Assembly (NCBI GenBank): GCA_963698325.1
Contig: CAVOQJ010000010.1
Location: 318,245 to 382,244 of the forward strand
Reading direction: 5' to 3'
From: Blastocatellia bacterium
Lineage (GTDB): Bacteria > Acidobacteriota > Blastocatellia > Pyrinomonadales > Pyrinomonadaceae
DNA length: 64,000 bases
The position numbers and the translations under genes are program-made. Positions 1-64,000 of the stretch are shown piece after piece (position 1 is the stretch's first letter; each line of letters starts with the position of its first letter). The notes under the pieces were generated by a model, which saw only the letters and a list, made by a program, of their open reading frames with translations, was not told where the DNA came from and ran no database searches.

Positions 1-3000
1 GGTGTGGTTTCCAGCGTCTATTATAGCGACGCCCTGGATCGACCGACCCAAACGATCAGCGCAGTCAACCCGAGCACTTCCATCATGACCCAGGCCTCGA
101 TCAGTTACGATGACCTCAATCACACCGTCACCACGACCAGTGATCAAAGTACTTATGGTGATAACGCACTCATCGGCCAGACTCTTTACGACGGCTTGGG
201 CCGCACAATTGAACGGCGGCAGTACGAAGGCGGTACAAACTATATTACGGTGCAAACGCAGTATGACGCGTTGGGTCGTGCCTTCAAAGTATCGAATCCA
301 TTTCGGCCGTGGCAAAGTGAAGTCGCCATTTGGACCACCACCGTCTTTGATGCGCTTGGGCGCGTGCTTACTTTGACCACTCCGGACAGCGCCGTGGTGA
401 CCACCAGCTACAGCGGCAACACGGTGACCGTGACTGATCAGGCTGGTAAGCAGCGCAAGAGCGTGACCGATGGCCTGGGCCGTCTTAGGGAAGTTTATGA
501 GGACCCGACCGGGCTAAACTATCTGACGAGCTACGCCTACGATACGCTTGACGATCTGACTACTGTGACCCAGGGAGTGCAAACACGCAGCTTCGTTTAC
601 GATTCACTCAAACGCTTGTCTTCTGCCACCAATCCTGAGAGTGGGACTCTTAGTTATCAGTACGACGCGAATGGGAATTTGGTGGTGAAGACCGACGCAC
701 GAGGCGTCTCTTCCCACTATTCCTACGACGCACTGAACCGTTCGCTGCGGCGCTGGTACAACGGCTCTAGTCTGACCACTGCTACTGTCAATAACACTCC
801 CGCTTTGCCCTCCGGCGTTGGTTCTAGCGACGAAGCCAACTATTTTTATGATGCACAGACTCTGGCTATAGGCGCACCGACTTTCTCGCGCGGGTATTCA
901 ACCGGGCGTTTGGTAGCGATGACTTATGGCACCGGCAGCAGTGCTGGTGATTATTACGGCTACGATGCCGGCGGCCGCGCGCTCCTGAAGATTCAACAGA
1001 CCGGCGGCATCAATTTCCAGACGAGCGCTAGCTACAATCTGGTTGGTGCTCGCACCGGCGAGACCTATCCTTCAGGCCGCACGGTCAGCTATGCGTATGA
1101 CACCGCCGGTCGCACCAGCAGCTTCACTGGCAATTTGGGTGACGGCGTCAATCGCAATTACGCCACCGAGATTATTTATTCGCCGCTGGGCGGTATGACC
1201 AAGGAAAAGTTTGGCACCGACACCGCCCTTTACAACAAACTCTTCTACAACTCACGCGGGCAGTTGTCGGAGATCCGCGAGGGCACGAGCTACACCGGCC
1301 CGAACGACACCGGCTGGGAACGCGGCGCCATCATCAACTACTACGGCGATTGCTGGGGTATGTGTGGGGGCAGCAATAGCACTACGCCGATGACCAACAA
1401 TAACGGCAATCTGAAGAAGCAGGAGATATTCGTTCCCGGCGCCAGTTCGTGGTTGCAGCAATACGACTACGACAACCTGAATCGGTTGCAGGGTGTAAGT
1501 GAATCCACCGGCGGCACGACATTGTGGCGGCAGGAGTATGTCTACGATCGCTACGGCAATCGCACGATTCACCAAACAAATACCTGGGGCGCCGGCATCA
1601 ACAAGAAAGACTTCACGGTGAACGCGGCCAACAACAACCGCCTTGGTGTGCCCGCCGGACAAACCGGCACAATGTCTTATGACGCAGCCGGGAATCTCAC
1701 CACTGACACCTACAGCGCGGCAGCCGTGACCAGGACGTACGACGCGGAAAACCGCATGACCTCAGAAACGCAGGCGAACAGTTTCGTGGCCGGCGTCTAC
1801 ACCTACAATGCCGACGGGCAGCGCGTGCGGCGCACGGTCGGCGGTCAGCCCTCAGCCGTCACCACTTGGCAGGTGTATGGTTTCACTGGCGAGTTGCTGG
1901 CTGAGTATGCGGCCGCTGCCGCGCCCGCGAGTCCGCAGAAAGAGTATGGCTATCGCAATGGACAATTGTTGGTGACCGCAGTGCCGGCTGCCGGAGCGCG
2001 CGTGAATTTCGCTCTGGCCGCAAACGGAGGATACGCCACCGCTTCCTCTTCCCTCAGTTTGAGTTTCACTCCCAACGCTACTACAAACGGCGACCGTAAA
2101 GGAATTCATTGGGGAACCGGCCCGCTCACTGGCAGCGGCTGGGTCGACGTATCCAGCGGTGTTTTTCCTGACTGGCTGCAGATCGATTTCAATGCAACTA
2201 AGACGATTGACGAGATCGACGTTTTTACGATTCAGGACAACTACCTGGATCCAGTCGAGCCGACCGAGACCATGACGTTCAGCACCTACGGTCTGACGGC
2301 TTACGACGTGCAATACTGGAATGGCTCAGCTTGGGTGGCGGTGACTGGCGGCAGCACCAGCGGCAACAACAAGGTATGGCGGAAACTCACATTCTCGCCG
2401 GTTAGCACGAGCAAGATCAGAGTGCTTACCAACGCCGCGGCTGATAATGCCTACAGCCGGATGGTCGAGCTGGAGGCCTGGGGCACAGTCGGCGGAGGAG
2501 GAGTTGATCTAAACTGGCTGGTGGCGGACCAGTTGGGCACGCCGCGGATGGTGTTTGACAAGACGGGCGCGCTGGCAAACGTGAAGCGTCACGATTACCT
2601 GCCGTTTGGTGAAGAGTTGTCAGCGGGCGTGGGCCAGCGCACCACCACGCTCGGCTACAGCGTGGATGGGGTGCGGCAGAAGTTCACCCGCAAAGAACGA
2701 GATAATGAAACCGGCCTCGATTACTTCGAGGCACGCTACTATGCCAGCACGCAAGGAAGATTCACAGGCGCAGACAATCCCGGCTTTTCTAATGGGACTG
2801 ATCCTCAAACTTGGAACCTTTATGCTTACACGGCAAACAATCCCCTACGCCGCGTGGATCCGGATGGGCGTGATTGGTTTCAGATTGGCAGTGGGTATGG
2901 TGCTCGATTTGAATGGCATGAGGGTACGGAACACAAATACAGGGATGCGGACGGCAATGAACAGACGGCAACGAACGTCGGCACGCACTTGCTTGTATTT

Positions 3001-3549
3001 GAATTTTCCTTTAATGCCGACGGATCCATAAGAAGGAATTCCGATGGGGCAGCCGTTGGAACGCTCACGCTTTATAACCAGAACCAAGTGGCTGCACAAA
3101 ACACGGAAGCGTTTACAGGGGGTCGTGCATCCGATGGATCTCAGTACAATGATATCCCCCTCGGAGTTTTTACAATCCGCACAGACATAAGAGAGCGCGC
3201 CTCAGATGCGACTGCCTTAAAGCCTGATAATCCCCGGGAGTTGAGGCCGATCTATGGGCTTCAAGAAATCGATAGGTCCCTCGGGTTTGCTGATCCGTGG
3301 GGAACGAAGAGAGCAGCTCTGAACGAGTGGGATACTAGCCTGCCGAAGCCGTATCGAGGTAATTATCTACACGGTCATGACCGTGCATCAAGCTCCACCG
3401 CCGGGTGTATCGGTGATCGGCCGCAAACCGTGGTGGACGCCATTTTTTCAATAAACTCTAGGGTGACTCCAAGAGTAAAAGCGGTCGTCACCGATGGGCC
3501 TCCGAAGAGCCCTGATCTTCGGCCTGGACCGTATGTTATTCGCCCATGA
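1..3549 (+). CDS. RHS/YD-repeat polymorphic toxin (5' end outside window) with discoidin-like insert, RHS core and divergent C-terminal toxin tip
   Basis: Unbroken 1181-codon ORF with many YD repeats (YDALGR, YDANGN, YDAAGN, YNADGQR). RHS core reads [14 protein letters not shown]...[10 protein letters not shown]...[18 protein letters not shown]...[12 protein letters not shown], followed by an unrelated tail. Confidence 0.92.
2002..2500 (+). other. F5/8 type C (discoidin)-like domain inserted between the YD shell and the RHS core of RHS1
   Basis: Segment [16 protein letters not shown]...[19 protein letters not shown]...[14 protein letters not shown]...KIRVLTNAA...[10 protein letters not shown] matches the usual discoidin/galactose-binding-like pattern. 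Boundaries are approximate. Confidence 0.6.
2872..3546 (+). other. RHS1 C-terminal toxin tip, YkuD (L,D-transpeptidase)-fold-like
   Basis: Starts directly after the DPDGR core end. Contains [10 protein letters not shown] (like the TPxGxFxI motif) and YLHGH-x8-STAGCIGD (like HG[T/H]...S/T-x-GC-I-R, the catalytic His/Cys of YkuD domains). Confidence 0.5.
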
Positions 3550-3588
3550 GTTCACTACACTTGGGATTGAAGTAGGGGGGACGAGGAG

Positions 3589-4230
3589 TTGAAGACAATG
3601 ATTCTTTTGTGGATCTTGTGTTGTGCTTTAAGCTGCGGTCGCTCTAATGCCATTGTGCCAGTTGCGCGGCAAGTGGCTGGAGCAAGCTCCGAACAAAACA
3701 CGCCGACCCTAACCAACAAGCAACTGGCAGCCGGGCCTATTGAGTTCTTTGCATCGTGGAAAGGTTCGTACATAAAACTTGAGCGATGGAAAGATACCAG
3801 CGATCCAAATATCGCTCATCCTGAAGCCTTTGATGTCTTGTGCCGAATAGAAAACAAGGGAGACTCGGCCGTCCAAGACGGTGACTTCATTCTCCTGACA
3901 ACTATTGACTTCATTATTGCCCCAACGTACCTGTATCAAGGTGAAGTACAAAAAATCATTCAGGAGCACAGCTGGAGTCGAGTCAATAGTATGGACGATG
4001 TCAAGATGGAGAAGATTCCTTACTTGAAACCTGGCGATCGGGCGCAAATCGGAATCAAAGGCTTCAACTTGGCCAAGACTTTCAAACAGTTTAACGGGGA
4101 AGAGGATACTCTTTGGCCGTGGGCACTGAGAGTGAACGTTCGCATTCTCAACCGCGATATGACCCAAGTTGCGCTTGGGCAAGCCATACTTCCAATGATT
4201 CCCGCTGATCGCAGATTGAGCACTAAATAG
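3589..4230 (+). CDS. Putative cognate immunity protein of RHS1, exported (signal peptide, possibly lipoprotein)
   Basis: Begins 40 nt after the RHS1 stop, preceded by a purine-rich GGGGGGACGAGGAG. The N-terminus MKTMILLWILCCALSCGRS is hydrophobic and Cys-containing. I recognise no family. Confidence 0.6.
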   Translation: MKTMILLWILCCALSCGRSNAIVPVARQVAGASSEQNTPTLTNKQLAAGPIEFFASWKGSYIKLERWKDTSDPNIAHPEAFDVLCRIENKGDSAVQDGDFILLTTIDFIIAPTYLYQGEVQKIIQEHSWSRVNSMDDVKMEKIPYLKPGDRAQIGIKGFNLAKTFKQFNGEEDTLWPWALRVNVRILNRDMTQVALGQAILPMIPADRRLSTK

Positions 4231-4299
4231 CGGCAGAACCCTATTCTTCGCCGGGTTCCGCTTCGCTCGGCTAGCTTTCTCTTAGCTGCTGGCGGTTCT

Positions 4300-5169
4300 T
4301 TGACAACTTGCTCTCGCGCGGAAGCGGGCGCGTGGTTCAACTACCCGTTCTTAACCCTCAAAGAACGGGATAACGAAACGGGGTTGGATTATTTCGTTGC
4401 GAGGTACTATTCAAATGCACAAGGTAGATTCACAAGTGTTGATCCCGAGAATGCGGGAGCAGATGTTAGTGACCCGCAGAGTTGGAATGGCTACGTCTAC
4501 ACTCGCAATGCGCCGACAGTTCTCGTCGATCCAGATGGGCGCGAGTTTGAAATCTGCTATTCAAACGGAGACTGTCACACCTACAGCGACGAGCAATTCG
4601 ACAAACTCAAAGCTGATGCGACCCAGCTTGGCTCAGTTTTTAAGGATAACAAGATCTATAACGAGGTCGATGGGAATCTGGTCGCAACTGCTAGCTATAG
4701 GCGCACCGGCGCTGATGACTTCAACGACTTTGCCAACGGCGTGTTCTTTGGAAGAGGTGAGAGCGCCGGACTCGTTGAGCGGGCTCCCGTCGCAGGAAAG
4801 GCGGCAGTCGGTGCATGGGCAGGAAGCCTCGTAGTCGGGGCTTCAGGCGGGTTGGCGCTCTATTATGGGCCTGCGGTCATCGGAGTCATCCTTGAACGCG
4901 GGCCCACCGTAATAAGTATCGGCGCGAAGATTGAAAAACAACTCAGGAAGCGCGGCTGGACTCAGGAAGAAGTTGAAACAACCGTGTCTCGACCATATAG
5001 GACGGTAAAAACAAGAGATACGAGACATTTGCCTAACGGTACTCGGATGAACGATCCTGCTACTGCTTACGTCAACAAGGATGGTAGCTATGTAGTCCGA
5101 AACGACCGTACTGGTGACATCGTTCAAATTTCAGACAAGGGCAAACCAGGCTGGAAATCGCCCTTTTAG
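4300..5169 (+). CDS. Orphan RHS C-terminal cassette 1 (core remnant plus toxin tip, no YD shell, no credible start)
   Basis: The frame is open from the immunity stop codon at 4228-4230. Core remnant reads [33 protein letters not shown]...WNGYVYTRNAPTVLVDPDGR, followed by a unique tail with a Gly/Ala-rich hydrophobic stretch and a ~80-aa C-terminal module. Confidence 0.8.
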   Translation: MTTCSRAEAGAWFNYPFLTLKERDNETGLDYFVARYYSNAQGRFTSVDPENAGADVSDPQSWNGYVYTRNAPTVLVDPDGREFEICYSNGDCHTYSDEQFDKLKADATQLGSVFKDNKIYNEVDGNLVATASYRRTGADDFNDFANGVFFGRGESAGLVERAPVAGKAAVGAWAGSLVVGASGGLALYYGPAVIGVILERGPTVISIGAKIEKQLRKRGWTQEEVETTVSRPYRTVKTRDTRHLPNGTRMNDPATAYVNKDGSYVVRNDRTGDIVQISDKGKPGWKSPF

Positions 5170-5177
5170 ACTCAAAG

Positions 5178-5525
5178 GTGATCATGCTGACAGAAACTCA
5201 AGTCTTTGAGCAGTTCGCGCCCATCGGAATCGTATCAGAAAATGGGGAAATATATATTCCGAAGAGGAAGGCGTCCGACTTTATTGATCTCTGTGAAAAC
5301 AATCAACTGGCCGTAATCGGAATGGAGGGATTCATTTATGAGGATAGCAAGTTTATTCCGCAACTAGATTTGATAGCTGACTACTCCTCTTCTGAGTTTG
5401 GGGACTGGATATCATACATGGAAACCTGCAATTCGGCAGCCCGAGCCTTTATTGAAAGCGCAAAATCTAAGGATAACCTCTTTTTCACTTTTGTTGTTTT
5501 ATCTCCCCAAGAAGTAACAAAGTGA
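5178..5525 (+). CDS. Putative immunity protein for orphan cassette 1 (cytoplasmic, acidic)
   Basis: 115-aa ORF starting 9 nt after the orphan tip stop. It has no signal peptide. The call rests on position in a toxin-immunity array. Confidence 0.55.
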   Translation: MIMLTETQVFEQFAPIGIVSENGEIYIPKRKASDFIDLCENNQLAVIGMEGFIYEDSKFIPQLDLIADYSSSEFGDWISYMETCNSAARAFIESAKSKDNLFFTFVVLSPQEVTK

Positions 5526-5593
5526 TTAGGGGTCTTCCGAACGGCTATCGCATTGCAGGTAGTTGCATTTTTACTATTGAGCGCGATTAAAGC

Positions 5594-5998
5594 TCTCGAA
5601 ATGGCAGCGTAAATGGACGATTCTCCCTAAAAAAAGAAAAAGGCGCACTTGCGTCGCAATCCGAGGTGGCTCAATGCTTTAACGGCGCCGAAAAATAGCT
5701 AAAAAAGAAAGAGGAAGGGTACAAGATCGGAAGATGAACTCCATAACCGCGCTTATCGGATGCGAGTTTACTATATATTGTGTATTCCGCAGTGATCTTG
5801 GCTGCAAAATTGTCCGACTTGCGAGGAAGCGACGCAGGTGTCGAAACTCTTTGACGCTTTGCAGAATGTCCGGATTTACTAACAAAATGACATCTCGCCA
5901 CATACGCCATCCCCTTGCCCGACCGTGGAAAATCGCTCACAAGCGCCCTTTTTTCTTTTTAGCGGCGAATCGTCCATTTACACTGCCATTTCGAGAGA
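5594..5998. repeat. MITE-like / invertible-segment-like element: ~58-bp imperfect terminal inverted repeats around a ~290-bp core
   Basis: Left arm CTCTCGAAATGGCAGCGTAAATGGACGATTC...AAAAAGAAAAAGGCGCACTT (5594-5650). It matches the reverse complement of 5941-5998 (AAGCGCCCTTTTTTCTTTTT...GAATCGTCCATTTACACTGCCATTTCGAGAG). Confidence 0.7.
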
Positions 5999-6016
5999 GT
6001 CTGCTGCTTAATTGAA

Positions 6017-9000
6017 GTGGCCACCTTTGGCGGTACGGCGCAACCACCCTCGAGCGGCTCCGGTGGCATCTTCACCGGCAACGTGACCACCAGTTACGAC
6101 GCAAACTTCACCACTGTCACCGATCAGAACGGAAAACTTCGCCGCAGTATGGTAGACGGTAGCGGCAGACTGGTGCGGGTTGACGAGCCAGACGGTAACA
6201 ACAATCTCGGGACGACCGTCAGCCCGGTTCAACCCACCAGCTATACCTATGACGTTTTTGGCAACCTGAGGACGGTGGTCCAGGGCTCGCAAACGCGCAG
6301 CTTCACTTACGATTCACTCTCTCGACTGCGCAGCGCGATAAACCCGGAGAGCGGCACTGTTAACTATACCTATGATGACAATGGCAACTTGCTGACCAAG
6401 ACCGATGCGCGCGGTATCACTAGCACCTACACATACGACGCGCTCAATCGCAACACGTTGGTTGATTATTCGGATGCGACGCCTGATTCCTATCGTCAAT
6501 ATGATTTGGCCATCAATGGTAAGGGACGAATCAACCAGGTTTGGCAAAGTGGATCAACAACAGCAGCGACTTACATTGATGAGTACGACGCACTGGGCAG
6601 GACTCGGGTGCAACGCCAACGCTTTGAGACAGGCGGCGTTTGGAGTGGGTCCTATAAAGTACAGCGCACTTACGACCTCGCCGGCCACGTGAAAACGCAA
6701 ACATATCCTTCCGGCCACACAGTCACTTACAACTACGATCAGGCCGGGCGTCTGGGCGATAAGGATGCTCAGAACCTGGCCTTCACCGGCAACCTCGGCG
6801 ACGGCGTGGCGCGCACTTACGCTACCGCGGTTACCTACAGCGCATTCGGCAGTTTGCAACAGGAGCAGTTTGGAACACAGACACCGCTCTATCACAAGCT
6901 GCACTATAATGTGCGGGGCCAACTCAATGACATTCGACTGAGCACGGTGGCTTGGGCGACTGACCAATGGAACTGGAACCGTGGCGCCATCGTCAACTAC
7001 TACGCCTCGGCTGAACTGGCATGCCCGACGCCTGCCTGTAGAGCCAACAGCGGACCGGACAACAACGGGAATCTGATCCGTATGCAGCATTGGATCCCCG
7101 CCAACGAGCAGATGAGCAGCTACAACTACACGGAGGATCGCTACACCTACGATTCCCTGAACCGGCTCAAGTCTGTTGCCGAGTACCATGGCTGGCAGAG
7201 CGGCTTCAGCGGGCAAGATTTCACGCAAATCTACGACTACGACCGTTGGGGTAATCGCACGATCAACCCGGCCACAACCAATGCGCCAGAGCCCCAGTTC
7301 ACCGCCAGCAGCGCTACTAACAGATTGGGTGTGCCTGCGGGCTACACCGGCCGAATGGACTACGACGCGGCCGGCAACCTCATAAACGACACTTACACCT
7401 CCTATGGAAGAACTGATGGAACTCCCACTCGCCTGTACGACGCTGAGAATCGTTTGACCACCGCCAAGGACGGCAGCCTCCAGGTGGTCAGCAGCTACAG
7501 CTACAACGCCGATGGCCAGCGCACGCGGCGCAAGGTAAATGGCGTGGAGACGTGGCAAGTCTATGGCATGGATGGCGAGCTATTAGGTGAGTACGCGTCC
7601 GGCGCCGGGGCCTATTTGCCGGCGACCGAATACGGTTATCGCGGCGGCGAGTTGCTCACAAGCATCAGCAGCGGTGACACGCAACGGTTGTCCCGCTTCG
7701 TTACCAACCTCTACTATGGCGCGCTGCAACGGGACCCGACCCCAGCGGAGTCGCAGGATAAGATTAATCAACTGGCTGCGGCCGGCGCCCAGAGTCAGGC
7801 GCAGTTGCTGACGATAGCGAGCCAGATTGCCCGTTCGCTTTTTACTTCCACCAACTACGAGACTTCGCCTTATAATTCCGACGTTCAATACGTCACGGAT
7901 CTTTACTATGCCTATCTGCAGCGCGGGCCGGACGACAGCGGACTCAATTTCTGGGCGGGACAAGCAGCGAGCAGTCGCGTGAATGTCTGCAACGCATTCG
8001 AGGCGAGCGGGGAGTTTCAGACGCTGGTAGCCACGCTCTACGGCACGGCTGCTTCGGACAACGAGCGCACGGAGCATTTTGTCAACGACTTCTACCTTGG
8101 CGCTTATGGCAGGAATGCAACTGCTACAGAGTTGCAGCAGCAACGCGATGCTCTGAACGCAGCAGCGGCACAAAGTCAGGCCTCAGTTCAAACACAGGCG
8201 GAAACGTTCGGGCGCTCGCTGTTTGTGACACAGGTCAATGATGCGAGCTTGAGCAACACGCAATACGTCACCAATCTTTACGAGGCATTCCTGCAACGTG
8301 GGCCTGATGCCGGCGGACTGAGCTTCTGGTCGGGACAGGCGAGCGTAGGAACTGGGCGGCAGAATGTCTTAAACGCATTTGCCACCTGCGGAGCGTTCAG
8401 AGAACTAGCCGGCACGCTTTATCGCGAAGCCAACTGGCTGGTCACGGATCACCTCGGGACGCCGCGCATGATCGTGAACAAGAGCGGTAGCCTGGCGAGC
8501 GTTAAGCGGCATGATTATTTGCCATTTGGCGAAGAGCTTTACGTCGGCACCGGGGGAAGAACCACCACACAAGGTTATAGTGGCGACAGCGTCCGTCAGA
8601 AGTTCACCCGCAAAGAACGGGATAATGAAACCGGCCTCGATTACTTTGGCGCCAGGTACTATGCGAGCACACAAGGAAGGTTCACAAGCGCAGATGAACC
8701 CCTCGCTGACCAAGATGAAGACGATCCACAAAGCTGGAATCTGTATCAGTATGCAGGAAACAATCCGCTGTTATTCACTGATCCCACGGGAATGTGGAAA
8801 TGGGTTGATCCAGACCAAAATGGTAATAGGTTTCTTCAATGGGAGGAAGGTGACGATTGGCAGACATTAGCCACGTTCTTGAACAACAATAGCGATGACA
8901 CCTATTACAGGGAAGACCTGGAAAAAGCCTTTTCCAGCGGCGGTCTTGGAGAAGAAACGATCGTTGACGTTACGGGTGCTATTCCGAAATTCACGAATAC

Positions 9001-9856
9001 TCGAGGTGGAGTTGATTCGAGTGTGAGTTGGGATCTTGTACCTTTTGGCGGCGGAGCTAAGGTCGCATCGAAAGCTGGCATTTTTCGAAGAATCGCACGG
9101 GCGTTCGGGTTTGGAGCAGCAAGGAATACTGTAAAGATTCCTGCGCGAAAAGCTTTGCCGGTTTTGGCGAGAGCAGTGTGTTTTGTTGCGGGAACACCAG
9201 TCCTGACAAAGGAAGGTTTGAAGCCGATCGAGGAAATCAAAGAAGGAGACAAAGTTCTCAGTTACAACGAACAGACCAAGCAAACCGAATACAAGACAGT
9301 AGTTCGAAGTATTGTTCGATTCGCGGAAGCAGAAAAATTGCTATTGGTAAAAGTTGAAGGCGAGGTTGAGACTTTAGGCCTAACAAATGAGCATCCGTTT
9401 TTTGTGCGGATCCACAGAGCGAGAGACAACACAGCAAGTGACAATGACGACGGCGAATGGCGAAAGGCGGGCGAGCTACAAGTTGGTGACTTAATCCGCA
9501 AAGCCGATGGAACTTGGGCGATAGTTGAGAACATCAGCCGGCGAAGTAAAGGCGAGGCGGTATACAACTTCGAGGTTCCTGACAACCACAACTACTTTGT
9601 CGGACAAACGAGTCTGCTGGTCCATAACAACGATGATTGCATCGTGAGGACATTACAAACCGGGGGGCGCAGAATAAGAAAGAGCACTGCCGAGGCATTA
9701 GGTCTCACTAAAGAACAAGCAAAAAACGCTATTGAAGCGTTGAAGAAAGCTGAGGGGGTGGGAAATAATGTCCATCAAAAAATCATGAGTAACGGTGATC
9801 TGGTTAATTCACACACGGGAGAAGTCATCGGGAATCTCCACGATTATGTGCCTTGA
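6017..9856 (+). CDS. RHS/YD-repeat protein 2, N-terminally truncated relative to RHS1, with DUF4214-like repeats, RHS core, Hint domain and short toxin tip
   Basis: 1279-codon ORF starting at a GTG right after a stop. Its first residues (VTTSYDANFTTVTDQNGKLRRSMVDGSGRLVRV) align to an internal part of RHS1 ([33 protein letters not shown]). Core reads WLVTDHLGTPRMIVN...[10 protein letters not shown]...[18 protein letters not shown]...NNPLLFTDPTGM. Confidence 0.9.
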   Translation: MATFGGTAQPPSSGSGGIFTGNVTTSYDANFTTVTDQNGKLRRSMVDGSGRLVRVDEPDGNNNLGTTVSPVQPTSYTYDVFGNLRTVVQGSQTRSFTYDSLSRLRSAINPESGTVNYTYDDNGNLLTKTDARGITSTYTYDALNRNTLVDYSDATPDSYRQYDLAINGKGRINQVWQSGSTTAATYIDEYDALGRTRVQRQRFETGGVWSGSYKVQRTYDLAGHVKTQTYPSGHTVTYNYDQAGRLGDKDAQNLAFTGNLGDGVARTYATAVTYSAFGSLQQEQFGTQTPLYHKLHYNVRGQLNDIRLSTVAWATDQWNWNRGAIVNYYASAELACPTPACRANSGPDNNGNLIRMQHWIPANEQMSSYNYTEDRYTYDSLNRLKSVAEYHGWQSGFSGQDFTQIYDYDRWGNRTINPATTNAPEPQFTASSATNRLGVPAGYTGRMDYDAAGNLINDTYTSYGRTDGTPTRLYDAENRLTTAKDGSLQVVSSYSYNADGQRTRRKVNGVETWQVYGMDGELLGEYASGAGAYLPATEYGYRGGELLTSISSGDTQRLSRFVTNLYYGALQRDPTPAESQDKINQLAAAGAQSQAQLLTIASQIARSLFTSTNYETSPYNSDVQYVTDLYYAYLQRGPDDSGLNFWAGQAASSRVNVCNAFEASGEFQTLVATLYGTAASDNERTEHFVNDFYLGAYGRNATATELQQQRDALNAAAAQSQASVQTQAETFGRSLFVTQVNDASLSNTQYVTNLYEAFLQRGPDAGGLSFWSGQASVGTGRQNVLNAFATCGAFRELAGTLYREANWLVTDHLGTPRMIVNKSGSLASVKRHDYLPFGEELYVGTGGRTTTQGYSGDSVRQKFTRKERDNETGLDYFGARYYASTQGRFTSADEPLADQDEDDPQSWNLYQYAGNNPLLFTDPTGMWKWVDPDQNGNRFLQWEEGDDWQTLATFLNNNSDDTYYREDLEKAFSSGGLGEETIVDVTGAIPKFTNTRGGVDSSVSWDLVPFGGGAKVASKAGIFRRIARAFGFGAARNTVKIPARKALPVLARAVCFVAGTPVLTKEGLKPIEEIKEGDKVLSYNEQTKQTEYKTVVRSIVRFAEAEKLLLVKVEGEVETLGLTNEHPFFVRIHRARDNTASDNDDGEWRKAGELQVGDLIRKADGTWAIVENISRRSKGEAVYNFEVPDNHNYFVGQTSLLVHNNDDCIVRTLQTGGRRIRKSTAEALGLTKEQAKNAIEALKKAEGVGNNVHQKIMSNGDLVNSHTGEVIGNLHDYVP
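7684..8425 (+). other. Four DUF4214-like repeats inserted before the RHS core of RHS2
   Basis: Recurring pattern: FVTNLYYGALQRDPTPAE, YVTDLYYAYLQRGPDDSGLNFWAGQ, FVNDFYLGAYGRNATATE, YVTNLYEAFLQRGPDAGGLSFWSGQ. Two of the repeats end in AFxxxGEF/AF. Confidence 0.6.
9179..9628 (+). other. Hint (hedgehog/intein-like, pretoxin-HINT type) domain in RHS2
   Basis: Starts CFVAGTPVLTKEGLKPIEEIKEGDKV and ends YNFEVPDNHNYFVGQTSLLVHN. The residue after HN is Asn rather than Cys/Ser/Thr, which favours cleavage over splicing. Confidence 0.8.
9629..9853 (+). other. 75-aa C-terminal toxin tip of RHS2, family unknown
   Basis: Sequence NDDCIVRTLQTGGRRIRKSTAEALGLTKEQAKNAIEALKKAEGVGNNVHQKIMSNGDLVNSHTGEVIGNLHDYVP follows the Hint domain. 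The call is positional only. Confidence 0.45.
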
Positions 9857-9871
9857 TTGGTATCGGTGAAT

Positions 9872-10324
9872 ATGGAAGAAACTAAAGAAACAGACATTTT
9901 GATGTGTAAGACAGATTCTGAATTCATGGTTCTTACTCAAGAGAAGGACTGTCATATTGTTACCCAAGAGCTTGGTATTACACCTGACAGGTTTCATCAG
10001 AAGGGAGAGAAAACTTATTCAAAGTTTTCTCCGAACCCGGGAATTCATCAAAGTGGACTTTGGGCGATCTCCAAGGTTTCTGTCGCTGAGGAAGCTTCTA
10101 TATCTGAACACATAAGACACTTTCAAACGATACTCGGAGACAAATTAGAAGTGATCAAGAGGCTCAAACAACATTACGGCTTTGAGTGTGTGTTTTATGT
10201 CTTGATTCATACTGAAGACGCCGGCGAAGCGTTTGATTTGGATGAAGCGGAGCTAGCTTTTATAAACAAAATTTCTAATCGGTTCACTTGTTCTATCGTG
10301 GCAATTGAGGGGAGTCTAAAGTAG
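9872..10324 (+). CDS. Putative immunity protein of RHS2 (DUF4279-like by recollection)
   Basis: ATG lies 16 nt after the RHS2 stop, and there is no signal peptide. Pattern ELGITPDRFHQKGE...SGLWAIS...ISEHIRHFQTIL...FECVFYVLI resembles DUF4279-type proteins. Not verified. Confidence 0.55.
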   Translation: MEETKETDILMCKTDSEFMVLTQEKDCHIVTQELGITPDRFHQKGEKTYSKFSPNPGIHQSGLWAISKVSVAEEASISEHIRHFQTILGDKLEVIKRLKQHYGFECVFYVLIHTEDAGEAFDLDEAELAFINKISNRFTCSIVAIEGSLK

Positions 10325-10427
10325 CTCCGAGATCCGGCACTACGTTATTCCTGTCTGTTCTGTTCGTATTGTGAGACGTAGGCAGAGACCCAGTTGACGA
10401 TGTGCTCCTGCTGACGGCGCGGGAGCT

Positions 10428-11205
10428 TTGAGACTCGATCGAAGACCTCACGCACCTTGCCGGCTGGTCGGGCTTTTCTTAGCTGCTGACGGTTCTTTGA
10501 CAACTTGCTCTCGCGCGGATGCGGGCGCGGGCTTCAACTACTCGTTCTTAACCTCAAAAGAACGCGACGATGAAACCAAGCTGGATTACTTCCTTGCTCG
10601 ATACTACTCATCGACCCAAGGGCGGTTCACCAGTCCTGATGAGTTCAGCGGTGGTCCGGACGAATATTATGAGTTCCATGATCTGGCTTCGGAGAACCCA
10701 ACCTTCTACGCGGACCTGACCGATCCGCAGTCACTCAACAAATATCAATACTGCTACAACAACCCGCTTCTCTACATCGATCCCGATGGGCATCAGGGCG
10801 TAAGAGAGTGGTTCAGAAACACTCTCAATGGAGCCGCGTCTACAGTTTCGGAAAACAACGGCTTCGGCAGAATGGATGCGCCACAAACCACAACCGGACG
10901 CGCGATTGGTCACGTTATCTCCATCGCACAAGGCGGCGCTGAGATCTATGGTGGTGTTTCGGCGGTAGTAGCCGGGGGTGGGGGAGGCAGTCATAACGGC
11001 CCCGGCGGCTGGCACCGGCGTGGGCGTTCTAGTACCGGCAGCGGGAGTTGCTACCGCCGGTGTAGGCGCTATAGTAACCGTCCATGGGGGTGCCGTCCTT
11101 GTCAACACGGTCACGAACATCTTCAGTAAGAACAATTCGCAACAGAGTTCTGGCGCGAATCAGGCAAAAGAAGGCCGAGCCACCAAAGAAAGACCAATCG
11201 GTTGA
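10428..11205 (+). pseudogene. Orphan RHS C-terminal cassette 2, frameshifted and decayed
   Basis: Core remnant FLTSKERDDETKLDYFLARYYSSTQGRFTSPDE...YNNPLLYIDPDGH. The Gly/Ala-rich hydrophobic stretch continues in another frame (ORF 10978..11205: APAAGTGVGVLVPAAGVATAGVGAIVTVHGGAVLV), implying a frameshift near 10975-10985. Further short fragments follow up to 11361. Confidence 0.7.
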
Positions 11206-11361
11206 AGGAACGCGGGTGCAACGTGAGAATATTGAGAAAGCCCAAAAGGTAAATCGCTAGGCAGGTCGTCCGGACAGGATCAGATCGATAGAAAAGTCCA
11301 AGCAAAACGAAAGAACTGCCCTGAAGAAGATAAAGACCCTGAAAGATGCTGAGGACAAGTA

Positions 11362-12330
11362 ATGATGTACGACAAGCTGACAACGGAAGCGTTAGTCGAG
11401 AAGGCCGAGCAGTTAGAGGAGTCAGGAATGCTTAACGAAGCAATAGAAGTCTGGCGTGTCGCCACTCAGCGTGAGGCAGATCCGGTCATCCTTTGCGAAT
11501 TTGCGAGTTTAGCAATGAAACTGGGGAACTGGTCTGCTGCGGAGGAGGCCCTAATGACAGCAGTTAATCTCACTCCAGAGCTGCCCAACCCACATACTCT
11601 TCTCGGATTCTTATACTTTGAACGGGACATGTTAGAAAAAGCAGTTAGCTGTTTCCAAAAGAGCCTGGCGCTCGAAACAAGCGCCGGTGTCTTCACATCA
11701 TTAGGTGTAGCTCAGCTTGAGCTCGGTTTGACTGAAGATGCGAGAGCAAGTCTGGAGCAAGCAGTAAGAATCGATCCAGATTACGAGGAGGCTTATTACA
11801 ACCTAGGGTTGAGTTATAGGGAGACCGAGCCGTTGAGGGCAATTGATTTATTTGAGAAAGCCATCCACGCCGATCCCGAATACGCGATGGCACATCGAGA
11901 ATTAGGTTGGGCTTTAAGTCAGCTTGATGGAAAGGATGCCGAAGCGGAGTACCACGTTCGAAGAGCCGTCGAACTAAATGATGAGGATGGGTGGGCCCAT
12001 ATTTATCTTGGAAACATTTTCTGGCAAAGAGATGATCTGAGTTCTGCCGAGCAATCTTTTAAGAAGGCTGTTAGAGTCTGGTCAGAGATCGCTGTTCCAT
12101 ACTGGTGTCTCGCACTGTTCTACGAATATCAGGGAAGAAAGGAGGAAGCTGAAAGGCTTTATCAGCAAGGACTCGATCTAGATCCGGACGATCCTCAAGC
12201 AAACAAGCTGTTTGGAATCTACCTGAGGGACATTGGAGAACTGGCAAAGGCTAGAACATATCTGGAGCGGGCGCATGCGCTTGATCCCGAAGACAAGGGT
12301 ATTACCGAAATCTTGGCTAAAGTGAGTTAA
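11362..12330 (+). CDS. TPR-repeat protein (possible immunity/accessory gene of the decayed orphan cassette)
   Basis: 322 aa with repeated TPR-like units (AIEVW..., AVSCFQKSLAL, AYYNLGLSYRE, AMAHRELGWAL, AEQSFKKAVRV, AERLYQQGLDLDP). Its ATG overlaps a preceding stop (TAATG). Confidence 0.75.
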   Translation: MMYDKLTTEALVEKAEQLEESGMLNEAIEVWRVATQREADPVILCEFASLAMKLGNWSAAEEALMTAVNLTPELPNPHTLLGFLYFERDMLEKAVSCFQKSLALETSAGVFTSLGVAQLELGLTEDARASLEQAVRIDPDYEEAYYNLGLSYRETEPLRAIDLFEKAIHADPEYAMAHRELGWALSQLDGKDAEAEYHVRRAVELNDEDGWAHIYLGNIFWQRDDLSSAEQSFKKAVRVWSEIAVPYWCLALFYEYQGRKEEAERLYQQGLDLDPDDPQANKLFGIYLRDIGELAKARTYLERAHALDPEDKGITEILAKVS

Positions 12331-12431
12331 GTACCCCAAACCGACCGCGGCGGCTGGTGGAATGCGTGACAACGGACACGTGACAACGGACACGTTGACA
12401 CTCGCCGGCCAGCAAGTTAGTCTGTTACCCC

Positions 12432-13388
12432 GTGAATCGCACGGGAACAAATCCTCCTCCTAATCCCAAAACAAAAGCTGTCGCAATCATCCCCGCTCGC
12501 TACGAGTCTGTTCGTCTGCCGGGCAAAGCACTGCTGGAAATCGCCGGAAAGCCCATGATTTGCTGGGTTGTGGAGCGCGCGCTGGCCGCCCGAAATGTCG
12601 CGCGCGCAATCGTGGCGACGGATGACGAGCGAATAGTCGCGGCAGTGAAATCTGCCGGTTATGAAGTGGTGCTGACTCGCCGGGATCATCGCAGCGGTAC
12701 GGATCGGATTGCCGAAGTCGCAGCTTCAATCAAAGATGCCGACATCATTGTCAACGTGCAAGGTGACGAGCCTTTGATTTCGCCGTCGACGATCGAGCAA
12801 GCGGTGGAGGCCATGGGGGAAAAGGAGAACGCGGGAAGAGGGGAACTGGGAAACGGGGAAAAAGGGGAAGGGGGAAAGGGTAAGGGGGAAGACGCGGAGA
12901 CGTGGAGACGCGGCGACGCGGGGAACCACACCAGTGATGGGAGTGAGGTAGGGATTGTTACGACTTGGGAGCCGATGGAGTCGGTGGCCGATGTTTTGAA
13001 CCCGGACGTAGTGAAAGTTGTCGTAGACGAAAGCGAACGCGCACTGTATTTCTCACGTCTGCCTGTGCCTTTCCCCCGTGATGCGGTGCGAAGGTACGGC
13101 AGCCTGGACGCAGCGTTAAGTAATGAACCTTCACTGTTGTCCAGTTTTCGCAAGCATACCGGGCTATATGTTTACCGGCGCGAGGTGTTGCTCGAGTTTG
13201 CGGGGTGGCCGCAGTCGGAGTTGGAGCGATTGGAGTCGCTCGAACAACTGCGAGCGTTGGAACATGGTGTGAAGATCAAAGCAATCAAGGCCAGCACGTC
13301 GTCGATTGGCGTGGACACGATGGAGGATTTGGAACGGGTACGTTCGATTGTTGAGGAAGAGAATTGCAGTTTAGAGTTCAAGCTTTAG
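12432..13388 (+). CDS. kdsB: 3-deoxy-manno-octulosonate cytidylyltransferase (CMP-KDO synthetase) with a ~44-aa low-complexity insertion
   Basis: AIIPARYESVRLPGKALLEIAGKPMICWVVERA, GTDRIAEVA, IVNVQGDEPLI, VKVVVDESERALYFSRLPVPFPRD, LEQLRALEHG and GVDTMEDLERVR are collinear with E. coli KdsB. Confidence 0.9.
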   Translation: MNRTGTNPPPNPKTKAVAIIPARYESVRLPGKALLEIAGKPMICWVVERALAARNVARAIVATDDERIVAAVKSAGYEVVLTRRDHRSGTDRIAEVAASIKDADIIVNVQGDEPLISPSTIEQAVEAMGEKENAGRGELGNGEKGEGGKGKGEDAETWRRGDAGNHTSDGSEVGIVTTWEPMESVADVLNPDVVKVVVDESERALYFSRLPVPFPRDAVRRYGSLDAALSNEPSLLSSFRKHTGLYVYRREVLLEFAGWPQSELERLESLEQLRALEHGVKIKAIKASTSSIGVDTMEDLERVRSIVEEENCSLEFKL

Positions 13389-13444
13389 CTTGGGTCTTCG
13401 CTGCGTCAGCAACCCAAAGGTTGAACTCTGAACCACTTGATTTT

Positions 13445-13798
13445 ATGAACGACTGGATTGGATTAGCGATAATTGGCTTCATTGTTTTGTGTGCCCTGCT
13501 CGCGCTATGGCGGCTTTCCAAACCTTACGAAGTCAGCGTGGAGGAGTTTGAGAAGCGCGCCGCTGAGGCGCCGAGCTTGTTGAGCGCCGGCTTTGTCGGC
13601 CTGCAAAAGATTCTCGATCCGGCAACAGCGAAGGCTGTGGACGCGCAGGAGGATCTCAAGCAAGGGCGCTTTGACAGCGAGCAGGCGAAGGGCGACGGAG
13701 ATGAGGCGGGGGCAGACGGCAGGAGGCAGGAGCAGCAGGCAGGCGCAGACTGCAGGAGCAGGAGGCCGACGGCAGGAGGCAGGAGCAGCAGGCCCTAG
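13445..13798 (+). CDS. Small membrane protein, hypothetical (low-complexity C-terminus)
   Basis: MNDWIGLAIIGFIVLCALLALW is a TM helix. The C-terminus is encoded by reiterated GCAGGAGGCAGGAGCAGCAGGC words, so the true stop is uncertain. Confidence 0.4.
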   Translation: MNDWIGLAIIGFIVLCALLALWRLSKPYEVSVEEFEKRAAEAPSLLSAGFVGLQKILDPATAKAVDAQEDLKQGRFDSEQAKGDGDEAGADGRRQEQQAGADCRSRRPTAGGRSSRP

Positions 13799-15583
<1,785 letters not shown>

Positions 15584-15651
15584 AGTGGTCCGATAAACTT
15601 TCCGAACCTCTGGTCAATGTGAGTCTTAAGGTTCGGTCTTGAGTGCTGACG

Positions 15652-15795
15652 AACCAGCGGGGGCAAGCCCACCTTCCCGACCTGGAGACTCTCTGATGAG
15701 TTCGGTAGATCCACGTTGAAAGCCTTTCAAGCAGAAATCACGACTGAATTCTGATCAGCTCGTGGTCGGGAAGGCGGGCTTGCCCCCGCTGGTTA
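15652..15795. repeat. Hairpin element, family A (GCGGGGGCAAGCC...CCTTCC arms)
   Basis: AACCAGCGGGGGCAAGCCCACCTTCCCGACC (15652-15682) is the reverse complement of GGTCGGGAAGGCGGGCTTGCCCCCGCTGGTT (15765-15795) with one mismatch. Lies 3' of pyrG. Confidence 0.8.
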
Positions 15796-15802
15796 GCTGG
15801 CG

Positions 15803-15872
15803 CTCTGTGGTGAGTGATTGTTGAGCGTTTATTTACCACGGAGACACAGAGAACACAGAGGTTGCACAGAGG
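15803..15872. repeat. Hairpin element, family B (CACAGAG words), short copy
   Basis: CTCTGTGGTGAGTG...TTTACCACGGAGACACAGAGAACACAGAGGTTGCACAGAGGAG. The right arm closely matches the copies at 41181-41225 and 48439-48484. Confidence 0.75.
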
Positions 15873-15961
15873 AGATGTCAAGCTAAGACACTACCCTCGC
15901 TCGCTACCGCTTGCGGTTCGTTTAGGTAATAATGCTATCAACTCAGTTTATCGGGTTTCAT

Positions 15962-17467
15962 ATGCTTCATTGCCCTACATGCGGCCGGCATTATTCAGCC
16001 GCCTTCGCGATTTGCCCGGATGATCAATCGCCGTTGCAGGCTGATGCCACGGCCGGTGGGCCTTCTCTGGTTGACCCGCTCGTGGGGCACACGCTTGACG
16101 ACAAGTATCACCTCGAGGCACGCCTGGGTATTGGTGGCATGGGCACGGTCTATCGCGCGCGGCATTTACTAATTGATCGGCCGGTAGCTGTAAAAGTTTT
16201 GAACCAGCGCTTCGTCGAAGACGAGGCTGCGCGCACGAGGTTTCGTCGCGAAGCCAGAGCGGCTGGACGGTTGCAACATACGAATGCTGTTACAGTCACT
16301 GACTTTGGCGAATCACATGATGGCTACGTTTATCTGGTAATGGAGTTGCTTGAGGGCCGCACGCTTCGCGATGTGCTGGCCAAAGAAGCGCCGCTCGACG
16401 CGGCACGATCAGTTTCATTGATGTTGCAGATTTCCGCCGCGGTGGGCGCAGCACATGAAGCAGGCATCATTCACCGCGATTTGAAACCGGCCAACATATT
16501 CATCGTCCAGCGTGCGGAGGTTCCGGCACTCGTGAAGGTTTTGGATTTCGGCATTGCAAAACTGGCTGCCGACTCACTCGACGAAGACGAGCCGATGACA
16601 TTAACTCAAGTTGGGACCATGATTGGCACCCCACGCTACATGGCGCCTGAACAGTGTGACGGAGCGGTGTTGACTCCGGCTGCCGACGTTTACAGTCTCG
16701 GCGTCATTCTTTATGAAATGCTCACGGGCACAGTCCCTTTCAGCGGCTCTACCCCATTGGCAATCGCGATGAAGCACACGTCGGAGATTCCGCGCAATCC
16801 GCGGGACCTTGTTTCGTCGATTCCGCCGGCATTGGAGCAAATCGTACTCCACACGTTGGAAAAGCGTCCGCATGATCGACCGGCCGATGCGGAGGAGTTT
16901 CGGAGAGAATTACTGGAGACGGCAGAGCGGCTTGGGCTCGAACACGCGGCCGTTACCAGTTCGCCCAATCTGAAAGCCCTGCGCGACGTTGGCACTGAAT
17001 CGCCATCCGGCCGTCTGGTGATAGACATCTCACGCTTGCGGGAAAGCCGCGCCACAAACTCTGGCGCGACTGAAATAACAGTTATCGGTTCTTCATCGGT
17101 CCGCGGCAATGAAACAGATGGCTCCGGGCGCGCTGTCAAAAAGACCAGTTCCTTCCCCAGAGTGTCTGTACCGCTTAACGTTACGGAGAAGTCAAAAAAA
17201 CAAATCGGAATGATCGCCGCCGTAGTACTAGCCGCAGCACTCTTGATCGGCATAACATTCACGCTGAGATCTCGGAACGCAGCTGTCACAACCGACCCCG
17301 TCGTCGCGGCCAGCCCAAGTCCCTCGGTAGAGCCAAGCCCGTCGCCAACGCTCGCACAAACGCCAAAGCCCCCGGAAAGAAAGCCGGCTGTTAAGCCGAA
17401 GGAGGAGGACCCAAAGAAGCGTTCGCTATTGAACAAGGTCAAGCGGATATTGAAGAAACCATTTTAG
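15962..17467 (+). CDS. Hanks-type Ser/Thr protein kinase with N-terminal Cys motif, one TM helix and a Pro/Lys-rich tail
   Basis: [42 protein letters not shown]-terminus reads [11 protein letters not shown]...CPDD. TM helix is [19 protein letters not shown]. Confidence 0.9.
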
Positions 17468-17481
17468 AACCGGAAAGTCTC

Positions 17482-18333
17482 ATGACGGACGTTCAGGTAA
17501 AACCTTTTCAAGTTGGTAATGTGACATTCGGTGACGGCCGCTTGACCATCATCGCCGGCGCTTGTGTTATCGAATCACGCGAACATGCATTGATGATGGC
17601 CCGCGAGTGCGCAGCGCGCGCGCGCGCGGCCGGATTGGGTTTCGTTTACAAGTCATCATTCGACAAAGCCAACCGCTCGTCGCTGAAAAGTTTTCGCGGG
17701 CTGGGAATGGAAGAAGGACTTCGTGTCTTGAGCGAGGTGAAGGAGGAAATTGGCGTTCCCATCCTTACCGACGTTCACGAGGTAGCGCAGGTCGGCCCCG
17801 TGGCTGAGGTCGCTGACATCCTGCAAATTCCCGCTTTTCTTTCGCGGCAGACGGACCTGGTTCTCGCAGCCGCGCGCTCGGGCCGGTCCGTCAACATTAA
17901 GAAGGGGCAGTTTCTGGCTCCTCAGGATGCGCGCAACATTGTGGATAAGGCGCGGGCGGTTGGCTGTGAAAAACTAATGCTCACGGAACGCGGCGTAAGT
18001 TTTGGTTACAATAATCTCGTCGTGGACATGCGATCGTTTCCGATCATGCGTGAGTTTGGCGTGCCCATAGTGTTTGATGTGACGCATTCGCTGCAACTTC
18101 CGGGGGGCCTCGGGCATGCAACCGGGGGGCAATCGGAATACATCGAACCGCTCGCGCGCGCCGGTGTTGCCTGCGGAGTCGATGCGGTTTTCATGGAAGT
18201 GCACGAGTGTCCGGAACGTGCTCCTTCAGACGGGCCAAATGCACTTCCGCTGGAACGAATGGAAGCATTACTGCTAATACTCCGCGACATTCATAGACTT
18301 GTGAACAATGATTCGGCCGGAGCGTTCGCGTAA
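17482..18333 (+). CDS. kdsA: 2-dehydro-3-deoxyphosphooctonate aldolase (KDO-8-P synthase)
   Basis: [92 protein letters not shown]. Confidence 0.93.
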
Positions 18334-18435
18334 TCCGACTTGTCGGGGGAAGATCACTTGGCGGGAGAAGGCATCCATAGCCCCGTTCGCGTGCGACCTG
18401 CTGCTTAACTTACGAACGATCGATCTTATTCGCAC

Positions 18436-20737
18436 ATGAAGAGAATTCTCGCCACTATTCTTATAACAATCGCACTCAGTCTTATCTCGTCAATGGCAGC
18501 GGCACAGGATGAAGCCAGAGCTGCCTGGCAAGTGACGAACTTTGACATTACGGCAAACGTTCAACAAGCGGAGCGAACTCTCAACGGGACCGCCATACTT
18601 AACGCCACCAACGTAGGTCGTGGCACCGGATCCTCCTTCACGTTTCGCATCGCCAATAAAGCGTCCATAAAGGCGGTGACGGTCGGCGGCGCCAACGCCA
18701 ACTTTCGGATGATCCCCGAAACCTACGGGAATGTGCAGCGGGTAACCGTTACGCTTCCGAATGCAGTCGCTGCCGGGGGGCCGTTGGTCCTAAATATCAG
18801 TTACACCTTGCCCGTTGAAAGCAATACCGGGCTCGCGGCGATTTCGCCCATCAGCTCACAGTTTTTACCGCTCTCCTTCTGGTATCCGCTGCCTAATACT
18901 CCGTTTACCGCGCGCGGCGCCGACACCGCGCCTTTTCGTTTGGTTATTAATGGCGCGAATGTGATTAGCTCAGGCGTCGACAAGGGCGGTCAGAGCGGCT
19001 CCAGTGCTTACGAACAAGCGCTCTTCGCGCAGCCATTTTTTGTGCAGGGAGACTGGGACAAGTTTGAAGGGACCGGTGACAGTAAAAACATTACCGCATT
19101 CCTGCCGCGCGGCGCGACTGCCGAAGAGAAGAAGCAAGCCGAAGCGATAGTCCACCTGGCGGCAAGTGCTCGAACTTTTTATGCCAACCTGCTTGGTCCT
19201 GCGCCGGAAGTTCCGATTCGGTTAGTTGCAGTGCGGCGTGGCGCAGGTTTTAGCGATGCCGGGACAATACTCATCGAGCCTGGTGTCTTCCGTAGAGCGA
19301 AGGTGGACTCTGGAACAGCGTTGCTGATTACGGAAGCGATTTCTCGTCTGTGGCTTGGAGGGCAAACTGCGGTGAGAGGCGAGGGCGGCGGGCTCTTGCG
19401 CGAGGCTCTACCGCGCTTTCTGGCGGTGCTGTTCATCGAAAAGCAATTTGGCCGCGCGGCCGCGCAGGCAGAAATGCTACGAGAGCGCCTTGCCTATAGC
19501 GCAATAGCCAGGAAAGACGCGCCGCTCGCTCGCGTGACTCCGTTGGATGGCACATATTTTAATTCCGTGCCCAACAAGGGCGCGATGGTCTGGCGGCTAA
19601 TTGATGAAACTCTTGGTCACGAGAGTTTCGCGGCCACGCTGCGCGATCTGTTGCAGGCCGGGAAGGGAAATCCCAACGGTATTAACCTCGCCGCCCTGCG
19701 CAAGGCTTTAGCCGACCGCGGTGGTGAGAGGATAAAGACCCTTTTCGATCAGCAGTTGGATCAGGTTACTGATTTGGATCTCATGATTGGTATGCCGCAA
19801 CAACGAGGTAGTGAGTGGGTTGCTGCTCTGAGAAATCTTGGATCGACGGATGCGGTAACCAAGGTCAGAGCCACTACCGCTAACGGCGAACAGCTTTCGA
19901 TTGATGTTACAGTGCCGGCACGCAACTTCGGCGAAGCGGTGTTCAAGACCGCCGCGAAAATTGTTCGCCTTGAAATTGATCCTGAAAAACTCTACCCGCA
20001 GTTGGATTATTCAAACGACAGCGTGCCGCGCACGCCTGATCTGCAAGAGGCATTAGGTAACGCGACTCGGCAATTTGGCGCCCAGGATTACGTTAAGGCT
20101 GAGACGATCGCACGCGAGGTATTGGCCGTTGCTCCCAACCTGCAGGAAGCGCGCATCATTCTCGCGCGAGCATTGCTTGGCCAGAACAAAATCGATGAAG
20201 CAGAAAAGCTTTTCCGGTCTGCGCTTGAGGAACCGCTTCCGACCTCCGCGGCGCTTGCCTGGGCCAATATCGGGCTCGGCGAGATTCAGCTCGAGGAAAG
20301 GGCAGGCTGCGGAAGCAGCGAAGCGATTCAATGATGCCGTCCGTGCGGACGCCGAATATGCTTCATCGCTGACAGCTCGAGCCGGTCGCATCAAGGCGGA
20401 GACAGTGGCCAATACCTTGCAGGTGGACGAAACCGTTCGAGCTTTTATTGGGCAATTGGATCAGGCCATCACCAGTGGTAAGAAGGTTGAGCTCGACTCG
20501 CGCATTGTCTCGGGGGAACTTGTCAGGTTCATCAATGGCGTCATCGGCACGCAACCTGAGATCTGGCAAAGTCGAGTCTTGCGGACAGAACAGTTGGACG
20601 CAAATCTGGTAGCCGCCGACGTCAGTCTCAATACGAAAGAATTGGGACGGGAGCGTTCGGGCACGGCTGTTTTGATTCTGGCGCGCGTGGCCGGCGGCTG
20701 GAAGCTTCTCGGCATAGATCTTTTTGAAGTGAATTAG
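18436..20737 (+). pseudogene. Secreted M1-aminopeptidase-like protein with degenerate zinc site and TPR tail; apparent frameshift near 20294-20303
   Basis: Signal peptide MKRILATILITIALSLISSMAAAQ. LITEAISRLWLGG sits where HExxHxW is expected, and LREALPRFLA where NEG(F/W) is expected. The TPR helix ANIGLGEIQLE continues as KGQAAEAAKRFNDAV in ORF 20075..20737. Confidence 0.6.
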
Positions 20738-20792
20738 GAGGACAGGCATGCCTGTCTGTCCGGCGATCGTGTTGAGAAAAACAGGTAGAGCA

Positions 20793-20891
20793 GATTTTCC
20801 ATTTATCATTTAACATTTTTCATTTGTCATTAGTGGATTTCCGACCGCGCTTCAATGAAAAATGACAACTGAAAAATGATAAATGGAAAAT
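20793..20891. repeat. Hairpin element, family C (TTTCCAT/TTTCATT words)
   Basis: GATTTTCCATTTATCATTTAACATTTTTCATTTGTCATT pairs with AATGAAAAATGACAACTGAAAAATGATAAATGGAAAATC. The left arm is near-identical to 21511-21546. Confidence 0.8.
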
Positions 20892-20928
20892 CTTCCGAAC
20901 GCGACCTTGAGTTTCCAGTCCGAAGGTT

Positions 20929-21462
20929 ATGGAAGACATTGCCTCAATTGAGCGACGCGCATCACACATCAAGCTGCTCCTGATGGATTGTGACGGCGTG
21001 CTTACGGATGGACGGTTGTGGCTGCTGGATGACGGTGACGAACATAAGAGCTTCAACACCCATGATGGATTAGGTTTGAGCCTGCTGCATCGCGCCGGTT
21101 TCAAGTCGGGAATTCTCAGCGGCCGGTTTTCGCAGGCTGTCATTCGGCGGGCACAGGAATTGGGAATAGAGTTCGTGCGCCAGGGTGATCCCGACAAGAT
21201 GGAAGCGTTTCAAGAAGTGTTACGGCAAGCGGGCGTTGATGAAAATGAAGTGGCCTTCGTCGGCGACGATCTCACAGATATTCCGATTATGCAGCGTGCT
21301 GAATTGGCTGTGGCGGTAGCGGATGCCGTCGCGGAGACGCGTTCGGTAGCGCATTACGTGACTCAGGCTAAAGGTGGTCGCGGCGCTGTGCGCGAAGTTG
21401 TCGAAATAATTTTAAAATCGCAGGGACGCTGGAATGATCTGCTAGACGAGTATCTGAAATAA
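20929..21462 (+). CDS. kdsC: KDO-8-phosphate phosphatase (HAD family)
   Basis: IKLLLMDCDGVLTDGRL, FNTHDGLGL, GILSGR, VAFVGDDLTDIPIM, VAVADA, GGRGAVREV; collinear with E. coli KdsC. Confidence 0.88.
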   Translation: MEDIASIERRASHIKLLLMDCDGVLTDGRLWLLDDGDEHKSFNTHDGLGLSLLHRAGFKSGILSGRFSQAVIRRAQELGIEFVRQGDPDKMEAFQEVLRQAGVDENEVAFVGDDLTDIPIMQRAELAVAVADAVAETRSVAHYVTQAKGGRGAVREVVEIILKSQGRWNDLLDEYLK

Positions 21463-21510
21463 GTGAGCGGTGAGCAGTGAGCAGTGGGCAGTGAGCGGCA
21501 GCTTAGTCCG

Positions 21511-21630
21511 AAGATTTTCCATATATCATTTAACATTTTTCATTTGCCCTCTAGTTGACGATCAACGCGTGGTGGATAGCGAATCCCGGTTGAGTGACCA
21601 ATGGAAAATGAGAAATGAGAAATGGAAAAT
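21511..21630. repeat. Hairpin element, family C, second copy; right arm interrupted by the IS
   Basis: GATTTTCCATATATCATTTAACATTTTTCATTTGCC ... CCAATGGAAAATGAGAAATGAGAAATGGAAAAT, then the IS, then GGAAAATC at 22965-22972. Confidence 0.75.
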
Positions 21631-22955
21631 CAGTACTGTCCCAACGTTAGTGGAACAGAATCAGTTGTTTGCAGAGATCGTCTAAGTCGGTTTGATCGTC
21701 TGCCAAAGAAAGGGCCTGTGAAATGGGGGTTTTCTCGAAAAGAGTGACGCTGCAGATCTGTAACATTCTGTAAAGACTGGCGTCCAGATGCAATTCCTTT
21801 TTCACTATGGCCACGAGCACATAAACCGAGATCGCGATCCAGATTTGAGTCCGCAAGGCGTTCTCGGAAGTGCCGTAGAAATTCTTGATGCGCAGGTGTT
21901 GCTTGATCCATTTGAAGAACAACTCGACCTGCCAACGGCTGCGATAAAGTTGGGCGATAGTCAGTGGTGGCAAGCTGAAGTTGTTGGTCAGAAAGACGAG
22001 TCGTTGATTCGATTGGGCGTCGAAATAACGAATGCGGCGCAGCTTTTCGGGATAGCCTTTGCGGGGAACGGGATTGACAAGTGTAATGATCTGATCGCAG
22101 ATCACTCCCGTAGCTCGGTCTACTGGCTGCGAGTAGAGTCGCTGGAAATCGAACCGCTTTCTGGCACGGGTGACAAAGAAGCCAGAAGCGAGGTGCAATT
22201 TGTACAAGCGCGCGAAATCGAGGTAACCGCGATCCATCACATAGAAAGCGCCGGCTTCGAAGCTGAGTTGATCTAGAATGTTGACCTCGTGAACCTTGCC
22301 ATGTGTAATGATCACCACAGTTGGGATGTTGCCACGCAGGTCGAGCAACGTGTGCAGTTTTACTGCTCCTTTGTGCTTGCGAAACTGGGCCCAGGGAAAA
22401 AGCGCCAGGCACAAATCGATGGTGGTGGCATCGAGCGCGTAAACAGTCTGGGCCAACTCGACGCCGAAGCTGTCGTTTGCGTAGAGCGCTCGAGCGCGGG
22501 TAATCAACACCTGCGCGAAGTCGGCGTAGATGCGCCAATTGCGTACCGAGTTCGCATGGGCCAACGTATTGCGCGAGACTTGGCCGCGAATGCCGAGATG
22601 GTACAGCTTGGTGTGTTGCGCGCGCAGGCAAGCTTCGATATCGCGCAGACTCTCGCGATAGGTTAGCTGCGCGAAGCTCATGCAAAGAAACTGATCCCAG
22701 CAAGAAAACGTCTTGAGTTTGTAATCGCCCTGGTAGCGTTTGACACAACGTCGAAAACTCTTGGAAGGAAGAAAGTCCATCAGTTGTGCAAAGATCGATT
22801 TGCCAGAATTCATCAGCCCTCCGCTGCCGCAAATGTCGCGCATGCAGCGGCTGGACTGGTTTTGATTTCAAATCGATCCCTCTGTGCATCGGGCTTAACC
22901 TTCTCACTTTCAATAACCTACAGACAATGGGCTAACAAACGTTGGGACAGTACTG
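21631..22955 (-). mobile_element. IS4-family insertion sequence (1325 bp) with 18-bp perfect TIRs and a 9-bp target duplication
   Basis: CAGTACTGTCCCAACGTT at 21631-21648 is the reverse complement of AACGTTGGGACAGTACTG at 22938-22955. ATGGAAAAT flanks both ends (21622-21630 and 22956-22964). Confidence 0.9.
21647..22843 (-). CDS. IS4-family DDE transposase (DUF4372-type N-terminus)
   Basis: 398 aa. The N-terminus SIFAQLMDFLPSKSFRRCVKRYQGDYKLKTFSCWDQFLCMSFAQLTYRESLRDIE is typical of this transposase group. Also YALDATTIDLC, FYVMDRGYLDF and YRSRWQVELFFKWIKQ. Confidence 0.9.
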   Translation of the reverse strand: MRDICGSGGLMNSGKSIFAQLMDFLPSKSFRRCVKRYQGDYKLKTFSCWDQFLCMSFAQLTYRESLRDIEACLRAQHTKLYHLGIRGQVSRNTLAHANSVRNWRIYADFAQVLITRARALYANDSFGVELAQTVYALDATTIDLCLALFPWAQFRKHKGAVKLHTLLDLRGNIPTVVIITHGKVHEVNILDQLSFEAGAFYVMDRGYLDFARLYKLHLASGFFVTRARKRFDFQRLYSQPVDRATGVICDQIITLVNPVPRKGYPEKLRRIRYFDAQSNQRLVFLTNNFSLPPLTIAQLYRSRWQVELFFKWIKQHLRIKNFYGTSENALRTQIWIAISVYVLVAIVKKELHLDASLYRMLQICSVTLFEKTPISQALSLADDQTDLDDLCKQLILFH

Positions 22956-23107
22956 ATGGAAAATGGAAAATCATTCTCTGCGCAGCGAATGGGTTCCACC
23001 ATATGGGTTCCACCATATTGACACAGAAAGTCACCTTAACTATCTTTTCAACTCAGAGCCGCGGAAGATAAGGAGTTCTGAATCCTTCCGCCTTCATCCT
23101 TAGCTGA

Positions 23108-23182
23108 GCGGGCGTAACTCAATGGTAGAGTGTCAGCTTCCCAAGCTGAAAGTTGCGAGTTCGAGCCTCGTCGCCCGCTCCA
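23108..23182 (+). tRNA. tRNA-Gly (anticodon CCC), CCA encoded
   Basis: Cloverleaf by hand: acceptor GCGGGCG/CGCCCGC, D arm ACTC-AATGGTA-GAGT, anticodon arm TCAGC-TTCCCAA-GCTGA, T arm GCGAG-TTCGAGC-CTCGT, then T-CCA. Confidence 0.9.
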
Positions 23183-23685
23183 CTTTTCAAACCGGAAAGA
23201 CCTTTTCTCACAAAGGCCAAAGCCACGAGGCCTCGAAAACGCTCCGGCTCCCACTCAGCCTGCGAAAGAATAGAATAAGTTCTGACTCAGGACTTTTTTG
23301 ACAGCGATTCTGTTATTTCACCCACCGTCCGAGGCGAAGGAGCTCACGACCTTCACTACTCAATATTGTTTTTTTGGGATCTTTTCCCGCACCCCCATCG
23401 CAATCGTCAAAAAGGCCAGGCATGGCGCGGCCGCAAAATGTACTTCGTTGTTAGAATGCAAGCTAGAAAGAACTCGCTCACACGGAAGCATATGGGGTAC
23501 CTGTCGCTTGAGACACTCTTGTTACGCAATCACTCATTCCCGTCCGCCTCGGCGTTTGCCCGACGGTTGAAACACGAGGGAGGCAGTTGTATGATGTTCT
23601 AAATCGTTTAAGTTGAAACCCGACCTCTTTGGTTTCGCAGGAACTTACCCGATGTTCCTCGGAGCCCCCAACAGTAAAGGAGGTA

Positions 23686-24102
23686 ATGATGCCAATAACG
23701 AGGGAGTTCTCCCTTAGCATGCAGGATCAGCCAGGCACGCTCGGAAGGATCTGCCAGGTGCTAGCTGATCGTGGAGTCAACATTCTGGCGTTCCAGTCGC
23801 TGCCCTTTGAGGGGAAGAGCCTGGTTCGCTTCGTAGTGGACAATCCAACAACCGCCAAGTCGGTTCTGGATACTCAGAAACTTCCGTACAAAGAGACGGA
23901 AGTTGTTCAAGCCAGTTTTCCAAACCGGCCAGGTGAGCTGGCCCGTGCGGCTTCACAACTCGGCGAAGCCAACATCAACATCGAGCACGCGTACTGCGGT
24001 ATCGACCCCGGCACGAACGCACCATTGTTGATCTTCGGCGTCGCGGAGGCTGGTCGCGCGGCTAAGATCCTGGACAAGACCGCCGCAGCCGCAGCGGCAT
24101 AG
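23686..24102 (+). CDS. ACT-domain protein (two ACT repeats)
   Basis: AAGGAGG lies 6 nt upstream of the ATGATG start. QDQPGTLGRICQVLADRGVNILAF and NRPGELARAASQLGEANINIEHAY are the two repeats. Confidence 0.75.
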   Translation: MMPITREFSLSMQDQPGTLGRICQVLADRGVNILAFQSLPFEGKSLVRFVVDNPTTAKSVLDTQKLPYKETEVVQASFPNRPGELARAASQLGEANINIEHAYCGIDPGTNAPLLIFGVAEAGRAAKILDKTAAAAAA

Positions 24103-24343
24103 AAACTTTTCCTCATTGAGATGTTAACAGTGGGCAGGGGACTGGCGTTGAGGCCGGTCTTTCTGCCCTTTTTTTTACTTCTCAAGGGACACTGTAATGA
24201 CTTACCTTAGCAATCCGATTGTGGGGACGATTAAGAGAAACTCACTTATTTAGCTCGATACAGGCGCCCTTCTTATGGGTTGGAACTCGTAGCAAATGTT
24301 GTTAGTTGTGGACACGGTGTAACAGGCGCATACTTTCAAAGAC

Positions 24344-24378
24344 GGGTTCGAGTCCCATCGCCCGCTCCACTTTTCAAA
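24344..24378 (+). repeat. 3' tRNA-Gly remnant / att-like direct repeat
   Basis: GGGTTCGAGTCCCATCGCCCGCTCCACTTTTCAAA. The last 21 nt (24358-24378) are identical to 23171-23191 at the 3' end of tRNA-Gly. No matching 5' acceptor strand lies upstream. Confidence 0.75.
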
Positions 24379-24381
24379 AGC

Positions 24382-25176
24382 ATGCCACCAGACCTGAACA
24401 AGACAATTCAAGGTCTTTGGATCGGACCTGAACTGTCCGTGATGGAACAGTTGTCGATTTCTTCGTTCCTCCAAAACGGTCATGAATATCATCTCTATAT
24501 CTACGACGACGTGAAGAACGTGCCCGCCCGGACCCTCCTCCGGGATGCTAATGAGATATTGCCCTCCTCGTGGATTTTTCAATACAAACGAGTTCCAAGT
24601 TACGCTGGCTTCTCCAATTACTTTCGCTACAAGTTGCTGCTGGAACAAGGCGGCTGGTGGGCCGATACCGATACTATCTGCCTGAGGCCATTTGATTTCG
24701 AAGAGGAGTACGTGTTCTCCAGCGAGATAAATTACAGAGGCCGCGAAGTCGTCAACAGTGGCGTAATCAAGGCAGCGGCTGGGAGCCGAGTAATGGCTTA
24801 CGCCTGGGGCGTTTGTCAGACTAAAAACCCGGCGCGTTTGGCTTGGGGAGAAACCGGTCCCAGACTCATGCATAAGGCAGTGAAGAAGTTTTCGTTGGAG
24901 AGATACAAAAAGACTCATCGCACCTTCTGTCCAATCAATTATGAAGAATGGCGCACACTGTTGCAGCCCGGTTTTGTGAACACATTTGCCGACGAGACCT
25001 ATGCGATTCATCTCTGGAACGAAATGTGGCGGGCCGCGGGTCAGGATAAGAACGCCCGATATCATGAGACCTGCCTTTACGAAAGACTCAAGCGAGACTA
25101 CTTACCCGACTCGCTGCAGTCGCAGTGCCGAGACGTTTTGAGTAGTGATATTATCTCGCCAGCAATGGAGATCTAA
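24382..25176 (+). CDS. Glycosyltransferase with DXD motif (Gly_transf_sug / OCH1-like)
   Basis: IQGLWIGPELSVMEQLSISSFLQNGHEYHLYIYD, FSNYFRYKLLLEQGGWWADTDTICLRPF. Confidence 0.7.
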   Translation: MPPDLNKTIQGLWIGPELSVMEQLSISSFLQNGHEYHLYIYDDVKNVPARTLLRDANEILPSSWIFQYKRVPSYAGFSNYFRYKLLLEQGGWWADTDTICLRPFDFEEEYVFSSEINYRGREVVNSGVIKAAAGSRVMAYAWGVCQTKNPARLAWGETGPRLMHKAVKKFSLERYKKTHRTFCPINYEEWRTLLQPGFVNTFADETYAIHLWNEMWRAAGQDKNARYHETCLYERLKRDYLPDSLQSQCRDVLSSDIISPAMEI

Positions 25177-25178
25177 TC

Positions 25179-25868
25179 ATGAAACCTGTTTTGCTCTTGC
25201 CGCTCATCCTCGCGCTGTTTCCGCAGGCACAGAATCCAGCTATATCCCACGAAGGCAATCCGGTAAGCGTTGTGAGTTCCAAGTGGTTCAAGGAGCGACG
25301 GTCAATCGCGCAAGATGCTGACGGTATCACACCGGCTGCGGCCATGATCCCGGCTAACAAAAACTACGAAAGGAATCGAAGAGCGAACATGTCGCCGGGA
25401 GAAAGAGATCCCAACCTCGATACCATCGACGGGCGTAGCGCCGCGCTCGAAAAAGCGGTGCAGGACTCACGTGCGCCAAAACCCATTGACGGTTTCGCCT
25501 ATCGAGCGAAAGTTCACAACGCCACTGCAAAACTTATCGAATTCATTTTCTGGGAGTATCAATTCAAAGACGCGCCGGATTCAACGACTATGACGCGGCG
25601 GCAGTTTCTCTGTGGCGTCTCGATCAAGTCGGAGAAAGACAAGGAACTACAGGCGTTCAGTTTGTCCGGCCCGCACGCCGTCGTCAGCGTGGACCCTCGG
25701 GCCGGTAAGTTCGCAACCCCCGGCGAAGAGAAGGTTGTAATCAATCGGGTGGAATTCGCGGACGGTACAATCTGGCAGCGGAAAGAATGGAGTTTCGGCG
25801 AGGTGCGACTAAGTTACGCGCGCGTGCTCGCAACACCCTGGGGAACGGAGATGTGCCGGGGCCTTTGA
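25179..25868 (+). CDS. Secreted hypothetical protein
   Basis: Signal peptide MKPVLLLPLILALFPQAQN. The start is 3 nt after the preceding stop. I recognise no family. Confidence 0.55.
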   Translation: MKPVLLLPLILALFPQAQNPAISHEGNPVSVVSSKWFKERRSIAQDADGITPAAAMIPANKNYERNRRANMSPGERDPNLDTIDGRSAALEKAVQDSRAPKPIDGFAYRAKVHNATAKLIEFIFWEYQFKDAPDSTTMTRRQFLCGVSIKSEKDKELQAFSLSGPHAVVSVDPRAGKFATPGEEKVVINRVEFADGTIWQRKEWSFGEVRLSYARVLATPWGTEMCRGL

Positions 25869-26006
25869 ACATTTCAGAACGTGTGAAGATTTTCAGTTCT
25901 GATCGAGCACGATTTTCTATATCTCATAATATCTCATTTGTCATTTTTCATTCGCGGATTCAACTTGGAAGTGCAACGCAGGCGGTTTGTGTTGCCGGTG
26001 CGCTGC

Positions 26007-27215
26007 TCATCTTTGTCGCTCCATATTTCGCTCCGGTTGAGGGGTAAACTCACCAAGCATGGCGCGCACCTGCTGCTCGCGACCAGCCCGCAGAATGGTG
26101 AGCGTTATTTCGGTGCCGGGGGCGGTACTCGCCACCTGGTTTCGGAAAACATTGGGATCGTTTACTTCGACGCCATTAAAGGACGTGATTACGTCGCCCT
26201 TCTTTAGCCCCGCTCGGTCAGCACCGCTGCCGGGCTGCACGTCGGCCACTACTATTCCTTTGCTTTCCTTAACGCCGAGTTCCTTTGCGGCATCGGAATT
26301 CATTCTTGCTACCGTGATGCCCAATTGCCCGCGGCGGACCTTGCCGGTCTTGACGAGCGTATCGGCGATAGTGCGCGCCATGTTTGAAGGAATCGCGAAG
26401 CCGATGCCGATACTGCCCCCGGAAGGCGACAGGATTTGCGAGTTGATCCCGATGAGTTCACTGTTTGTGCTGACGAGTGCACCACCGGAATTGCCCTGGT
26501 TGATAGGCGCGTCGGTTTGCAAAAAGTCTTCAAAGCTGCCGCTGCTTAAGCCTGTCTGACGACCCTTCGCGCTAATGATTCCCATAGTTACCGTTTGTCC
26601 AATGCCCAACGGATTGCCAATCGCAAGCACAACATCACCAACACGCACTTTATCCGAGTCACCTAAGGCGAGCACCGGCAGGCTGGTGGCGTCGATCTTC
26701 AGGACGGCTAAATCGCTGGGTGGATCGGAACCCACCACCTTGGCGTCGAGAGTACGGTTGTCGTTCAAATCTACTTTGATCTGCTCCGCGCCATCAATCA
26801 CGTGATGGTTAGTTAGAATGTAACCGTCGGTGCTGATAATGACGCCGGAGCCGAGACCCATTCTCCGTTGCTCGGGCATTTGCTGCGGTAGGCGGTCACC
26901 AAAGAACTGCCGAAACATCGGGTCGTTCATAAAGGGATACTGTTGCGGCGCACGCACCCGCATTTCTGAATGAATGGTAATCACTGCCGGCGAAACTCGA
27001 CTCACGACATCGGCATAAGATAGGACCGGCATCGTCGAACTGCTGGCGGGGCCGTTGTTGATTGGTGCGTTATTGACACCCGGATCTGAAGTTGACGCAA
27101 AGCGCACCGCCTGAGAGCTGCGGCGATTACAGGCTCCCAGAAAAGAGATCAATATTAGTAGACTCAAAAGGCCGCCCATCTGTCCCTTCGCCGTCAAGAA
27201 TTTTTTGCCGCTCAT
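26007..27215 (-). CDS. htrA: HtrA/DegP-family periplasmic serine endoprotease with PDZ domain
   Basis: GSGVIISTDGYILTNHHVIDGA, DLAVLKI, GNSGGALV, and a PDZ-like C-terminus GIVVADVQPGSGADRAGLKKGDVITSFNG. Confidence 0.92.
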   Translation of the reverse strand: MSGKKFLTAKGQMGGLLSLLILISFLGACNRRSSQAVRFASTSDPGVNNAPINNGPASSSTMPVLSYADVVSRVSPAVITIHSEMRVRAPQQYPFMNDPMFRQFFGDRLPQQMPEQRRMGLGSGVIISTDGYILTNHHVIDGAEQIKVDLNDNRTLDAKVVGSDPPSDLAVLKIDATSLPVLALGDSDKVRVGDVVLAIGNPLGIGQTVTMGIISAKGRQTGLSSGSFEDFLQTDAPINQGNSGGALVSTNSELIGINSQILSPSGGSIGIGFAIPSNMARTIADTLVKTGKVRRGQLGITVARMNSDAAKELGVKESKGIVVADVQPGSGADRAGLKKGDVITSFNGVEVNDPNVFRNQVASTAPGTEITLTILRAGREQQVRAMLGEFTPQPERNMERQR

Positions 27216-27320
27216 ATCCCCTCCTTATTCAAATATCCCCGCAGCCCACCGTACGCAGTGAACTCATCAGGTAAGGTCAATGCCTGCCAACTGCCTGGAA
27301 TTTTCGCACCTCGGATAACC

Positions 27321-27887
27321 TTACGCAGCATGCGGCACCATGTGAGATGCCGAACGCTCCAGGCCTCGCAACTTGATTCCAAAGACCAGCAGTAGAATGC
27401 CAAAGACTATCGAATACGCCCCGATCAGCCAGACCACCGCCAGTGCGCCACCGGCCGGATTGTAGAGCAGCAGCAACCCAAACAGCACTGACAGAATTCC
27501 ACTCAGGACAAGCATCCATTCGCCGGTAATGTACTTGCGCAACTGGATCGCCGCTGCGATTTCGAAAATTCCGGTCACAATCGCCCAGGCGGCGATCAGG
27601 ATCAGAAGGATCAAAGCCGTCATTGCCGGCACAAAGAACGCGAAGAGCCCGGCCGCAACGCTTAAGACGCCTTCTATAAGCAGCAACCACCAACGTTTAT
27701 ATTCGCCATGAGACTTAAAGCCGGCCACAATTGAAAAGACTCCATCAACCAGCGCGTACGCGCCAAAAAGAAAAATTAACACTGTTAGGGTTATGTGCGG
27801 CCACATGAAAGCCAGCCCACCGAAGAGAATGCCGGCAAGGCCGCGCAAGACCAACGCCCACCAACTACTTGTAAATACAACCAACAT
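27321..27887 (-). CDS. HdeD-family (DUF308) membrane protein
   Basis: SSWWALVLRGLAGILFGGLAFMWP, FGAYALVDGVFSIVAGF, WWLLLIEGVLSVAAG. AGGAGG precedes the ATG at 27887. Confidence 0.8.
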   Translation of the reverse strand: MLVVFTSSWWALVLRGLAGILFGGLAFMWPHITLTVLIFLFGAYALVDGVFSIVAGFKSHGEYKRWWLLLIEGVLSVAAGLFAFFVPAMTALILLILIAAWAIVTGIFEIAAAIQLRKYITGEWMLVLSGILSVLFGLLLLYNPAGGALAVVWLIGAYSIVFGILLLVFGIKLRGLERSASHMVPHAA

Positions 27888-27920
27888 TTCTCGTGCCTCC
27901 TTTTGATTTGAAGCCCCAAA

Positions 27921-28058
27921 GAGCGGGGGCAAGCCGCCCTTCCTAACCTGAGAAACTTTCTGACTTTATGTCAGAGTCAGACTGAGAGCCTCTCAACTCG
28001 CATATTCACTTTCATTGCACGGGCAGCTCGAGGTTGGGAAGGGAGCTTGCCCCCGCTC
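27921..28058. repeat. Hairpin element, family A, second copy
   Basis: GAGCGGGGGCAAGCCGCCCTTCCTAACCTG pairs with CGAGGTTGGGAAGGGAGCTTGCCCCCGCTC. Same core as 15652-15795. Confidence 0.8.
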
Positions 28059-28067
28059 CTGCAACCA

Positions 28068-28274
28068 TCAACGCTTGCTGCCTACAGCTTCCGCTCGCTC
28101 CGTTCTCTTAGTTGAAAACGTAAACACACCATCTCGCCAATCCACAATTACCGTGTCTCCATCATGGATCTCCCCGGCCAGCAAACGCCGCCCAATAGGT
28201 GTTTCCAGCTCCTTCTGAATTGCGCGCTTAAGCGGCCGCGCTCCGTAAACCGGGTCATAGCCCTCACACTCCAT
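28068..28274 (-). pseudogene. clpB: clpB 3'-terminal remnant (last ~65 codons only)
   Basis: [33 protein letters not shown] matches the ClpB D2-small domain end (E. coli [32 protein letters not shown]). The ORF opens right after a stop that abuts hairpin D. Confidence 0.8.
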
Positions 28275-28455
28275 AAATCAGTGAAGAGTGAAAGGTTAAG
28301 AGTGAAGTGGGAAGAGTGATGAGTGATGAGTGATGAGTTAAGACGACGCTTGATCTCATTGCCGCCTACGCTTTATGATCGCCGCCCCTTGTCTCTGATC
28401 ACTCATCACTCATCACTCATCGCTCTTATCTTTTCACTTTTCACTCTTCACCCTT
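28275..28455. repeat. Hairpin element, family D (GTGATGA/GTGAAGA words), ~62-nt arms
   Basis: AAATCAGTGAAGAGTGAAAGG...GTGATGAGTGATGAGTGATGAG pairs with CTCATCACTCATCACTCATCGC...CTTCACCCTTCACTGATTT. Confidence 0.85.
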
Positions 28456-28778
28456 CACTGATTTCGCCTCCGCATTTCCAGCAATTCACCATTTAGTCGC
28501 TCGATGCGTCTTACCAAATCGAGGATGATGGCCGCGCCGTTGAAATTGACACCGAGGTCACGTCGCAGTCGCTGCATACGTCGCAGTTGCACCACTGCAC
28601 GCCGGGGTAACAACGGTTCGCTTGTTTCAGTCTCGATTGTTTCTATCAGACCCTGGCGCGCGAGACGCAATACCAGCGAGCGCCGGGCGCCAATGGTTTC
28701 AGCGACAACGTCACACGTCACTGGATCGTCCATGTCAAAATCCGTTAGTCCCATAAATCTCCCGAGATTGCGTTTCAT
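28455..28778 (-). CDS. MerR-like chaperone modulator (CbpM/HspR-like)
   Basis: Lies directly downstream of the DnaJ-like gene. AVVQLRRMQRLRRDLGVNFNGAAIILDLVRRIERLNGELLEMRR resembles the CbpM C-terminal pattern. Start codon is uncertain (28871, 28778 or 28754). Confidence 0.6.
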   Translation of the reverse strand: MKRNLGRFMGLTDFDMDDPVTCDVVAETIGARRSLVLRLARQGLIETIETETSEPLLPRRAVVQLRRMQRLRRDLGVNFNGAAIILDLVRRIERLNGELLEMRRRNQ

Positions 28779-28909
28779 CCGACTCTGGGGGCTATGCTCC
28801 ATCGGGGGCGCAGCCCCGATGTTCCAGCAAACCTTGCCGGAAGGTCGCAGACTGTCGCAGACCTTCCGCACATCAGGCGGCGAAGCCGGAAGAGCTTCAG
28901 TGCGAAGGC

Positions 28910-29950
28910 TCAGTTAGACCTACTGGCTCGGGGATCGAACTTCGAGGCGCGCTTAAGCTCTTCATACAAGCGACGCTCTTCAGCACCGATCTCTTTAGGC
29001 GTCACGATTTTCAACCGCACGTATTCATCGCCGCGACCGCTGCCTCGCTTGTTAAGGCCCTGACCTCGCAGTCGAAGCCGTTGTCCGCTTTGCGCGCCTG
29101 CGGGAATGGTTAAGTCCACCTTACCGTCAATAGTCGGCACTTCGACTTTTGCGCCAAGGGCCCCCTCCCACGGCGCAATCGGCAGCTCAATCTCAAGGTC
29201 GTCACCGCGCACCTTGAAGACGGGGTGCGGGCGCAGGCGAATGCGAAGATAAAGATCGCCGGGCTGCGTACCGTTCATGCCTGCGCCGCCCTGTCCCGCC
29301 AGGCGCACTGTGGAACCATCGCGCACGCCGGCGGGGATATTTACTTCAATGGTTTTGGGTTTGAGGACCTGGCCCGAACCGCCGCAGGTTTGGCAGGTCT
29401 TATCTTGTACAACGCCAGCGCCATTGCAGGTGGGACAAATCTCAGCAACCTGCATTTGCAGCGTGCGCCGGCCGCCCCGATGAGCCTCCTCAAGAGACAA
29501 CTCCAACTGGGCCTCAACATCTTCACCGCGCTCCCTTCGTCGCCCCCGGCCCGCGCGTCCTGCCGCGCGGCCGAACATTTCCTCGAAGATGTCAAAGCCG
29601 CCACGTCCCGTGCCGGTGCCGAAATCAAAACCACTGAAGTCGAAGCCACCGCCTTGTGGTTCACCGGCGGTGCGAGCCCCTTCCCAGCCAGGTGGCGGCG
29701 CGCCCCCTCCTTGTTTCACTGCCCGCCAGTTCTCACCATACTTGTCAAAGAGCTTGCGGTTTTCCGGATCGGAAAGCGTGTCGTGGGCTTCCTGCAACTC
29801 CTTGAAGCGCTCTTCCGCGTTCTTGTCGCCCGGGTTCAAATCGGGATGAAACTTGCGAGCGAGTTTGCGGTAAGCCGTTTTGATTTCATCCGCGGATGCA
29901 CTGCGATTGACGCCGAGCACCTCGTAGTAATCTTTCGTCTTGACTGCCAT
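28910..29950 (-). CDS. DnaJ/CbpA-class J-domain co-chaperone with only two CxxCxGxG motifs
   Basis: KDYYEVLGV...[19 protein letters not shown] (HPD), a G/F-rich linker, and CPTCNGAG...CQTCGGSG. Confidence 0.88.
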
Positions 29951-30042
29951 AAGAGTGAGCAGTGAGCGGTGAGCAGTAAGCAGTAAGAGCACGACCTGCT
30001 TATCTCGATAACTTCTAAGGCCAAAGTTTGCCGATACGCTAC

Positions 30043-30609
30043 CTACCGTGGCATTTCACTTTCAACCTGCAATTCGCTCTTCACATCGAAAAGCCCCGGC
30101 ACACCGCGCGCTCTGATGTAAGCCAGGTTGGCATCGGCCCGTGATGCAACTATTCCCTTGAGCGTTGCGCGTCCACGATCGACAATGATGTGAATCGGCG
30201 GTACCGCCTGAGTCGCGTAACGAAACAGTGGTGAATTCCAGCCGTATATCGTTCGATATAACGCGACTCGGAGCCGATCGTCGTGCGGGGAAAGCGGCAA
30301 GGTCTGAATTTCGTTTACCACCTTCGACACGCCATCGATCGACTTCACGCGCGCTTCCGCTTCCGACTTCGTCGATGGACGCACGACTTGCCCGCGCAGC
30401 ACGACTGTGTTGTCGGGCTGAACCTGAAATTCGAGCCAATCGAACACGCCGTAATAAGGCAGCGTCACCAACTCGTGTCGCACTTCCCTGGTGATATGCG
30501 CGGTGGTAGCCTGTGGCGTCGCCCTCCCAAACGCATTATTAAAAACTGTTGAAGCGAATATCGGCACCGTCAAAAGCATGACGAAGCCCCGGAGCTTTCT
30601 TTTCCACAT
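30043..30609 (-). CDS. BON-domain (OsmY-like) periplasmic protein
   Basis: Signal-like N-terminus [20 protein letters not shown] after AGGAGG. Two BON-like units ([33 protein letters not shown]; [33 protein letters not shown]). Confidence 0.75.
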
Positions 30610-31122
30610 CAGGTGAATTTCCTCCTTTGTTTCAACAAACGGTTGGTCTATTTGAACGAGGAACAAGCAATTGGTCTCTGCGCCACCGGTGTCTCAAACA
30701 CCGTTGTTATTTGCGGCGTTGATCAGGGTTAACTAGATGCAACGTTTAACTGGTAGATAAGATTGGTGCACCCTGCATGCCACGGGGCTGTGCCGCCGGT
30801 TTCGCGATCCTTTGCTACTAGTTTGGTTTTAATTCAGGGATTGAGCCGAGAAAAGGCGCGGGAATTCGATGGACCAGAGGTCCGATTGGGCCAAATCGCC
30901 AGGCCTCCCAATTGCGGGCTAACTACATGCCCAACGTGAGGAGGAAAAGAGCCGACGAAGTGTATGAATATGATAGTGAATTCCTGAAATCCGAGCTAAT
31001 AGAGTACACGTCTAGTCTCGGATCGTAGGTAAAGTGTGTCTTCCGGACTTCCTATTTTTCGTGCTAAAAGTGTTCCAGAGCTGTCCGGTTTGGACGGAGT
31101 GAAAGTGAAAAGGAGGGGAGAG

Positions 31123-31503
31123 ATGAACGAAGTAATCGAACGCAAAGAATGGGATGACTTTATTAACGAGTTCAACCGCCGCAACGAGTTGCGACCGACG
31201 CGGCTCGAGGTCGTGAGCGGAGAAATAGGAGCGCAAGAGGAAGAAGAGCTGCTGCCGCTCACTGGCATCAGCCTGGAAACCAAGGGGGACGACGCGCCCC
31301 GAATTGAAATCGCCCTTGGTGGAGAGACGGCCAAAGAGGAACGTCATATGACCCACATGATCGGACGTGTTCGCAGCATCATGATTAAGATGGGTGCAGA
31401 CCTGCGCGAAGAGGCGCTGTTGATCGAAGACGAAGAAGGGACGAAAACAATTCTACATTTCGAGACTCTGCCGGAATTGGAGCCGGCGGTCCAGGGGGTG
31501 TAA
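31123..31503 (+). CDS. Hypothetical acidic protein (DUF5335-like by recollection)
   Basis: AAGGAGGGGAGAG lies upstream of the ATG. 126 aa: MNEVIERKEWDDFINEFNRRN... Confidence 0.5.
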   Translation: MNEVIERKEWDDFINEFNRRNELRPTRLEVVSGEIGAQEEEELLPLTGISLETKGDDAPRIEIALGGETAKEERHMTHMIGRVRSIMIKMGADLREEALLIEDEEGTKTILHFETLPELEPAVQGV

Positions 31504-31758
31504 CGCACCTCGAGCGTTAAAGCGGCGATGCAGTCGGTCGTGATTACGTCGCGGACTGTGCCCAACTCTCGTCTGCCTCCTCGACTTCATGTCTTCGCCT
31601 TCGCGTTTACCAAATCGAGCAAAAGATACCGGGGCGCGTCGCGGAGGTACTAAGGGCTAAGCTCCCCAGCTTGTCGTCCGAGCCGCCGAAGATTGAGAAG
31701 GCCGATGTTCTGGCGGCTAAGCTTCCTGAATAAAAGCAACGAAGGGTTCACAATAAAC

Positions 31759-32364
31759 ATGACGGAAATACTGGTCGTTTACTACAGCATGTATGGACAT
31801 GTCGAAACTTTGGCAAAGGCTGTTGCCGAGGGTGCCCGCAGCGTTGATGGCAGCAGAGTGGCGATTGAACGCGTGCCTGAAATCATGCCGGAAGAGGTGG
31901 CCCGCCGGGCGGGAGCCAAAGTGGACCAGGAAGCGCCTATCGCCACGGTTGCCGAGCTGCCGAACTACGACGCCATTATCTTTGGCACGCCGACGCGCTT
32001 CGGCAACATGTGTGCACAGATGCGCAACTTCCTGGATCAGACTGGAGGGCTCTGGATGAGCGGTGGCCTGATCGGCAAAGTTGGTAGCGTCTTCACCAGC
32101 ACCGCCAGCCAGCACGGTGGTCAGGAAACAACGATTACGAGTTTTCATACCACTTTGCTGCACCAGGGAATGGTGATCGTCGGAGTGCCTTACTCCGAGC
32201 AGCGACTGCTGAATATGGATGAGATCAGCGGCGGCTCGCCTTACGGTGCTTCGACAATCACGAAGGGCGATGGCTCACGTCAACCGAGTGAAAACGAATT
32301 AGCGATCGCGCGTTTCCAAGGCAAGCATGTGACCGAGATCGCAAAGAAACTCGTTGGGAATTAA
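31759..32364 (+). CDS. wrbA: NAD(P)H:quinone oxidoreductase, flavodoxin-like
   Basis: [62 protein letters not shown]...[12 protein letters not shown]; collinear with E. coli WrbA. Confidence 0.93.
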
Positions 32365-32380
32365 CGCGGCGGCTAAACAT

Positions 32381-33067
32381 TCAAAGAATGTTCACGGCGC
32401 GGGCGGCAAGCAGGACAATCACCAGCAGCGAAATGAGCGCTTGCATCATCATCAAAATTTTTGCCCAACGCGATAGCACCGGCACATCAGTTGGCGATAA
32501 GGCGGTGCTGGTGTTGAATGCCAGGAAAAGATAATCGACAAAGTTTGGTTCCCACTCGTGCTCGCCCGCGGCAAGCTTAGCTGCCGGGTACATCGTCATT
32601 TGCGGAAACAAAAATGCACCGTCGACGTGCCCGAGCGTCTGAGACCGGGCGTGTGGTCCGCCCGCATCCAAACGCCAGTACCATGATGCAAAAATTATGA
32701 TGTTTGTCCCCCACAGAGCGGCAGCAGAGCGAAGCAATTCGCTGGGATTCACCCTATGCTGAGGCAACGCAGCGATGAGCCGGAAAATTGACGCAATCAT
32801 GGCGAGAGTGACGATGCTGTTGAGGATATAACCGATTGACTGATTGAGGGAATGATTGCCAAGCCTGTGTGCAATCTCTGCCGGAATGAGCAGCAGGAGA
32901 ACGGCGGCGAGCAGGAGCCAGCGCGGACCGCCGACAATCAACGACGTTGGCAGCGCCGCATACAACGCCGCCGCTCCCAGCAGCGCTACAAGTGCGGGCC
33001 ATCGCGGCTCTACTTTCCCTGTCGAGCCCGAATTCACTGCGGGCTTTTCCTGGGCCAGTAAGGCCAT
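32381..33067 (-). CDS. DUF1345-like integral membrane protein
   Basis: Multiple TM helices. C-terminal FVDYLFLAFNTSTALSPTDVPVLSRWAKILMMMQALISLLVIVLLAARAVN fits the DUF1345 pattern as I remember it. Confidence 0.6.
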   Translation of the reverse strand: MALLAQEKPAVNSGSTGKVEPRWPALVALLGAAALYAALPTSLIVGGPRWLLLAAVLLLLIPAEIAHRLGNHSLNQSIGYILNSIVTLAMIASIFRLIAALPQHRVNPSELLRSAAALWGTNIIIFASWYWRLDAGGPHARSQTLGHVDGAFLFPQMTMYPAAKLAAGEHEWEPNFVDYLFLAFNTSTALSPTDVPVLSRWAKILMMMQALISLLVIVLLAARAVNIL

Positions 33068-33245
33068 GTAAGGCGCAATATGAAGACGGCCTGCACCGTG
33101 AGGGGGATCCTGCCTGGAGAATTTGAACGCTGCATATTCAATCCCTCGCTGGCCAATCAAGGTGAAGGAAAAATCAGTGGAGGACCTCCTGCGACCTTGC
33201 GGCCTCCGTTAACCCGCCTATGAACAACCTCTTCTACTGCGCAAC

Positions 33246-33989
33246 TCACATCTGATACTCGAAACGCGCAACATCCGATTCGCCAAGGATTACGGTGTCT
33301 CCCGAATGCAATCGGGCTTCGGTGATGCGCTCAGACTTCGGGTCGTTCACAAAAGTTCCGTTGCGGGAATCCTGATCAACAATTGTGACCTCTTCATTGC
33401 GCACCCCAATCCAGAGATGGCGTTTCGAGATTCGCGGATCCGCCACGACGATTTGTGAAAGGCTGGCTTCGCGGCCGATATATGCACCCTCAGGCTTAAC
33501 GTCAAACTGCTGGCCGGCCAGGGCACCGGAGACAAACTTGATCCAGCCATAGCTGATCGTGACCGTGTTATCTCGGGTGATGGCGACAGTTCGCGAAGGA
33601 TCAAAGTCCGATGGCCCGGAATCAGACACTACAGGCGTCGCCGCTGGAGCCGCTTCAGAAACATCCGCTCTCATTTCTTCTATCGGTGTCGGCGACTTGA
33701 AGACTGGTGGGGGTGTATCGAGTGCGCTCGCTGTCTGCGCGACTGCCGCCGGCGCTTCAGAATAAGGTGCGGCAGCACCCGCCGGGGAGTAACCACTGGG
33801 CAGCGAAGCTCCGGAGGATGCCGCAAGTTGCGCCTTCTTCCGTTTGCGCATAATGAAAAAGATCACCAGGCCGACGACGACTAATACGACGATAAAAAAG
33901 AGAAATGCTATGACCGCAATAATAATAATCCACAGAGAGTAGTCAGAAGCGGTTTCCTGAAGTGCGAGGGCTATAACACTGTGATTCAT
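33246..33989 (-). CDS. Membrane-anchored FHA-domain protein
   Basis: N-terminal TM LWIIIIAVIAFLFFIVVLVVVGLVIFFI. C-terminal FHA: YIGREASLSQIVVADPRISKRHLWI...IVDQDSRNGTFVND...GDTVILG. Confidence 0.85.
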   Translation of the reverse strand: MNHSVIALALQETASDYSLWIIIIAVIAFLFFIVVLVVVGLVIFFIMRKRKKAQLAASSGASLPSGYSPAGAAAPYSEAPAAVAQTASALDTPPPVFKSPTPIEEMRADVSEAAPAATPVVSDSGPSDFDPSRTVAITRDNTVTISYGWIKFVSGALAGQQFDVKPEGAYIGREASLSQIVVADPRISKRHLWIGVRNEEVTIVDQDSRNGTFVNDPKSERITEARLHSGDTVILGESDVARFEYQM

Positions 33990-34367
33990 TTGTTGATGCT
34001 CCTTGGCAAAGAATAACTACCGGTCGTTCAGCAGAGAATATTAGCCGAAAAGCGCGCCGCTGGCTTAATAAATCTCGACCACCTGGTCTGGCCTCGCTTA
34101 TTGAGTCAGAGGGTGCTTCTAGTGGAATTTCAACGGAATGTCAATGCGCGGCCGTTCGGGCTCACCTGGTGGCGCGGCTGGCCCTTCGTTTCGTACTGTA
34201 ACTGAACGACGATCGCTCGTCCGCGTATGCTTTTACCCGGCATTGGACGCGGGCCTCTTTGGCTTCAGCTGAACCGCGCGGTCTGCGGTTACCACTCCTG
34301 CTGGCATGTTGCTTGCTGAATCACAATACACCAATAGGGCATTCTTGACTGAGATTGTTGACTGAGA

Positions 34368-34919
34368 GTGGGAGGAACGAACGTGAGGAAACTAGCTTTA
34401 ATCGGTTTCGCTGTCGTGGCGTTTGTGACCGCTAATGTGGGTTGCAGTACTGCTGATAATGCGAACGCAAATGCCAACGCGAATGCCAACGCGAATGCCA
34501 ACGCCAACACGGCGGTGGCAAGCGAAACCACCAGGCCGGCCCCGGATGATTCTGAAATCACTACTTCGATCGACGCTAACGGAGTGAAAACTGAAACGCG
34601 CGTCTTTCACAATAATCCGCGTGTTGCCAAGGTTGTGGTCACCACGCGTGATGGTAAACGCACTACGACAGTGTACGCTCCTAATGGTGAGTCGAAGGAT
34701 CTGAAAGAGGAAGCCGGAGACGCATTAGTTGCGACCGGCAACGCATTAGCCGATGCGGCAGGTTTTGTTGCTGAGAAGACGGTGGAGCTGGCGGATAAGA
34801 CTAAGGAAGGCGCGAAGAAGGTCGGGGAGAAAACTGCGGAGGGCGCCAAAACAGTAGGCGAAAAAACTGTGGAGGGGGCGAAGAAGACCGGCAAGGCAAT
34901 CAAGAAAGCAATACCTTAA
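34368..34919 (+). CDS. Exported (possibly lipo-) protein with (NA)n tract and repeated KxGEKTxEGAK units
   Basis: LALIGFAVVAFVTANVGCS signal, NANANANANANANAN tract, and repeated EKTVELADKTKEGAKKVGEKTAEGAKTVGEKTVEGAKKTGKA. Confidence 0.7.
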   Translation: MGGTNVRKLALIGFAVVAFVTANVGCSTADNANANANANANANANANTAVASETTRPAPDDSEITTSIDANGVKTETRVFHNNPRVAKVVVTTRDGKRTTTVYAPNGESKDLKEEAGDALVATGNALADAAGFVAEKTVELADKTKEGAKKVGEKTAEGAKTVGEKTVEGAKKTGKAIKKAIP

Positions 34920-35029
34920 TCTTGTGCTGGAATTCAGGCGGGCCAACAAGGGCGGTCATTCAAGGTCGCCCTTTTTGTGCGTTCACACTCGCTTTCGACA
35001 GTCGTCAGTATCCGCTCATCAGAACCGGA

Positions 35030-35565
35030 AGCGGTAGCAACCGGGAGGCGGTAGCAACCGGGAGGCGGTCCAAGAGTCAGGCACAGTGGGTCGACGAAGA
35101 CGGAACCGGGAGCGGTAGCGACCGGATGCTACTTTAGCTATAGACAACCGCTTCAATTGCGCGAAGCTCATGACATCACGCCTTGTAGTCAATCGAGTAT
35201 CCCGGTCGCTACCGCTCCCGGTTCCGTATTCGTCGGCCCACCAGGGCCATGCGGTAGCGACCGGAAGCTACTTTCGCTATAGACAACCGCTTCAATGCGC
35301 GAAGATCGTGACATCAGGCCCTGTTGTCAATCGAGCATCCCGGTCGCTACCGCTCCCGGTTCTGACTTTGTGCGGGTGCCGATGCCTGATGTTGCGCGGG
35401 GGTTTGTAGTTGACGGAGCATCCCGGTCGCTACCGCTCCGGTTCTGACTTTGTGCGGGTGCCGATGCCTGATGTTGCCTGGGGGTTTGTAGTCAATCGAG
35501 TATCCCGGCCGCTACCTCCTGTTCCGCCTGCGTCGGCCCACCAGGGCCATGCGGTCGTGAAGCTT
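35030..35565. repeat. Complex intergenic repeat array (four copies of a ~40-nt core plus duplicated flanking modules)
   Basis: Core GT(A/T)GTCAATCGAG(T/C)ATCCCGGTCGCTACCGCTCCCGGTTC occurs near 35194, 35333, 35416 and 35497. TGACTTTGTGCGGGTGCCGATGCCTGATGTTGC, GTCGGCCCACCAGGGCCATGCGGT and CTACTTT(A)GCTATAGACAACCGCTTCAAT each occur twice. Confidence 0.85.
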
Positions 35566-35634
35566 GTCCGCGAGGGGTGCTATACTGCTCTCAGCACCAA
35601 CATTTCAGCGACAACTCGGTTTCAGGAGCCAACT

Positions 35635-35931
35635 ATGGCAGACACAACGCGATTCACAATTATCTGTCCCTGCTGCGAAGCGACGCTGGCCATCGATTCG
35701 AATACGGGGGCTTTGATTTCTCACGAGGAGAAAACAAGACCGCTGGCCTCCTTTGACGAGATGGTAAAAGGACTGGATAAACAGAAACAGGTGCGCGAAC
35801 AAATTTTTTCTCAGGAGCTGAGCTCCATGAAGGATCGCGACCGCATTCTCGAAGAAAAATTTCAAGAGGCGATGAAGCGAGCGGAAAAAGACAAAGACAA
35901 ACCCTACCGGAATCCGCTGGACCTTGACTGA
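35635..35931 (+). CDS. Small hypothetical protein with CPCC motif and a charged helical tail
   Basis: 98 aa: MADTTRFTIICPCCEATLAIDSNTGALISHEE.... Upstream ORF extensions only translate the repeat array. Confidence 0.55.
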   Translation: MADTTRFTIICPCCEATLAIDSNTGALISHEEKTRPLASFDEMVKGLDKQKQVREQIFSQELSSMKDRDRILEEKFQEAMKRAEKDKDKPYRNPLDLD

Positions 35932-36063
35932 CACGCATTAACTGAAACTAAAACCAGCAGCCCCTTCGTAATAAGCCCTGCAAGCAACAACAACGACCAG
36001 CTTGATCATCTTACGCTGGAATATTAGGAACTTCCCCGCCGGCCAAATAATGTGGAGTGACTT

Positions 36064-37518
36064 ATGAAGCAGCTAAAATTCGGAGCTTTGCTGGGACTTT
36101 TCGCGGCCCTCTTAATCTCGTTTACGTTTACGAGGGAGGCGATAGCCCAGATTACAACACCAAAAATTAACTTTCAGGAGAAGACTCTTCCCAATGGCAT
36201 GCGTGTGCTGAGTGCCGTGGATCATGCCAGTCCGACTGTGGCGATTCAGGTTTGGTATCACGTAGGTTCCAAGGATGATCCTCAGGGCCGCAGTGGGTTT
36301 GCGCATCTTTTCGAACACATCATGTTTAAGGCAACCAGGAACATGAAATCGGAAATGATGGATCGTTTGACGGAGGACGTGGGCGGGTTCAATAACGCGT
36401 TTACCAATCCCGATGTAACTGTCTACTATGAAGTGGTGCCATCCAATTATTTGGAAACGTTGCTGTGGGCCGAGGCCGATCGCCTCTCGGGTCTGACTGT
36501 TGACGAGCCAAATTTTAAGTCTGAACGTAGCGTCGTTCAGGAAGAGTATCGCCAGAGTTATCTTGCGCCGCCCTATGGAATGCTTGAGTATCTGATTGAG
36601 CAACAATCCTTCACGACGCATCCCTACAAAAGACCGACGATCGGCAGTATCGAAGATCTCGACGCGGCGTCGCTGGAAAACGTACGGGCTTTCCATGAAA
36701 CGTTCTATCGTCCTGACAATGCGACGCTTGTTGTGGTCGGCGATTTCGATCCGAAACAGTTGGACACCTGGGTAGCAAAGTATTTGGCGCCCATTCCAAA
36801 GCCAGCGATTTCCCTTCCGCGCGTAAGCATTAAGGAACCGGAACGCACGGCAGAACGACGAATCACGCATTACGCCGCAAACGTGCCCCTGCCGGCAATA
36901 GCACTTACATATCTTACTCCTCCCGAAAAGAGTCCTGACGCCGAGCCGTTGCAGGTAGCCGCGACCATTCTTGCGCAGGGCGAATCGTCTCGACTTTATA
37001 GATCTCTCATCTACGACCAGCAAATTGCGCAAAGCGCCGACGCGACGCCCGATTTACGTGAGGACGCAGGAGTGGTTTCTTTCAACGTGGTGCTCGCAAG
37101 CGGCAAAAAGCCGGAGGACGTCGAAAGCGCTCTGCTGGCGGAAATCAAAAAGATCCAGGATGCCCCTGTCAGTGCGGCCGAGCTCGATAAGGCCAAGAAT
37201 CAGTTGGTCACGAATGAGCTGCGGCAACGCGAAACGAGCAATGGCAAAGCACTGGCGCTTGGCTCCGCCGCGGTGCTGCTGGGAGATCCAAACCGCGTGA
37301 ATACCGATTTGGCTAGACTCCAGGCGGTCACCGCCGCTGACGTACAACGCGTAATGAAGAAGTATTTCACTACCGCCAATCGTCTGGTGATTTACTACTT
37401 GCCTGAAGCGGCGAGAACAAAAACAACCACGAGTGGTTTGTTCGACCACAGTGGCCGGCAACCCGGCACGTCAAATGAGCCAGTGTCGCTGCGGTGGAGA
37501 GGAGGGCAGGGAAGATGA
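36064..37518 (+). CDS. M16 (pitrilysin)-family zinc peptidase, catalytic subunit
   Basis: Signal peptide plus the inverted zinc motif GFAHLFEHIMFKAT (HxxEH). Confidence 0.88.
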   Translation: MKQLKFGALLGLFAALLISFTFTREAIAQITTPKINFQEKTLPNGMRVLSAVDHASPTVAIQVWYHVGSKDDPQGRSGFAHLFEHIMFKATRNMKSEMMDRLTEDVGGFNNAFTNPDVTVYYEVVPSNYLETLLWAEADRLSGLTVDEPNFKSERSVVQEEYRQSYLAPPYGMLEYLIEQQSFTTHPYKRPTIGSIEDLDAASLENVRAFHETFYRPDNATLVVVGDFDPKQLDTWVAKYLAPIPKPAISLPRVSIKEPERTAERRITHYAANVPLPAIALTYLTPPEKSPDAEPLQVAATILAQGESSRLYRSLIYDQQIAQSADATPDLREDAGVVSFNVVLASGKKPEDVESALLAEIKKIQDAPVSAAELDKAKNQLVTNELRQRETSNGKALALGSAAVLLGDPNRVNTDLARLQAVTAADVQRVMKKYFTTANRLVIYYLPEAARTKTTTSGLFDHSGRQPGTSNEPVSLRWRGGQGR

Positions 37519-39027
37519 AAACGTTCAAATTTCCAGTTCGCAACGTTATCGCTTCAGGGTGGCGGTCAGCATTTACGTTAGGGACCTTAGCTTTGTGTTT
37601 GTCGCCTTCGACACCGGTCCGCGCGCAAACACCGCAAGCGACTCCGCCGCCGCCCGCCGCACCGCGTTCAGTTCAGTTTCCGCAGCCCGTTGAGAAGACA
37701 CTGGCGAATGGTCTGCGCGTCATCGTTATTGAGCGAGCGAGCAGTCCACTCGTTACCGCTCAACTGGTTATAAAGAATGGCGGCGAAGTCGATCCGCCCG
37801 AGCTCGCGGGCCTTAGTAACTATGGTCGGGGACCTTACTACCAAAGGAACCGAGAAGCGCAGTGCGACACAGATTGCGGAAGAGATCGAAGCCCTCGGAG
37901 GCTCGCTTTATTCGTCAACGCGTTGGGACTCTACGCGGGTGGGTGTCGATGTGATGTCGTCGAAAATTGGCCCAGCGGTCGATATTCTCGCGGACGTTGT
38001 GCGCCGGCCCACATTCAAAGATGAAGAAATTGAACGGCTACGACAGCAAACGCTCGACGAGCTAACAGTCGAACTCGGCGAGCCCGGCTCAATCGCGCGC
38101 TACGCCGCGGGGCGTATCGTTTTTGGCGACGCGCCCTACGGCCAACCACTCGCGGGCACGCCGGAATCGATAGCACGAATCAGCCGCGCTGATTTTTTGA
38201 AGTATCACGGCAGTTGGTATCGACCGGACAACGCCATACTGGTTTTGGGCGGCGACATTAAGCCTACGAGTGGTTTCGCTATCGCGGATCGGTATTTCGG
38301 TGACTGGAAAAAGCCTGCTGAGCCGCTACCAACATTGCCTGCGCCAAAACCTGTCGTTGCCACCGAGCCGCGTGTGGTAGTCGTCGATAAACCAGATGCC
38401 GGCCAGGCTGCTGTGTTGGTCGCACGAACCGGGATCACTCGAAACGACCCGGATTATTTTCGCGGGCTGGTTGCCAACTCAGTTCTGAGCGGCTACTCAG
38501 GCCGCTTGAATCAGGAGATAAGGATTAAACGCGGACTCAGTTATGGAGCGGGCAGCCAGCTCGACACGCGCCGCAATGTGGGACCTTTTGTTGCTTCGGC
38601 ACAAACGAAGAATCCATCGGCCGTGCAGGTTGCGGAGCTCTTGTTGGGCGAGGTCGGCCGTCTCGCAACCGCCCCGGTCCCGGACATCGAATTGAATCCG
38701 CGAAAGGCAGTTGTTGTCGGCAATTTCGCGCGCAACCTGGAGACAACGGCCGGTCTGGTAGCACAAGTAGCCAGCCTCGCCGTCTATGGTATTAACTTCG
38801 ACGAGATTAACCGCTACATCGGCAACGTGCAGAGCATTACTGCAAGCGATGTACAGCGCTTCGCAGGTTCGCATCTTGATGCGAAGACCACCAGCATTGT
38901 CATTGTGGGAAATGCGAAAGAGTTTCTGCCGGAACTGCGCCAGAAGTACCCGCAGGTTGAAGTGATACCGATGGCGCAACTGGATTTGAATACTGCGCTG
39001 TTAAGGAAGAAACAGTACATAGAGTGA
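37515..39027 (+). pseudogene. M16-family peptidase, non-catalytic partner; apparent frameshift near 37812-37818
   Basis: ATGA overlap with the upstream gene. N-terminal part is in ORF 37494..38024 (LANGLRVIVIERASSPLVTAQLVIKNGGEVDPPELAGL). It continues in ORF 37777..39027 (LVTMVGDLTTKGTEKRSATQIAEEIEALGG...). Confidence 0.75.
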
Positions 39028-39089
39028 TCGATATCACAAGAGGCAGTCGCCCGAGGGCGGAAAAGGTTTCGCGCCGGACGTTTTGGCTT

Positions 39090-39267
39090 TTACGCCGAAG
39101 GCGTTACCTAACTTAGCCCAGGGTAACACCCTGGTGGGAACTGAAAGCGTTAAATAATCTGCGAGCCGCTTTGAGATTATCTAACCCTTTCAGGGTTAAA
39201 AGGCTTGTGCTGCCATCTTTCCCAGGGTGTTACCCTGGGCTAGGTTAGGGGAACGCCTTCGGCGTAA
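39090..39267. repeat. Long structured inverted repeat (~45-nt arms) with GAAG/UUCG-capped sub-hairpins
   Basis: TTACGCCGAAGGCGTTACCTAACTTAGCCCAGGGTAACACCCTGG pairs with CCCAGGGTGTTACCCTGGGCTAGGTTAGGGGAACGCCTTCGGCGTAA. Inner small hairpins are AACCCTTTCAGGGTT and ATAATCT...AGATTAT. Confidence 0.8.
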
Positions 39268-39352
39268 ATCAATCAACTAGTTCTCAACTTTGCTCAATCA
39301 AGAACCCGCTTCCGCTCTCGGCTCGTCGTCGGGTTATACTCCTCACCAGTCC

Positions 39353-41116
39353 ATGCATCCCAACCTCCGCACATTTCTCGATCTGCTAACCCGAGAAAAC
39401 GAAATCACGACGATCGAAGCCGAAGTTGATCCATATCTCGAAGTGGCCGAAATTCACCGTCGCGTTGTCGATCGCGGTGGGCCGGCTTTGCTGTTCAAGC
39501 GAGTGAAGGGCAGCCGCTACCCGGTAGTCACCAATCTTTTCGGAACCAACCGGCGCATCGATCTGGCATTTGGCCCCAAGCCTGAAAAAATTGTTCGAGA
39601 AATGGTCCAGGTTGCGGAATTGCTCCTGCCACCACGGCCTTCGGAATTATGGAAACATCGTTCGCTCGGACGTGAAATGTTGAAGCTGGGAACAAGAAAC
39701 ACCACTCGATCTCCAGTTACGCAAGTGCACGATCAACCGCCGCGGCTTGATGAGTTGCCGGTCCTGACTACCTGGCAGGAAGATGGCGGGCCGTTCATTA
39801 CTCTGCCACTGGTTTATACGGAGAACCCCGTAACCAAAAAGCACAATCTTGGGATCTATCGCATGCAGGTTTACGATGCACAAACAACAGGTTTGCACTG
39901 GCAGATTCAGAAAGGCGGAGGCTTTCACTACGCAGAGGCTGAGCGGCTGGGGCAGTCGCTGCCCGTTACCGTATTTCTCGGTGGCCCACCGGCGTTGATT
40001 CTTGCGGCTATCGCGCCCTTGCCCGAAGACGTTCCTGAGCTGGTACTTGCTTCGTTGCTCGCGGGCGAAAAGTTGAAGATGACGCAGAATCCGCTGGGTG
40101 GCCCACATCGTCTCGCCGCCGAAGCGGAATTTGCGCTGGTTGGTCAGGCGCCGCCGCACAAGCGGAAGCCTGAAGGACCTTTCGGCGATCACTACGGCTA
40201 TTATTCTCTGCAGCACGACTATCCGGTGTTTGAAGTGGACGCCGTGTTTCATCGCCGCGATGCGATCTACCCGGCAACTGTGGTTGGCAAACCGCGCCAG
40301 GAGGACTTCTTCATTGGCGACTATCTGCAGCAGTTGTTATCACCATTGTTTCCTTTGGTGATGCCCGGAGTCCGCGATCTTTGGACCTACGGTGAAACCG
40401 GATTCCATTCCCTTTGCGCGGCGGTGGTTCGGGAACGCTACGCGCGAGAAGCGCTCGTCTCAGGTTTCCGCATCCTTGGTGAAGGCCAGCTTTCATTGAC
40501 GAAGTTCCTGTTACTAACAGACACGCCGCAGGACCTTACGGATTTTCCTCGGCTCCTTGAACACATTCTTGCCCGCCTGAATCCGCAAACCGATCTCTTC
40601 ATTTTTTCAAACGTCTCAATGGACACGCTCGACTACACCAGCGGCAAGGTAAACGAGGGCAGCAAGGCGATCATGGCGGGCCTGGGGGATGCCCGGCTTG
40701 AGTTGCTACGCGAATTTCGGGGCGAGTTGGCTGCTGGTCTAACAGCGGCAGAAGTATTTTGTGGAGGTTGTTTGGTAGTGCAGGGAAGCTCGTATTCAGA
40801 AGATCCTGAGCAGGCTGGGAGGATCGCAAAAGATCCGGCGTTTACCCAGTGGCCACTTGTCGTGTTGCACGACGATGCCAGCGTAGCGCGCTCCAGTAAA
40901 GACTTCCTGTGGTCAACCTGGACGCGGTTCGAGCCCGCCAGCGACATCTACGCCGCCGACACGAAAGTTATCCGCCATCATCTTGCCTACAGCGGACCAA
41001 TCGTCATCGACGCGCGCCTGAAACCCGGCTTTCCCAAAGAGCTGATCGTTCGCGACGATATTGATGAGTTGGTCAACCGCCGTTGGAATGAATACTTTCC
41101 ACACGTGGTGTCCTAA
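39353..41116 (+). CDS. UbiD-family (prenyl-FMN-dependent) decarboxylase, menaquinone/ubiquinone-type
   Basis: LRTFLDLLTRENEITTIEAEVDPYLEVAEIHRRV...GGPALLFKRVKGSRYPVVTNLFG, LGIYRMQV, GGFHY. Confidence 0.85.
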   Translation: MHPNLRTFLDLLTRENEITTIEAEVDPYLEVAEIHRRVVDRGGPALLFKRVKGSRYPVVTNLFGTNRRIDLAFGPKPEKIVREMVQVAELLLPPRPSELWKHRSLGREMLKLGTRNTTRSPVTQVHDQPPRLDELPVLTTWQEDGGPFITLPLVYTENPVTKKHNLGIYRMQVYDAQTTGLHWQIQKGGGFHYAEAERLGQSLPVTVFLGGPPALILAAIAPLPEDVPELVLASLLAGEKLKMTQNPLGGPHRLAAEAEFALVGQAPPHKRKPEGPFGDHYGYYSLQHDYPVFEVDAVFHRRDAIYPATVVGKPRQEDFFIGDYLQQLLSPLFPLVMPGVRDLWTYGETGFHSLCAAVVRERYAREALVSGFRILGEGQLSLTKFLLLTDTPQDLTDFPRLLEHILARLNPQTDLFIFSNVSMDTLDYTSGKVNEGSKAIMAGLGDARLELLREFRGELAAGLTAAEVFCGGCLVVQGSSYSEDPEQAGRIAKDPAFTQWPLVVLHDDASVARSSKDFLWSTWTRFEPASDIYAADTKVIRHHLAYSGPIVIDARLKPGFPKELIVRDDIDELVNRRWNEYFPHVVS

Positions 41117-41238
41117 TTTGAAATTCTCTGTGCCTCCTTTGTGTTCTCGGTGTCTCTGTGGTGAGTGTTTGCTTAACGTCATTCACCACAGAGGCACAGA
41201 GGACACGGAGGTTGCACAGAGAAGATTTGAATTAGGAC
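41112..41238. repeat. Hairpin element, family B (CACAGAG words), full copy
   Basis: CCTAATTTGAAATTCTCTGTGCCTCCTTTGTGTTCTCGGTGTCTCTGTGGTGAGTG pairs with CATTCACCACAGAGGCACAGAGGACACGGAGGTTGCACAGAGAAGATTTGAATTAGG. The ubiD-like stop lies in the left arm. Confidence 0.85.
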
Positions 41239-41447
41239 GCTACCTTTCGCCCGTAGGACTCAGGTATTCATACCTGTCATAGTAAGTGGTTTGCGGTGTT
41301 ACGGCTGTGCCGCCTGATGTGCGGAAGGTCTCCGACCTTCCGACGGGGCGTTAGATGTCTTGGGGCTATGCCTCCATGGCATAAAAAGGGAAGCCCTGAT
41401 CAAGCGGCCCAGTTAGCTTGTCCGTGGGGCTCTCTGAAATCTGAGAC

Positions 41448-41645
41448 CCGAAGGGCCGGAAGTCAATAGCCACGTCCGTTAGGGCGTGGAAGATCAACAT
41501 CTTCTTGATGGAGATCCGCAGGACCGACACTCTCAAGCCTTTACTAAATCGCCAACTCGTGCCGCTCCTTCGGCGCCATCATCTTTCAAGCATTGATCCA
41601 CGCCCTCACGGACGTGGCTTGGAATATCGGACCTTCGGTCCTGCG
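41448..41645. repeat. Structured inverted repeat (~45-nt arms) with UUCG-type hairpins
   Basis: CCGAAGGGCCGGAAGTCAATAGCCACGTCCGTTAGGGCGTGGAAGATCA pairs with TGATCCACGCCCTCACGGACGTGGCTTGGAATATCGGACCTTCGGTCCTGCG. Confidence 0.7.
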
Positions 41646-41646
41646 T

Positions 41647-41889
41647 TCAAAGGCCCATTTCAGGCCTGACGAGTTGTTCGAACTTGTTGCCGAGCTTCCG
41701 AACGTTAGTTTCTGCGTGGTCCCTCACCCGACGTTGATTCGGCTTGTCGAGGCGGCGAGCAAAAGATAAATGGCCTTCCCATGCCAACGCGACGATGTAA
41801 GTACCTACGAAAGCAAAAATCAGCAGCAGTCCTTTAGCGCGACGGTCGTAGTAAATAGTGGGCATGATGAAAGGCCACGCGATGGACAA
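41647..41889 (-). CDS. Small hypothetical membrane protein (weak call)
   Basis: 80-aa ORF with one hydrophobic helix, GLLLIFAFVGTYIVALAW. No other support. Confidence 0.3.
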   Translation of the reverse strand: MSIAWPFIMPTIYYDRRAKGLLLIFAFVGTYIVALAWEGHLSFARRLDKPNQRRVRDHAETNVRKLGNKFEQLVRPEMGL

Positions 41890-42356
41890 AAACCCAGTGC
41901 GTTCAGTTTGAAGCGAGCTTCAGGACCATGGTGTTAACCACGGGAAAGCAGGCGGCGGATTTACCCGCGACTGCGAGGTAAATTCCGTCGCGAACGTGTG
42001 TATAAACATGTTGTTGCAGGGGATAGCATCCTTGACGCAAGGTGCTCTTTGCGAGCGAGTTTAGTCGCGACAAAGCGGCGCCCTTTTCCCTTAACGTCCG
42101 ACTTAGACTTCCAGCTGGAGGTGGCCCACCGTTCATGTCCGCCACGGCCACAAACTTTCAGATAGCGCCGCGGTGTTGTTCAGCCGACTATCGTAAAGCC
42201 CGCACGTTTGGACTAGTGCAATCGAGGCCACATTCCCGGTTGAGATGTTTGCTTCGAGGCGGTGCAGCTTCAAATGTTCAAAGGCTCGTGAGAGCTTCGG
42301 AGAGCGCAGGAATAACGTCTTCGCGGCAATGGAGAACTCTTCATCTTAAACGGTGT

Positions 42357-42893
42357 TCAGTCCGAAGTCCGCCGGCAAAACGGTGTCTTCACTCTAGTCG
42401 ACGCAACACCGGCTCTTTCCAACTCGTTAGAGTCTAATCGCTCCTCAGGCGATGCGAAGCTCGGTTTGCGCACAACGACACCCGATCCTTCCTGTGAAGA
42501 TGTCACGGAATCTGAGGTTTCCTTAATCTCCTCTACGCTGGGCCATTCAAAAGGGTCTGACGATTCATTGCTCTTACGCAAACGCATCGGTCTTAGCACC
42601 TCGCAAAGGAAATTGATCGTAAATAATTCCCGGGAGATTTTGCTCATCCGCTTATCAACCGCTTTTCTGTTCGAGCCCGGATAGAAGAGGGCGGTCAGCC
42701 CAGCCGCAATCAAACCGATAATTGCTCCCTGAATGGGAGTTCTGTAAAGGAACACAAAGAAAAGCAGCCAGGCCAGAAATGCGGTAGCGAGCAAGCCATT
42801 CCATTGAAAAGAGCGCACGGCCTTTAACCGGGCTGAGAAGCGTTTGGATGCATCAATCAGATCGTCCTGTGTAAACTCAAATTGGACGTGCAT
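42357..42893 (-). CDS. Hypothetical membrane protein (YcxB-like N-terminal half)
   Basis: FTQDDLIDASKRF followed by two TM helices (GLLATAFLAWLLFFVFLY, GAIIGLIAAGLTALFY). The C-terminal half is low-information and may be decayed. Confidence 0.4.
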   Translation of the reverse strand: MHVQFEFTQDDLIDASKRFSARLKAVRSFQWNGLLATAFLAWLLFFVFLYRTPIQGAIIGLIAAGLTALFYPGSNRKAVDKRMSKISRELFTINFLCEVLRPMRLRKSNESSDPFEWPSVEEIKETSDSVTSSQEGSGVVVRKPSFASPEERLDSNELERAGVASTRVKTPFCRRTSD

Positions 42894-42988
42894 ATGAAAA
42901 AGTGCTCATCAAAACGGTGTGCGCGAATTATACGCTGTGGAATACATCGGAACCGCAACGAATTCGAATTAGCGCCACACTGAAACCC

Positions 42989-43768
42989 TCACATCTGGCT
43001 CAGCACATCGATGATGTGTCGAACGTCGTTGCTCTCGCGCAGTCGAATGCCGCGGAGACCGAAATTAATGAGCCAGCCTTTGGGACTACCTACCAGCGAG
43101 CCCAGCATTGCCACGCCATCGTCAAGGATACTCAGTTTGGTTCCGAGCTTTTCCGGCGGTGTGGAGTTTACCATCGTGGCTACCAGCCATGCGCTGGCCC
43201 GCGCTTTATTGAGACTGAAGTTAATAATTCGATCTTCGGCTGTGGGGGCAAGCTGATCGAGAAACTTGATCCAGGGAGACAACTCCTCAACGTCCGTCCG
43301 CACCTTCAGGATCATGCCGCCCAGAATATTGTTAATACGATCGAAATCATCGCGCAGCGCAGCCAATCCTGGGCCAGACGCGATGCCGGCAGCGGCAATG
43401 CCAAGGTCAAAATTGATATGAGCGTTTGTACCCACCAGCAACTGTTGGATTATCAATGGCCAGTAATTTGCGGCGGTTTGGAAGGCTACATGCCAGCAAT
43501 TACTGAGCGGTTCATTTAGCCGAAAAGCTTCCAGGGCGGCCAGATAACGATTGGCGAAAGCAACATCAAGCCGCTCCATCCTGGGCCCGTCGTCGAAAAG
43601 TCCCGCCGAAACACCTTCCTTAATCTTAATCGTCACATTGCGATAGAGAGTGGCAAAGAAGCCGAGGCGGCTGCTTTCTTTGCGGCAAGTGAAGATAATT
43701 TGATCGAGTTGCTGAAGGACTTCGTCGATTGTCTTTGGTGGTGGCTGTGATGGCAAAGGGCACCTCAA
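42989..43768 (-). CDS. Conserved hypothetical protein (DUF5995-like by recollection)
   Basis: FFATLYRNVTIKIKEGVSAGLFDDGPRMERLDVAFANRYLAALEAF, NAHINFDLGIAAA. Confidence 0.55.
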   Translation of the reverse strand: MRCPLPSQPPPKTIDEVLQQLDQIIFTCRKESSRLGFFATLYRNVTIKIKEGVSAGLFDDGPRMERLDVAFANRYLAALEAFRLNEPLSNCWHVAFQTAANYWPLIIQQLLVGTNAHINFDLGIAAAGIASGPGLAALRDDFDRINNILGGMILKVRTDVEELSPWIKFLDQLAPTAEDRIINFSLNKARASAWLVATMVNSTPPEKLGTKLSILDDGVAMLGSLVGSPKGWLINFGLRGIRLRESNDVRHIIDVLSQM

Positions 43769-43779
43769 CCTATCTCAGT

Positions 43780-45303
43780 TCACAGCGGCAGCTGAATTCT
43801 AAACACGGCGCCTCCGCCTTTTGCATTCGACGCTGTTAAGGTGCCGCCGTGTTGAGTAATAACGCGATGGGCAAGTGCAAGGCCTACTCCGTGACCGGTC
43901 GCTTTGGTCGTGAAGAAAGGAATGAAGATGCGCTGCAGGTCGCCGGCGGGAATTCCTTCGCCACTATCTTTGATTTCAACTACCGCCCACGTCCTTCCCG
44001 CGTTATCACGTTCGTTCGAACTGAGAACTTCAACACGGCGCACAGTTTGTTTGTCCGAAATCGCTTCGGCGGCGTTGCGAATAATATTAAGGAGCGCCTG
44101 ACGCAGCATACGTTCGTCAGCGCGGATTTCAAGTCTCTGGGCGTCCGCTGAGTTCTCTGACTCTCTGCCGTCGGCCATCTCGTTCACGACCTCACCGTCG
44201 AAACGCGGAGTTCGCCGAGACTTCGCAGAGAAGGCATCCTGCTGTTCGATGATCAAATCGATATTTCGTTCTTCGAAGAGCGAAGCCAGTTCACTAGCAC
44301 AATCTGTGATTAGTTCGGTGAGATTCACCTCGTCAACCTGGAGAGGTTGCGGACGCGCGAAGTTTAGAAACGAGGTGACCATGTCGGAGAGATTACGCAC
44401 CTCGTTCAGCAGGGATGAAGCAGTTCCACGTGCCTTGTCATCAAGCTCCAGACTCTGCAGGAGCTGCACATAGCCATGAAGCGTGGCAATCGCATTTTTG
44501 AATTCGTGCGCCAACCCTGCCGACATCTCACCCAGGCTTTCCAGATTCTTTTTCAGCGCCACCTGCTCGCGCAATTGCGTGACCTCGGTGATGTCGGTCA
44601 AGAGACAAAGGGCGCCTCGTGGCCCACGATCTGACGCCAGTTCGATAGGCGCAACGGTGACGCCTAAGCGGCGTGGTGTCTGTTCCGCAGTGATGGTTTC
44701 AATCTCTTCCCGGCGATAGAGTTTGCCGGTTTGCAGACACTGCTCAACCATTTCTGCCAGCTGCGGAATCTTCTGCAGAATCGCTGCTACGGGCTGTCCC
44801 AGCGCGTCGCCGTCGAGTTCGAGCAGCGCGCGGCCGGGGGCGTTGATGACCATCGAATGGCCGGCGCCGTCAAAGGCGATAAGCGCCGAGGGCACGCTCG
44901 CCACAATTCGTTCACTAAACCTTTCGGCGGAGTCGGCACGCTTGCTTGCCTGAGTACTTAACTGCTCAAGGGCTTTTCGTTGCTCCTGAAGTTGTGCGAC
45001 GACTGACTGGAAAGTTTCCAGAACAAACTCCGCCTCATCTTTCGACTTATGCGGTTGAGCCCTGGCCGAGGCCTTCTCCGCCTCGCCAACAAGCTGCCGG
45101 TAAGGACGTAACACCCAGCGCAGAAAAAAAAGAATGCAGACGAGGGCGCCAAGCAGAATGGCGACGAAAGCTGTAAGCAAAAGCGGACCGCGAATGGCAG
45201 GAGTCGCGGGCGTGAGCGAATAAAGCAACACCGCAAACAGGGTAGCGAAGAGGAAGAATCCTGTCAGCAGAGTCAACCCGAATTGGTAGCGGTTTCGCGC
45301 CAT
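43780..45303 (-). CDS. Membrane sensor histidine kinase (PAS-like + HisKA + HATPase_c)
   Basis: Two N-terminal TM helices, H-box GEMSAGLAHEFKNAIATL, N-box LLNIIRNAAEAI, G-boxes DSGEGIP and GHGVGLALAHRVITQHGG. Confidence 0.9.
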   Translation of the reverse strand: MARNRYQFGLTLLTGFFLFATLFAVLLYSLTPATPAIRGPLLLTAFVAILLGALVCILFFLRWVLRPYRQLVGEAEKASARAQPHKSKDEAEFVLETFQSVVAQLQEQRKALEQLSTQASKRADSAERFSERIVASVPSALIAFDGAGHSMVINAPGRALLELDGDALGQPVAAILQKIPQLAEMVEQCLQTGKLYRREEIETITAEQTPRRLGVTVAPIELASDRGPRGALCLLTDITEVTQLREQVALKKNLESLGEMSAGLAHEFKNAIATLHGYVQLLQSLELDDKARGTASSLLNEVRNLSDMVTSFLNFARPQPLQVDEVNLTELITDCASELASLFEERNIDLIIEQQDAFSAKSRRTPRFDGEVVNEMADGRESENSADAQRLEIRADERMLRQALLNIIRNAAEAISDKQTVRRVEVLSSNERDNAGRTWAVVEIKDSGEGIPAGDLQRIFIPFFTTKATGHGVGLALAHRVITQHGGTLTASNAKGGGAVFRIQLPL

Positions 45304-45328
45304 TGCAATTGTGAATCAGTTGAAGGAG

Positions 45329-45457
45329 CTGGTCTTTGGACTTTGGTCCTGGGTCTTTGATTCTTCAATCGCCGATCAGTGTCCTGGCCCAGGAAGCTAC
45401 AAGCAAGCACCTAAAGAAGGAAGACCTAAGACCAAAGTCCAAAGACCAAAGACCAAG
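45329..45457. repeat. Hairpin element, family H (ACCAAAG/CTTTGGT words)
   Basis: CTGGTCTTTGGACTTTGGTCCTGGGTCTTTGATTCTTC pairs with GAAGGAAGACCTAAGACCAAAGTCCAAAGACCAAAGACCAAG. Confidence 0.85.
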
Positions 45458-45460
45458 AGA

Positions 45461-46354
45461 TCATCTAAACTGCCCCGCGTACCACTCCACGATCGGCGAC
45501 CCTACAAGCAGCGCGGCGATAGCGCCGATGCCCAGGAACACGCCAAAAGGTAAAAGCATCTGCATATCTTTTTTACCCTGCCGCAGCATTAAGACAATGC
45601 CAATCACTGAGCCGGACAACACGCCAAGAAAGATATTCAAAATGGTGAGCCGCCAGCCCAAATAGGCGCCGACCATAAACATCATTTTCACGTCACCCAG
45701 GCCCATCGCTTCGACGCCGCGTAGTTTCTCCCAGGTCCAACCCATCAACCATAAAGAGCCACCACCAACCAAAGCCCCGAGCAGCGCCCCTGCGAGCGAC
45801 GCAGCCCAGAGTGGCATTCCGGCAAGCATGCCATTCAAGAGCATGTCGAGATCGTCGAAGTAGGGGGCCCCCATGAGGTAAGGAAGCGCGAGGCGCGCTG
45901 TCAGTGCAAAGACGATCCCCGGATACGTGATTGCGTTGGGGAGAAGCATGTGCTCTGCATCTATGAAAACTAAAGCGGTGATGGCGGTGACAAAAACGAG
46001 GTCGAACGGTAAGGCGAATGTCAGTCCGTCGCGCCAGGCGACCATTACCCAAAGCGCCGCCGTCAAAGCTTCAACGGCCGGGTAACGCGCCGAGATATGC
46101 GTCTTGCATGATCGACAACGTGCTCCGAGCAGAACATAGCTCAACACGGGAATGTTGTCGTAAAAAGCGATCGCGGCCCCGCATTCTGGGCAGCGTGAAG
46201 TGGGAAGAACAATCGACTCTTCGCGCGGCAGCCGATGAATGACGACATTCAGGAAGCTACCAATGATGGCGCCGAGCACTCCGGCGACGACATACACGAA
46301 CGGTAAAGGGAGCAGACTAAAATCGCGAAAGTTCGCTGTCAGGGAAAGATGCAT
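45461..46354 (-). CDS. pilD: Prepilin peptidase / N-methyltransferase (A24 family)
   Basis: GSFLNVVIHRLPREESIV...RCPECGAAIAFYDNIPVLSYVLLGARCRSCKTHISARYPAVE, GLGDVKMMFMVGAYLGW. Confidence 0.9.
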   Translation of the reverse strand: MHLSLTANFRDFSLLPLPFVYVVAGVLGAIIGSFLNVVIHRLPREESIVLPTSRCPECGAAIAFYDNIPVLSYVLLGARCRSCKTHISARYPAVEALTAALWVMVAWRDGLTFALPFDLVFVTAITALVFIDAEHMLLPNAITYPGIVFALTARLALPYLMGAPYFDDLDMLLNGMLAGMPLWAASLAGALLGALVGGGSLWLMGWTWEKLRGVEAMGLGDVKMMFMVGAYLGWRLTILNIFLGVLSGSVIGIVLMLRQGKKDMQMLLPFGVFLGIGAIAALLVGSPIVEWYAGQFR

Positions 46355-46871
46355 GGAGAGGCATTGTAGCATTACAGTCTGGAGTCGGGAGTCCACAGTC
46401 TGGAGACGGTAGTGTCCTAGAAACGTTTCAAGGCGAAACGGTCTGGGAAGGCGATGTCGAAGTTTTTGATATTCGTGGGCATCCTAAAGCCAAACGTGCC
46501 TACGCATGGGGACACGCCACCGGAGAAGAAGATCAAGGCAGACGCTATTTCACTGTTTTGGAATTGCCGCCAGTGAATTCACCGCAGACCGCAGTCAAAG
46601 CGGCGATAATGTCGGAGATCGACGCGTGGGTTTCTTCATAAATTTGCAAGTGACAGGATTCTCTCATTGGGTTGAGGTTCGCGCTGCATTCGTCGAGTCA
46701 GAAGTAATGCCAGTCTTGGGACAATCAGGTTTTTTTGAAAACTACCAAATAGTCTTTGAACGATTTAAGCGTCAGTTCGAGATCAACACAAAAGTTGACA
46801 CTATTATTCGCAATAAACGCGGACATGGTCGGGGACGCTAAGAGATGAATCTAGAATTAAAGGACGGGACT

Positions 46872-47078
46872 CTAAACAACATTGCTTGGGGATAGCCCTT
46901 TTTCTGCCGCTTCTTTGGCCGCTTCAACAGCAGTGCTCCCAGTGCCCACGATAAACTCCACCCCATCTTTGTCGATGATGGCAACCCACAAATTTTCATA
47001 TTCGCGTATAAGTTCGGCGAAAGCATCTTCTTTGTGTATGGTTGGCATGGCCAGTGTCCCCTTACCAGAAATCTTCAT
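46872..47078 (-). CDS. Small DUF5678-like protein
   Basis: AFAELIREYENLWVAIIDKDGVEFIVGTGSTAVEAAKEAAEKG fits the DUF5678-like pattern from memory. Confidence 0.45.
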   Translation of the reverse strand: MKISGKGTLAMPTIHKEDAFAELIREYENLWVAIIDKDGVEFIVGTGSTAVEAAKEAAEKGLSPSNVV

Positions 47079-47494
47079 AATTTGCGTTTCAAACGCAAGC
47101 AAAAGGGCGTTGCTTGCCCTCCTCAGCCCAGCAACGCCCTTTTAGGAGGAGCCTTGCAAGCCTCTTAGAAGTAGCCCCTCAATTAAGTCGGTTATATCCA
47201 GCCAGACTGGTGATCACAATGCGGAGGCGTGAGAGCGTAGTTTCAGGTTTATGCCAGAATGCTTTTATGGCCGGGTTAGAACAATTCGAAAATCGGAGGC
47301 CACGCTGAGGTTACGAATCGCTCAAAAACTATGTCCCAACCCGCAAGTCCTGAAAGGCAGAATATTAGAGCCAATACTAAGGCGGTCATCCGAATTGTGC
47401 GCGGACGCATCATGGCTAAGTGTATAATTCGCGTGCCACAACTTCAATTCCTGAATTTTAGATTAGGACACCACCCTGGAGTCCAGACTCCCGA

Positions 47495-48253
47495 CTATTT
47501 GTTCTGTTTTTCCCAGAGCATAAGATTTTTGAGAAATGCGTGATGAGCAGCAAAGCCGGCAATACTTATTCCCGCCAGCCCGTCGCGAAACCCGCCTTTT
47601 AAAAAGTAGCTGCGAATAAAAGCTGCGGGAGCCGCGGTGGCAATCTTAAAGTGGGAAGTGCGCCGGCCTTCCGCAAACATTTGCTGGGCGGCAAGGGGCG
47701 CATAACGCTCGCCAATCATCCGGTGATGATGAGCCGAATCGCGAACGCTGTAGTGCAGGATATCTCCGGAAAGTTTTTCAACGCGTGCATCTGAATTCAT
47801 TTTCACAGATTCGTGTATTTGACGCGGACTCCAACGCCCGCGCGATTTTCGATACAGCCGCAACTGCCAATCGGGATACCAGCCGCCACCCTTAATCCAC
47901 CGCCCCTGGTAATATGATCGTCGCGGGAGGCGATAGCCGTCCGCAAGTTTAGTCTCATCACCTTTGCACAGTCTGGCGATTGAGGCTTTCAATTCTTCCG
48001 AGACGCGTTCGTCGGCGTCAAGGCTGAACACCCAATCGTGCACCGTCTGCTCCGCGGCAAACTGCTTCTGCGCAGCGAAGCCTGGCCAATCCTTCTTAAT
48101 CACACGTGCTCCGCAGGCTGCGGCGATGTCACGAGTTTTGTCGGTGGAACCGGAGTCAATAACGAGAACCTCATCGGCCCATGCCAGCGACTCGCATGCT
48201 GCGCGAATATTCGCCTCTTCGTTGAAAGTGATGATGGTTGCGGAGATCTTCAT
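47495..48253 (-). CDS. Family-2 glycosyltransferase (LPS-core-type)
   Basis: ISATIITFNEEANI, VLVIDSGSTDKT, FSLDADERVSEEL. Confidence 0.85.
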   Translation of the reverse strand: MKISATIITFNEEANIRAACESLAWADEVLVIDSGSTDKTRDIAAACGARVIKKDWPGFAAQKQFAAEQTVHDWVFSLDADERVSEELKASIARLCKGDETKLADGYRLPRRSYYQGRWIKGGGWYPDWQLRLYRKSRGRWSPRQIHESVKMNSDARVEKLSGDILHYSVRDSAHHHRMIGERYAPLAAQQMFAEGRRTSHFKIATAAPAAFIRSYFLKGGFRDGLAGISIAGFAAHHAFLKNLMLWEKQNK

Positions 48254-48377
48254 TGGCAGTAAACGCAAACTACCAGCTTGCGGGCGCAATCTAACAGATT
48301 GGATTACAAAATCGTAGGGGCACGGCATGCCGTGCCCCTACATCTCAGCCTCGAATGACTGAATAGTTCTTAAATTC

Positions 48378-48486
48378 GATTTCTCTGTGTTACCTCTGTG
48401 CTCTCCGTGTCTCAGTGGTGAGTGGTTGTCGGTATTTATTCACCGCAGAGCAGGCACAGAGGACACAAAGGTTGCACAGAGAAGAC
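48378..48486. repeat. Hairpin element, family B, third copy
   Basis: GATTTCTCTGTGTTACCTCTGTGCTCTCCGTGTCTCAGTGGTGAGTGG pairs with TTCACCGCAGAGCAGGCACAGAGGACACAAAGGTTGCACAGAGAAGACC. Confidence 0.85.
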
Positions 48487-48551
48487 CGCAAACTAAGAAA
48501 ACCAATTACTGATGACGAAGGCTGCGGGCGAGTTGCCCGCGCTCCAGCTGC

Positions 48552-50552
48552 TTACGGCGTCGGTGTATCGACGATCACGTTGTTCGCCCGCAGCGTTGTC
48601 GAGGTGGCGCGTTGAAGATTGGCGAGCGCCTTGTTGTAATCAGTCTCAGCACGCAACTCGGCGCCGCGTGCGTTGGTCAGCGCGTTTTCCCGTTGGAAGA
48701 GCAGGAACGTAGTTGAACGGCCGACCTGGTAGAGTCGTTGTTCACCTTCCAGTTGCGTCTCAGCGTTTGCCCGCGCTTCTCGTGCCGCTAAAACGCGGAG
48801 GCGCGAAGTCTCAACTGCCTGCGCAGCGTTGCGCACATCAACCTCGATGACTTGATCCTGTGAGCGCAGCGACGCCTGGAGTTGCTCGCCCTGAATGCGG
48901 GCGCCGGCAAGGTTGGCCTCTGCGGTTCGATTCCGCAAAGGAATCTGGATCGCTACGCCGACGACCACGTTATAAGTGTTCAAGTTGAACAGGTTCTTTA
49001 GGGTCTGCCCGTATCCGCCGACCAGGGCCGAAGGCGCAAGATTAGGAGAAGCAACAAAGGGAGAAGTAGCGACCGGAAAGCCCGAGCGGCGTTGAATGTC
49101 CTGGATTTGGTCCAGGAGGAAGGCATTGGCATCCGTGGCTGGATCGCCCGAGATTAAGGGCAGCAGAGTGTCAGGGGAGAGAGTTGCGGCCGGAGTTCCC
49201 GCCAGGCCGGTCGTGGCCACGGTTGATTGGATATCGACCTGTGGTTTTGTTTGGTTCTTGAAATACTTAACATCGATCTGGTTGATGTCATTTTGCAGGC
49301 GCAGACGGCGCAGCTCCGGTCTATTCTCCCGCGCTTCCTTCAAGGCGTCGTTGAGGTTTAAGGGCGTCGCATCAAACTTCGGCGTGTCGGTAGGAGTAAC
49401 CTGGGCCGACCACTCAGGGACTGATGGATCCTTGAAGACCAACTGCTTCAGGTTATTCTCGGCGATAGAAACGTTTTGTACTGCCACCAGCAGCGCTGAT
49501 TCACGGTTAGCCAGCTCAGTTTGCACTTCCGCGCGTTCGAGTGGCGCCTTCGTTCCCACCGCAATCTGCGCCTCGACGCGGCGCAGGTTCTCGCGCGAGA
49601 GATTTAGATTCGCGAGTTGGTTCTGCTGGTCGCGCAACGCGAAAACCAATTCCCAGTAGGCTTGCTGCACCTGCGAAATAACGGAGATCGTGCGCAGACG
49701 AAAATCGGCGTCAGACTGTTCCAGGCGCTTCTTTTGAATCCGAATCTGCCTGCGGTTGTTGTCGATTGAACGGTCGCGCAAGAGCGGCTGTGTGAAAGTC
49801 AAAGAAAGGTTGGACGAATAGAATGGATTCAGGGTGCTGTTGGCAGCACTCGTTTTGGTTCTGGAGTTGCTAAAGCTCAGCTGATAGTCCCCACCGCCGG
49901 CTGAGAACGACTTGTTGAGCGTTGGATCAAGTGAAAGGGTCGTGGTGGAAACCTGTCCCGCCGCGCCACCGCCGGCAAAAATATTTTGCACGGGCGTAAT
50001 CCGCTTATCGATCTGCGGCGTAAAGCTCAAAAACGGATCGTAGATTCCCTGCAGCGAGCGCAGTTGCGTTTCCGCGAAGCGCACGTCATCGCGTGCGATC
50101 TCGATGTCGTTGTTATTCTCGAGCGCTCGCTTGATCGCGTCATTCAGCGAAAGCGTCAGGGTGTTGTCGCTAGTCACGCCCAGCCGGGTCATATTGGGCA
50201 TGGGCGGCAAAGGCTTCTGTTCGACTGTGGGGAAAACAGGTTCGCGCGGCTCTTGCAGCGGCGATGGCTCCGTATTAACGGGCGTTGGCGGATTTTGTGT
50301 CGGCGGAACCACAGTGGGATTTCCCGGAGGCGCCTGCGCCGGCGGCTGTTGGGTCCCGGGCGGGGCCTGAGGGGGCGCCGTTTGCTGCGTTCCTGGAGGG
50401 ACACTTGGGTTCTGCGTCTCGGTTCCCGGCGGTCTTGTAGCGTCCTGCTGAGCCGGATTGGGCGTTGGACTCGCTGCTGGTGTTTGGGCGAGAACCGCAT
50501 GGCTGGCATACAAACAGGAGCGCACAGAACAACATCGTCTCAAGCAGCGCAC
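48552..50552 (-). CDS. TolC-family outer-membrane efflux protein with a Pro/Gln-rich N-terminal extension
   Basis: OEP-type repeats (LSLNDAIKRALENNNDIEIARDDVRFAETQL; LNLNDALKEARENRPELRRLRLQ). Ends NYNKALANLQRATS. Start codon is uncertain. Confidence 0.85.
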   Translation of the reverse strand: MRCLRRCCSVRSCLYASHAVLAQTPAASPTPNPAQQDATRPPGTETQNPSVPPGTQQTAPPQAPPGTQQPPAQAPPGNPTVVPPTQNPPTPVNTEPSPLQEPREPVFPTVEQKPLPPMPNMTRLGVTSDNTLTLSLNDAIKRALENNNDIEIARDDVRFAETQLRSLQGIYDPFLSFTPQIDKRITPVQNIFAGGGAAGQVSTTTLSLDPTLNKSFSAGGGDYQLSFSNSRTKTSAANSTLNPFYSSNLSLTFTQPLLRDRSIDNNRRQIRIQKKRLEQSDADFRLRTISVISQVQQAYWELVFALRDQQNQLANLNLSRENLRRVEAQIAVGTKAPLERAEVQTELANRESALLVAVQNVSIAENNLKQLVFKDPSVPEWSAQVTPTDTPKFDATPLNLNDALKEARENRPELRRLRLQNDINQIDVKYFKNQTKPQVDIQSTVATTGLAGTPAATLSPDTLLPLISGDPATDANAFLLDQIQDIQRRSGFPVATSPFVASPNLAPSALVGGYGQTLKNLFNLNTYNVVVGVAIQIPLRNRTAEANLAGARIQGEQLQASLRSQDQVIEVDVRNAAQAVETSRLRVLAAREARANAETQLEGEQRLYQVGRSTTFLLFQRENALTNARGAELRAETDYNKALANLQRATSTTLRANNVIVDTPTP

Positions 50553-50867
50553 GAAGCTGGAAATTGGACATCACACCAAAACTCCTTCAATTGTCTTTTA
50601 TATATTCCGCTAAACGTAATTAAGAGTTAGCAAACAAGTCTCATCCGATCAAGTCTTTACTACGCTATATGAATCAAACCAGTTTCAAAAAGATGCACAA
50701 GATGCCAGCTTGACACTCCAGAGCCACGCCGCATAATCTTGGGCTTCTTTAATTCCCAGCAAGTTTCGAATCCTTACTTGGGCGATGAGTTGAGCAAAGT
50801 GTGTGCCTTGCCGGCTCAAGTGGAGAAAGACGCGTGCTGAAATGATCGGCAGGAGGGCATTTTCACA

Positions 50868-51875
50868 ATGGCGGTTAAGGTTGGCATAAACGGCTTTGGG
50901 CGCATCGGACGCAATATCTTTCGGACTTCCATCGGTGATCCGGACATTGATTTCGTCGCCGTAAACGATCTCACGGATACGAAAACCCTCGCACATTTGC
51001 TGAAGTATGACTCGGTGCTGGGCAATCTCGATCATGAGATTACCTCAACCGAAAATGGGATTACGGTTGACGGCGATGAGTTTCGCGTTTTCTCGCAGCG
51101 CGACCCCGCGGCGATCGATTGGGAGTCGGTCGGGGCGGAGATCGTCGTTGAGTCAACCGGCATATTTACGAAAGCCGAGGACGCCAAAAAACACCTCCGG
51201 GGCAGTGTTAAGAAGGTGATCATTTCCGCTCCGGCCAAAAACGAAGACATCACTATCGTCCTTGGGGTTAATGAAGATCAATATCTGCCGGCAGACCATC
51301 ACGTAATCTCAAACGCGTCGTGTACGACAAACTGCCTGGCGCCGGTGGCGAAAGTTATTCATGAGAATTTCGGCATTCGCTCCGCGCAAATGACAACGAT
51401 TCACTCGTATACCAACGACCAGCAATTACTTGATTTGCCTCACAAAGATTTGCGGCGCGCGCGGGCGGCCGCCCTTTCGATGATTCCCACTTCTACGGGA
51501 GCGGCAAAAGCTGTGGCGCTGGTGCTGCCTGAACTGAAGGGTAAGTTTGATGGCATCTCCGTGCGCGTTCCGACGCCTAACGTTTCGCTGGTAGACGTGG
51601 TGATGGATGTTGAGAAGGAAACGACCAGCGAAGACGTGAACCGTGCTCTCAAGAATGCGGCTAACGAAGAGCTGCGCGGCATCCTGGCGTTTTCCGAAGA
51701 ACCGCTCGTCTCGTGCGATTTCAAAAGGAATTCAAACTCTTCGATTGTCGACGCGGAATACACCAAGGTAATCAACGGGCGAATGATCAAGGTGCTTTCG
51801 TGGTACGACAACGAATGGGGCTACTCCTGCCGCGTGCGCGATCTGATCAAGTTCATTGCGGGGAAGGGACTGTAA
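50868..51875 (+). CDS. gap: Glyceraldehyde-3-phosphate dehydrogenase (type I)
   Basis: KVGINGFGRIGRN, SNASCTTNCLAP, WYDNEWGYS. Confidence 0.95.
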   Translation: MAVKVGINGFGRIGRNIFRTSIGDPDIDFVAVNDLTDTKTLAHLLKYDSVLGNLDHEITSTENGITVDGDEFRVFSQRDPAAIDWESVGAEIVVESTGIFTKAEDAKKHLRGSVKKVIISAPAKNEDITIVLGVNEDQYLPADHHVISNASCTTNCLAPVAKVIHENFGIRSAQMTTIHSYTNDQQLLDLPHKDLRRARAAALSMIPTSTGAAKAVALVLPELKGKFDGISVRVPTPNVSLVDVVMDVEKETTSEDVNRALKNAANEELRGILAFSEEPLVSCDFKRNSNSSIVDAEYTKVINGRMIKVLSWYDNEWGYSCRVRDLIKFIAGKGL

Positions 51876-51878
51876 GCA

Positions 51879-51987
51879 GTAAATCGTGAATCGTAAATCG
51901 TAAATAGAGATACTGTCTCCTCCACAACGACTTTAGTAAGTTACGATTCAAGCTTATTCAGTTCCGAATCAATTTACGATTTACGTC
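51879..51987. repeat. Hairpin element, family I (AAATCGT words)
   Basis: GTAAATCGTGAATCGTAAATCGTAAATAG pairs with GTTACGATTCAAG...CGAATCAATTTACGATTTACG. Confidence 0.75.
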
Positions 51988-53202
51988 ATGACATAAGCTT
52001 TCCATCAAAGATCTCGACCTGAAGGCAAACGTGTCTTCATCCGCGTCGACTTCAACGTCCCCGTTAAGGAGGGCAAGGTGGAAGACGATACGCGTATTCG
52101 CGCCGCGTTGCCCACAATTGAGTATGCCGAGGGGTGAAGGCGCACGAGTGATACTTGCTTCTCACCTTGGCCGGCCGAAAGGTGAGCGCGTCGACAAATA
52201 CAGCCTGATGCCAGTCGCTGAGCATCTCTCGAGTCTGCTGGGAAAACCGGTTGCTTTTGCGAGTGACTGCATCGGTGAAGAGACCGAATCCAAAGCAGCA
52301 GCATTGCAGGATGGCGACGTGTTGTTGCTCGAGAATCTGCGCTTCCATAAAGAAGAAGAGAAGAACGACGATGCCTTCGCACAACAGCTCGCGCGGCTGT
52401 GCGACGAGTTTATGTAAACGATGCTTTTGGCGCGGCACATCGCGCACATGCTTCAACCGTCGGGATCACCAGACACGTCGACAAGGCTGCCGCAGGTTTG
52501 TTGATGCAGAAGGAACTTGACTATCTCGGTCGCGTAATCAACGAGTCCAGAGCATCCGTTCGTGGCAATACTCGGCGGCGCAAAAGTGTCAGACAAGATT
52601 CCGGTGATCAGCGCGCTGATCGATCGCAAAGTCGACAAGCTTCTGATTGGCGGAGCCATGGCCTACACATTTTTCAAAGCGGAAGGGTTTACGGTCGGCA
52701 AGTCGCTGGTTGAAAACGATATGCTGCAGACGGCGCTGGAGATCATGAAGCGGGCGGAAGCCGAAGGGAGTTGAACTGTTGCTGCCGACTGATCACCAGG
52801 TGGTGGATAGTTACGAGCCAATAAAGGGCGAGAAGATCATTGCCAAGACTATTCCGATTGAGTTTACGAACGCGGGTCATGCGGGCATGGACATTGGCGT
52901 TGAAACAGTCGCACATTTTTCGCAACGCTTTGCAGGATGCGCGCACCATCATCTGGAACGGTCCGATGGGAGTTTTTGAAGAACCACCGTTCGATCAGGG
53001 AACGATCGGCATTGCTCGAGCGGTGGCCGAGGCCGCCGATCGGGGTGCGATTGTGATTGTGGGCGGAGGAGATTCAGTGGCTGCCGTGACGCAGGCCGGC
53101 GTCGCCGATCGCATCACCCATATTTCCACGGGCGGCGGCGCGACGCTCGAGTTTCTTGCTGGAGAGGAATTGCCGGGAGTAACGGCGTTGAATGATAAAT
53201 GA
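51988..53202 (+). pseudogene. pgk: Phosphoglycerate kinase with about seven frame disruptions
   Basis: PGK sequence can be read only by hopping frames: [10 protein letters not shown] | [33 protein letters not shown] | EGARVILASHLGRPKG...LCDEF | [16 protein letters not shown]...VINES | [13 protein letters not shown]...AEAEG | LLPTDHQVVD...GMDIG..VAHFSQ | [18 protein letters not shown]...GGGATLEFL. Confidence 0.85.
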
Positions 53203-53216
53203 CGCACCACCGCCAT

Positions 53217-53312
53217 TTGGGTCTTTGGCCTTTGGTCTTTGGTCTTTGACTCGCTTCGACAGATCGACTCGCGAATCTGGATTTCCGAAACCAAAGACCT
53301 AAGACCAAAGGC
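53217..53312. repeat. Hairpin element, family H, second copy
   Basis: TTGGGTCTTTGGCCTTTGGTCTTTGGTCTTTG pairs with CCGAAACCAAAGACCTAAGACCAAAGGCG. Confidence 0.8.
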
Positions 53313-53321
53313 GAAATTCTT

Positions 53322-54084
<763 letters not shown>

Positions 54085-54085
54085 A

Positions 54086-54262
54086 TGGTAAATCGTGAAT
54101 AGGAGAGACGGACAGACAGTGAAACGTGAATAGTAAATCGTAAATAGGAGAGACTGGGCGCTGCTGTTGCGATTTCATTTCACGATTCACGATTTACTAT
54201 TCACGATTCACGGTTCACTGATATCACTTTTCACCTGTCACTTTTCACTGTTAATGGGAGAT
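54086..54262. repeat. Hairpin element, family I/D composite
   Basis: GGTAAATCGTGAATAGG...GTGAAACGTGAATAGTAAATCGTAAATAGG pairs with CGATTTCATTTCACGATTCACGATTTACTATTCACGATTCACGG, followed by CACTTTTCACCTGTCACTTTTCACTG. Confidence 0.75.
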
Positions 54263-54267
54263 CCAAT

Positions 54268-54630
54268 TTGTTGAACTACATTTTATACGCACTATTTATT
54301 CTGGCGTGCCTGGTCCTGGTTGTCGTTGTGCTGTTACAGCCGGGCAAATCGGGCGCCGGCGATCTGTTTTCCAGCAGCGTTTCGAGTACAGCGTTTGGCC
54401 CACGCGGTACCGCAAGCATTCTATCGAAGATCACCATCGGAGCCGCGGCGGCTTTCATGCTCATCGCATTGATGCTATCGCTGCCGGCGGTAACGGGGAG
54501 TCACTCGGTGTTGCAATCAAATGAACCGGAAGCGACGCCCACACCGCAGGCATCGCCGGCGGCCAGCCTAACTCCCGCAGCGTCACCGGTGACTTCACCG
54601 GCTGCTTCACCAGCCGCATCGCCGAAGTAA
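54268..54630 (+). CDS. secG: Preprotein translocase subunit SecG with an Ala/Pro/Ser-rich tail
   Basis: [29 protein letters not shown], and a second TM ITIGAAAAFMLIALMLSL. Classic gap-pgk-tpiA-secG order. TTG start. Confidence 0.85.
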   Translation: MLNYILYALFILACLVLVVVVLLQPGKSGAGDLFSSSVSSTAFGPRGTASILSKITIGAAAAFMLIALMLSLPAVTGSHSVLQSNEPEATPTPQASPAASLTPAASPVTSPAASPAASPK

Positions 54631-54804
54631 GCCGCAGAGGTAGACCGAGGTAATCCGCGAAGGTGTGCCGAGGTAATAGGCAGTGGTAGACCGAAGCAAG
54701 TCCCAGAGGTAGAGTCGAGCAAACCGCAATCTCACGCGCGGAATTTACGATGCGCGCTGGGGACCTCGCAAAGTTTGCGATACCATTGTTATCTGATAAT
54801 TTGA

Positions 54805-54886
54805 GCCGAAGTGGCGGAACTGGCAGACGCGCACGTTTGAGGGGCGTGTGAGGCAACTCGTGGGGGTTCGAGTCCCCCCTTCGGCA
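54805..54886 (+). tRNA. tRNA-Leu (anticodon GAG), long variable arm, CCA not encoded
   Basis: Acceptor GCCGAAG/CTTCGGC, anticodon arm CACGT-TTGAGGG-GCGTG, variable arm TGAGGCAACTCGT, T arm GGGGG-TTCGAGT-CCCCC, discriminator A. Confidence 0.85.
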
Positions 54887-55262
54887 CAATACCTGCTTCT
54901 TTTTCTTCGAAAAACCTCATATTTTTCGCTTAGTGTCCAATTAGTGCCCGCACTTTCCGCACCGTGCGCACTCCGTTGTACCTTAGTTGTCCATCACGAC
55001 GGCCGCCACCTATCTAAGTCTGCCTAGCGCAAAAACTCGTTTCTGTAATTCGAGTCCCCCTGTGGGAATCAAGGGGCACTCACATGGACGCACAGCACGC
55101 CAAAGCGATAGAACGGGTGCGCATTGCCGGAATCGACTGGCTAGTCGTGGGACAGACACTTTTGAGAAGATGTGAGTTGTGCCTAGTGTACGTTTGTTCT
55201 CACGAATTGTGCGGCAATTGTGCGGGCGGGCGCCCGATCTTCAGATTGACACGGTAGGGGTC

Positions 55263-55290
55263 TGGGGTTCAAATCCCCACATGGCTACCA
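55263..55290 (+). other. 3' fragment of a second, unrelated tRNA (T arm + acceptor 3' strand + CCA)
   Basis: TGGGG-TTCAAAT-CCCCA-CATGGCT-A-CCA. No complementary AGCCATG 5' acceptor strand within 100 nt upstream. Confidence 0.65.
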
Positions 55291-55477
55291 ACAATAAGTT
55301 ACGCTGTACAACCCCGTTCTCCGTTGCTCCAAAACGCTCCAGTTTCTGACCGTTTATTTCCACGCCAAATGACTTGTCGATGCCGAAAGCGACGCGGAGC
55401 CGAGGCGGCAAAGTCCTTCAGCAATTCAACCTGACATCCTGGGCACAGAACTGCTCGCAACAGGAGGTGGTTGTGAC

Positions 55478-56791
55478 TCACAAGTCCAGTATGAAGTCCT
55501 TGCGAATGTTCTTTTGCCCTTTCAGATCCTGGGTGGTAAAGAAATCTGTTTCCTGGGTTAGAGCCTCAACCAGTGGACGCCTGGGGACTTCTGTCTTCGG
55601 CGGACTTCCATGCTTACCGGACATCGTAGAAACCACCGCTTGTAACCGTCCGGGTTTCTTTTTGGGGGATCGATTCTTAAACAATTTCCAGAGCGACTTA
55701 GGAGTTGCGTTCAAGCTGCCGTGATGTCCGACCTTGTAAAGATTTACTCCTGCAAGCGCTTTGCGAATGGCTGGTTTGCTGAGAGCGTAGGACCAATTCT
55801 CGATCTGTGCATCACCGGGAAACAAAAGCTTCTTTCCGCCCACCTCGAATAGCAGAATCAGACTGGTGTTATTCATCACCTTGTCCAGGGCCCGCATGAT
55901 GCCCAGTAATTGTGTGCCGCGGATTAATTTCAACCGGTCAATAAACCAGCGGGTGGATGGGGGCATGCGCGATGCCGGATAGGTGCCGGCGCCTTTGAAC
56001 AATTTACCCTCCGGGCTCGCAGCGAAATTGCCCGCCAACGCCTGAAGGTGCCAGAACTCATCCTCATCCTTGCTCTTCATCTTACGAATACTTTCCGACT
56101 GCTTGAGTGTGGGTGGTCCCAGTACCGTGATCTTGACTCCGGGGAGTACGCTCGCAAGGCCGGAGTTGGACCCGAAATTAGCATAGACGGCTTTCTTAGC
56201 TTTGCCGCTTTTATTCTTTCCAGAGCCCATCGCCATCAGGTTCTTTACTGCCGACAGATTGCTCAGATTGTCTTCGCCCAGAAAGCTCAGTTGCTCGTGT
56301 AGTTGCTGGCCGATCATCGACTTGCGGCGTTCCACTTCGCTCAGAACTGCCGCCGAAATAGCGTGCATGTCGCGGAGTGCGGTGCCGAAGGCGAGTTCCT
56401 TGGAGCCCGAAGCTTTCACCGTGCCGGTGACTGGATTGGCCCTCGGATGCTCGGTCCAGGGCTGGACCACCACGTCAGGATCGCAACTCGCGATAATGCT
56501 TCCGGGAGCGTTCTTGCCACCGGTCGTCGTGAAGCCGCTGACATGGTCCTTATGGCGGTGGGTCGCCACAACTGCATGAAGCTTGCCACCACATTGCTCG
56601 CGAATGTCGGTGGCCACCCGGTTCATGAGTTTCGGTCCCATACTTTTTTTCGTGCCGGTACTGCCAAAGTCGATCAGTAGGTGGCGATCAAACTTTTTAT
56701 AGTGAAAGGTCAACAGAAAGCAGTCACCAAAGCCTACCTGATAAGTCCGCAAGGTCATTTTGGTTGGTTTGTTGCTGGCCATAATTACCAC
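55478..56791 (-). CDS. MBL-fold metallo-hydrolase (cytoplasmic)
   Basis: GFGDCFLLTF, LIDFGS, VVATHRHKDHVSG (HxHxDH), LLFPGDAQIENW, YKVGHHGSLNA. No signal peptide. Confidence 0.85.
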   Translation of the reverse strand: MVIMASNKPTKMTLRTYQVGFGDCFLLTFHYKKFDRHLLIDFGSTGTKKSMGPKLMNRVATDIREQCGGKLHAVVATHRHKDHVSGFTTTGGKNAPGSIIASCDPDVVVQPWTEHPRANPVTGTVKASGSKELAFGTALRDMHAISAAVLSEVERRKSMIGQQLHEQLSFLGEDNLSNLSAVKNLMAMGSGKNKSGKAKKAVYANFGSNSGLASVLPGVKITVLGPPTLKQSESIRKMKSKDEDEFWHLQALAGNFAASPEGKLFKGAGTYPASRMPPSTRWFIDRLKLIRGTQLLGIMRALDKVMNNTSLILLFEVGGKKLLFPGDAQIENWSYALSKPAIRKALAGVNLYKVGHHGSLNATPKSLWKLFKNRSPKKKPGRLQAVVSTMSGKHGSPPKTEVPRRPLVEALTQETDFFTTQDLKGQKNIRKDFILDL

Positions 56792-58503
56792 TCCTCCGGG
56801 GCTTCGTTCGGAATATGCTCAATCATGCGGTGCAGATGCAGCGACGAAAAACGAAAGGCGGCTGGTCCATTCTTGATAAAGCCGTAGTCCCAGAGGTACT
56901 TCAGCCGTTGCGTTTGCCGCTCCTCGTCGCTAACCCGGTTGCGAACATGAAACTTCAGTCGGCCATACTCGTCGAATATCAGCGCGCCGCCGCCGAAGAG
57001 CGTCACCAGCTGATCCTTAGGCATGTCCGGCGGCACCTTAATCTTTAGAGATTTCAGCTCCGAGGCTGCAAGGTTAATGATCTGAATGTACTCGGCAACT
57101 GTTTCGCGCAGCGCGAAGCCGTCCGGACCTATGCGCAAGCAAGGTCGCACCGAGAGCACGCGGCTGTAGGCATCGTCGTTTAATCGGAGTACCCGGCGAT
57201 TTTCCCAAATGAAGCGAAACACCTCATCCGGGTCGCGCTGCATGAACTCGAAGTGGGTACGCTCATAATTCAAATCTGCTTCGGGAGGATCCCAAACACC
57301 GGGTTCGCTTGGTATGCCCTTTGACGCCGGATCAATGCCATAGCTGACAAAGCTTTTTCTCAAGATTTCGCGGAACTCATATTTAGAATCATCGGGATTA
57401 ATTTCGCGATCAGACGTCAGCACGGCGCTAAGGTAATCGCAAAACTCCAGGTTCACTGGCGGCGTGTAATCCAGGGCGCGAATTGCCATCGTCAATAGAT
57501 AGTCAGCAACGCTCGCTCCTTCCTCCACCACCCGTCTCCGATCAAGGTAGCCTTTTTCGATTTCGCCGAGTCCCTTCAGCCGCTTTACCCAGACGCTTAA
57601 GAAAGCATTCATCATTGCCGCGACCAGTATTTCTCCGCGACGATGGGGCTCGACGTATTCGGGATCAGACATGTATTTGCGGGACGGCAGCAGTTTCGCC
57701 GAGCGACGCAGCGCGTCTCCCCGAACCAATGCCATTTCCTGACCCATTTCTTCGGCCAGCCCGAGGAGGGCGGACAGTCGTAGTTTTTCGGCGGTCAGTT
57801 CGCTGCGAGCAAGGAGTTGGTCTTTGCGTTTCGCCGAACGAAGGTCGATCACCGTTTCCACTACTCCCGGCACAGCAAAAACCGAAAGCAAGGCCACGAT
57901 GTCGGCGAAGCCTTCGTGAAATGCTGCTTGTTCAGGTGAGGAAGGATCGGTGTAACGCTCTCGAAGACCGTCGAGCAATGCGTGAGTTGTCTCGTGAGCA
58001 ACTACGTCATGCGAAAGAGAGGAGTACACCATTCGACCACTGGTCGCGGGAAAATATCCAAACAACAAGGATTGATCCCGTTCGGAGTAGAAGGCATTGG
58101 CATCAGCGAAAGCATGTGGTGCTACCTTGATTTGATGTCCATAAAACCCCCAACGCACTCGTCTACCGAGAGCGAATTCAAAACGCGCCAGGGTTTTCAT
58201 AACAATGGCGTAGACATTCTGGGCATGGAAATTTGGATCATTCAGCAGCTCGCTGTCAGAAGCTGCCGCAAAAGGATCCCCGTCGCCAGCCGTGTTGAGG
58301 CGTGGATATTCGATCGGTTTGTACAGCGTTAGGGTTGAAGAGTCGTAGTCTACGACGTGCACGCGGTAGCCGCGCGGACCGACTCCGATCTCTTCAGCCG
58401 GCACATCGATACTGGCCCGGAGAATCTTGTTCTTGACTCGCACGCTCGGATCTTGCGCGATGATAGTTAGCTTGCGAGTGCGCGGTTGTTGTAGTGAAGC
58501 CAT
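56785..58503 (-). CDS. Thermolysin-like (M4-type gluzincin) metallopeptidase lacking signal peptide and propeptide
   Basis: DANAFYSERDQSLLFGY...HDVVAHETTHALLDG...AAFHEGFADIVA parallels thermolysin NNAFWNG..MVYGDG...VVAHELTHAVTD...AINEAISDIFG. 7-nt overlap with the MBL gene. Confidence 0.75.
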   Translation of the reverse strand: MASLQQPRTRKLTIIAQDPSVRVKNKILRASIDVPAEEIGVGPRGYRVHVVDYDSSTLTLYKPIEYPRLNTAGDGDPFAAASDSELLNDPNFHAQNVYAIVMKTLARFEFALGRRVRWGFYGHQIKVAPHAFADANAFYSERDQSLLFGYFPATSGRMVYSSLSHDVVAHETTHALLDGLRERYTDPSSPEQAAFHEGFADIVALLSVFAVPGVVETVIDLRSAKRKDQLLARSELTAEKLRLSALLGLAEEMGQEMALVRGDALRRSAKLLPSRKYMSDPEYVEPHRRGEILVAAMMNAFLSVWVKRLKGLGEIEKGYLDRRRVVEEGASVADYLLTMAIRALDYTPPVNLEFCDYLSAVLTSDREINPDDSKYEFREILRKSFVSYGIDPASKGIPSEPGVWDPPEADLNYERTHFEFMQRDPDEVFRFIWENRRVLRLNDDAYSRVLSVRPCLRIGPDGFALRETVAEYIQIINLAASELKSLKIKVPPDMPKDQLVTLFGGGALIFDEYGRLKFHVRNRVSDEERQTQRLKYLWDYGFIKNGPAAFRFSSLHLHRMIEHIPNEAPEEW

Positions 58504-60452
58504 AGCTTATTAATCCTCCGGTAGTACGTAAGGTGAAGCACCAGGTTGGCTTGCTTGGTGTAAGAGTAGATTGCCTTGCCCGGTGTCCTGAAATCAGCGA
58601 TGTTTGAAACGAGCCTTCCTCGTAAGTTTATGTTGGTCTCCAGAAGGATTTGGACAGGTCCCTCGTCGCCGGTTGGCGCGCTAACTAGAATGACCTCCGG
58701 ATCGACTTGCATTATGGTGGCCTCCTTGCCGCCAAACAAGACTCGAACAACGTGGCGAAAATTGATTCCGCGCAGCGTGACGACCGCGGTTTTAGTCCCA
58801 AGCCCCTCCGGCTTGTTGGTCGTCGCGTTTACCACACTGCTTATCGAGGGGGCGGCAGGTATGCCGATGTCGAAAATCCGCGTTACGCCGTTAGCGCCGG
58901 CCACCGTCAAGGGCACTGGATCGCGTCGCGCCGCGATGCGGATGCGGTACCGATGATTTCCGAGGCTGGTGGGGCCGTCAATAATCGAACCGTCACGCGC
59001 CTCAATCCGCACGCCCGGCGCAACGTCCTGCCCAGAAACGGTAACGATGAGATCGATAACTGGCAGCCGGCCACCTGCGGCTGGATCGTAGCGAATAATT
59101 TCGTAGTTGGATATGACGGTTTGTTGGAAACTGACATAGCCTTCCTGCACCGCCTGTCTGGAGGTATTCCGATATCGGATTTTGACCGCACGGCCTTCAG
59201 CGGGTCGACGAAACTTCAATCTATACAGGCCGGGGCTCAGATGGGTCGCTTCCTCGCCGTTCGCTGTATCCAGAGGTTGGGGCCCAATAAAGAATCTGGC
59301 GCCACGACGCAAGCCGGTGCCTTGAAGATGGACCGTCACAAACTGCGGATCGGAGTCGTCGACGACTTCAATACTGGCCACGGCGAACGTGTCGGCAAAC
59401 ATTGGCTCAACTTCACTGATTTCGGAGAGCGACATGTTCCGGTAGTAAAAATTGATGTCCTCAAGCTTGAAGAAGTTAATGGCCGAGGTTTTCTCTGGCG
59501 TCACCAGAGTGATCAAGGGAGTTCCGACGTACTCCTGTGGCATCTTGAAGCTGAGAATAAGTTGTTGCGGATTCAGGTATTCAAACTCCCCGGCTGGATC
59601 CACCGCCGCGCCCGCAAACGTGTTCGCGATCGAGCTTTCATTCTTCGCGATTGACACCGCCCGCTTCAGGGGCACGCCATTAACCAGAATTCCCGTGAGC
59701 GGAGAGAAGTATTTCCCGTCGATTATTACGGTCGCCTGCTTGCCTTTCTCCACCGGCGTGTAGGTAACGCGATCTACCCAAAAACCTTCGGTGCGTTCAT
59801 TGGGGACCAGCATTCTATGTGTTCCCGCGCCGTAGCCTTCGTTAACCTGGGCCACCTCTTTCACCGTGGTATCGCCAGGCGAAACGTCACGCTTGTAGAC
59901 TTTGGCCGCAACCTTAAGTTCGAGTGCCAGAGCGTCGCTGGGAATGGCCAGAATTGCGTAGGTTGTGCGTACGCCGGGCGCAAGCCGCTTGGTTCCGCGG
60001 AGTGGCCCAAAAGTCCAACCGAAGTTACTCATTCCTTTTCCGTATGCCGAAGCATAAACTTCTTGTTGAATGAATTGCTCGTAAAGCGATCGTTGGCGTT
60101 GAAAGCTTACTGTTCCTCCCAGCCCAAACATCGTCAGAAATCTGGCAGTGAGCGCAAGACCCTTCTGCGTTCCGTGTTGGTCGTTGACGTTCAATGCGCT
60201 CTGCCGCGGAATGATATCGATTACCCGAAACTTAGTTGGGTCTGCCGTGCCCCAGCACTCATCTTTCAGTGTCTCCGCGATAACCGGATCTTCGTCAAGG
60301 ATTTTGAGCCCACCGTCATCGTTCTCTCTCAGCATGTCCAGAGTGATCGGCTCGGCCTGAGTTTCCTCGTCTTTTTTGGAGGTGACATAGATCTTGTTGT
60401 CATAAACCTCAGCACTCAGCTGTTTTCTTTTCAAGATCGAATCCAGCACCAC
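58467..60452 (-). CDS. C-terminal part of a large secreted protein: second half of an STN/N0-like domain, beta-rich region, IPT/TIG-like domains
   Basis: Begins VLDSILKRKQLSAEVYDNKIYVTS, which is the second half of an N0/STN fold. IPT-like segments: VDRVTYTPVEKGKQATVIIDGKYFSPLTGILVNGVPL and PSISSVVNAT...AVVTLRGINFRHVVRVLFGGKEATIMQVDPEVILVSAP. Confidence 0.7.
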   Translation of the reverse strand: MVLDSILKRKQLSAEVYDNKIYVTSKKDEETQAEPITLDMLRENDDGGLKILDEDPVIAETLKDECWGTADPTKFRVIDIIPRQSALNVNDQHGTQKGLALTARFLTMFGLGGTVSFQRQRSLYEQFIQQEVYASAYGKGMSNFGWTFGPLRGTKRLAPGVRTTYAILAIPSDALALELKVAAKVYKRDVSPGDTTVKEVAQVNEGYGAGTHRMLVPNERTEGFWVDRVTYTPVEKGKQATVIIDGKYFSPLTGILVNGVPLKRAVSIAKNESSIANTFAGAAVDPAGEFEYLNPQQLILSFKMPQEYVGTPLITLVTPEKTSAINFFKLEDINFYYRNMSLSEISEVEPMFADTFAVASIEVVDDSDPQFVTVHLQGTGLRRGARFFIGPQPLDTANGEEATHLSPGLYRLKFRRPAEGRAVKIRYRNTSRQAVQEGYVSFQQTVISNYEIIRYDPAAGGRLPVIDLIVTVSGQDVAPGVRIEARDGSIIDGPTSLGNHRYRIRIAARRDPVPLTVAGANGVTRIFDIGIPAAPSISSVVNATTNKPEGLGTKTAVVTLRGINFRHVVRVLFGGKEATIMQVDPEVILVSAPTGDEGPVQILLETNINLRGRLVSNIADFRTPGKAIYSYTKQANLVLHLTYYRRINKLWLHYNNRALAS

Positions 60453-60455
60453 ATT

Positions 60456-61553
60456 CTACGGTTTGTCACTGACCCTGGCTGTGATTTGGATCGAGCCTAC
60501 GGCCCTGTCAACGACGAATACTGGCCCGTATTGTTCATGAATGTAATCTAAAACGTCGCGCAGCGAGGCGTTGACCACGTTCAGATTGATCGGTTCTCCA
60601 CGAAAACCGCTTTGCCCGTAATGGGCACCTGTTGTTTCCGGCGCGGTAGCCTTTGGGCAACCACTGAAACTTGAACCAAAAAAGCGCGCAACTTGCCACT
60701 CAAGTCTCACCACATAGTCATCGTCTGCCTTGGGCACTGAGTAGAGCGACATTGGCATTTCGAGGAAGACGAGCCGTTGGTTCGGTCCAACCTCGTCGCG
60801 CAAGAGCGTTAGCTGCTTGGCAATCACTTCGTACTGCATCTGAATATAGTTTTCCAGTGTGGTCGACGCATTGAGCTGAGGTGTCGCCACGGTGGTATTC
60901 AGCTTATCGAACATAGTCTTGACGTTGTCCGGTAAAGTTCCCGGAGTAGCGGTAGGTATGCTGCCCTTGTACGCGGTTGGCGCTCCAGGGGCCGTAACCG
61001 CTGCACGCAACAAATCCATCTCCGCCTTGAGAGCGTCGCGTTCGGCCGTCTTCGCCGCAAGTTGGGCCACCACCAGTTTTCGTTGCTCGGCCAATTCCGG
61101 CTTATCGGCGGGCAAGGCTGCTAGCTGTATGGTTAGACTCGACGTTTCACGCACTGCATCAGTGTATGGCGCTGTCAGTGCGTCAAGCCTGCTCTGCGAC
61201 GCGTTAAATCGACTTAAATCTGCCTCGAATCGCTGGTTCAAGATACTGTTCTGTCCGCCGGCCACCGTGTCGAGACCAACATCCGCTCCCACCAATGTGC
61301 GCAACATGCTCATACGAGTGGCGGTGGCAGAACTGGGATTCAGTTCGGATGGGAGGGGGACCTTAACGCCCAGGTCGCGACTCCGTTCTCGCATGTTGGC
61401 AAGCAGGTAGTGAGCCTGGCCGAGCGACCAGATATTCGGTTGGCCTACTTCGATGGTGATTTGGGATTTGTTCTGGCCTCTTACGTTAAGCGAGCAGATA
61501 GGAAGTAATAGACTGAGACAAGTAACGGCCGCTAACTGAGCGCGAAAAGACAT
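60456..61553 (-). CDS. N-terminal part of the same secreted protein: signal peptide, helical/coiled region, first half of the STN/N0-like domain
   Basis: MSFRAQLAAVTCLSLLLPICSLNVRGQ signal, then a Gln/Ala/Leu-rich helical region. Ends INLNVVNASLRDVLDYIHEQYGPVFVVDRAVGSIQITARVSDKP, followed by TAG. Confidence 0.7.
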   Translation of the reverse strand: MSFRAQLAAVTCLSLLLPICSLNVRGQNKSQITIEVGQPNIWSLGQAHYLLANMRERSRDLGVKVPLPSELNPSSATATRMSMLRTLVGADVGLDTVAGGQNSILNQRFEADLSRFNASQSRLDALTAPYTDAVRETSSLTIQLAALPADKPELAEQRKLVVAQLAAKTAERDALKAEMDLLRAAVTAPGAPTAYKGSIPTATPGTLPDNVKTMFDKLNTTVATPQLNASTTLENYIQMQYEVIAKQLTLLRDEVGPNQRLVFLEMPMSLYSVPKADDDYVVRLEWQVARFFGSSFSGCPKATAPETTGAHYGQSGFRGEPINLNVVNASLRDVLDYIHEQYGPVFVVDRAVGSIQITARVSDKP

Positions 61554-62240
61554 GACTTTGTTCTCCAGGGAGATTTTTTTCTGATTTCTACGACGTGGAT
61601 TCAGGCTGGGCAGAGAACCTAGCGGCCTGAACATCAGTTGTTCTAGCTCTTTTCAACTTAGAGCGGGTCAGGAACATTGAGAGCGCCAAACGTTGAGTCC
61701 TGCGTCAGGTGCCCTTATCGCAACAGTTGGGAAACAGGCTTAGAGGCCAGCCGAATCAAGAGCGAGATGACAGTCCTATACTCTTGTTTGCATCGTCAGT
61801 CAAGAATTACATAAGTCAGAATTACATAAGTCTCGCGGCGAACTTTTTCATCCGTTCTTAGCCCAACCTGCTACTGCCAACTAACAATGCGATTGAATAC
61901 ACCACCATTTGCGATTCGAGCTCGTCTACCCTCAATGACATTAAGGCACAAGACATTTCGCAAGACTTTTGGTTCGGGTTTTCACATTCTAGTATGCGAA
62001 TAGGTCGCGCAATTGGTCGGGTGTGCCTTGACACGGCATTCCTCCGCGGGTCAAATTCGCCCGCACCTAACCGATGGGCTAAATAACTTAGGTGAGGAAT
62101 TCATGTGGAACACTACCTCCGTGGATTAGGAGGCCGTTTGCAAGATCAGAGAATGTTTGTTTCGATCACAAGGAACGAGGGAGGAGCAAGAGCTGAAGCC
62201 CCTGCGGGGCGAGGGTGCGCTGGAGAAAGATGCACGCCGC

Positions 62241-62640
62241 TCAGGCAGTCTTTCGCCCGGCCAGACTTTCCAGCGAACGCCCGGCTTGTTCCCTTGATCG
62301 CTTCGTTGCGTGTGAGTAGTAGAGAACGAATGCCTTGTCGGACCAGCCCATCCATTCCTGTACAGTCTTTTGACTAACGTTGCTTTCCAAGAGATGAGTG
62401 GTGACTGTATGCCTGGCATCATGGAGCACCAAGCCGTTTGGATTGCTGCGGTCCGTATGGCACGCCGGCGCGGCCGCAGGCTTCTCTGAGAATGCGGTAA
62501 AACTTTGGCGTGATGTAGCCACTACGTGAGAAGACCAAATCAGGCGTACCGGATGCGGGTCTTCCGGGTCCGAAGCGTCCTGGCAGAATTGTCGCCTCGC
62601 ATTTCCACTCGCCCAGAAGGAAGCCAAGCTTTTGGAATTG
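62241..62640 (-). pseudogene. Tyrosine recombinase (phage-type integrase) C-terminal remnant, frameshifted
   Basis: GLVLHDARHTVTTHLLESNVSQKTVQEWMGWSDKAFVLYYSH carries the R-H-x-x-R...Y box region. The preceding FYRILREACGRAGVPYG is readable only in another frame. No N-terminal half is present. Confidence 0.7.
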
Positions 62641-62649
62641 CCGGATTCT

Positions 62650-62865
62650 GATTGGGTACTTGTGTTTGCTCAGCCGTCATGATTCCCACCCCTTCGAGCT
62701 CCGAAATGTTTCCGAAGGGGTCGGTAAAAACCACCGTTCCCGGCTTGCCGGCCTTCGGTGGTTCCTGCCGGATGATCTCGATTCCATTTCGGTTCATTGC
62801 CTCGATGAGCTTCCTTCATATTGTCGGTCTCGAACACAATTGTGTAGATGCGCATCCTTTCTTCT
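62650..62865 (-). pseudogene. Glyoxalase/VOC-family gene fragment, frameshifted
   Basis: MRIYTIVFETDNMKEA then, in another frame, LIEAMNRNGIEIIRQEPPKAGKPGTVVFTDPFGNISELEG. This is about half a VOC domain. Confidence 0.5.
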
Positions 62866-63530
62866 CGCGTGACGGTCGCAGAATCATTTTTCAATCGCCT
62901 CGCGCCAATGGCCAGGACACAAACATCTACGTCATGAACTCTGATGGTTCGAACGTCGTACAGCTTACGAATCTGAAAGGCTTTGCCGGCGTCCCGGTAT
63001 ATTCACCGGACGAAAGACTGATCGTGCTTCAATGGCGCGAGACCAGCAATTTTCGCGACGGCAAAAAGTGGCGCGTCTGCGTGATGAATAGCGATGCCAG
63101 CAGCCTTCGCATAATCACTTCGGGAGACGCAAACGATCAGGTGCCGAATTGGTCTCACGACGGGAAGCGCCTGCTTTTCTATTCGGATCGCACCGGCAAG
63201 AATCAGGTTTACACAATGATAGCCGACGGCAGTGATGTGAGACGAGTTACAAATACAGAATCAAATGATCAGGCTGCAACCTGGTCGCCGGACAATAAGA
63301 AAATCGGGTTTATTTCGGATCGCGACGGAAACAGCGAGGTTTACTCAATGGACGCTAATGGCCGGAATGTGCGTCGGTTGACTAACACTCGTGCGACGGA
63401 ACGCGTTCCCATCTGGTCGCCGGACGGTAAGACAATCGCCTTCTCTTCAGACGGTGATGGGCCGAGCCAGATTTATTTGATGGATGCCGACGGGTCACGC
63501 TTGCTATGTCTGACAGCGGCGATGAAATAG
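62652..63530 (+). CDS. TolB-like PD40/WD40-like beta-propeller repeat protein, probably N-terminally truncated
   Basis: Repeats FSRDGRRIIFQS...NIYVMNSDGSNVVQLTN, WSHDGKRLLFYSDRTGKNQVYTMIADGSDVRRVTN, WSPDNKKIGFISDRDGNSEVYSMDANGRNVRRLTN, WSPDGKTIAFSSDGDGPSQIYLMDADGS. The first ~70 codons overlap the VOC fragment and look non-coding. Confidence 0.65.
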   Translation: MGTCVCSAVMIPTPSSSEMFPKGSVKTTVPGLPAFGGSCRMISIPFRFIASMSFLHIVGLEHNCVDAHPFFSRDGRRIIFQSPRANGQDTNIYVMNSDGSNVVQLTNLKGFAGVPVYSPDERLIVLQWRETSNFRDGKKWRVCVMNSDASSLRIITSGDANDQVPNWSHDGKRLLFYSDRTGKNQVYTMIADGSDVRRVTNTESNDQAATWSPDNKKIGFISDRDGNSEVYSMDANGRNVRRLTNTRATERVPIWSPDGKTIAFSSDGDGPSQIYLMDADGSRLLCLTAAMK

Positions 63531-63780
63531 TTGGTTTTCCGCAACAAATTCACAGAGGATCGTCCTCACAGAATATTGCGTAATAATCAAGTTGTTTTTG
63601 ATCAAATTTACGGCTTGCCCGGGAAATCCGATTCCTCTCCCGCTTTCTGGCTTGCGGCTTGCGCTCCGGCAAAAGTACGGAAGGCTTTGCGTCGAACGAA
63701 AACGAACGTCCCGACGAACGAAGCCGGACTCCGATACTCTTTTACTCAGGCGCTCCTTACGAAGAAGACAAGAATCAAGC

Positions 63781-64000
63781 TTACAACGTAGGACGGGCGC
63801 CCTCCGTTCTTCCTTTTGTCGGCAGGGCCTTCAGTGCCGCCTCAATATTCGCTTTCAAAGCGTCGTAACTTTTATCCGACACACGACGACCGTTGATGAA
63901 TACGGTCGGCGTGGCATCGATTCCGAGCCTCAGGCCTTCTTCGAGGTCACGTTGCACTGTCTCGGCAAACTCTCCCGATTCCAGCGCCTTATCGAACCGG
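63781..64000 (-). CDS. DsbA/thioredoxin-like oxidoreductase, C-terminal part (5' end beyond window)
   Basis: Hand translation of the minus strand gives RFDKALESGEFAETVQRDLEEGLRLGIDATPTVFINGRRVSDKSYDALKANIEAALKAL...* with stop at 63781-63783. Not in the ORF track because no start lies in the window. Confidence 0.6.
   Translation of the reverse strand, partial: RFDKALESGEFAETVQRDLEEGLRLGIDATPTVFINGRRVSDKSYDALKANIEAALKALPTKGRTEGARPTL

What the first reader, a model, noticed from the sequence alone, without database searches (positions are those of the whole stretch)
2872..4230. RHS tip that looks like a YkuD/L,D-transpeptidase-fold enzyme, paired with an exported immunity protein
After the DPDGR core end, the 225-aa tip carries [10 protein letters not shown] and [18 protein letters not shown]. 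These resemble the substrate-loop and His...Cys catalytic motifs of YkuD-type L,D-transpeptidases.

Its downstream partner is the only one of the three immunity candidates in this locus with a signal sequence. That is what one expects if the toxin acts on peptidoglycan in the periplasm.

L,D-transpeptidase-like effectors are known from type VI secretion (Salmonella Tlde1). I am not aware of a described RHS-encapsulated version.
Basis: inference. Interest (0 to 1): 0.65.

Follow-up and report, generated by a model that had tools for sequence, protein, structure and literature searches.

The report
RHS toxin tip: Tlde1-like cell-wall peptidase
The C-terminal tip of this RHS protein is a distant relative of the Salmonella cell-wall toxin Tlde1 (L,D-transpeptidase fold) and sits next to a conserved exported lipoprotein that probably protects the producer, but RHS toxins carrying this type of peptidase were already described in 2012 and 2020, so it is a new member of a known kind.

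Summary
The 225-aa tip after DPDGR (window 2872-3549) carries both quoted motifs.

The tip itself hits no Pfam or NCBIfam model. A profile of 36 diverse relatives matches only Tlde1a among all PDB sequences (E 6e-7; hhalign 97%, E 1e-10). It aligns the family-invariant H172 and C184 with the catalytic H121 and C131 of Tlde1a. Thirteen of 36 relatives weakly hit Pfam YkuD. An AlphaFold model (pLDDT 95) has Tlde1a as its top Foldseek hit, with an L,D-transpeptidase third.

The downstream gene more likely starts at ATG 3598 (210 aa, not 213). It belongs to an uncurated family with an invariant lipoprotein-type cysteine. It follows the toxin on at least three other independent contigs, and its divergence tracks the toxin's. 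Distant toxin relatives are followed by other signal-peptide proteins. A periplasmic, peptidoglycan-directed action is therefore the best inference, though it is untested.

The novelty claim fails. Zhang et al. 2012 defined Tox-LD-peptidase on RHS toxins, and Sibinelli-Sousa et al. 2020 reported Rhs-DUF2778 (Tlde1) fusions.

What is new is modest:
- an Acidobacteriota clade missed by curated models;
- probably Sec-dependent rather than T6SS delivery;
- a new immunity family;
- Ala in place of the His of the (S/T)HGC motif.

The parts
4..2871 (+). RHS shell, 5'-truncated by the window edge, ending in the core motif DPDGR (2857-2871)
   Evidence: Pfam RHS_repeat E 5e-20 with 8 stretches. The core end aligns to YenC2/TccC/Rhs core ends in the PDB. 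DPDGR was translated.
2035..2469 (+). F5/8 type C (discoidin / NedA-like galactose-binding) domain inserted in the RHS shell (aa 678-822)
   Evidence: Pfam PF22633 E 2.8e-7 and PF00754 E 7.5e-5.
2872..3549 (+). 225-aa C-terminal toxin tip, an L,D-peptidase (Tlde1/YkuD-superfamily) domain. A conserved N-terminal beta-rich extension of about 60 aa precedes the catalytic domain. The stop codon is at 3547-3549.
   Evidence: define the family. Searches give the profile match to Tlde1a. One search gives the AF2 model (pLDDT 95.4). One search gives Tlde1a as the top Foldseek hit.
3154..3183 (+). [10 protein letters not shown], the family motif IPxGxYxI, which aligns to Tlde1a AIPEGNYKLF
   Evidence: G103 is conserved in 61 of 64 members.
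3364..3417 (+). Catalytic motif [19 protein letters not shown]172 (3370-3372) and C184 (3406-3408) are invariant in 64 family members. T181 is nearly invariant. A182 replaces the His of (S/T)HGC.
   Evidence: Searches give the conservation. Searches align H172 to Tlde1a H121, T181 to S128, A182 to H129 and C184 to C131. Residue roles are from PMC9638812.
3583..3588 (+). Shine-Dalgarno GAGGAG, 9 nt upstream of ATG 3598
   Evidence: Sequence read.
3598..4230 (+). Candidate immunity gene: a 210-aa exported protein, probably a lipoprotein. The invariant Cys13 codon is at 3634-3636. It belongs to an uncurated family.
   Evidence: family of 50; 38 aligned, Cys invariant. Searches show it immediately downstream of toxin homologues. 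Searches find no PDB or Pfam relative.

Best explanation
This is an RHS polymorphic toxin. Its C-terminal cargo is a thiol L,D-peptidase of the YkuD/Tlde1 superfamily, and the next gene is its cognate periplasm-facing lipoprotein immunity protein.

Shown:
- RHS repeats end in the DPxG core motif.
- The 225-aa tip is homologous in sequence profile and predicted fold to Salmonella Tlde1a.
- The His, Ser/Thr and Cys that Tlde1a needs for catalysis are kept.
- An exported-looking partner gene is conserved with the toxin and diverges along with it.
- The host genome encodes KDO and TolC-type functions, so it is a diderm.

Inferred:
- The tip is released from the RHS shell by autoproteolysis at the core end.
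- It reaches the periplasm of a neighbouring cell.
- C184 (activated by H172) attacks the mDAP3-D-Ala4 bond of peptidoglycan stem tetrapeptides. The result would be L,D-carboxypeptidase trimming and/or D-amino-acid exchange, which starves the cell of cross-linking donors and weakens the sacculus.
- The lipoprotein blocks the enzyme in the producer's own periplasm.
- Delivery is probably Sec-dependent export of the RHS protein rather than T6SS, because full-length relatives start with Sec signal peptides and have no PAAR domain.
For: Homology to Tlde1a:
- Profile versus PDB sequences gives Tlde1a as the only hit, E 6e-7. With the RHS core included the value is E 9e-8.
- hhalign gives 96.95% and E 1.3e-10 over tip residues 99-186.
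- 13 of 36 members hit Pfam YkuD, best E 2.6e-6. One has a precomputed weak YkuD hit.

Fold:
- The AF2 model has pLDDT 95.4 and pTM 0.92.
- Foldseek ranks 1-2 are Tlde1a (E 2.4e-4, prob 1.00, TM 0.54-0.57 on the target). Rank 3 is an L,D-transpeptidase, 4lpq.

Active site:
- H172, C184 and G149 are invariant. R152, T181 and G173 are nearly invariant in 64 sequences.
- They align to Tlde1a H121, C131, G94, R97 and S128.
- Ala mutants of H121, C131, W93, R99, S128 and H129 abolish Tlde1a toxicity (PMC9638812; preprint).
- The His-Cys spacing is short (11 residues in 44 of 64 members). The spacing is also short in DUF2778 and longer in classical YkuD.

Immunity:
- Homologues lie directly downstream of toxin homologues on L001/L002, L003/L004 and L007.
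- Identity tracks the toxin: toxin 82% with partner 70%, toxin 53% with partner 33%, toxin 43% with partner 35-37%.
- The Cys after the hydrophobic core is invariant.
- Distant toxin members have different downstream proteins that also start with signal or lipoprotein peptides.

Host and delivery:
- The window has KdsB-, KdsA- and TolC-like genes, pointing to a diderm host.
- Close relatives are in Pyrinomonadaceae and Chloracidobacterium.
- Full-length relatives have Sec signal peptides and no PAAR.
Against: - No enzymology or toxicity data exist for this family.
- The window's own tip hits no Pfam or NCBIfam model. The link needs a family profile.
- No family member hits Pfam DUF2778 at E <= 1.
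- The His of (S/T)HGC is Ala in this clade (13 of 64 members). The equivalent Tlde1a H129A variant lost toxicity and most cross-linking activity, although it kept D-amino-acid exchange (PMC9638812).
- Foldseek TM-scores are moderate (0.42-0.57).
- I could not inspect the model's coordinates for His-Cys geometry.
- The RHS N-terminus lies outside the window, so the export route is inferred from relatives only.
- How a Sec-exported RHS cargo would cross a target's outer membrane is unknown.
- The lipobox is non-canonical (ALSC).
- No signal-peptide predictor was run.
Confidence: 0.72

Rival explanations
1. The fold and nucleophile are the same, but the bond attacked is different. The tip would be a YkuD-fold thiol enzyme that does not trim stem tetrapeptides. 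It might instead mainly exchange D-amino acids, cleave 3-3 cross-links, or detach or attach envelope proteins to peptidoglycan. It would still act in the periplasm.
For: - A182 replaces the His that positions D-Ala4 in Tlde1a. The H129A variant keeps wild-type D-amino-acid exchange but loses most L,D-transpeptidase cross-linking and part of the L,D-carboxypeptidase activity (PMC9638812).
- The R99 equivalent is Ala in the window's clade and Arg in only 28 of 64 members.
- The capping-subdomain region between YGLQEI and WG is short in this clade.
- The family has an extra N-terminal beta-rich extension and a clade-specific C-terminal tail that Tlde1a lacks.
Against: - The core pocket residues are conserved with Tlde1a: the W/Y-G, the R, Y-x-H, T and G-C.
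- No data point to any specific alternative substrate.
Confidence: 0.18
2. The tip is a degenerate or inactive L,D-peptidase domain because of the H-to-A change in the SHGC motif, or the cassette is no longer a working toxin-immunity pair.
For: - All tested active-site Ala variants of Tlde1a, including H129A, lost toxicity in E. coli.
- The window has GCIG where close relatives have GCIC.
Against: - The Ala, Leu or Ile at this position is shared by the whole clade. Within that clade H172, T181, G183 and C184 are strictly kept across 53-84% identity, and the partner gene is retained. This pattern indicates purifying selection on an active site.
- The ORF is intact and fused in frame to a full RHS core.
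Confidence: 0.06
3. The similarity is a chance motif match, and the tip is an unrelated toxin acting in the cytoplasm.
For: The single sequence has no database family hit.
Against: Three independent lines agree: the profile-sequence match, the profile-profile match and the predicted fold. The immunity candidates are exported across the family.
Confidence: 0.02

Closest known systems
Tlde1a (STM14_0336; formerly Tae5) of Salmonella Typhimurium, PDB 7UMA/7UO3/7UO8; Pfam DUF2778 (PF10908)
   Same: - L,D-transpeptidase-type fold.
- Aligned catalytic His, Ser/Thr and Cys, the WG..R..L segment and the IPxGxY segment.
- Short His-Cys spacing.
- Antibacterial effector logic, with an adjacent exported immunity protein.
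   Different: - Only about 18-23% identity. No family member reaches Pfam DUF2778 at E <= 1.
- Here the domain is fused to an RHS shell instead of being a free 173-aa T6SS cargo.
- It has an extra conserved N-terminal extension of about 60 aa and, in this clade, a 20-aa C-terminal tail.
- Ala replaces H129.
- The partner is a 210-aa lipoprotein of an uncurated family downstream of the toxin. Tlde1a's partner is the 138-aa DUF2195 protein Tldi1, encoded upstream.
- No T6SS link was seen.
Rhs-DUF2778 fusions (Tae7/Tlde1c family, e.g. Shigella sonnei WP_052983304.1), Sibinelli-Sousa et al. 2020 preprint 10.1101/2020.02.18.954545
   Same: An L,D-peptidase toxin domain at the C-terminus of an RHS protein.
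   Different: - Those are proteobacterial, lie next to PAAR/T6SS genes and are recognised by DUF2778.
- This family occurs in Acidobacteriota and other non-proteobacterial metagenome lineages, has Sec signal peptides on full-length members, and is not recognised by DUF2778.
Tox-LD-peptidase of polymorphic toxin systems (Zhang, Aravind et al. 2012, PMC3482391)
   Same: - Defined as an LD-peptidase-fold toxin domain with conserved H, S and C.
- Found on RHS-repeat proteins exported by 'T2SS' (Sec), T6SS or TcdB/TcaC routes, in several phyla including Bacteroidetes and Chloroflexi.
- Predicted to attack peptidoglycan peptide links.
- The present family fits this definition.
   Different: - The immunity families listed there are Imm16/DUF2750 and Imm57. 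The partner here matches neither (no Pfam hit at E <= 1).
- Acidobacteria are not in their phyletic list.
- I could not check sequence identity with their seed members.
Classical YkuD-domain L,D-transpeptidases (Pfam PF03734; e.g. 4LPQ, LdtMt2, Ldtfm)
   Same: Same fold class and the same His...(S/T)xGC nucleophile motif. Weak direct Pfam hits for 13 of 36 family members.
   Different: - The housekeeping enzymes have a longer His-Cys spacing (14-17 residues before the S/T) and a conserved Arg after GC(h).
- They carry PG-binding or lipoprotein anchors and have no RHS carrier or immunity gene.

Membership tests
RHS polymorphic toxin | YD/RHS repeat shell | tested here: met
   Pfam RHS_repeat E 5e-20, 8 stretches.
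RHS polymorphic toxin | Conserved core end (PxxxxDPxG...) that demarcates a variable C-terminal toxin | tested here: met
   [12 protein letters not shown] at the junction. It aligns to the core ends of YenC2, TccC and Rhs in the PDB. D1 and G4 are invariant in A4. Composition drops from about 0.58-0.60 GC in the core to 0.47-0.53 across the tip and partner gene.
RHS polymorphic toxin | Cognate immunity gene immediately downstream, plus orphan tip/immunity cassettes | tested here: met
   The partner is conserved downstream in other contigs. An orphan tip (4300-5169, Colicin_E5) and a further orphan tip lie in the window. In L001 the same toxin type is itself an orphan cassette. Immunity function itself was not tested.
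YkuD / L,D-transpeptidase superfamily | YkuD-type beta fold | tested here: met
   AF2 model pLDDT 95.4. Foldseek top hits are Tlde1a (prob 1.00), then the L,D-transpeptidase 4lpq (E 0.34). This rests on a predicted structure only.
YkuD / L,D-transpeptidase superfamily | Catalytic motif H-x(n)-(S/T)-H-G-C-h with invariant His and Cys | tested here: inconclusive
   H172, T181, G183 and C184 are present and family-invariant or nearly so. The His before Gly-Cys is Ala in the window (H in 39 of 64 members, A in 13). The spacing is 11 residues, shorter than in classical YkuD.
YkuD / L,D-transpeptidase superfamily | Match to Pfam PF03734 above its threshold | tested here: not met
   The window tip has no hit at E <= 1. 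13 of 36 relatives give weak hits, best E 2.6e-6.
Tlde1 / DUF2778 T6SS effectors | Sequence membership in DUF2778 (PF10908) | tested here: not met
   None of 36 members hits PF10908 at E <= 1. The family profile does match the Tlde1a sequence itself (E 6e-7; hhalign 97%). This indicates a sister family, not a member.
Tlde1 / DUF2778 T6SS effectors | Secretion by T6SS (genes near VgrG/PAAR/Hcp, or a PAAR-Rhs fusion) | tested here: inconclusive
   The N-terminus of this RHS lies outside the window. I found no PAAR domain in the five full-length relatives I scanned. At least seven of the 13 full-length relatives I listed start with a Sec-type signal peptide. No T6SS domain turned up among 28 further large window ORFs I scanned. 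The rest of the genome was not seen.
Tlde1 / DUF2778 T6SS effectors | Periplasmic immunity protein of the DUF2195 (Tldi1) family | tested here: not met
   The partner is exported-looking, but 38 family members have no Pfam hit and no PDB relative.
Tlde1 / DUF2778 T6SS effectors | L,D-carboxypeptidase / D-amino-acid exchange activity on peptidoglycan; toxicity only in the periplasm | not testable with these tools
   Needs expression and muropeptide analysis.
Tox-LD-peptidase (Zhang et al. 2012) | LD-peptidase-fold domain with conserved H, S, C at the C-terminus of an RHS or other polymorphic toxin carrier | tested here: met
   compared with the definition quoted.
Tox-LD-peptidase (Zhang et al. 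2012) | Linked immunity Imm16 (DUF2750) or Imm57 | tested here: not met
   No Pfam hit of any kind for the partner family at E <= 1, apart from scattered chance-level matches.

The most novel reading that the evidence does not exclude
This clade may be a distinct branch of L,D-peptidase toxins that curated models miss, carried by Sec-exported, non-T6SS RHS proteins of Acidobacteriota and other soil and sediment phyla.
- Its natural His-to-Ala change in the (S/T)HGC motif may shift the chemistry towards D-amino-acid exchange or another peptidoglycan edit rather than carboxypeptidase trimming.
- It is neutralised by a new lipoprotein immunity fold.
- The conserved beta-rich extension of about 60 aa right after the RHS cleavage site could be an entry module that takes the enzyme across a target outer membrane without a T6SS.
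Probability: 0.2. Interest if true: 0.55.

Novelty: new member of a known kind. Interest (0 to 1): 0.3.

Why it matters
It extends the Tlde1/LD-peptidase toxin class to Acidobacteriota (Pyrinomonadaceae and Chloracidobacterium relatives) and to RHS carriers that appear Sec-dependent.

It also shows that current Pfam and NCBIfam models miss a sizeable family: about 70 representatives at 50% identity cover the toxin domain.

It supplies a new candidate immunity family that could be used to find orphan immunity genes.

For annotation, it gives a concrete function to tips now labelled only 'RHS repeat-associated core domain-containing protein'.

It does not change the concept, because RHS-borne L,D-peptidase toxins are already in the literature.

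Tried and rejected
- Direct Pfam and NCBIfam scans of the tip and partner gave no relevant hit.
- phmmer of the single tip against PDB sequences gave only a chance hit.
- AF2 with the shallow 19-sequence alignment gave pLDDT 47 and was unusable. I replaced it with the 64-sequence alignment.
- My representative search used an alignment that still contained the RHS core end. Many of its 58,717 hits are therefore generic RHS cores. I kept only hits covering profile positions beyond about 250.
- The first profile search against the PDB (A1) hit only RHS and teneurin core ends, for the same reason.
I repeated it with five close sequences.
- I tried to recover the RHS N-terminus from the source contig through the partner protein. 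Only a 1.6-kb contig was returned.
- The published Cell Reports version of the Tlde1 paper is not held, so I used its bioRxiv preprint.
- I considered a lipobox-independent Sec signal for the partner. The Cys is invariant across 38 sequences, which favours lipidation, but the -3/-2 positions are non-canonical.
- I considered that the ~160-aa downstream proteins of distant family members might be homologues of the 210-aa partner. They look like a different family. I did not test this by profile comparison.
Full report
**1. What is in the sequence**

- ORF 4..3549 (+) enters the window already in frame and shows 1181 aa.
- It carries eight RHS-repeat matches (E 5e-20). An F5/8 type C / NedA-like galactose-binding domain is inserted at aa 678-822.
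- The RHS core ends in [12 protein letters not shown] (DPDGR = 2857-2871). The 225 residues from 2872 to the stop at 3547-3549 are the variable tip.
- G+C falls from about 0.58-0.60 in the core to 0.47-0.53 over the tip and the next gene. This is usual for exchangeable RHS cassettes.

**2. Family of the tip**

- Alone, the tip matches no Pfam or NCBIfam model and nothing meaningful in the PDB.
- It has 18 close relatives (53-84% identity). All are RHS C-termini or short 'orphan' cassettes that begin inside the RHS core, and none has a Pfam annotation.
- An exhaustive HMM search of 1.84 billion representatives added about 70 more distant proteins that cover the toxin domain. These include full-length RHS proteins of 1180-2047 aa.
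- In an alignment of the tip with 63 of them, G149, H172 and C184 are invariant (numbering from the D of DPDGR). R152, L155, G173, T181, F86, G88, G103 and G134 are nearly so.
- The family consensus around the motif is GNYLHGK-x6-THGCICDRSE.

**3. Relationship to Tlde1 and YkuD**

- A toxin-only profile of 36 sequences (A4) searched against all 177,635 distinct PDB sequences finds only Tlde1a of Salmonella Typhimurium (7UO8, 7UMA, 7UO3), at E 6e-7.
- hhalign of the same profile against the Tlde1a fragment gives 96.95% probability and E 1.3e-10 over tip residues 99-186.
- The alignment pairs the following residues:

| Tip | Tlde1a |
|---|---|
| IPLGVF | IPEGNY |
| W148-G149 | W93-G94 |
| R152 | R97 |
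| Y170 | Y119 |
| H172 | H121 |
| T181 | S128 |
| A182 | H129 |
| C184 | C131 |

- H121 and C131 are the catalytic pair. S128 bridges them. H129 and W93 line the D-Ala4 pocket. Ala substitutions at all of these abolish toxicity (PMC9638812; preprint 10.1101/2020.02.18.954545).
- Thirteen of the 36 family members individually give weak hits to Pfam YkuD (best E 2.6e-6). None hits DUF2778.
- With the 64-sequence alignment, AlphaFold2 gives a confident model (pLDDT 95.4, pTM 0.92). The shallow alignment had failed (pLDDT 47).
- Foldseek against the PDB ranks Tlde1a first and second (E 2.4e-4, probability 1.00, TM 0.54-0.57 on the target). An L,D-transpeptidase (4LPQ) is third, and everything else is noise.
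- The family shares with DUF2778 the short His-to-Cys spacing: 11 residues in 44 of 64 members here, against 9 in Tlde1a. The preprint notes that this spacing is shorter in DUF2778 than in YkuD.
- I conclude that the tip is a genuine member of the L,D-peptidase superfamily. It is closest to Tlde1 but lies outside the current DUF2778 model.

**4. Differences from Tlde1a**

- In the window and its close clade, the His of (S/T)HGC is Ala (Leu or Ile in some). Across the family it is His in 39 of 64 and Ala in 13.
- In Tlde1a, H129A kept wild-type D-amino-acid exchange. It lost most cross-linking, part of the carboxypeptidase activity, and toxicity.
- The R99 equivalent is Ala here (Arg in 28 of 64).
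- The family has a conserved beta-rich extension of about 60 residues directly after DPxG (DWFxI...WxWxxG...YxDxxG...LLVF).
- The close clade has a C-terminal tail ([21 protein letters not shown]).
- These features leave the exact bond specificity open.

**5. The partner gene**

- A GAGGAG Shine-Dalgarno at 3583-3588 lies 9 nt before ATG 3598 and abuts the TTG at 3589. The database copy is 210 aa (P0165). The gene is therefore most likely 3598-4230.
- A profile search found 50 relatives. None has a Pfam domain or a name.
- In 38 aligned sequences, the Cys that follows the N-terminal hydrophobic stretch is invariant. It is preceded by a small residue (S, G, A, or once N; contexts ALSC, ISGC, ASSC...). 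This is the signature of a lipoprotein signal peptide, although positions -3 and -2 are not canonical in the window.
- The family has no PDB or Pfam relative. It is therefore not DUF2195/Tldi1, Imm16 or Imm57 by sequence.
- Homologues sit directly downstream of toxin homologues on independent contigs: L001/L002, L003/L004 and L007.
- Their divergence tracks the toxin's: toxin 82% with partner 70%, 53% with 33%, 43% with 35-37%. That is the behaviour expected of an effector-immunity pair.
- Three distant toxin members are followed by different ~160-aa proteins that also start with Sec or lipoprotein signal peptides. Export of the partner is therefore a family-wide property. This supports a periplasmic site of action by inference.
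- The other two immunity candidates in the window (5178-5525 and 9857-10324) have no such N-terminus.

**6. Host and delivery**

- Close relatives are in Acidobacteriota MAGs (Pyrinomonadaceae, Chloracidobacterium).
- The window also encodes KdsB-like and KdsA-like enzymes and a TolC-type outer-membrane protein. The host is therefore a diderm with a periplasm.
- The RHS N-terminus is outside the window, and I could not retrieve it.
- Full-length family members begin with classical Sec signal peptides (for example P0019, P0044, P0045, P0061, P0094, P0101). They show DUF6443, PKD and Ig domains but no PAAR.
- No T6SS domain was seen among 28 other large ORFs of the window that I scanned.
- Delivery is thus more like the 'T2SS/Sec' class of RHS polymorphic toxins than like T6SS. 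This is inference.

**7. Comparison with what is known**

- Zhang et al. 2012 (PMC3482391) defined Tox-LD-peptidase: LD-peptidase fold; conserved H, S, C; RHS repeats; T2SS/T6SS/TcdB routes; Imm16 and Imm57. They proposed that it attacks peptidoglycan peptide links.
- The Tlde1 preprint reports DUF2778 at the C-terminus of Rhs proteins in 11% of Tae7-family genomes, and cites Zhang et al.
- Specific to this case are:
  - the lineage (Acidobacteriota);
  - invisibility to curated models;
  - the likely non-T6SS carrier;
  - the new lipoprotein partner family;
  - the Ala at the H129 position.
- I rate it a new member of a known kind.

**8. Verdict**

- Observation: confirmed.
- Interpretation: the fold and the exported partner are supported; the novelty claim is not.
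- Mechanism, confidence about 0.7: an RHS-delivered thiol L,D-peptidase edits stem peptides of the target's peptidoglycan and is neutralised by a periplasm-facing lipoprotein.
- Interest: 0.3.

Noticed in passing
window 4300-5169 and 5178-5525: An orphan RHS C-terminal cassette that starts inside the RHS core (…[16 protein letters not shown]…DPDGR). It carries a Colicin E5 tRNA-nuclease domain (Pfam E 1.2e-31). A 115-aa ORF with no signal peptide and no Pfam hit follows it and is probably its immunity gene.
   Followed up: partly
window 6017-9856 and 9857-10324: A second RHS gene that begins at a point equivalent to about residue 140 of the visible part of the first one, so it looks N-terminally truncated. 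It has two DUF4214 domains inserted where the first RHS has its F5/8 type C domain. It has a PT-HINT pretoxin domain (aa 1062-1204, E 1.6e-20) followed by a short C-terminal segment of about 75 aa with no assigned family. The abutting 155-aa gene is DUF4279 (E 1.5e-14).
   Followed up: partly
window 10428-11129 and 11362-12330: A third orphan RHS tip cassette. It has a Gly/Arg-rich, low-complexity C-terminus and no Pfam hit. A 322-aa all-TPR protein follows it. Whether that protein is related to the toxin locus is unknown.
   Followed up: no
window 2035-2469 versus about 7700-8400: The two RHS shells carry different inserted domains at the equivalent position: F5/8 type C (carbohydrate-binding) in the first and DUF4214 x2 in the second. 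This suggests a swappable, possibly surface-exposed module within the shell, for example for target binding.
   Followed up: no
L001 (Pyrinomonadaceae MAG JAXIOV010000226.1) 6001-7559: In this relative the same L,D-peptidase toxin (82% identity) and its partner form an orphan cassette downstream of a 2067-aa RHS with a Laminin_G_3 domain. In the window the toxin is fused to the main RHS. This is direct evidence of cassette exchange.
   Followed up: partly
L008 1087-1572, L009 1066-1545, L010 1046-1543: Distant members of the toxin family are followed by a different family of ~160-aa proteins with signal or lipoprotein peptides, weakly similar to one another. This looks like a second exported candidate immunity family for L,D-peptidase RHS tips.
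   Followed up: partly
window 55478-61634 (- strand): Four consecutive large ORFs (437, 572, 661 and 392 aa) have no Pfam hit at E <= 1e-5.
   Followed up: no
window 12432-18333: Housekeeping block: a KdsB-like cytidylyltransferase, CTP synthase, a Ser/Thr protein kinase and a KdsA-like DAHP_synth_1 enzyme. I used it only to infer that the host has LPS and a periplasm.
   Followed up: partly

Follow-up and report, generated by a model that had tools for sequence, protein, structure and literature searches.

Organization of the block beside tRNA-Leu

The window, i.e., the whole stretch of 64,000 nucleotides that was analysed, contains a tRNA-Leu(GAG) gene at 54805..54887 on the plus strand (ARAGORN; Rfam tRNA, 48.6 bits). 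Synteny with the orthologous locus L051 placed this gene at the boundary of a block on the side of the conserved secG-tpiA-pgk-gap genes. The block itself (55381..62039, strand not assigned) encodes only three genes, called here A, B and C. The A-B-C DNA shares 93.7% identity with L051 over 6.7 kb, whereas the adjacent housekeeping genes are only 68-76% identical (flanking tpiA/pgk/gap, 74-76%). At 62244..62627 on the minus strand, Pfam recognized the remains of a tyrosine recombinase gene (PF00589, E 1.8e-9). Only its C-terminal part is left, which matches the Phage_integrase model (172 positions) from 125 to 170, and a portion of it (62227-62387) is also kept in L051 with 84% identity. A search for att repeats flanking the block revealed none. 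Direct reading of the sequence showed, at 55253..55290 on the plus strand, an isolated fragment resembling the 3' end of a tRNA (T-arm and acceptor end, with CCA as its last letters), present in a single copy within the window. The 230-bp segment around it (55151-55380) is missing from the orthologous L051 locus in the alignment, and the fragment may be the remnant of an old attachment site. Judged from these sequence comparisons, the block of ~7 kb carrying A, B and C is probably an accessory element beside tRNA-Leu that was recently transferred. An earlier note on this DNA had proposed a mobile island at this site, and the raised identity to L051 agrees with it.

The four collinear minus-strand ORFs described in that note are present, at 61553(61634)..60456, 60452..58467, 58503..56785 and 56791..55478. 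The first two belong to one gene, A, so three genes are encoded. No terminator-like sites were found on the minus strand between A, B and C.

Gene A encodes an exported coiled-coil protein with Ig-type repeats

Gene A (58467..61553, minus strand) was recognized by frame reading and by comparison with intact orthologs as a single gene for an exported protein of ~1000 aa that has a signal peptide and a long coiled coil along with an STN-like domain and roughly six Ig/IPT domains. Its two ORFs lie in the same frame and are split by an in-frame TAG at 60458-60456, a premature amber stop (60456..60458, minus strand) inside the STN-like domain; what had been taken for a 3-nt gap between genes at 60453-60455 is really one codon after this stop. 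The intact orthologs P0390 and P0518 (1000 aa, 97% identical) have TGG (Trp) at this site, and the truncated 392-aa product recurs in an independent Logan assembly (P0519). The sequence comparison indicates that gene A in this genome is recently inactivated by a nonsense mutation. The dN/dS ratio relative to L051 was 0.066.

At its 3' end, gene A runs 29 codons past the stop of its ortholog and into gene B. The 37-nt A/B overlap reported previously is real, but specific for this allele: in L051, gene A stops at TGA, read as CAA in the window, which leaves a gap of 47 nt to B.

As to the domains ascribed to A before, the Pfam search detected TIG at the C-terminus of the second ORF, whereas STN was not called on the split ORFs of the window. 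STN was called only on the A homolog P0404, exactly at the gathering score, with this protein combining STN and TIG. The structure model of P0390 (pLDDT 78) retrieved only tandem Ig/IPT proteins in Foldseek. A secretin or TonB-dependent receptor was rejected as a candidate for gene A, with STN recognized in P0404 alone and at the threshold, with no secretin or barrel domain in A, and with the remainder of the protein consisting of a coiled coil and Ig/IPT repeats.

Gene B encodes a cytoplasmic thermolysin-like gluzincin

Gene B (56785..58503, minus strand) encodes a leaderless thermolysin-like gluzincin of 572 aa, as assigned on the basis of its motif, Pfam, AlphaFold and Foldseek. The zinc peptidase motif noticed previously, HETTH...HEGFAD, is present at 57901-57996, and H170, E171, H174, H196, E197 and D201 were invariant in 66 homologs. 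The Pfam M4 model (PF01447) gave 19.5 bits, below the gathering cut-off of 22.4; a few members of the family do exceed this threshold, e.g., P0264 with 31 bits. The AlphaFold model (pLDDT 85, pTM 0.89) comprises an N-terminal beta domain, the catalytic domain and a C-terminal NTF2-like domain resembling the NTF2-like protein 3ub1 in Foldseek. The best Foldseek match of B was thermolysin 4ow3 (probability 1.0, E 1e-3, TM 0.50 normalised to thermolysin), with ColH and lugdulysin next.

Like thermolysin and other M4 peptidases, B combines HExxH with a downstream Glu as the third zinc ligand in (N/H)E(A/G)xxD. In contrast to them, it is cytoplasmic, lacking a signal peptide and a propeptide, has the added N-terminal beta and C-terminal NTF2-like domains, and shows an overall identity of ~13%. 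The PADLOC search gave no match for B, and no sensor domain was found in B or elsewhere in the block. The dN/dS ratio of B relative to L051 was 0.064.

Gene C encodes an MBL-fold hydrolase related to ComEC

Gene C (55478..56782, minus strand) encodes a leaderless MBL-fold hydrolase of 434 aa, as indicated by PADLOC, NCBIfam and a family profile. Its start is probably the ATG at 56782, with GTG at 56791 as the alternative. The ATG is favoured because it lies 8 nt after AGGAG and matches the N-termini of homologs, and the 434-aa product is on record. The 7-nt B/C overlap described before depends on the GTG start; with the ATG, the two genes are separated by a 2-nt gap.

The metal motif HRHKDH, also pointed out previously, is located at 56543-56560. 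In an alignment of 32 homologs, H75, H77, D79, H80, D324, H353 and H354 were invariant and two hypervariable inserts were seen at approximately residues 113-160 and 245-275. The dN/dS ratio relative to L051 was 0.074. The Pfam MBL match was below the gathering score. PADLOC models matched with E-values of 1e-21 (LmuA), 1.5e-9 (RTasMBL) and 3e-9 (Avs1a), with PDC-M48B matched as well, and the Avs1a, 6A-MBL and ComEC models of NCBIfam were all matched below their cut-offs, by a wide margin for Avs1a and 6A-MBL. The family profile matched the ComEC MBL domain 9ic4 (E 4e-5). The MBL nuclease domain of ComEC/Rec2 is the best relative of the C family with a solved structure and has the motifs GDxxxL...HxHxDH...NNxS...HHGS in common with it. 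Unlike ComEC/Rec2, C is soluble, has no competence channel or OB domains and carries ~200 aa of inserts. From these sequence features, C is predicted to be a latent Zn-dependent DNase effector.

Two known defence systems were ruled out as assignments. AVAST type 1 Avs1a was rejected as C scored 52.4 bits against the curated cut-off of 420 of the NCBIfam model NF041809 and no STAND gene is present in the block; in comparison with Avs-type MBLs, C is far below this cut-off and its similarity is block-wise only. Lamassu (LmuA-MBL with LmuB) was rejected as no SMC/LmuB model matched among A, B and C.

B and C form a conserved pair

In 45 of the 46 genome loci, C directly followed B on the same strand. 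These loci came from at least seven phyla (Acidobacteriota, Planctomycetota, Gemmatimonadota, Chloroflexota, Bacteroidota, Alphaproteobacteria and Deltaproteobacteria), with a patchy taxonomic distribution and an identity of ~55% across phyla. Such conservation is unusually high for a defence system. The pair was also identified on 49 plasmids, 22 of them conjugative. Pairwise distances of B and C were correlated (Spearman 0.73, permutation p 0.001). Any two linked genes that are transferred jointly would be expected to show this as well. The immediate neighbours in about 40 genome loci were mostly ordinary genes, with patatin, CHAT and bPH domains only scattered among them, and no third conserved gene was found beside B-C across the genome loci.

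The earlier note had treated the gene trio as one unit. The pair without A was found in 45 genome loci, 24 of them in Acidobacteriota, and A usually occurs without B-C. Comparison of these loci indicates that the conserved unit is the B-C pair and not the trio with A. The proposal of a self-contained accessory module with defence-type affinities holds for the tightly linked peptidase and MBL genes. The alternative of surface-structure biogenesis was unsupported for B-C because both proteins lack export signals and are present in phyla without an A gene. The three families were found together outside this genome, in several acidobacterial loci, so the co-occurrence test suggested at that time leaves a link with A unrefuted. 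The B-C pair is widespread and so far uncharacterised.

Relatives of the pair are fused to each other and to defence domains. In P0142, the peptidase and the MBL form one protein (a Rosetta-stone fusion). L102 encodes a fusion of an nSTAND1 NTPase with a B-type peptidase, and the next gene specifies a C-type MBL (40% identical), a gene layout as in the Avs STAND-trypsin plus MBL systems. In L100, from plasmid pCMU01 of Methylorubrum extorquens, a B-type domain with HETTH/HEAFAD intact is joined to an S8 protease, and an MBL gene comes next. The fusion protein WP_162091632.1, annotated as S8, contains the complete B-type domain (31% identical, zinc motif intact), and the MBL WP_012606276.1 has the N- and C-terminal motif blocks in common with C. 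The surroundings of L100 encode two SIR2 proteins, an AAA ATPase with an exonuclease, a metallophosphoesterase and DUF2235. In L101, from a Rhizobium phaseoli plasmid, B-C lies beside a CBASS cyclase, a WYL protein, an AAA ATPase and a SAV_2336 STAND gene.

Comparison with protease-activated MBL nucleases

Contrary to the opinion that no characterised system resembles this locus, protease-adjacent MBL nucleases were characterised experimentally in 2025. They proved to be DNase zymogens that become active when cleaved twice, and their partners are serine or cysteine proteases, namely trypsin, caspase or S8 (PMC12642450; 10.1101/2025.09.03.673762). The modules include Avs1/Avs2/Avs4-trypsin-MBL, Hachiman-trypsin-MBL and the caspase- and S8-associated MBL clades (Evans et al. 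2025, PMC12642450; Huang et al. 2025, 10.1101/2025.09.03.673762). B-C likewise consists of a protease gene directly adjoining a ComEC-like defence-type MBL gene, the two co-varying, and in its MBL, too, the metal sites are intact and two inserts are variable (PMC12642450). The published MBL zymogens have two linkers that block the active site and are cut by the protease; in VcMBL the cuts fall at residues 133/134 and 232/233 (PMC12642450), and the hypervariable inserts of C sit at comparable positions. STAND-fused protease relatives, defence islands and plasmids are also common to these modules and the B-C family.

The window pair stands apart from the published modules (PMC12642450) in its protease and sensor: B is a thermolysin-like zinc gluzincin and not a serine or cysteine protease, and the sensor (STAND NTPase, Hachiman) is neither fused nor adjacent to it. 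No zincin partner of a protease-adjacent MBL was described in the literature searchable for this analysis. From the subtilisin-associated 'Clade 3' of PMC12642450, B of the window differs by the complete lack of an S8 domain; the pCMU01 pair of S8 peptidase and MBL presumably belongs to this clade.

Taken by analogy, B-C looks like a stand-alone metalloprotease variant of the protease-activated MBL nuclease anti-phage modules, which would add a new class of protease to them. The pair is probably the functional unit and works in the cytoplasm as a protease-effector module such as those employed in abortive-infection defence. C, as a predicted nuclease of the ComEC/Avs1a/LmuA-MBL type, would be held latent by its two variable inserts, and B, once triggered, would act as a zinc endopeptidase cutting C within them. 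The cleaved C would become a Zn-dependent DNase degrading DNA, and its release could stop the infected cell or the invading element. Since the window module has no fused sensor, the trigger would be sensed by the N-terminal beta or the C-terminal NTF2-like domain of B, or by a factor encoded elsewhere. The B-C cassette would travel on the ~7-kb accessory block inserted beside tRNA-Leu, with gene A as a frequent neighbour in Acidobacteriota that it does not require.

At the level of sequence, the invariant catalytic residues of B and C and the low dN/dS appear to favour this protease-effector module, as do the pair linkage, the fusions, the defence contexts, the matches to defence MBLs, the mobility and, by analogy, the published MBL zymogens. 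The points counted against it comprise the lack of a PADLOC match for B, the low scores of C, the ordinary neighbours, the high conservation and the lack of an evident sensor in the window version.

Relation of gene A to the B-C pair and other explanations

Acidobacteriota A genes repeatedly precede B-C pairs or other leaderless effector enzymes. B-C pairs lie 13-180 nt behind A in the same orientation in the window/L051, L055/L085, L105/106 and L107/108, the last of these with two tandem pairs, and a distant pair lies upstream of A in L082/83. Downstream of other A genes is an MBL alone (L053, L073), a PLD/DrmC-like enzyme (L067) or else a patatin-like protein (L092). The A-linked B genes fall at four or more separate positions of the B tree, every juxtaposition is co-oriented and no terminator-like site separates A from B. 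Such an arrangement would fit one Acidobacteria-specific conflict system, in which A is the constant envelope-exposed part (sensor, anchor or receptor-like) and the cytoplasmic effector is swappable, with B-C as one option. This explanation appeared unlikely in view of the 45 genome loci with B-C alone (24 acidobacterial) and the phyla without any A family, and about nine of 21 A loci continue into unrelated convergent genes. Moreover, A is exported whereas B and C are cytoplasmic, with no transmembrane link known, and in the window A is interrupted by a stop codon, B and C being intact. In L107, two tandem B-C pairs follow a single A gene, which looks like accumulation at a hotspot.

The occurrence of B-C on 49 plasmids (22 conjugative), its patchy distribution shaped by horizontal transfer, and the integrative block beside a tRNA gene with an integrase remnant could also be explained by an addiction/stabilisation (toxin-antitoxin-like) module or an inter-element competition tool, the nuclease being the toxin under the control of the protease. 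This seems quite improbable, as both proteins are large enzymes with no labile small antitoxin, most chromosomal copies are away from recognisable mobility genes, and the STAND- and S8-fused versions in CBASS/SIR2 islands point to the sensing of invaders. It is very improbable that the two enzymes are adjacent by chance and serve as hydrolases in ordinary metabolism or housekeeping (e.g., peptide and nucleic-acid turnover, natural-product maturation): the very high conservation under strong purifying selection, the many metabolic neighbours and the name 'hypothetical protein' in every database would agree with it, but conserved genes for precursor peptides, transporters or biosynthesis are lacking near the pair, both proteins lack export signals, and the pair is kept across phyla in variable surroundings, with STAND/S8 fusions, defence-island contexts and its best MBL homologies all pointing away from such a role.

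Gene A Carries a Premature Stop Codon

The earlier note described four minus-strand ORFs packed as a coupled operon. All four were located where it had placed them, but the real number of genes is three and one of them is broken. ORF1 (61553..60456) and ORF2 (60452..58467) share a frame and are separated by a TAG and one codon (...SDKP*NVVLDS... at the junction), whereas in the 97%-identical orthologs P0390 and P0518 (1000 aa) one ORF runs through, reading TGG (Trp) in place of the TAG. The region therefore comprises gene A (58467..61553, minus strand), encoding an exported protein and interrupted by a premature amber stop, gene B (56785..58503, minus strand), encoding a 572-aa leaderless thermolysin-like zinc peptidase, and gene C (55478..56782, minus strand), encoding a 434-aa leaderless hydrolase of the metallo-beta-lactamase (MBL) fold.

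The stop is located within the STN-like domain, which Pfam recognized as STN in the intact homolog P0404 (residues 341–384). The identical truncated 392-aa product was found in an independent Logan assembly, so the stop is probably present in the reads and an assembly error was set aside; recoding was set aside as well, as no sign pointed to it. Relative to the ortholog, dN/dS came to 0.066 in A (the part downstream of the stop included), 0.064 in B and 0.074 in C. Given these values, the nonsense mutation is very recent. The 37-nt overlap of A and B, taken previously as a mark of coupling, is present in the window but specific to this allele (CAA in the window, TGA in the ortholog), and in L051, the orthologous A-B-C locus, a 47-nt gap separates the two genes.

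In the predicted structure of the A protein (pLDDT 78), a signal peptide is accompanied by a long coiled coil, a small alpha/beta domain of STN-like type and some six Ig/IPT sandwiches, and Foldseek matched this model to tandem Ig/IPT proteins only. The A family yielded 582 matches, for which all taxonomic names given by the source were Acidobacteriota. In the non-coding DNA upstream of gene A (61803–61832), a 15-nt unit (AGAATTACATAAGTC) is exactly duplicated in tandem.

B and C Form the Conserved Unit

The database look-up of the exact B protein of the window gave no match and orthologous loci were used in its place. More than 7,600 close homologs of the peptidase were retrieved, forming 3,469 clusters at 50% identity, all of them named "hypothetical protein" in the source except for one domain-based label. 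In species-representative genomes, C came immediately after B on the same strand in 45 of the 46 loci, the exception being L050, in which the match covers just a short piece of B (residues 256–333). The family spans many phyla; among its hosts are Acidobacteriota, Phycisphaerae, Isosphaeraceae, Gemmatimonadaceae, Chloroflexota, Flavobacteriales, Bradyrhizobium, Sphingomonas and a deltaproteobacterium. The pair was also detected on 49 plasmids (22 conjugative), among them conjugative plasmids of rhizobia and agrobacteria. The pairwise distances of B and C were correlated (Spearman 0.73, permutation p 0.001), and the commonest form was a minimal two-gene unit without a recognizable sensor.

Gene A was found within 10 kb of B-C in none of the 45 genome loci, 24 of which belong to Acidobacteriota, and the majority of A loci lack B-C. 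The conserved unit is thus B-C, which does not require A, and not the A-B-C trio. Clustering of all neighbouring ORFs revealed no third conserved gene, and a Pfam scan of 155 flanking ORFs showed heterogeneous neighbours with no recurrent partner and a weak enrichment of conflict domains. The trio regarded earlier as impossible to place resolves into two parts. One is a surface-protein gene that is facultative and was inactivated recently; the other is a metalloprotease-MBL cassette, which is widespread and uncharacterised.

Properties of the Peptidase and the MBL Protein

The reading of the sequence confirmed the catalytic motifs attributed previously to both enzymes. In B, residues H170, E171, H174, H196, E197 and D201 were invariant among 66 homologs, and no signal peptide was found. 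Comparison of the B sequence with the PDB gave no useful match, whereas the structure model (pLDDT 85, pTM 0.89) matched thermolysin best, followed by collagenase ColH and lugdulysin, with an NTF2-like C-terminal domain. Searches of B against PADLOC, NCBIfam and PHROGs gave no matches, and Foldseek of the model against viral structures gave no significant one. In seven proteins (P0190, P0196, P0199, P0209, P0213, P0218 and P0219), about 550 aa with no Pfam or NCBIfam match extend the N-terminus ahead of the B-type domain; this represents a further architecture of the family.

The most likely start of C is the ATG at 56782, placed 8 nt past an AGGAG and 2 nt beyond the stop of B, in agreement with how homologs begin and with the recorded product of 434 aa. 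All the MBL motifs are present and were invariant among 32 homologs, a comparison which also delimited two hypervariable inserts. Among defence MBL models, C matched LmuA (1e-21) and, more weakly, RTasMBL, Avs1a, PDC-M48B and 6A-MBL, all under the curated cut-offs. The sequence gave weak PDB matches only (CbpE and ComEC), and the solved structure closest to the family profile was the ComEC nuclease domain.

Relation to Published Protease-MBL Modules

Two preprints of 2025 (PMC12642450; 10.1101/2025.09.03.673762) show that MBL proteins encoded beside a protease in Avs, Hachiman and further systems are autoinhibited dsDNA nucleases, which become active once the protease cuts two linkers. These MBLs form clades whose partner is a trypsin-like, a caspase-like or an S8 protease. 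That protease-licensed MBL nucleases commonly serve as death effectors in bacterial immunity is a recent finding, and the partners described were serine and cysteine proteases only. No metalloprotease partner appears in the searchable text of either source, and a literature search found no metalloprotease-MBL partnership. B-C differs from these modules in that B is a zinc protease, outside the trypsin, caspase and S8 classes, and in that the pair in the window has no fused sensor.

B-C is best explained as a stand-alone zincin-MBL module, a new protease-class variant of the known defence effector module. It is reasonably probable that the pair works like the published modules: B would cleave C, C would act as a DNase and the outcome would be anti-phage. 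The family would then provide a fourth catalytic class of MBL partner, a thermolysin-like zinc protease. If this model holds, the question becomes how a stand-alone protease senses infection, and the pair would offer a compact system for biochemistry. RiPP, secretion-system and competence roles were rejected because no conserved partner genes accompany the pair.

Fusions and defence-type contexts were observed in several loci. Peptidase and MBL are fused in one protein, P0142. In L102, a B-type peptidase is joined to an nSTAND1 NTPase, and the fusion gene is followed by one for a C-type MBL (40% identical). On plasmid pCMU01 of Methylorubrum extorquens CM4 (L100, record 293913–297011), a protein annotated only as "S8 family serine peptidase" comprises an S8 domain and a complete B-type domain, thermolysin-like and with its zinc motif (HExxH...E) intact; an MBL gene follows it and SIR2, AAA/exonuclease, metallophosphoesterase and DUF2235 genes lie around. 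Some modules now read as S8-MBL, published ones included, may hold a second, overlooked protease of the zincin type. On a Rhizobium phaseoli plasmid, B-C adjoins genes for a CBASS cyclase, a WYL protein, an AAA ATPase and a SAV_2336 STAND protein.

Two further gene arrangements were noted. In L103 (729–9816), the gene for the fused protein P0142 comes after a row of peptidase genes (M10, M64, C70), and behind it lie an IS66 fragment and a gene for an AAA_21/SMC-like ATPase. In a Pyrinomonadaceae genome (L001, 1–1164), the DNA about 9 kb upstream of B-C encodes an ATPase of STAND-like type (AAA_16/NPHP3_N) together with an EAD5-trypsin protein.

Genes Adjoining the A Family

Leaderless enzymes of several kinds are encoded directly after A genes, co-oriented and closely spaced. 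B-C pairs follow A in the same orientation in window/L051, L055/L085, L105/106 and L107/108, and a distant pair lies ahead of A in L082/83. In the Pyrinomonadaceae assembly GCA_036387475.1 (L107/L108, 10404–17315), two tandem peptidase-MBL pairs of different subfamilies directly follow the A-family gene, one of a divergent 679+524-aa type and the other a 589-aa type with its MBL. A defence-type MBL alone follows A in L053 and L073, a DrmC-like PLD protein in L067 and a patatin-like protein in L092. MBL proteins of 490–550 aa adjoining A without a peptidase (L053:5491–7137, L073:6355–7938 and L099:1171–2646) form a separate family with an N-terminal extension of about 90 aa and PADLOC matches to LmuA, RTasMBL and Avs1a.

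In the B tree, the B genes linked to A are spread over at least four distinct places, so the juxtaposition of A and B-C arose repeatedly. The favoured reading is that A lies at a hotspot where accessory or defence genes gather. A less likely reading of the same neighbourhoods makes A the constant component of an envelope-coupled, Acidobacteria-specific conflict system with an interchangeable leaderless effector cassette, filled by an MBL (alone or paired with a metalloprotease), by a PLD or by a patatin-like enzyme. If that were true, the odd mix of compartments pointed out in the earlier note would reflect genuine design instead of chance adjacency.

A patatin-like protein (about 800–1050 aa) and a small OMP beta-barrel protein (220–300 aa) also recur beside A-family genes, upstream of A in L003/L085, L055 and L073 and downstream in L092.

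Borders of the Accessory Block

In L051, A-B-C adjoins the same tRNA-Leu/secG/tpiA/pgk/gap neighbourhood as in the window. The A-B-C DNA (window 55381–62039) is 93.7% identical to L051, whereas adjacent housekeeping genes reach 68–76%, and the block thus appears to be mobile. At 62244–62627 lies a tyrosine integrase fragment, its C-terminal part only. A direct-repeat search over 54700–63200 found no att repeats, and the two tRNA-end sequences, searched with up to three mismatches, had no second copy. An Rfam scan of 54600–63000 detected nothing beyond the tRNA, and a sigma-70 promoter scan was uninformative (1 match, 4 expected).

Between tRNA-Leu and gene C, a 230-bp segment (55151–55380) missing from L051 contains an orphan fragment resembling a tRNA 3' end (GGGGTTCAAATCCCCACATGGCTACCA, 55253–55290, plus strand), which may have been left by an older integration. 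A 12-nt copy (TTCGAGTCCCCC, 55049–55060, plus strand) of the tRNA-Leu T-arm (54867–54878) was noticed some 160 nt downstream of the tRNA; it could represent an att repeat in decay or have arisen by chance.
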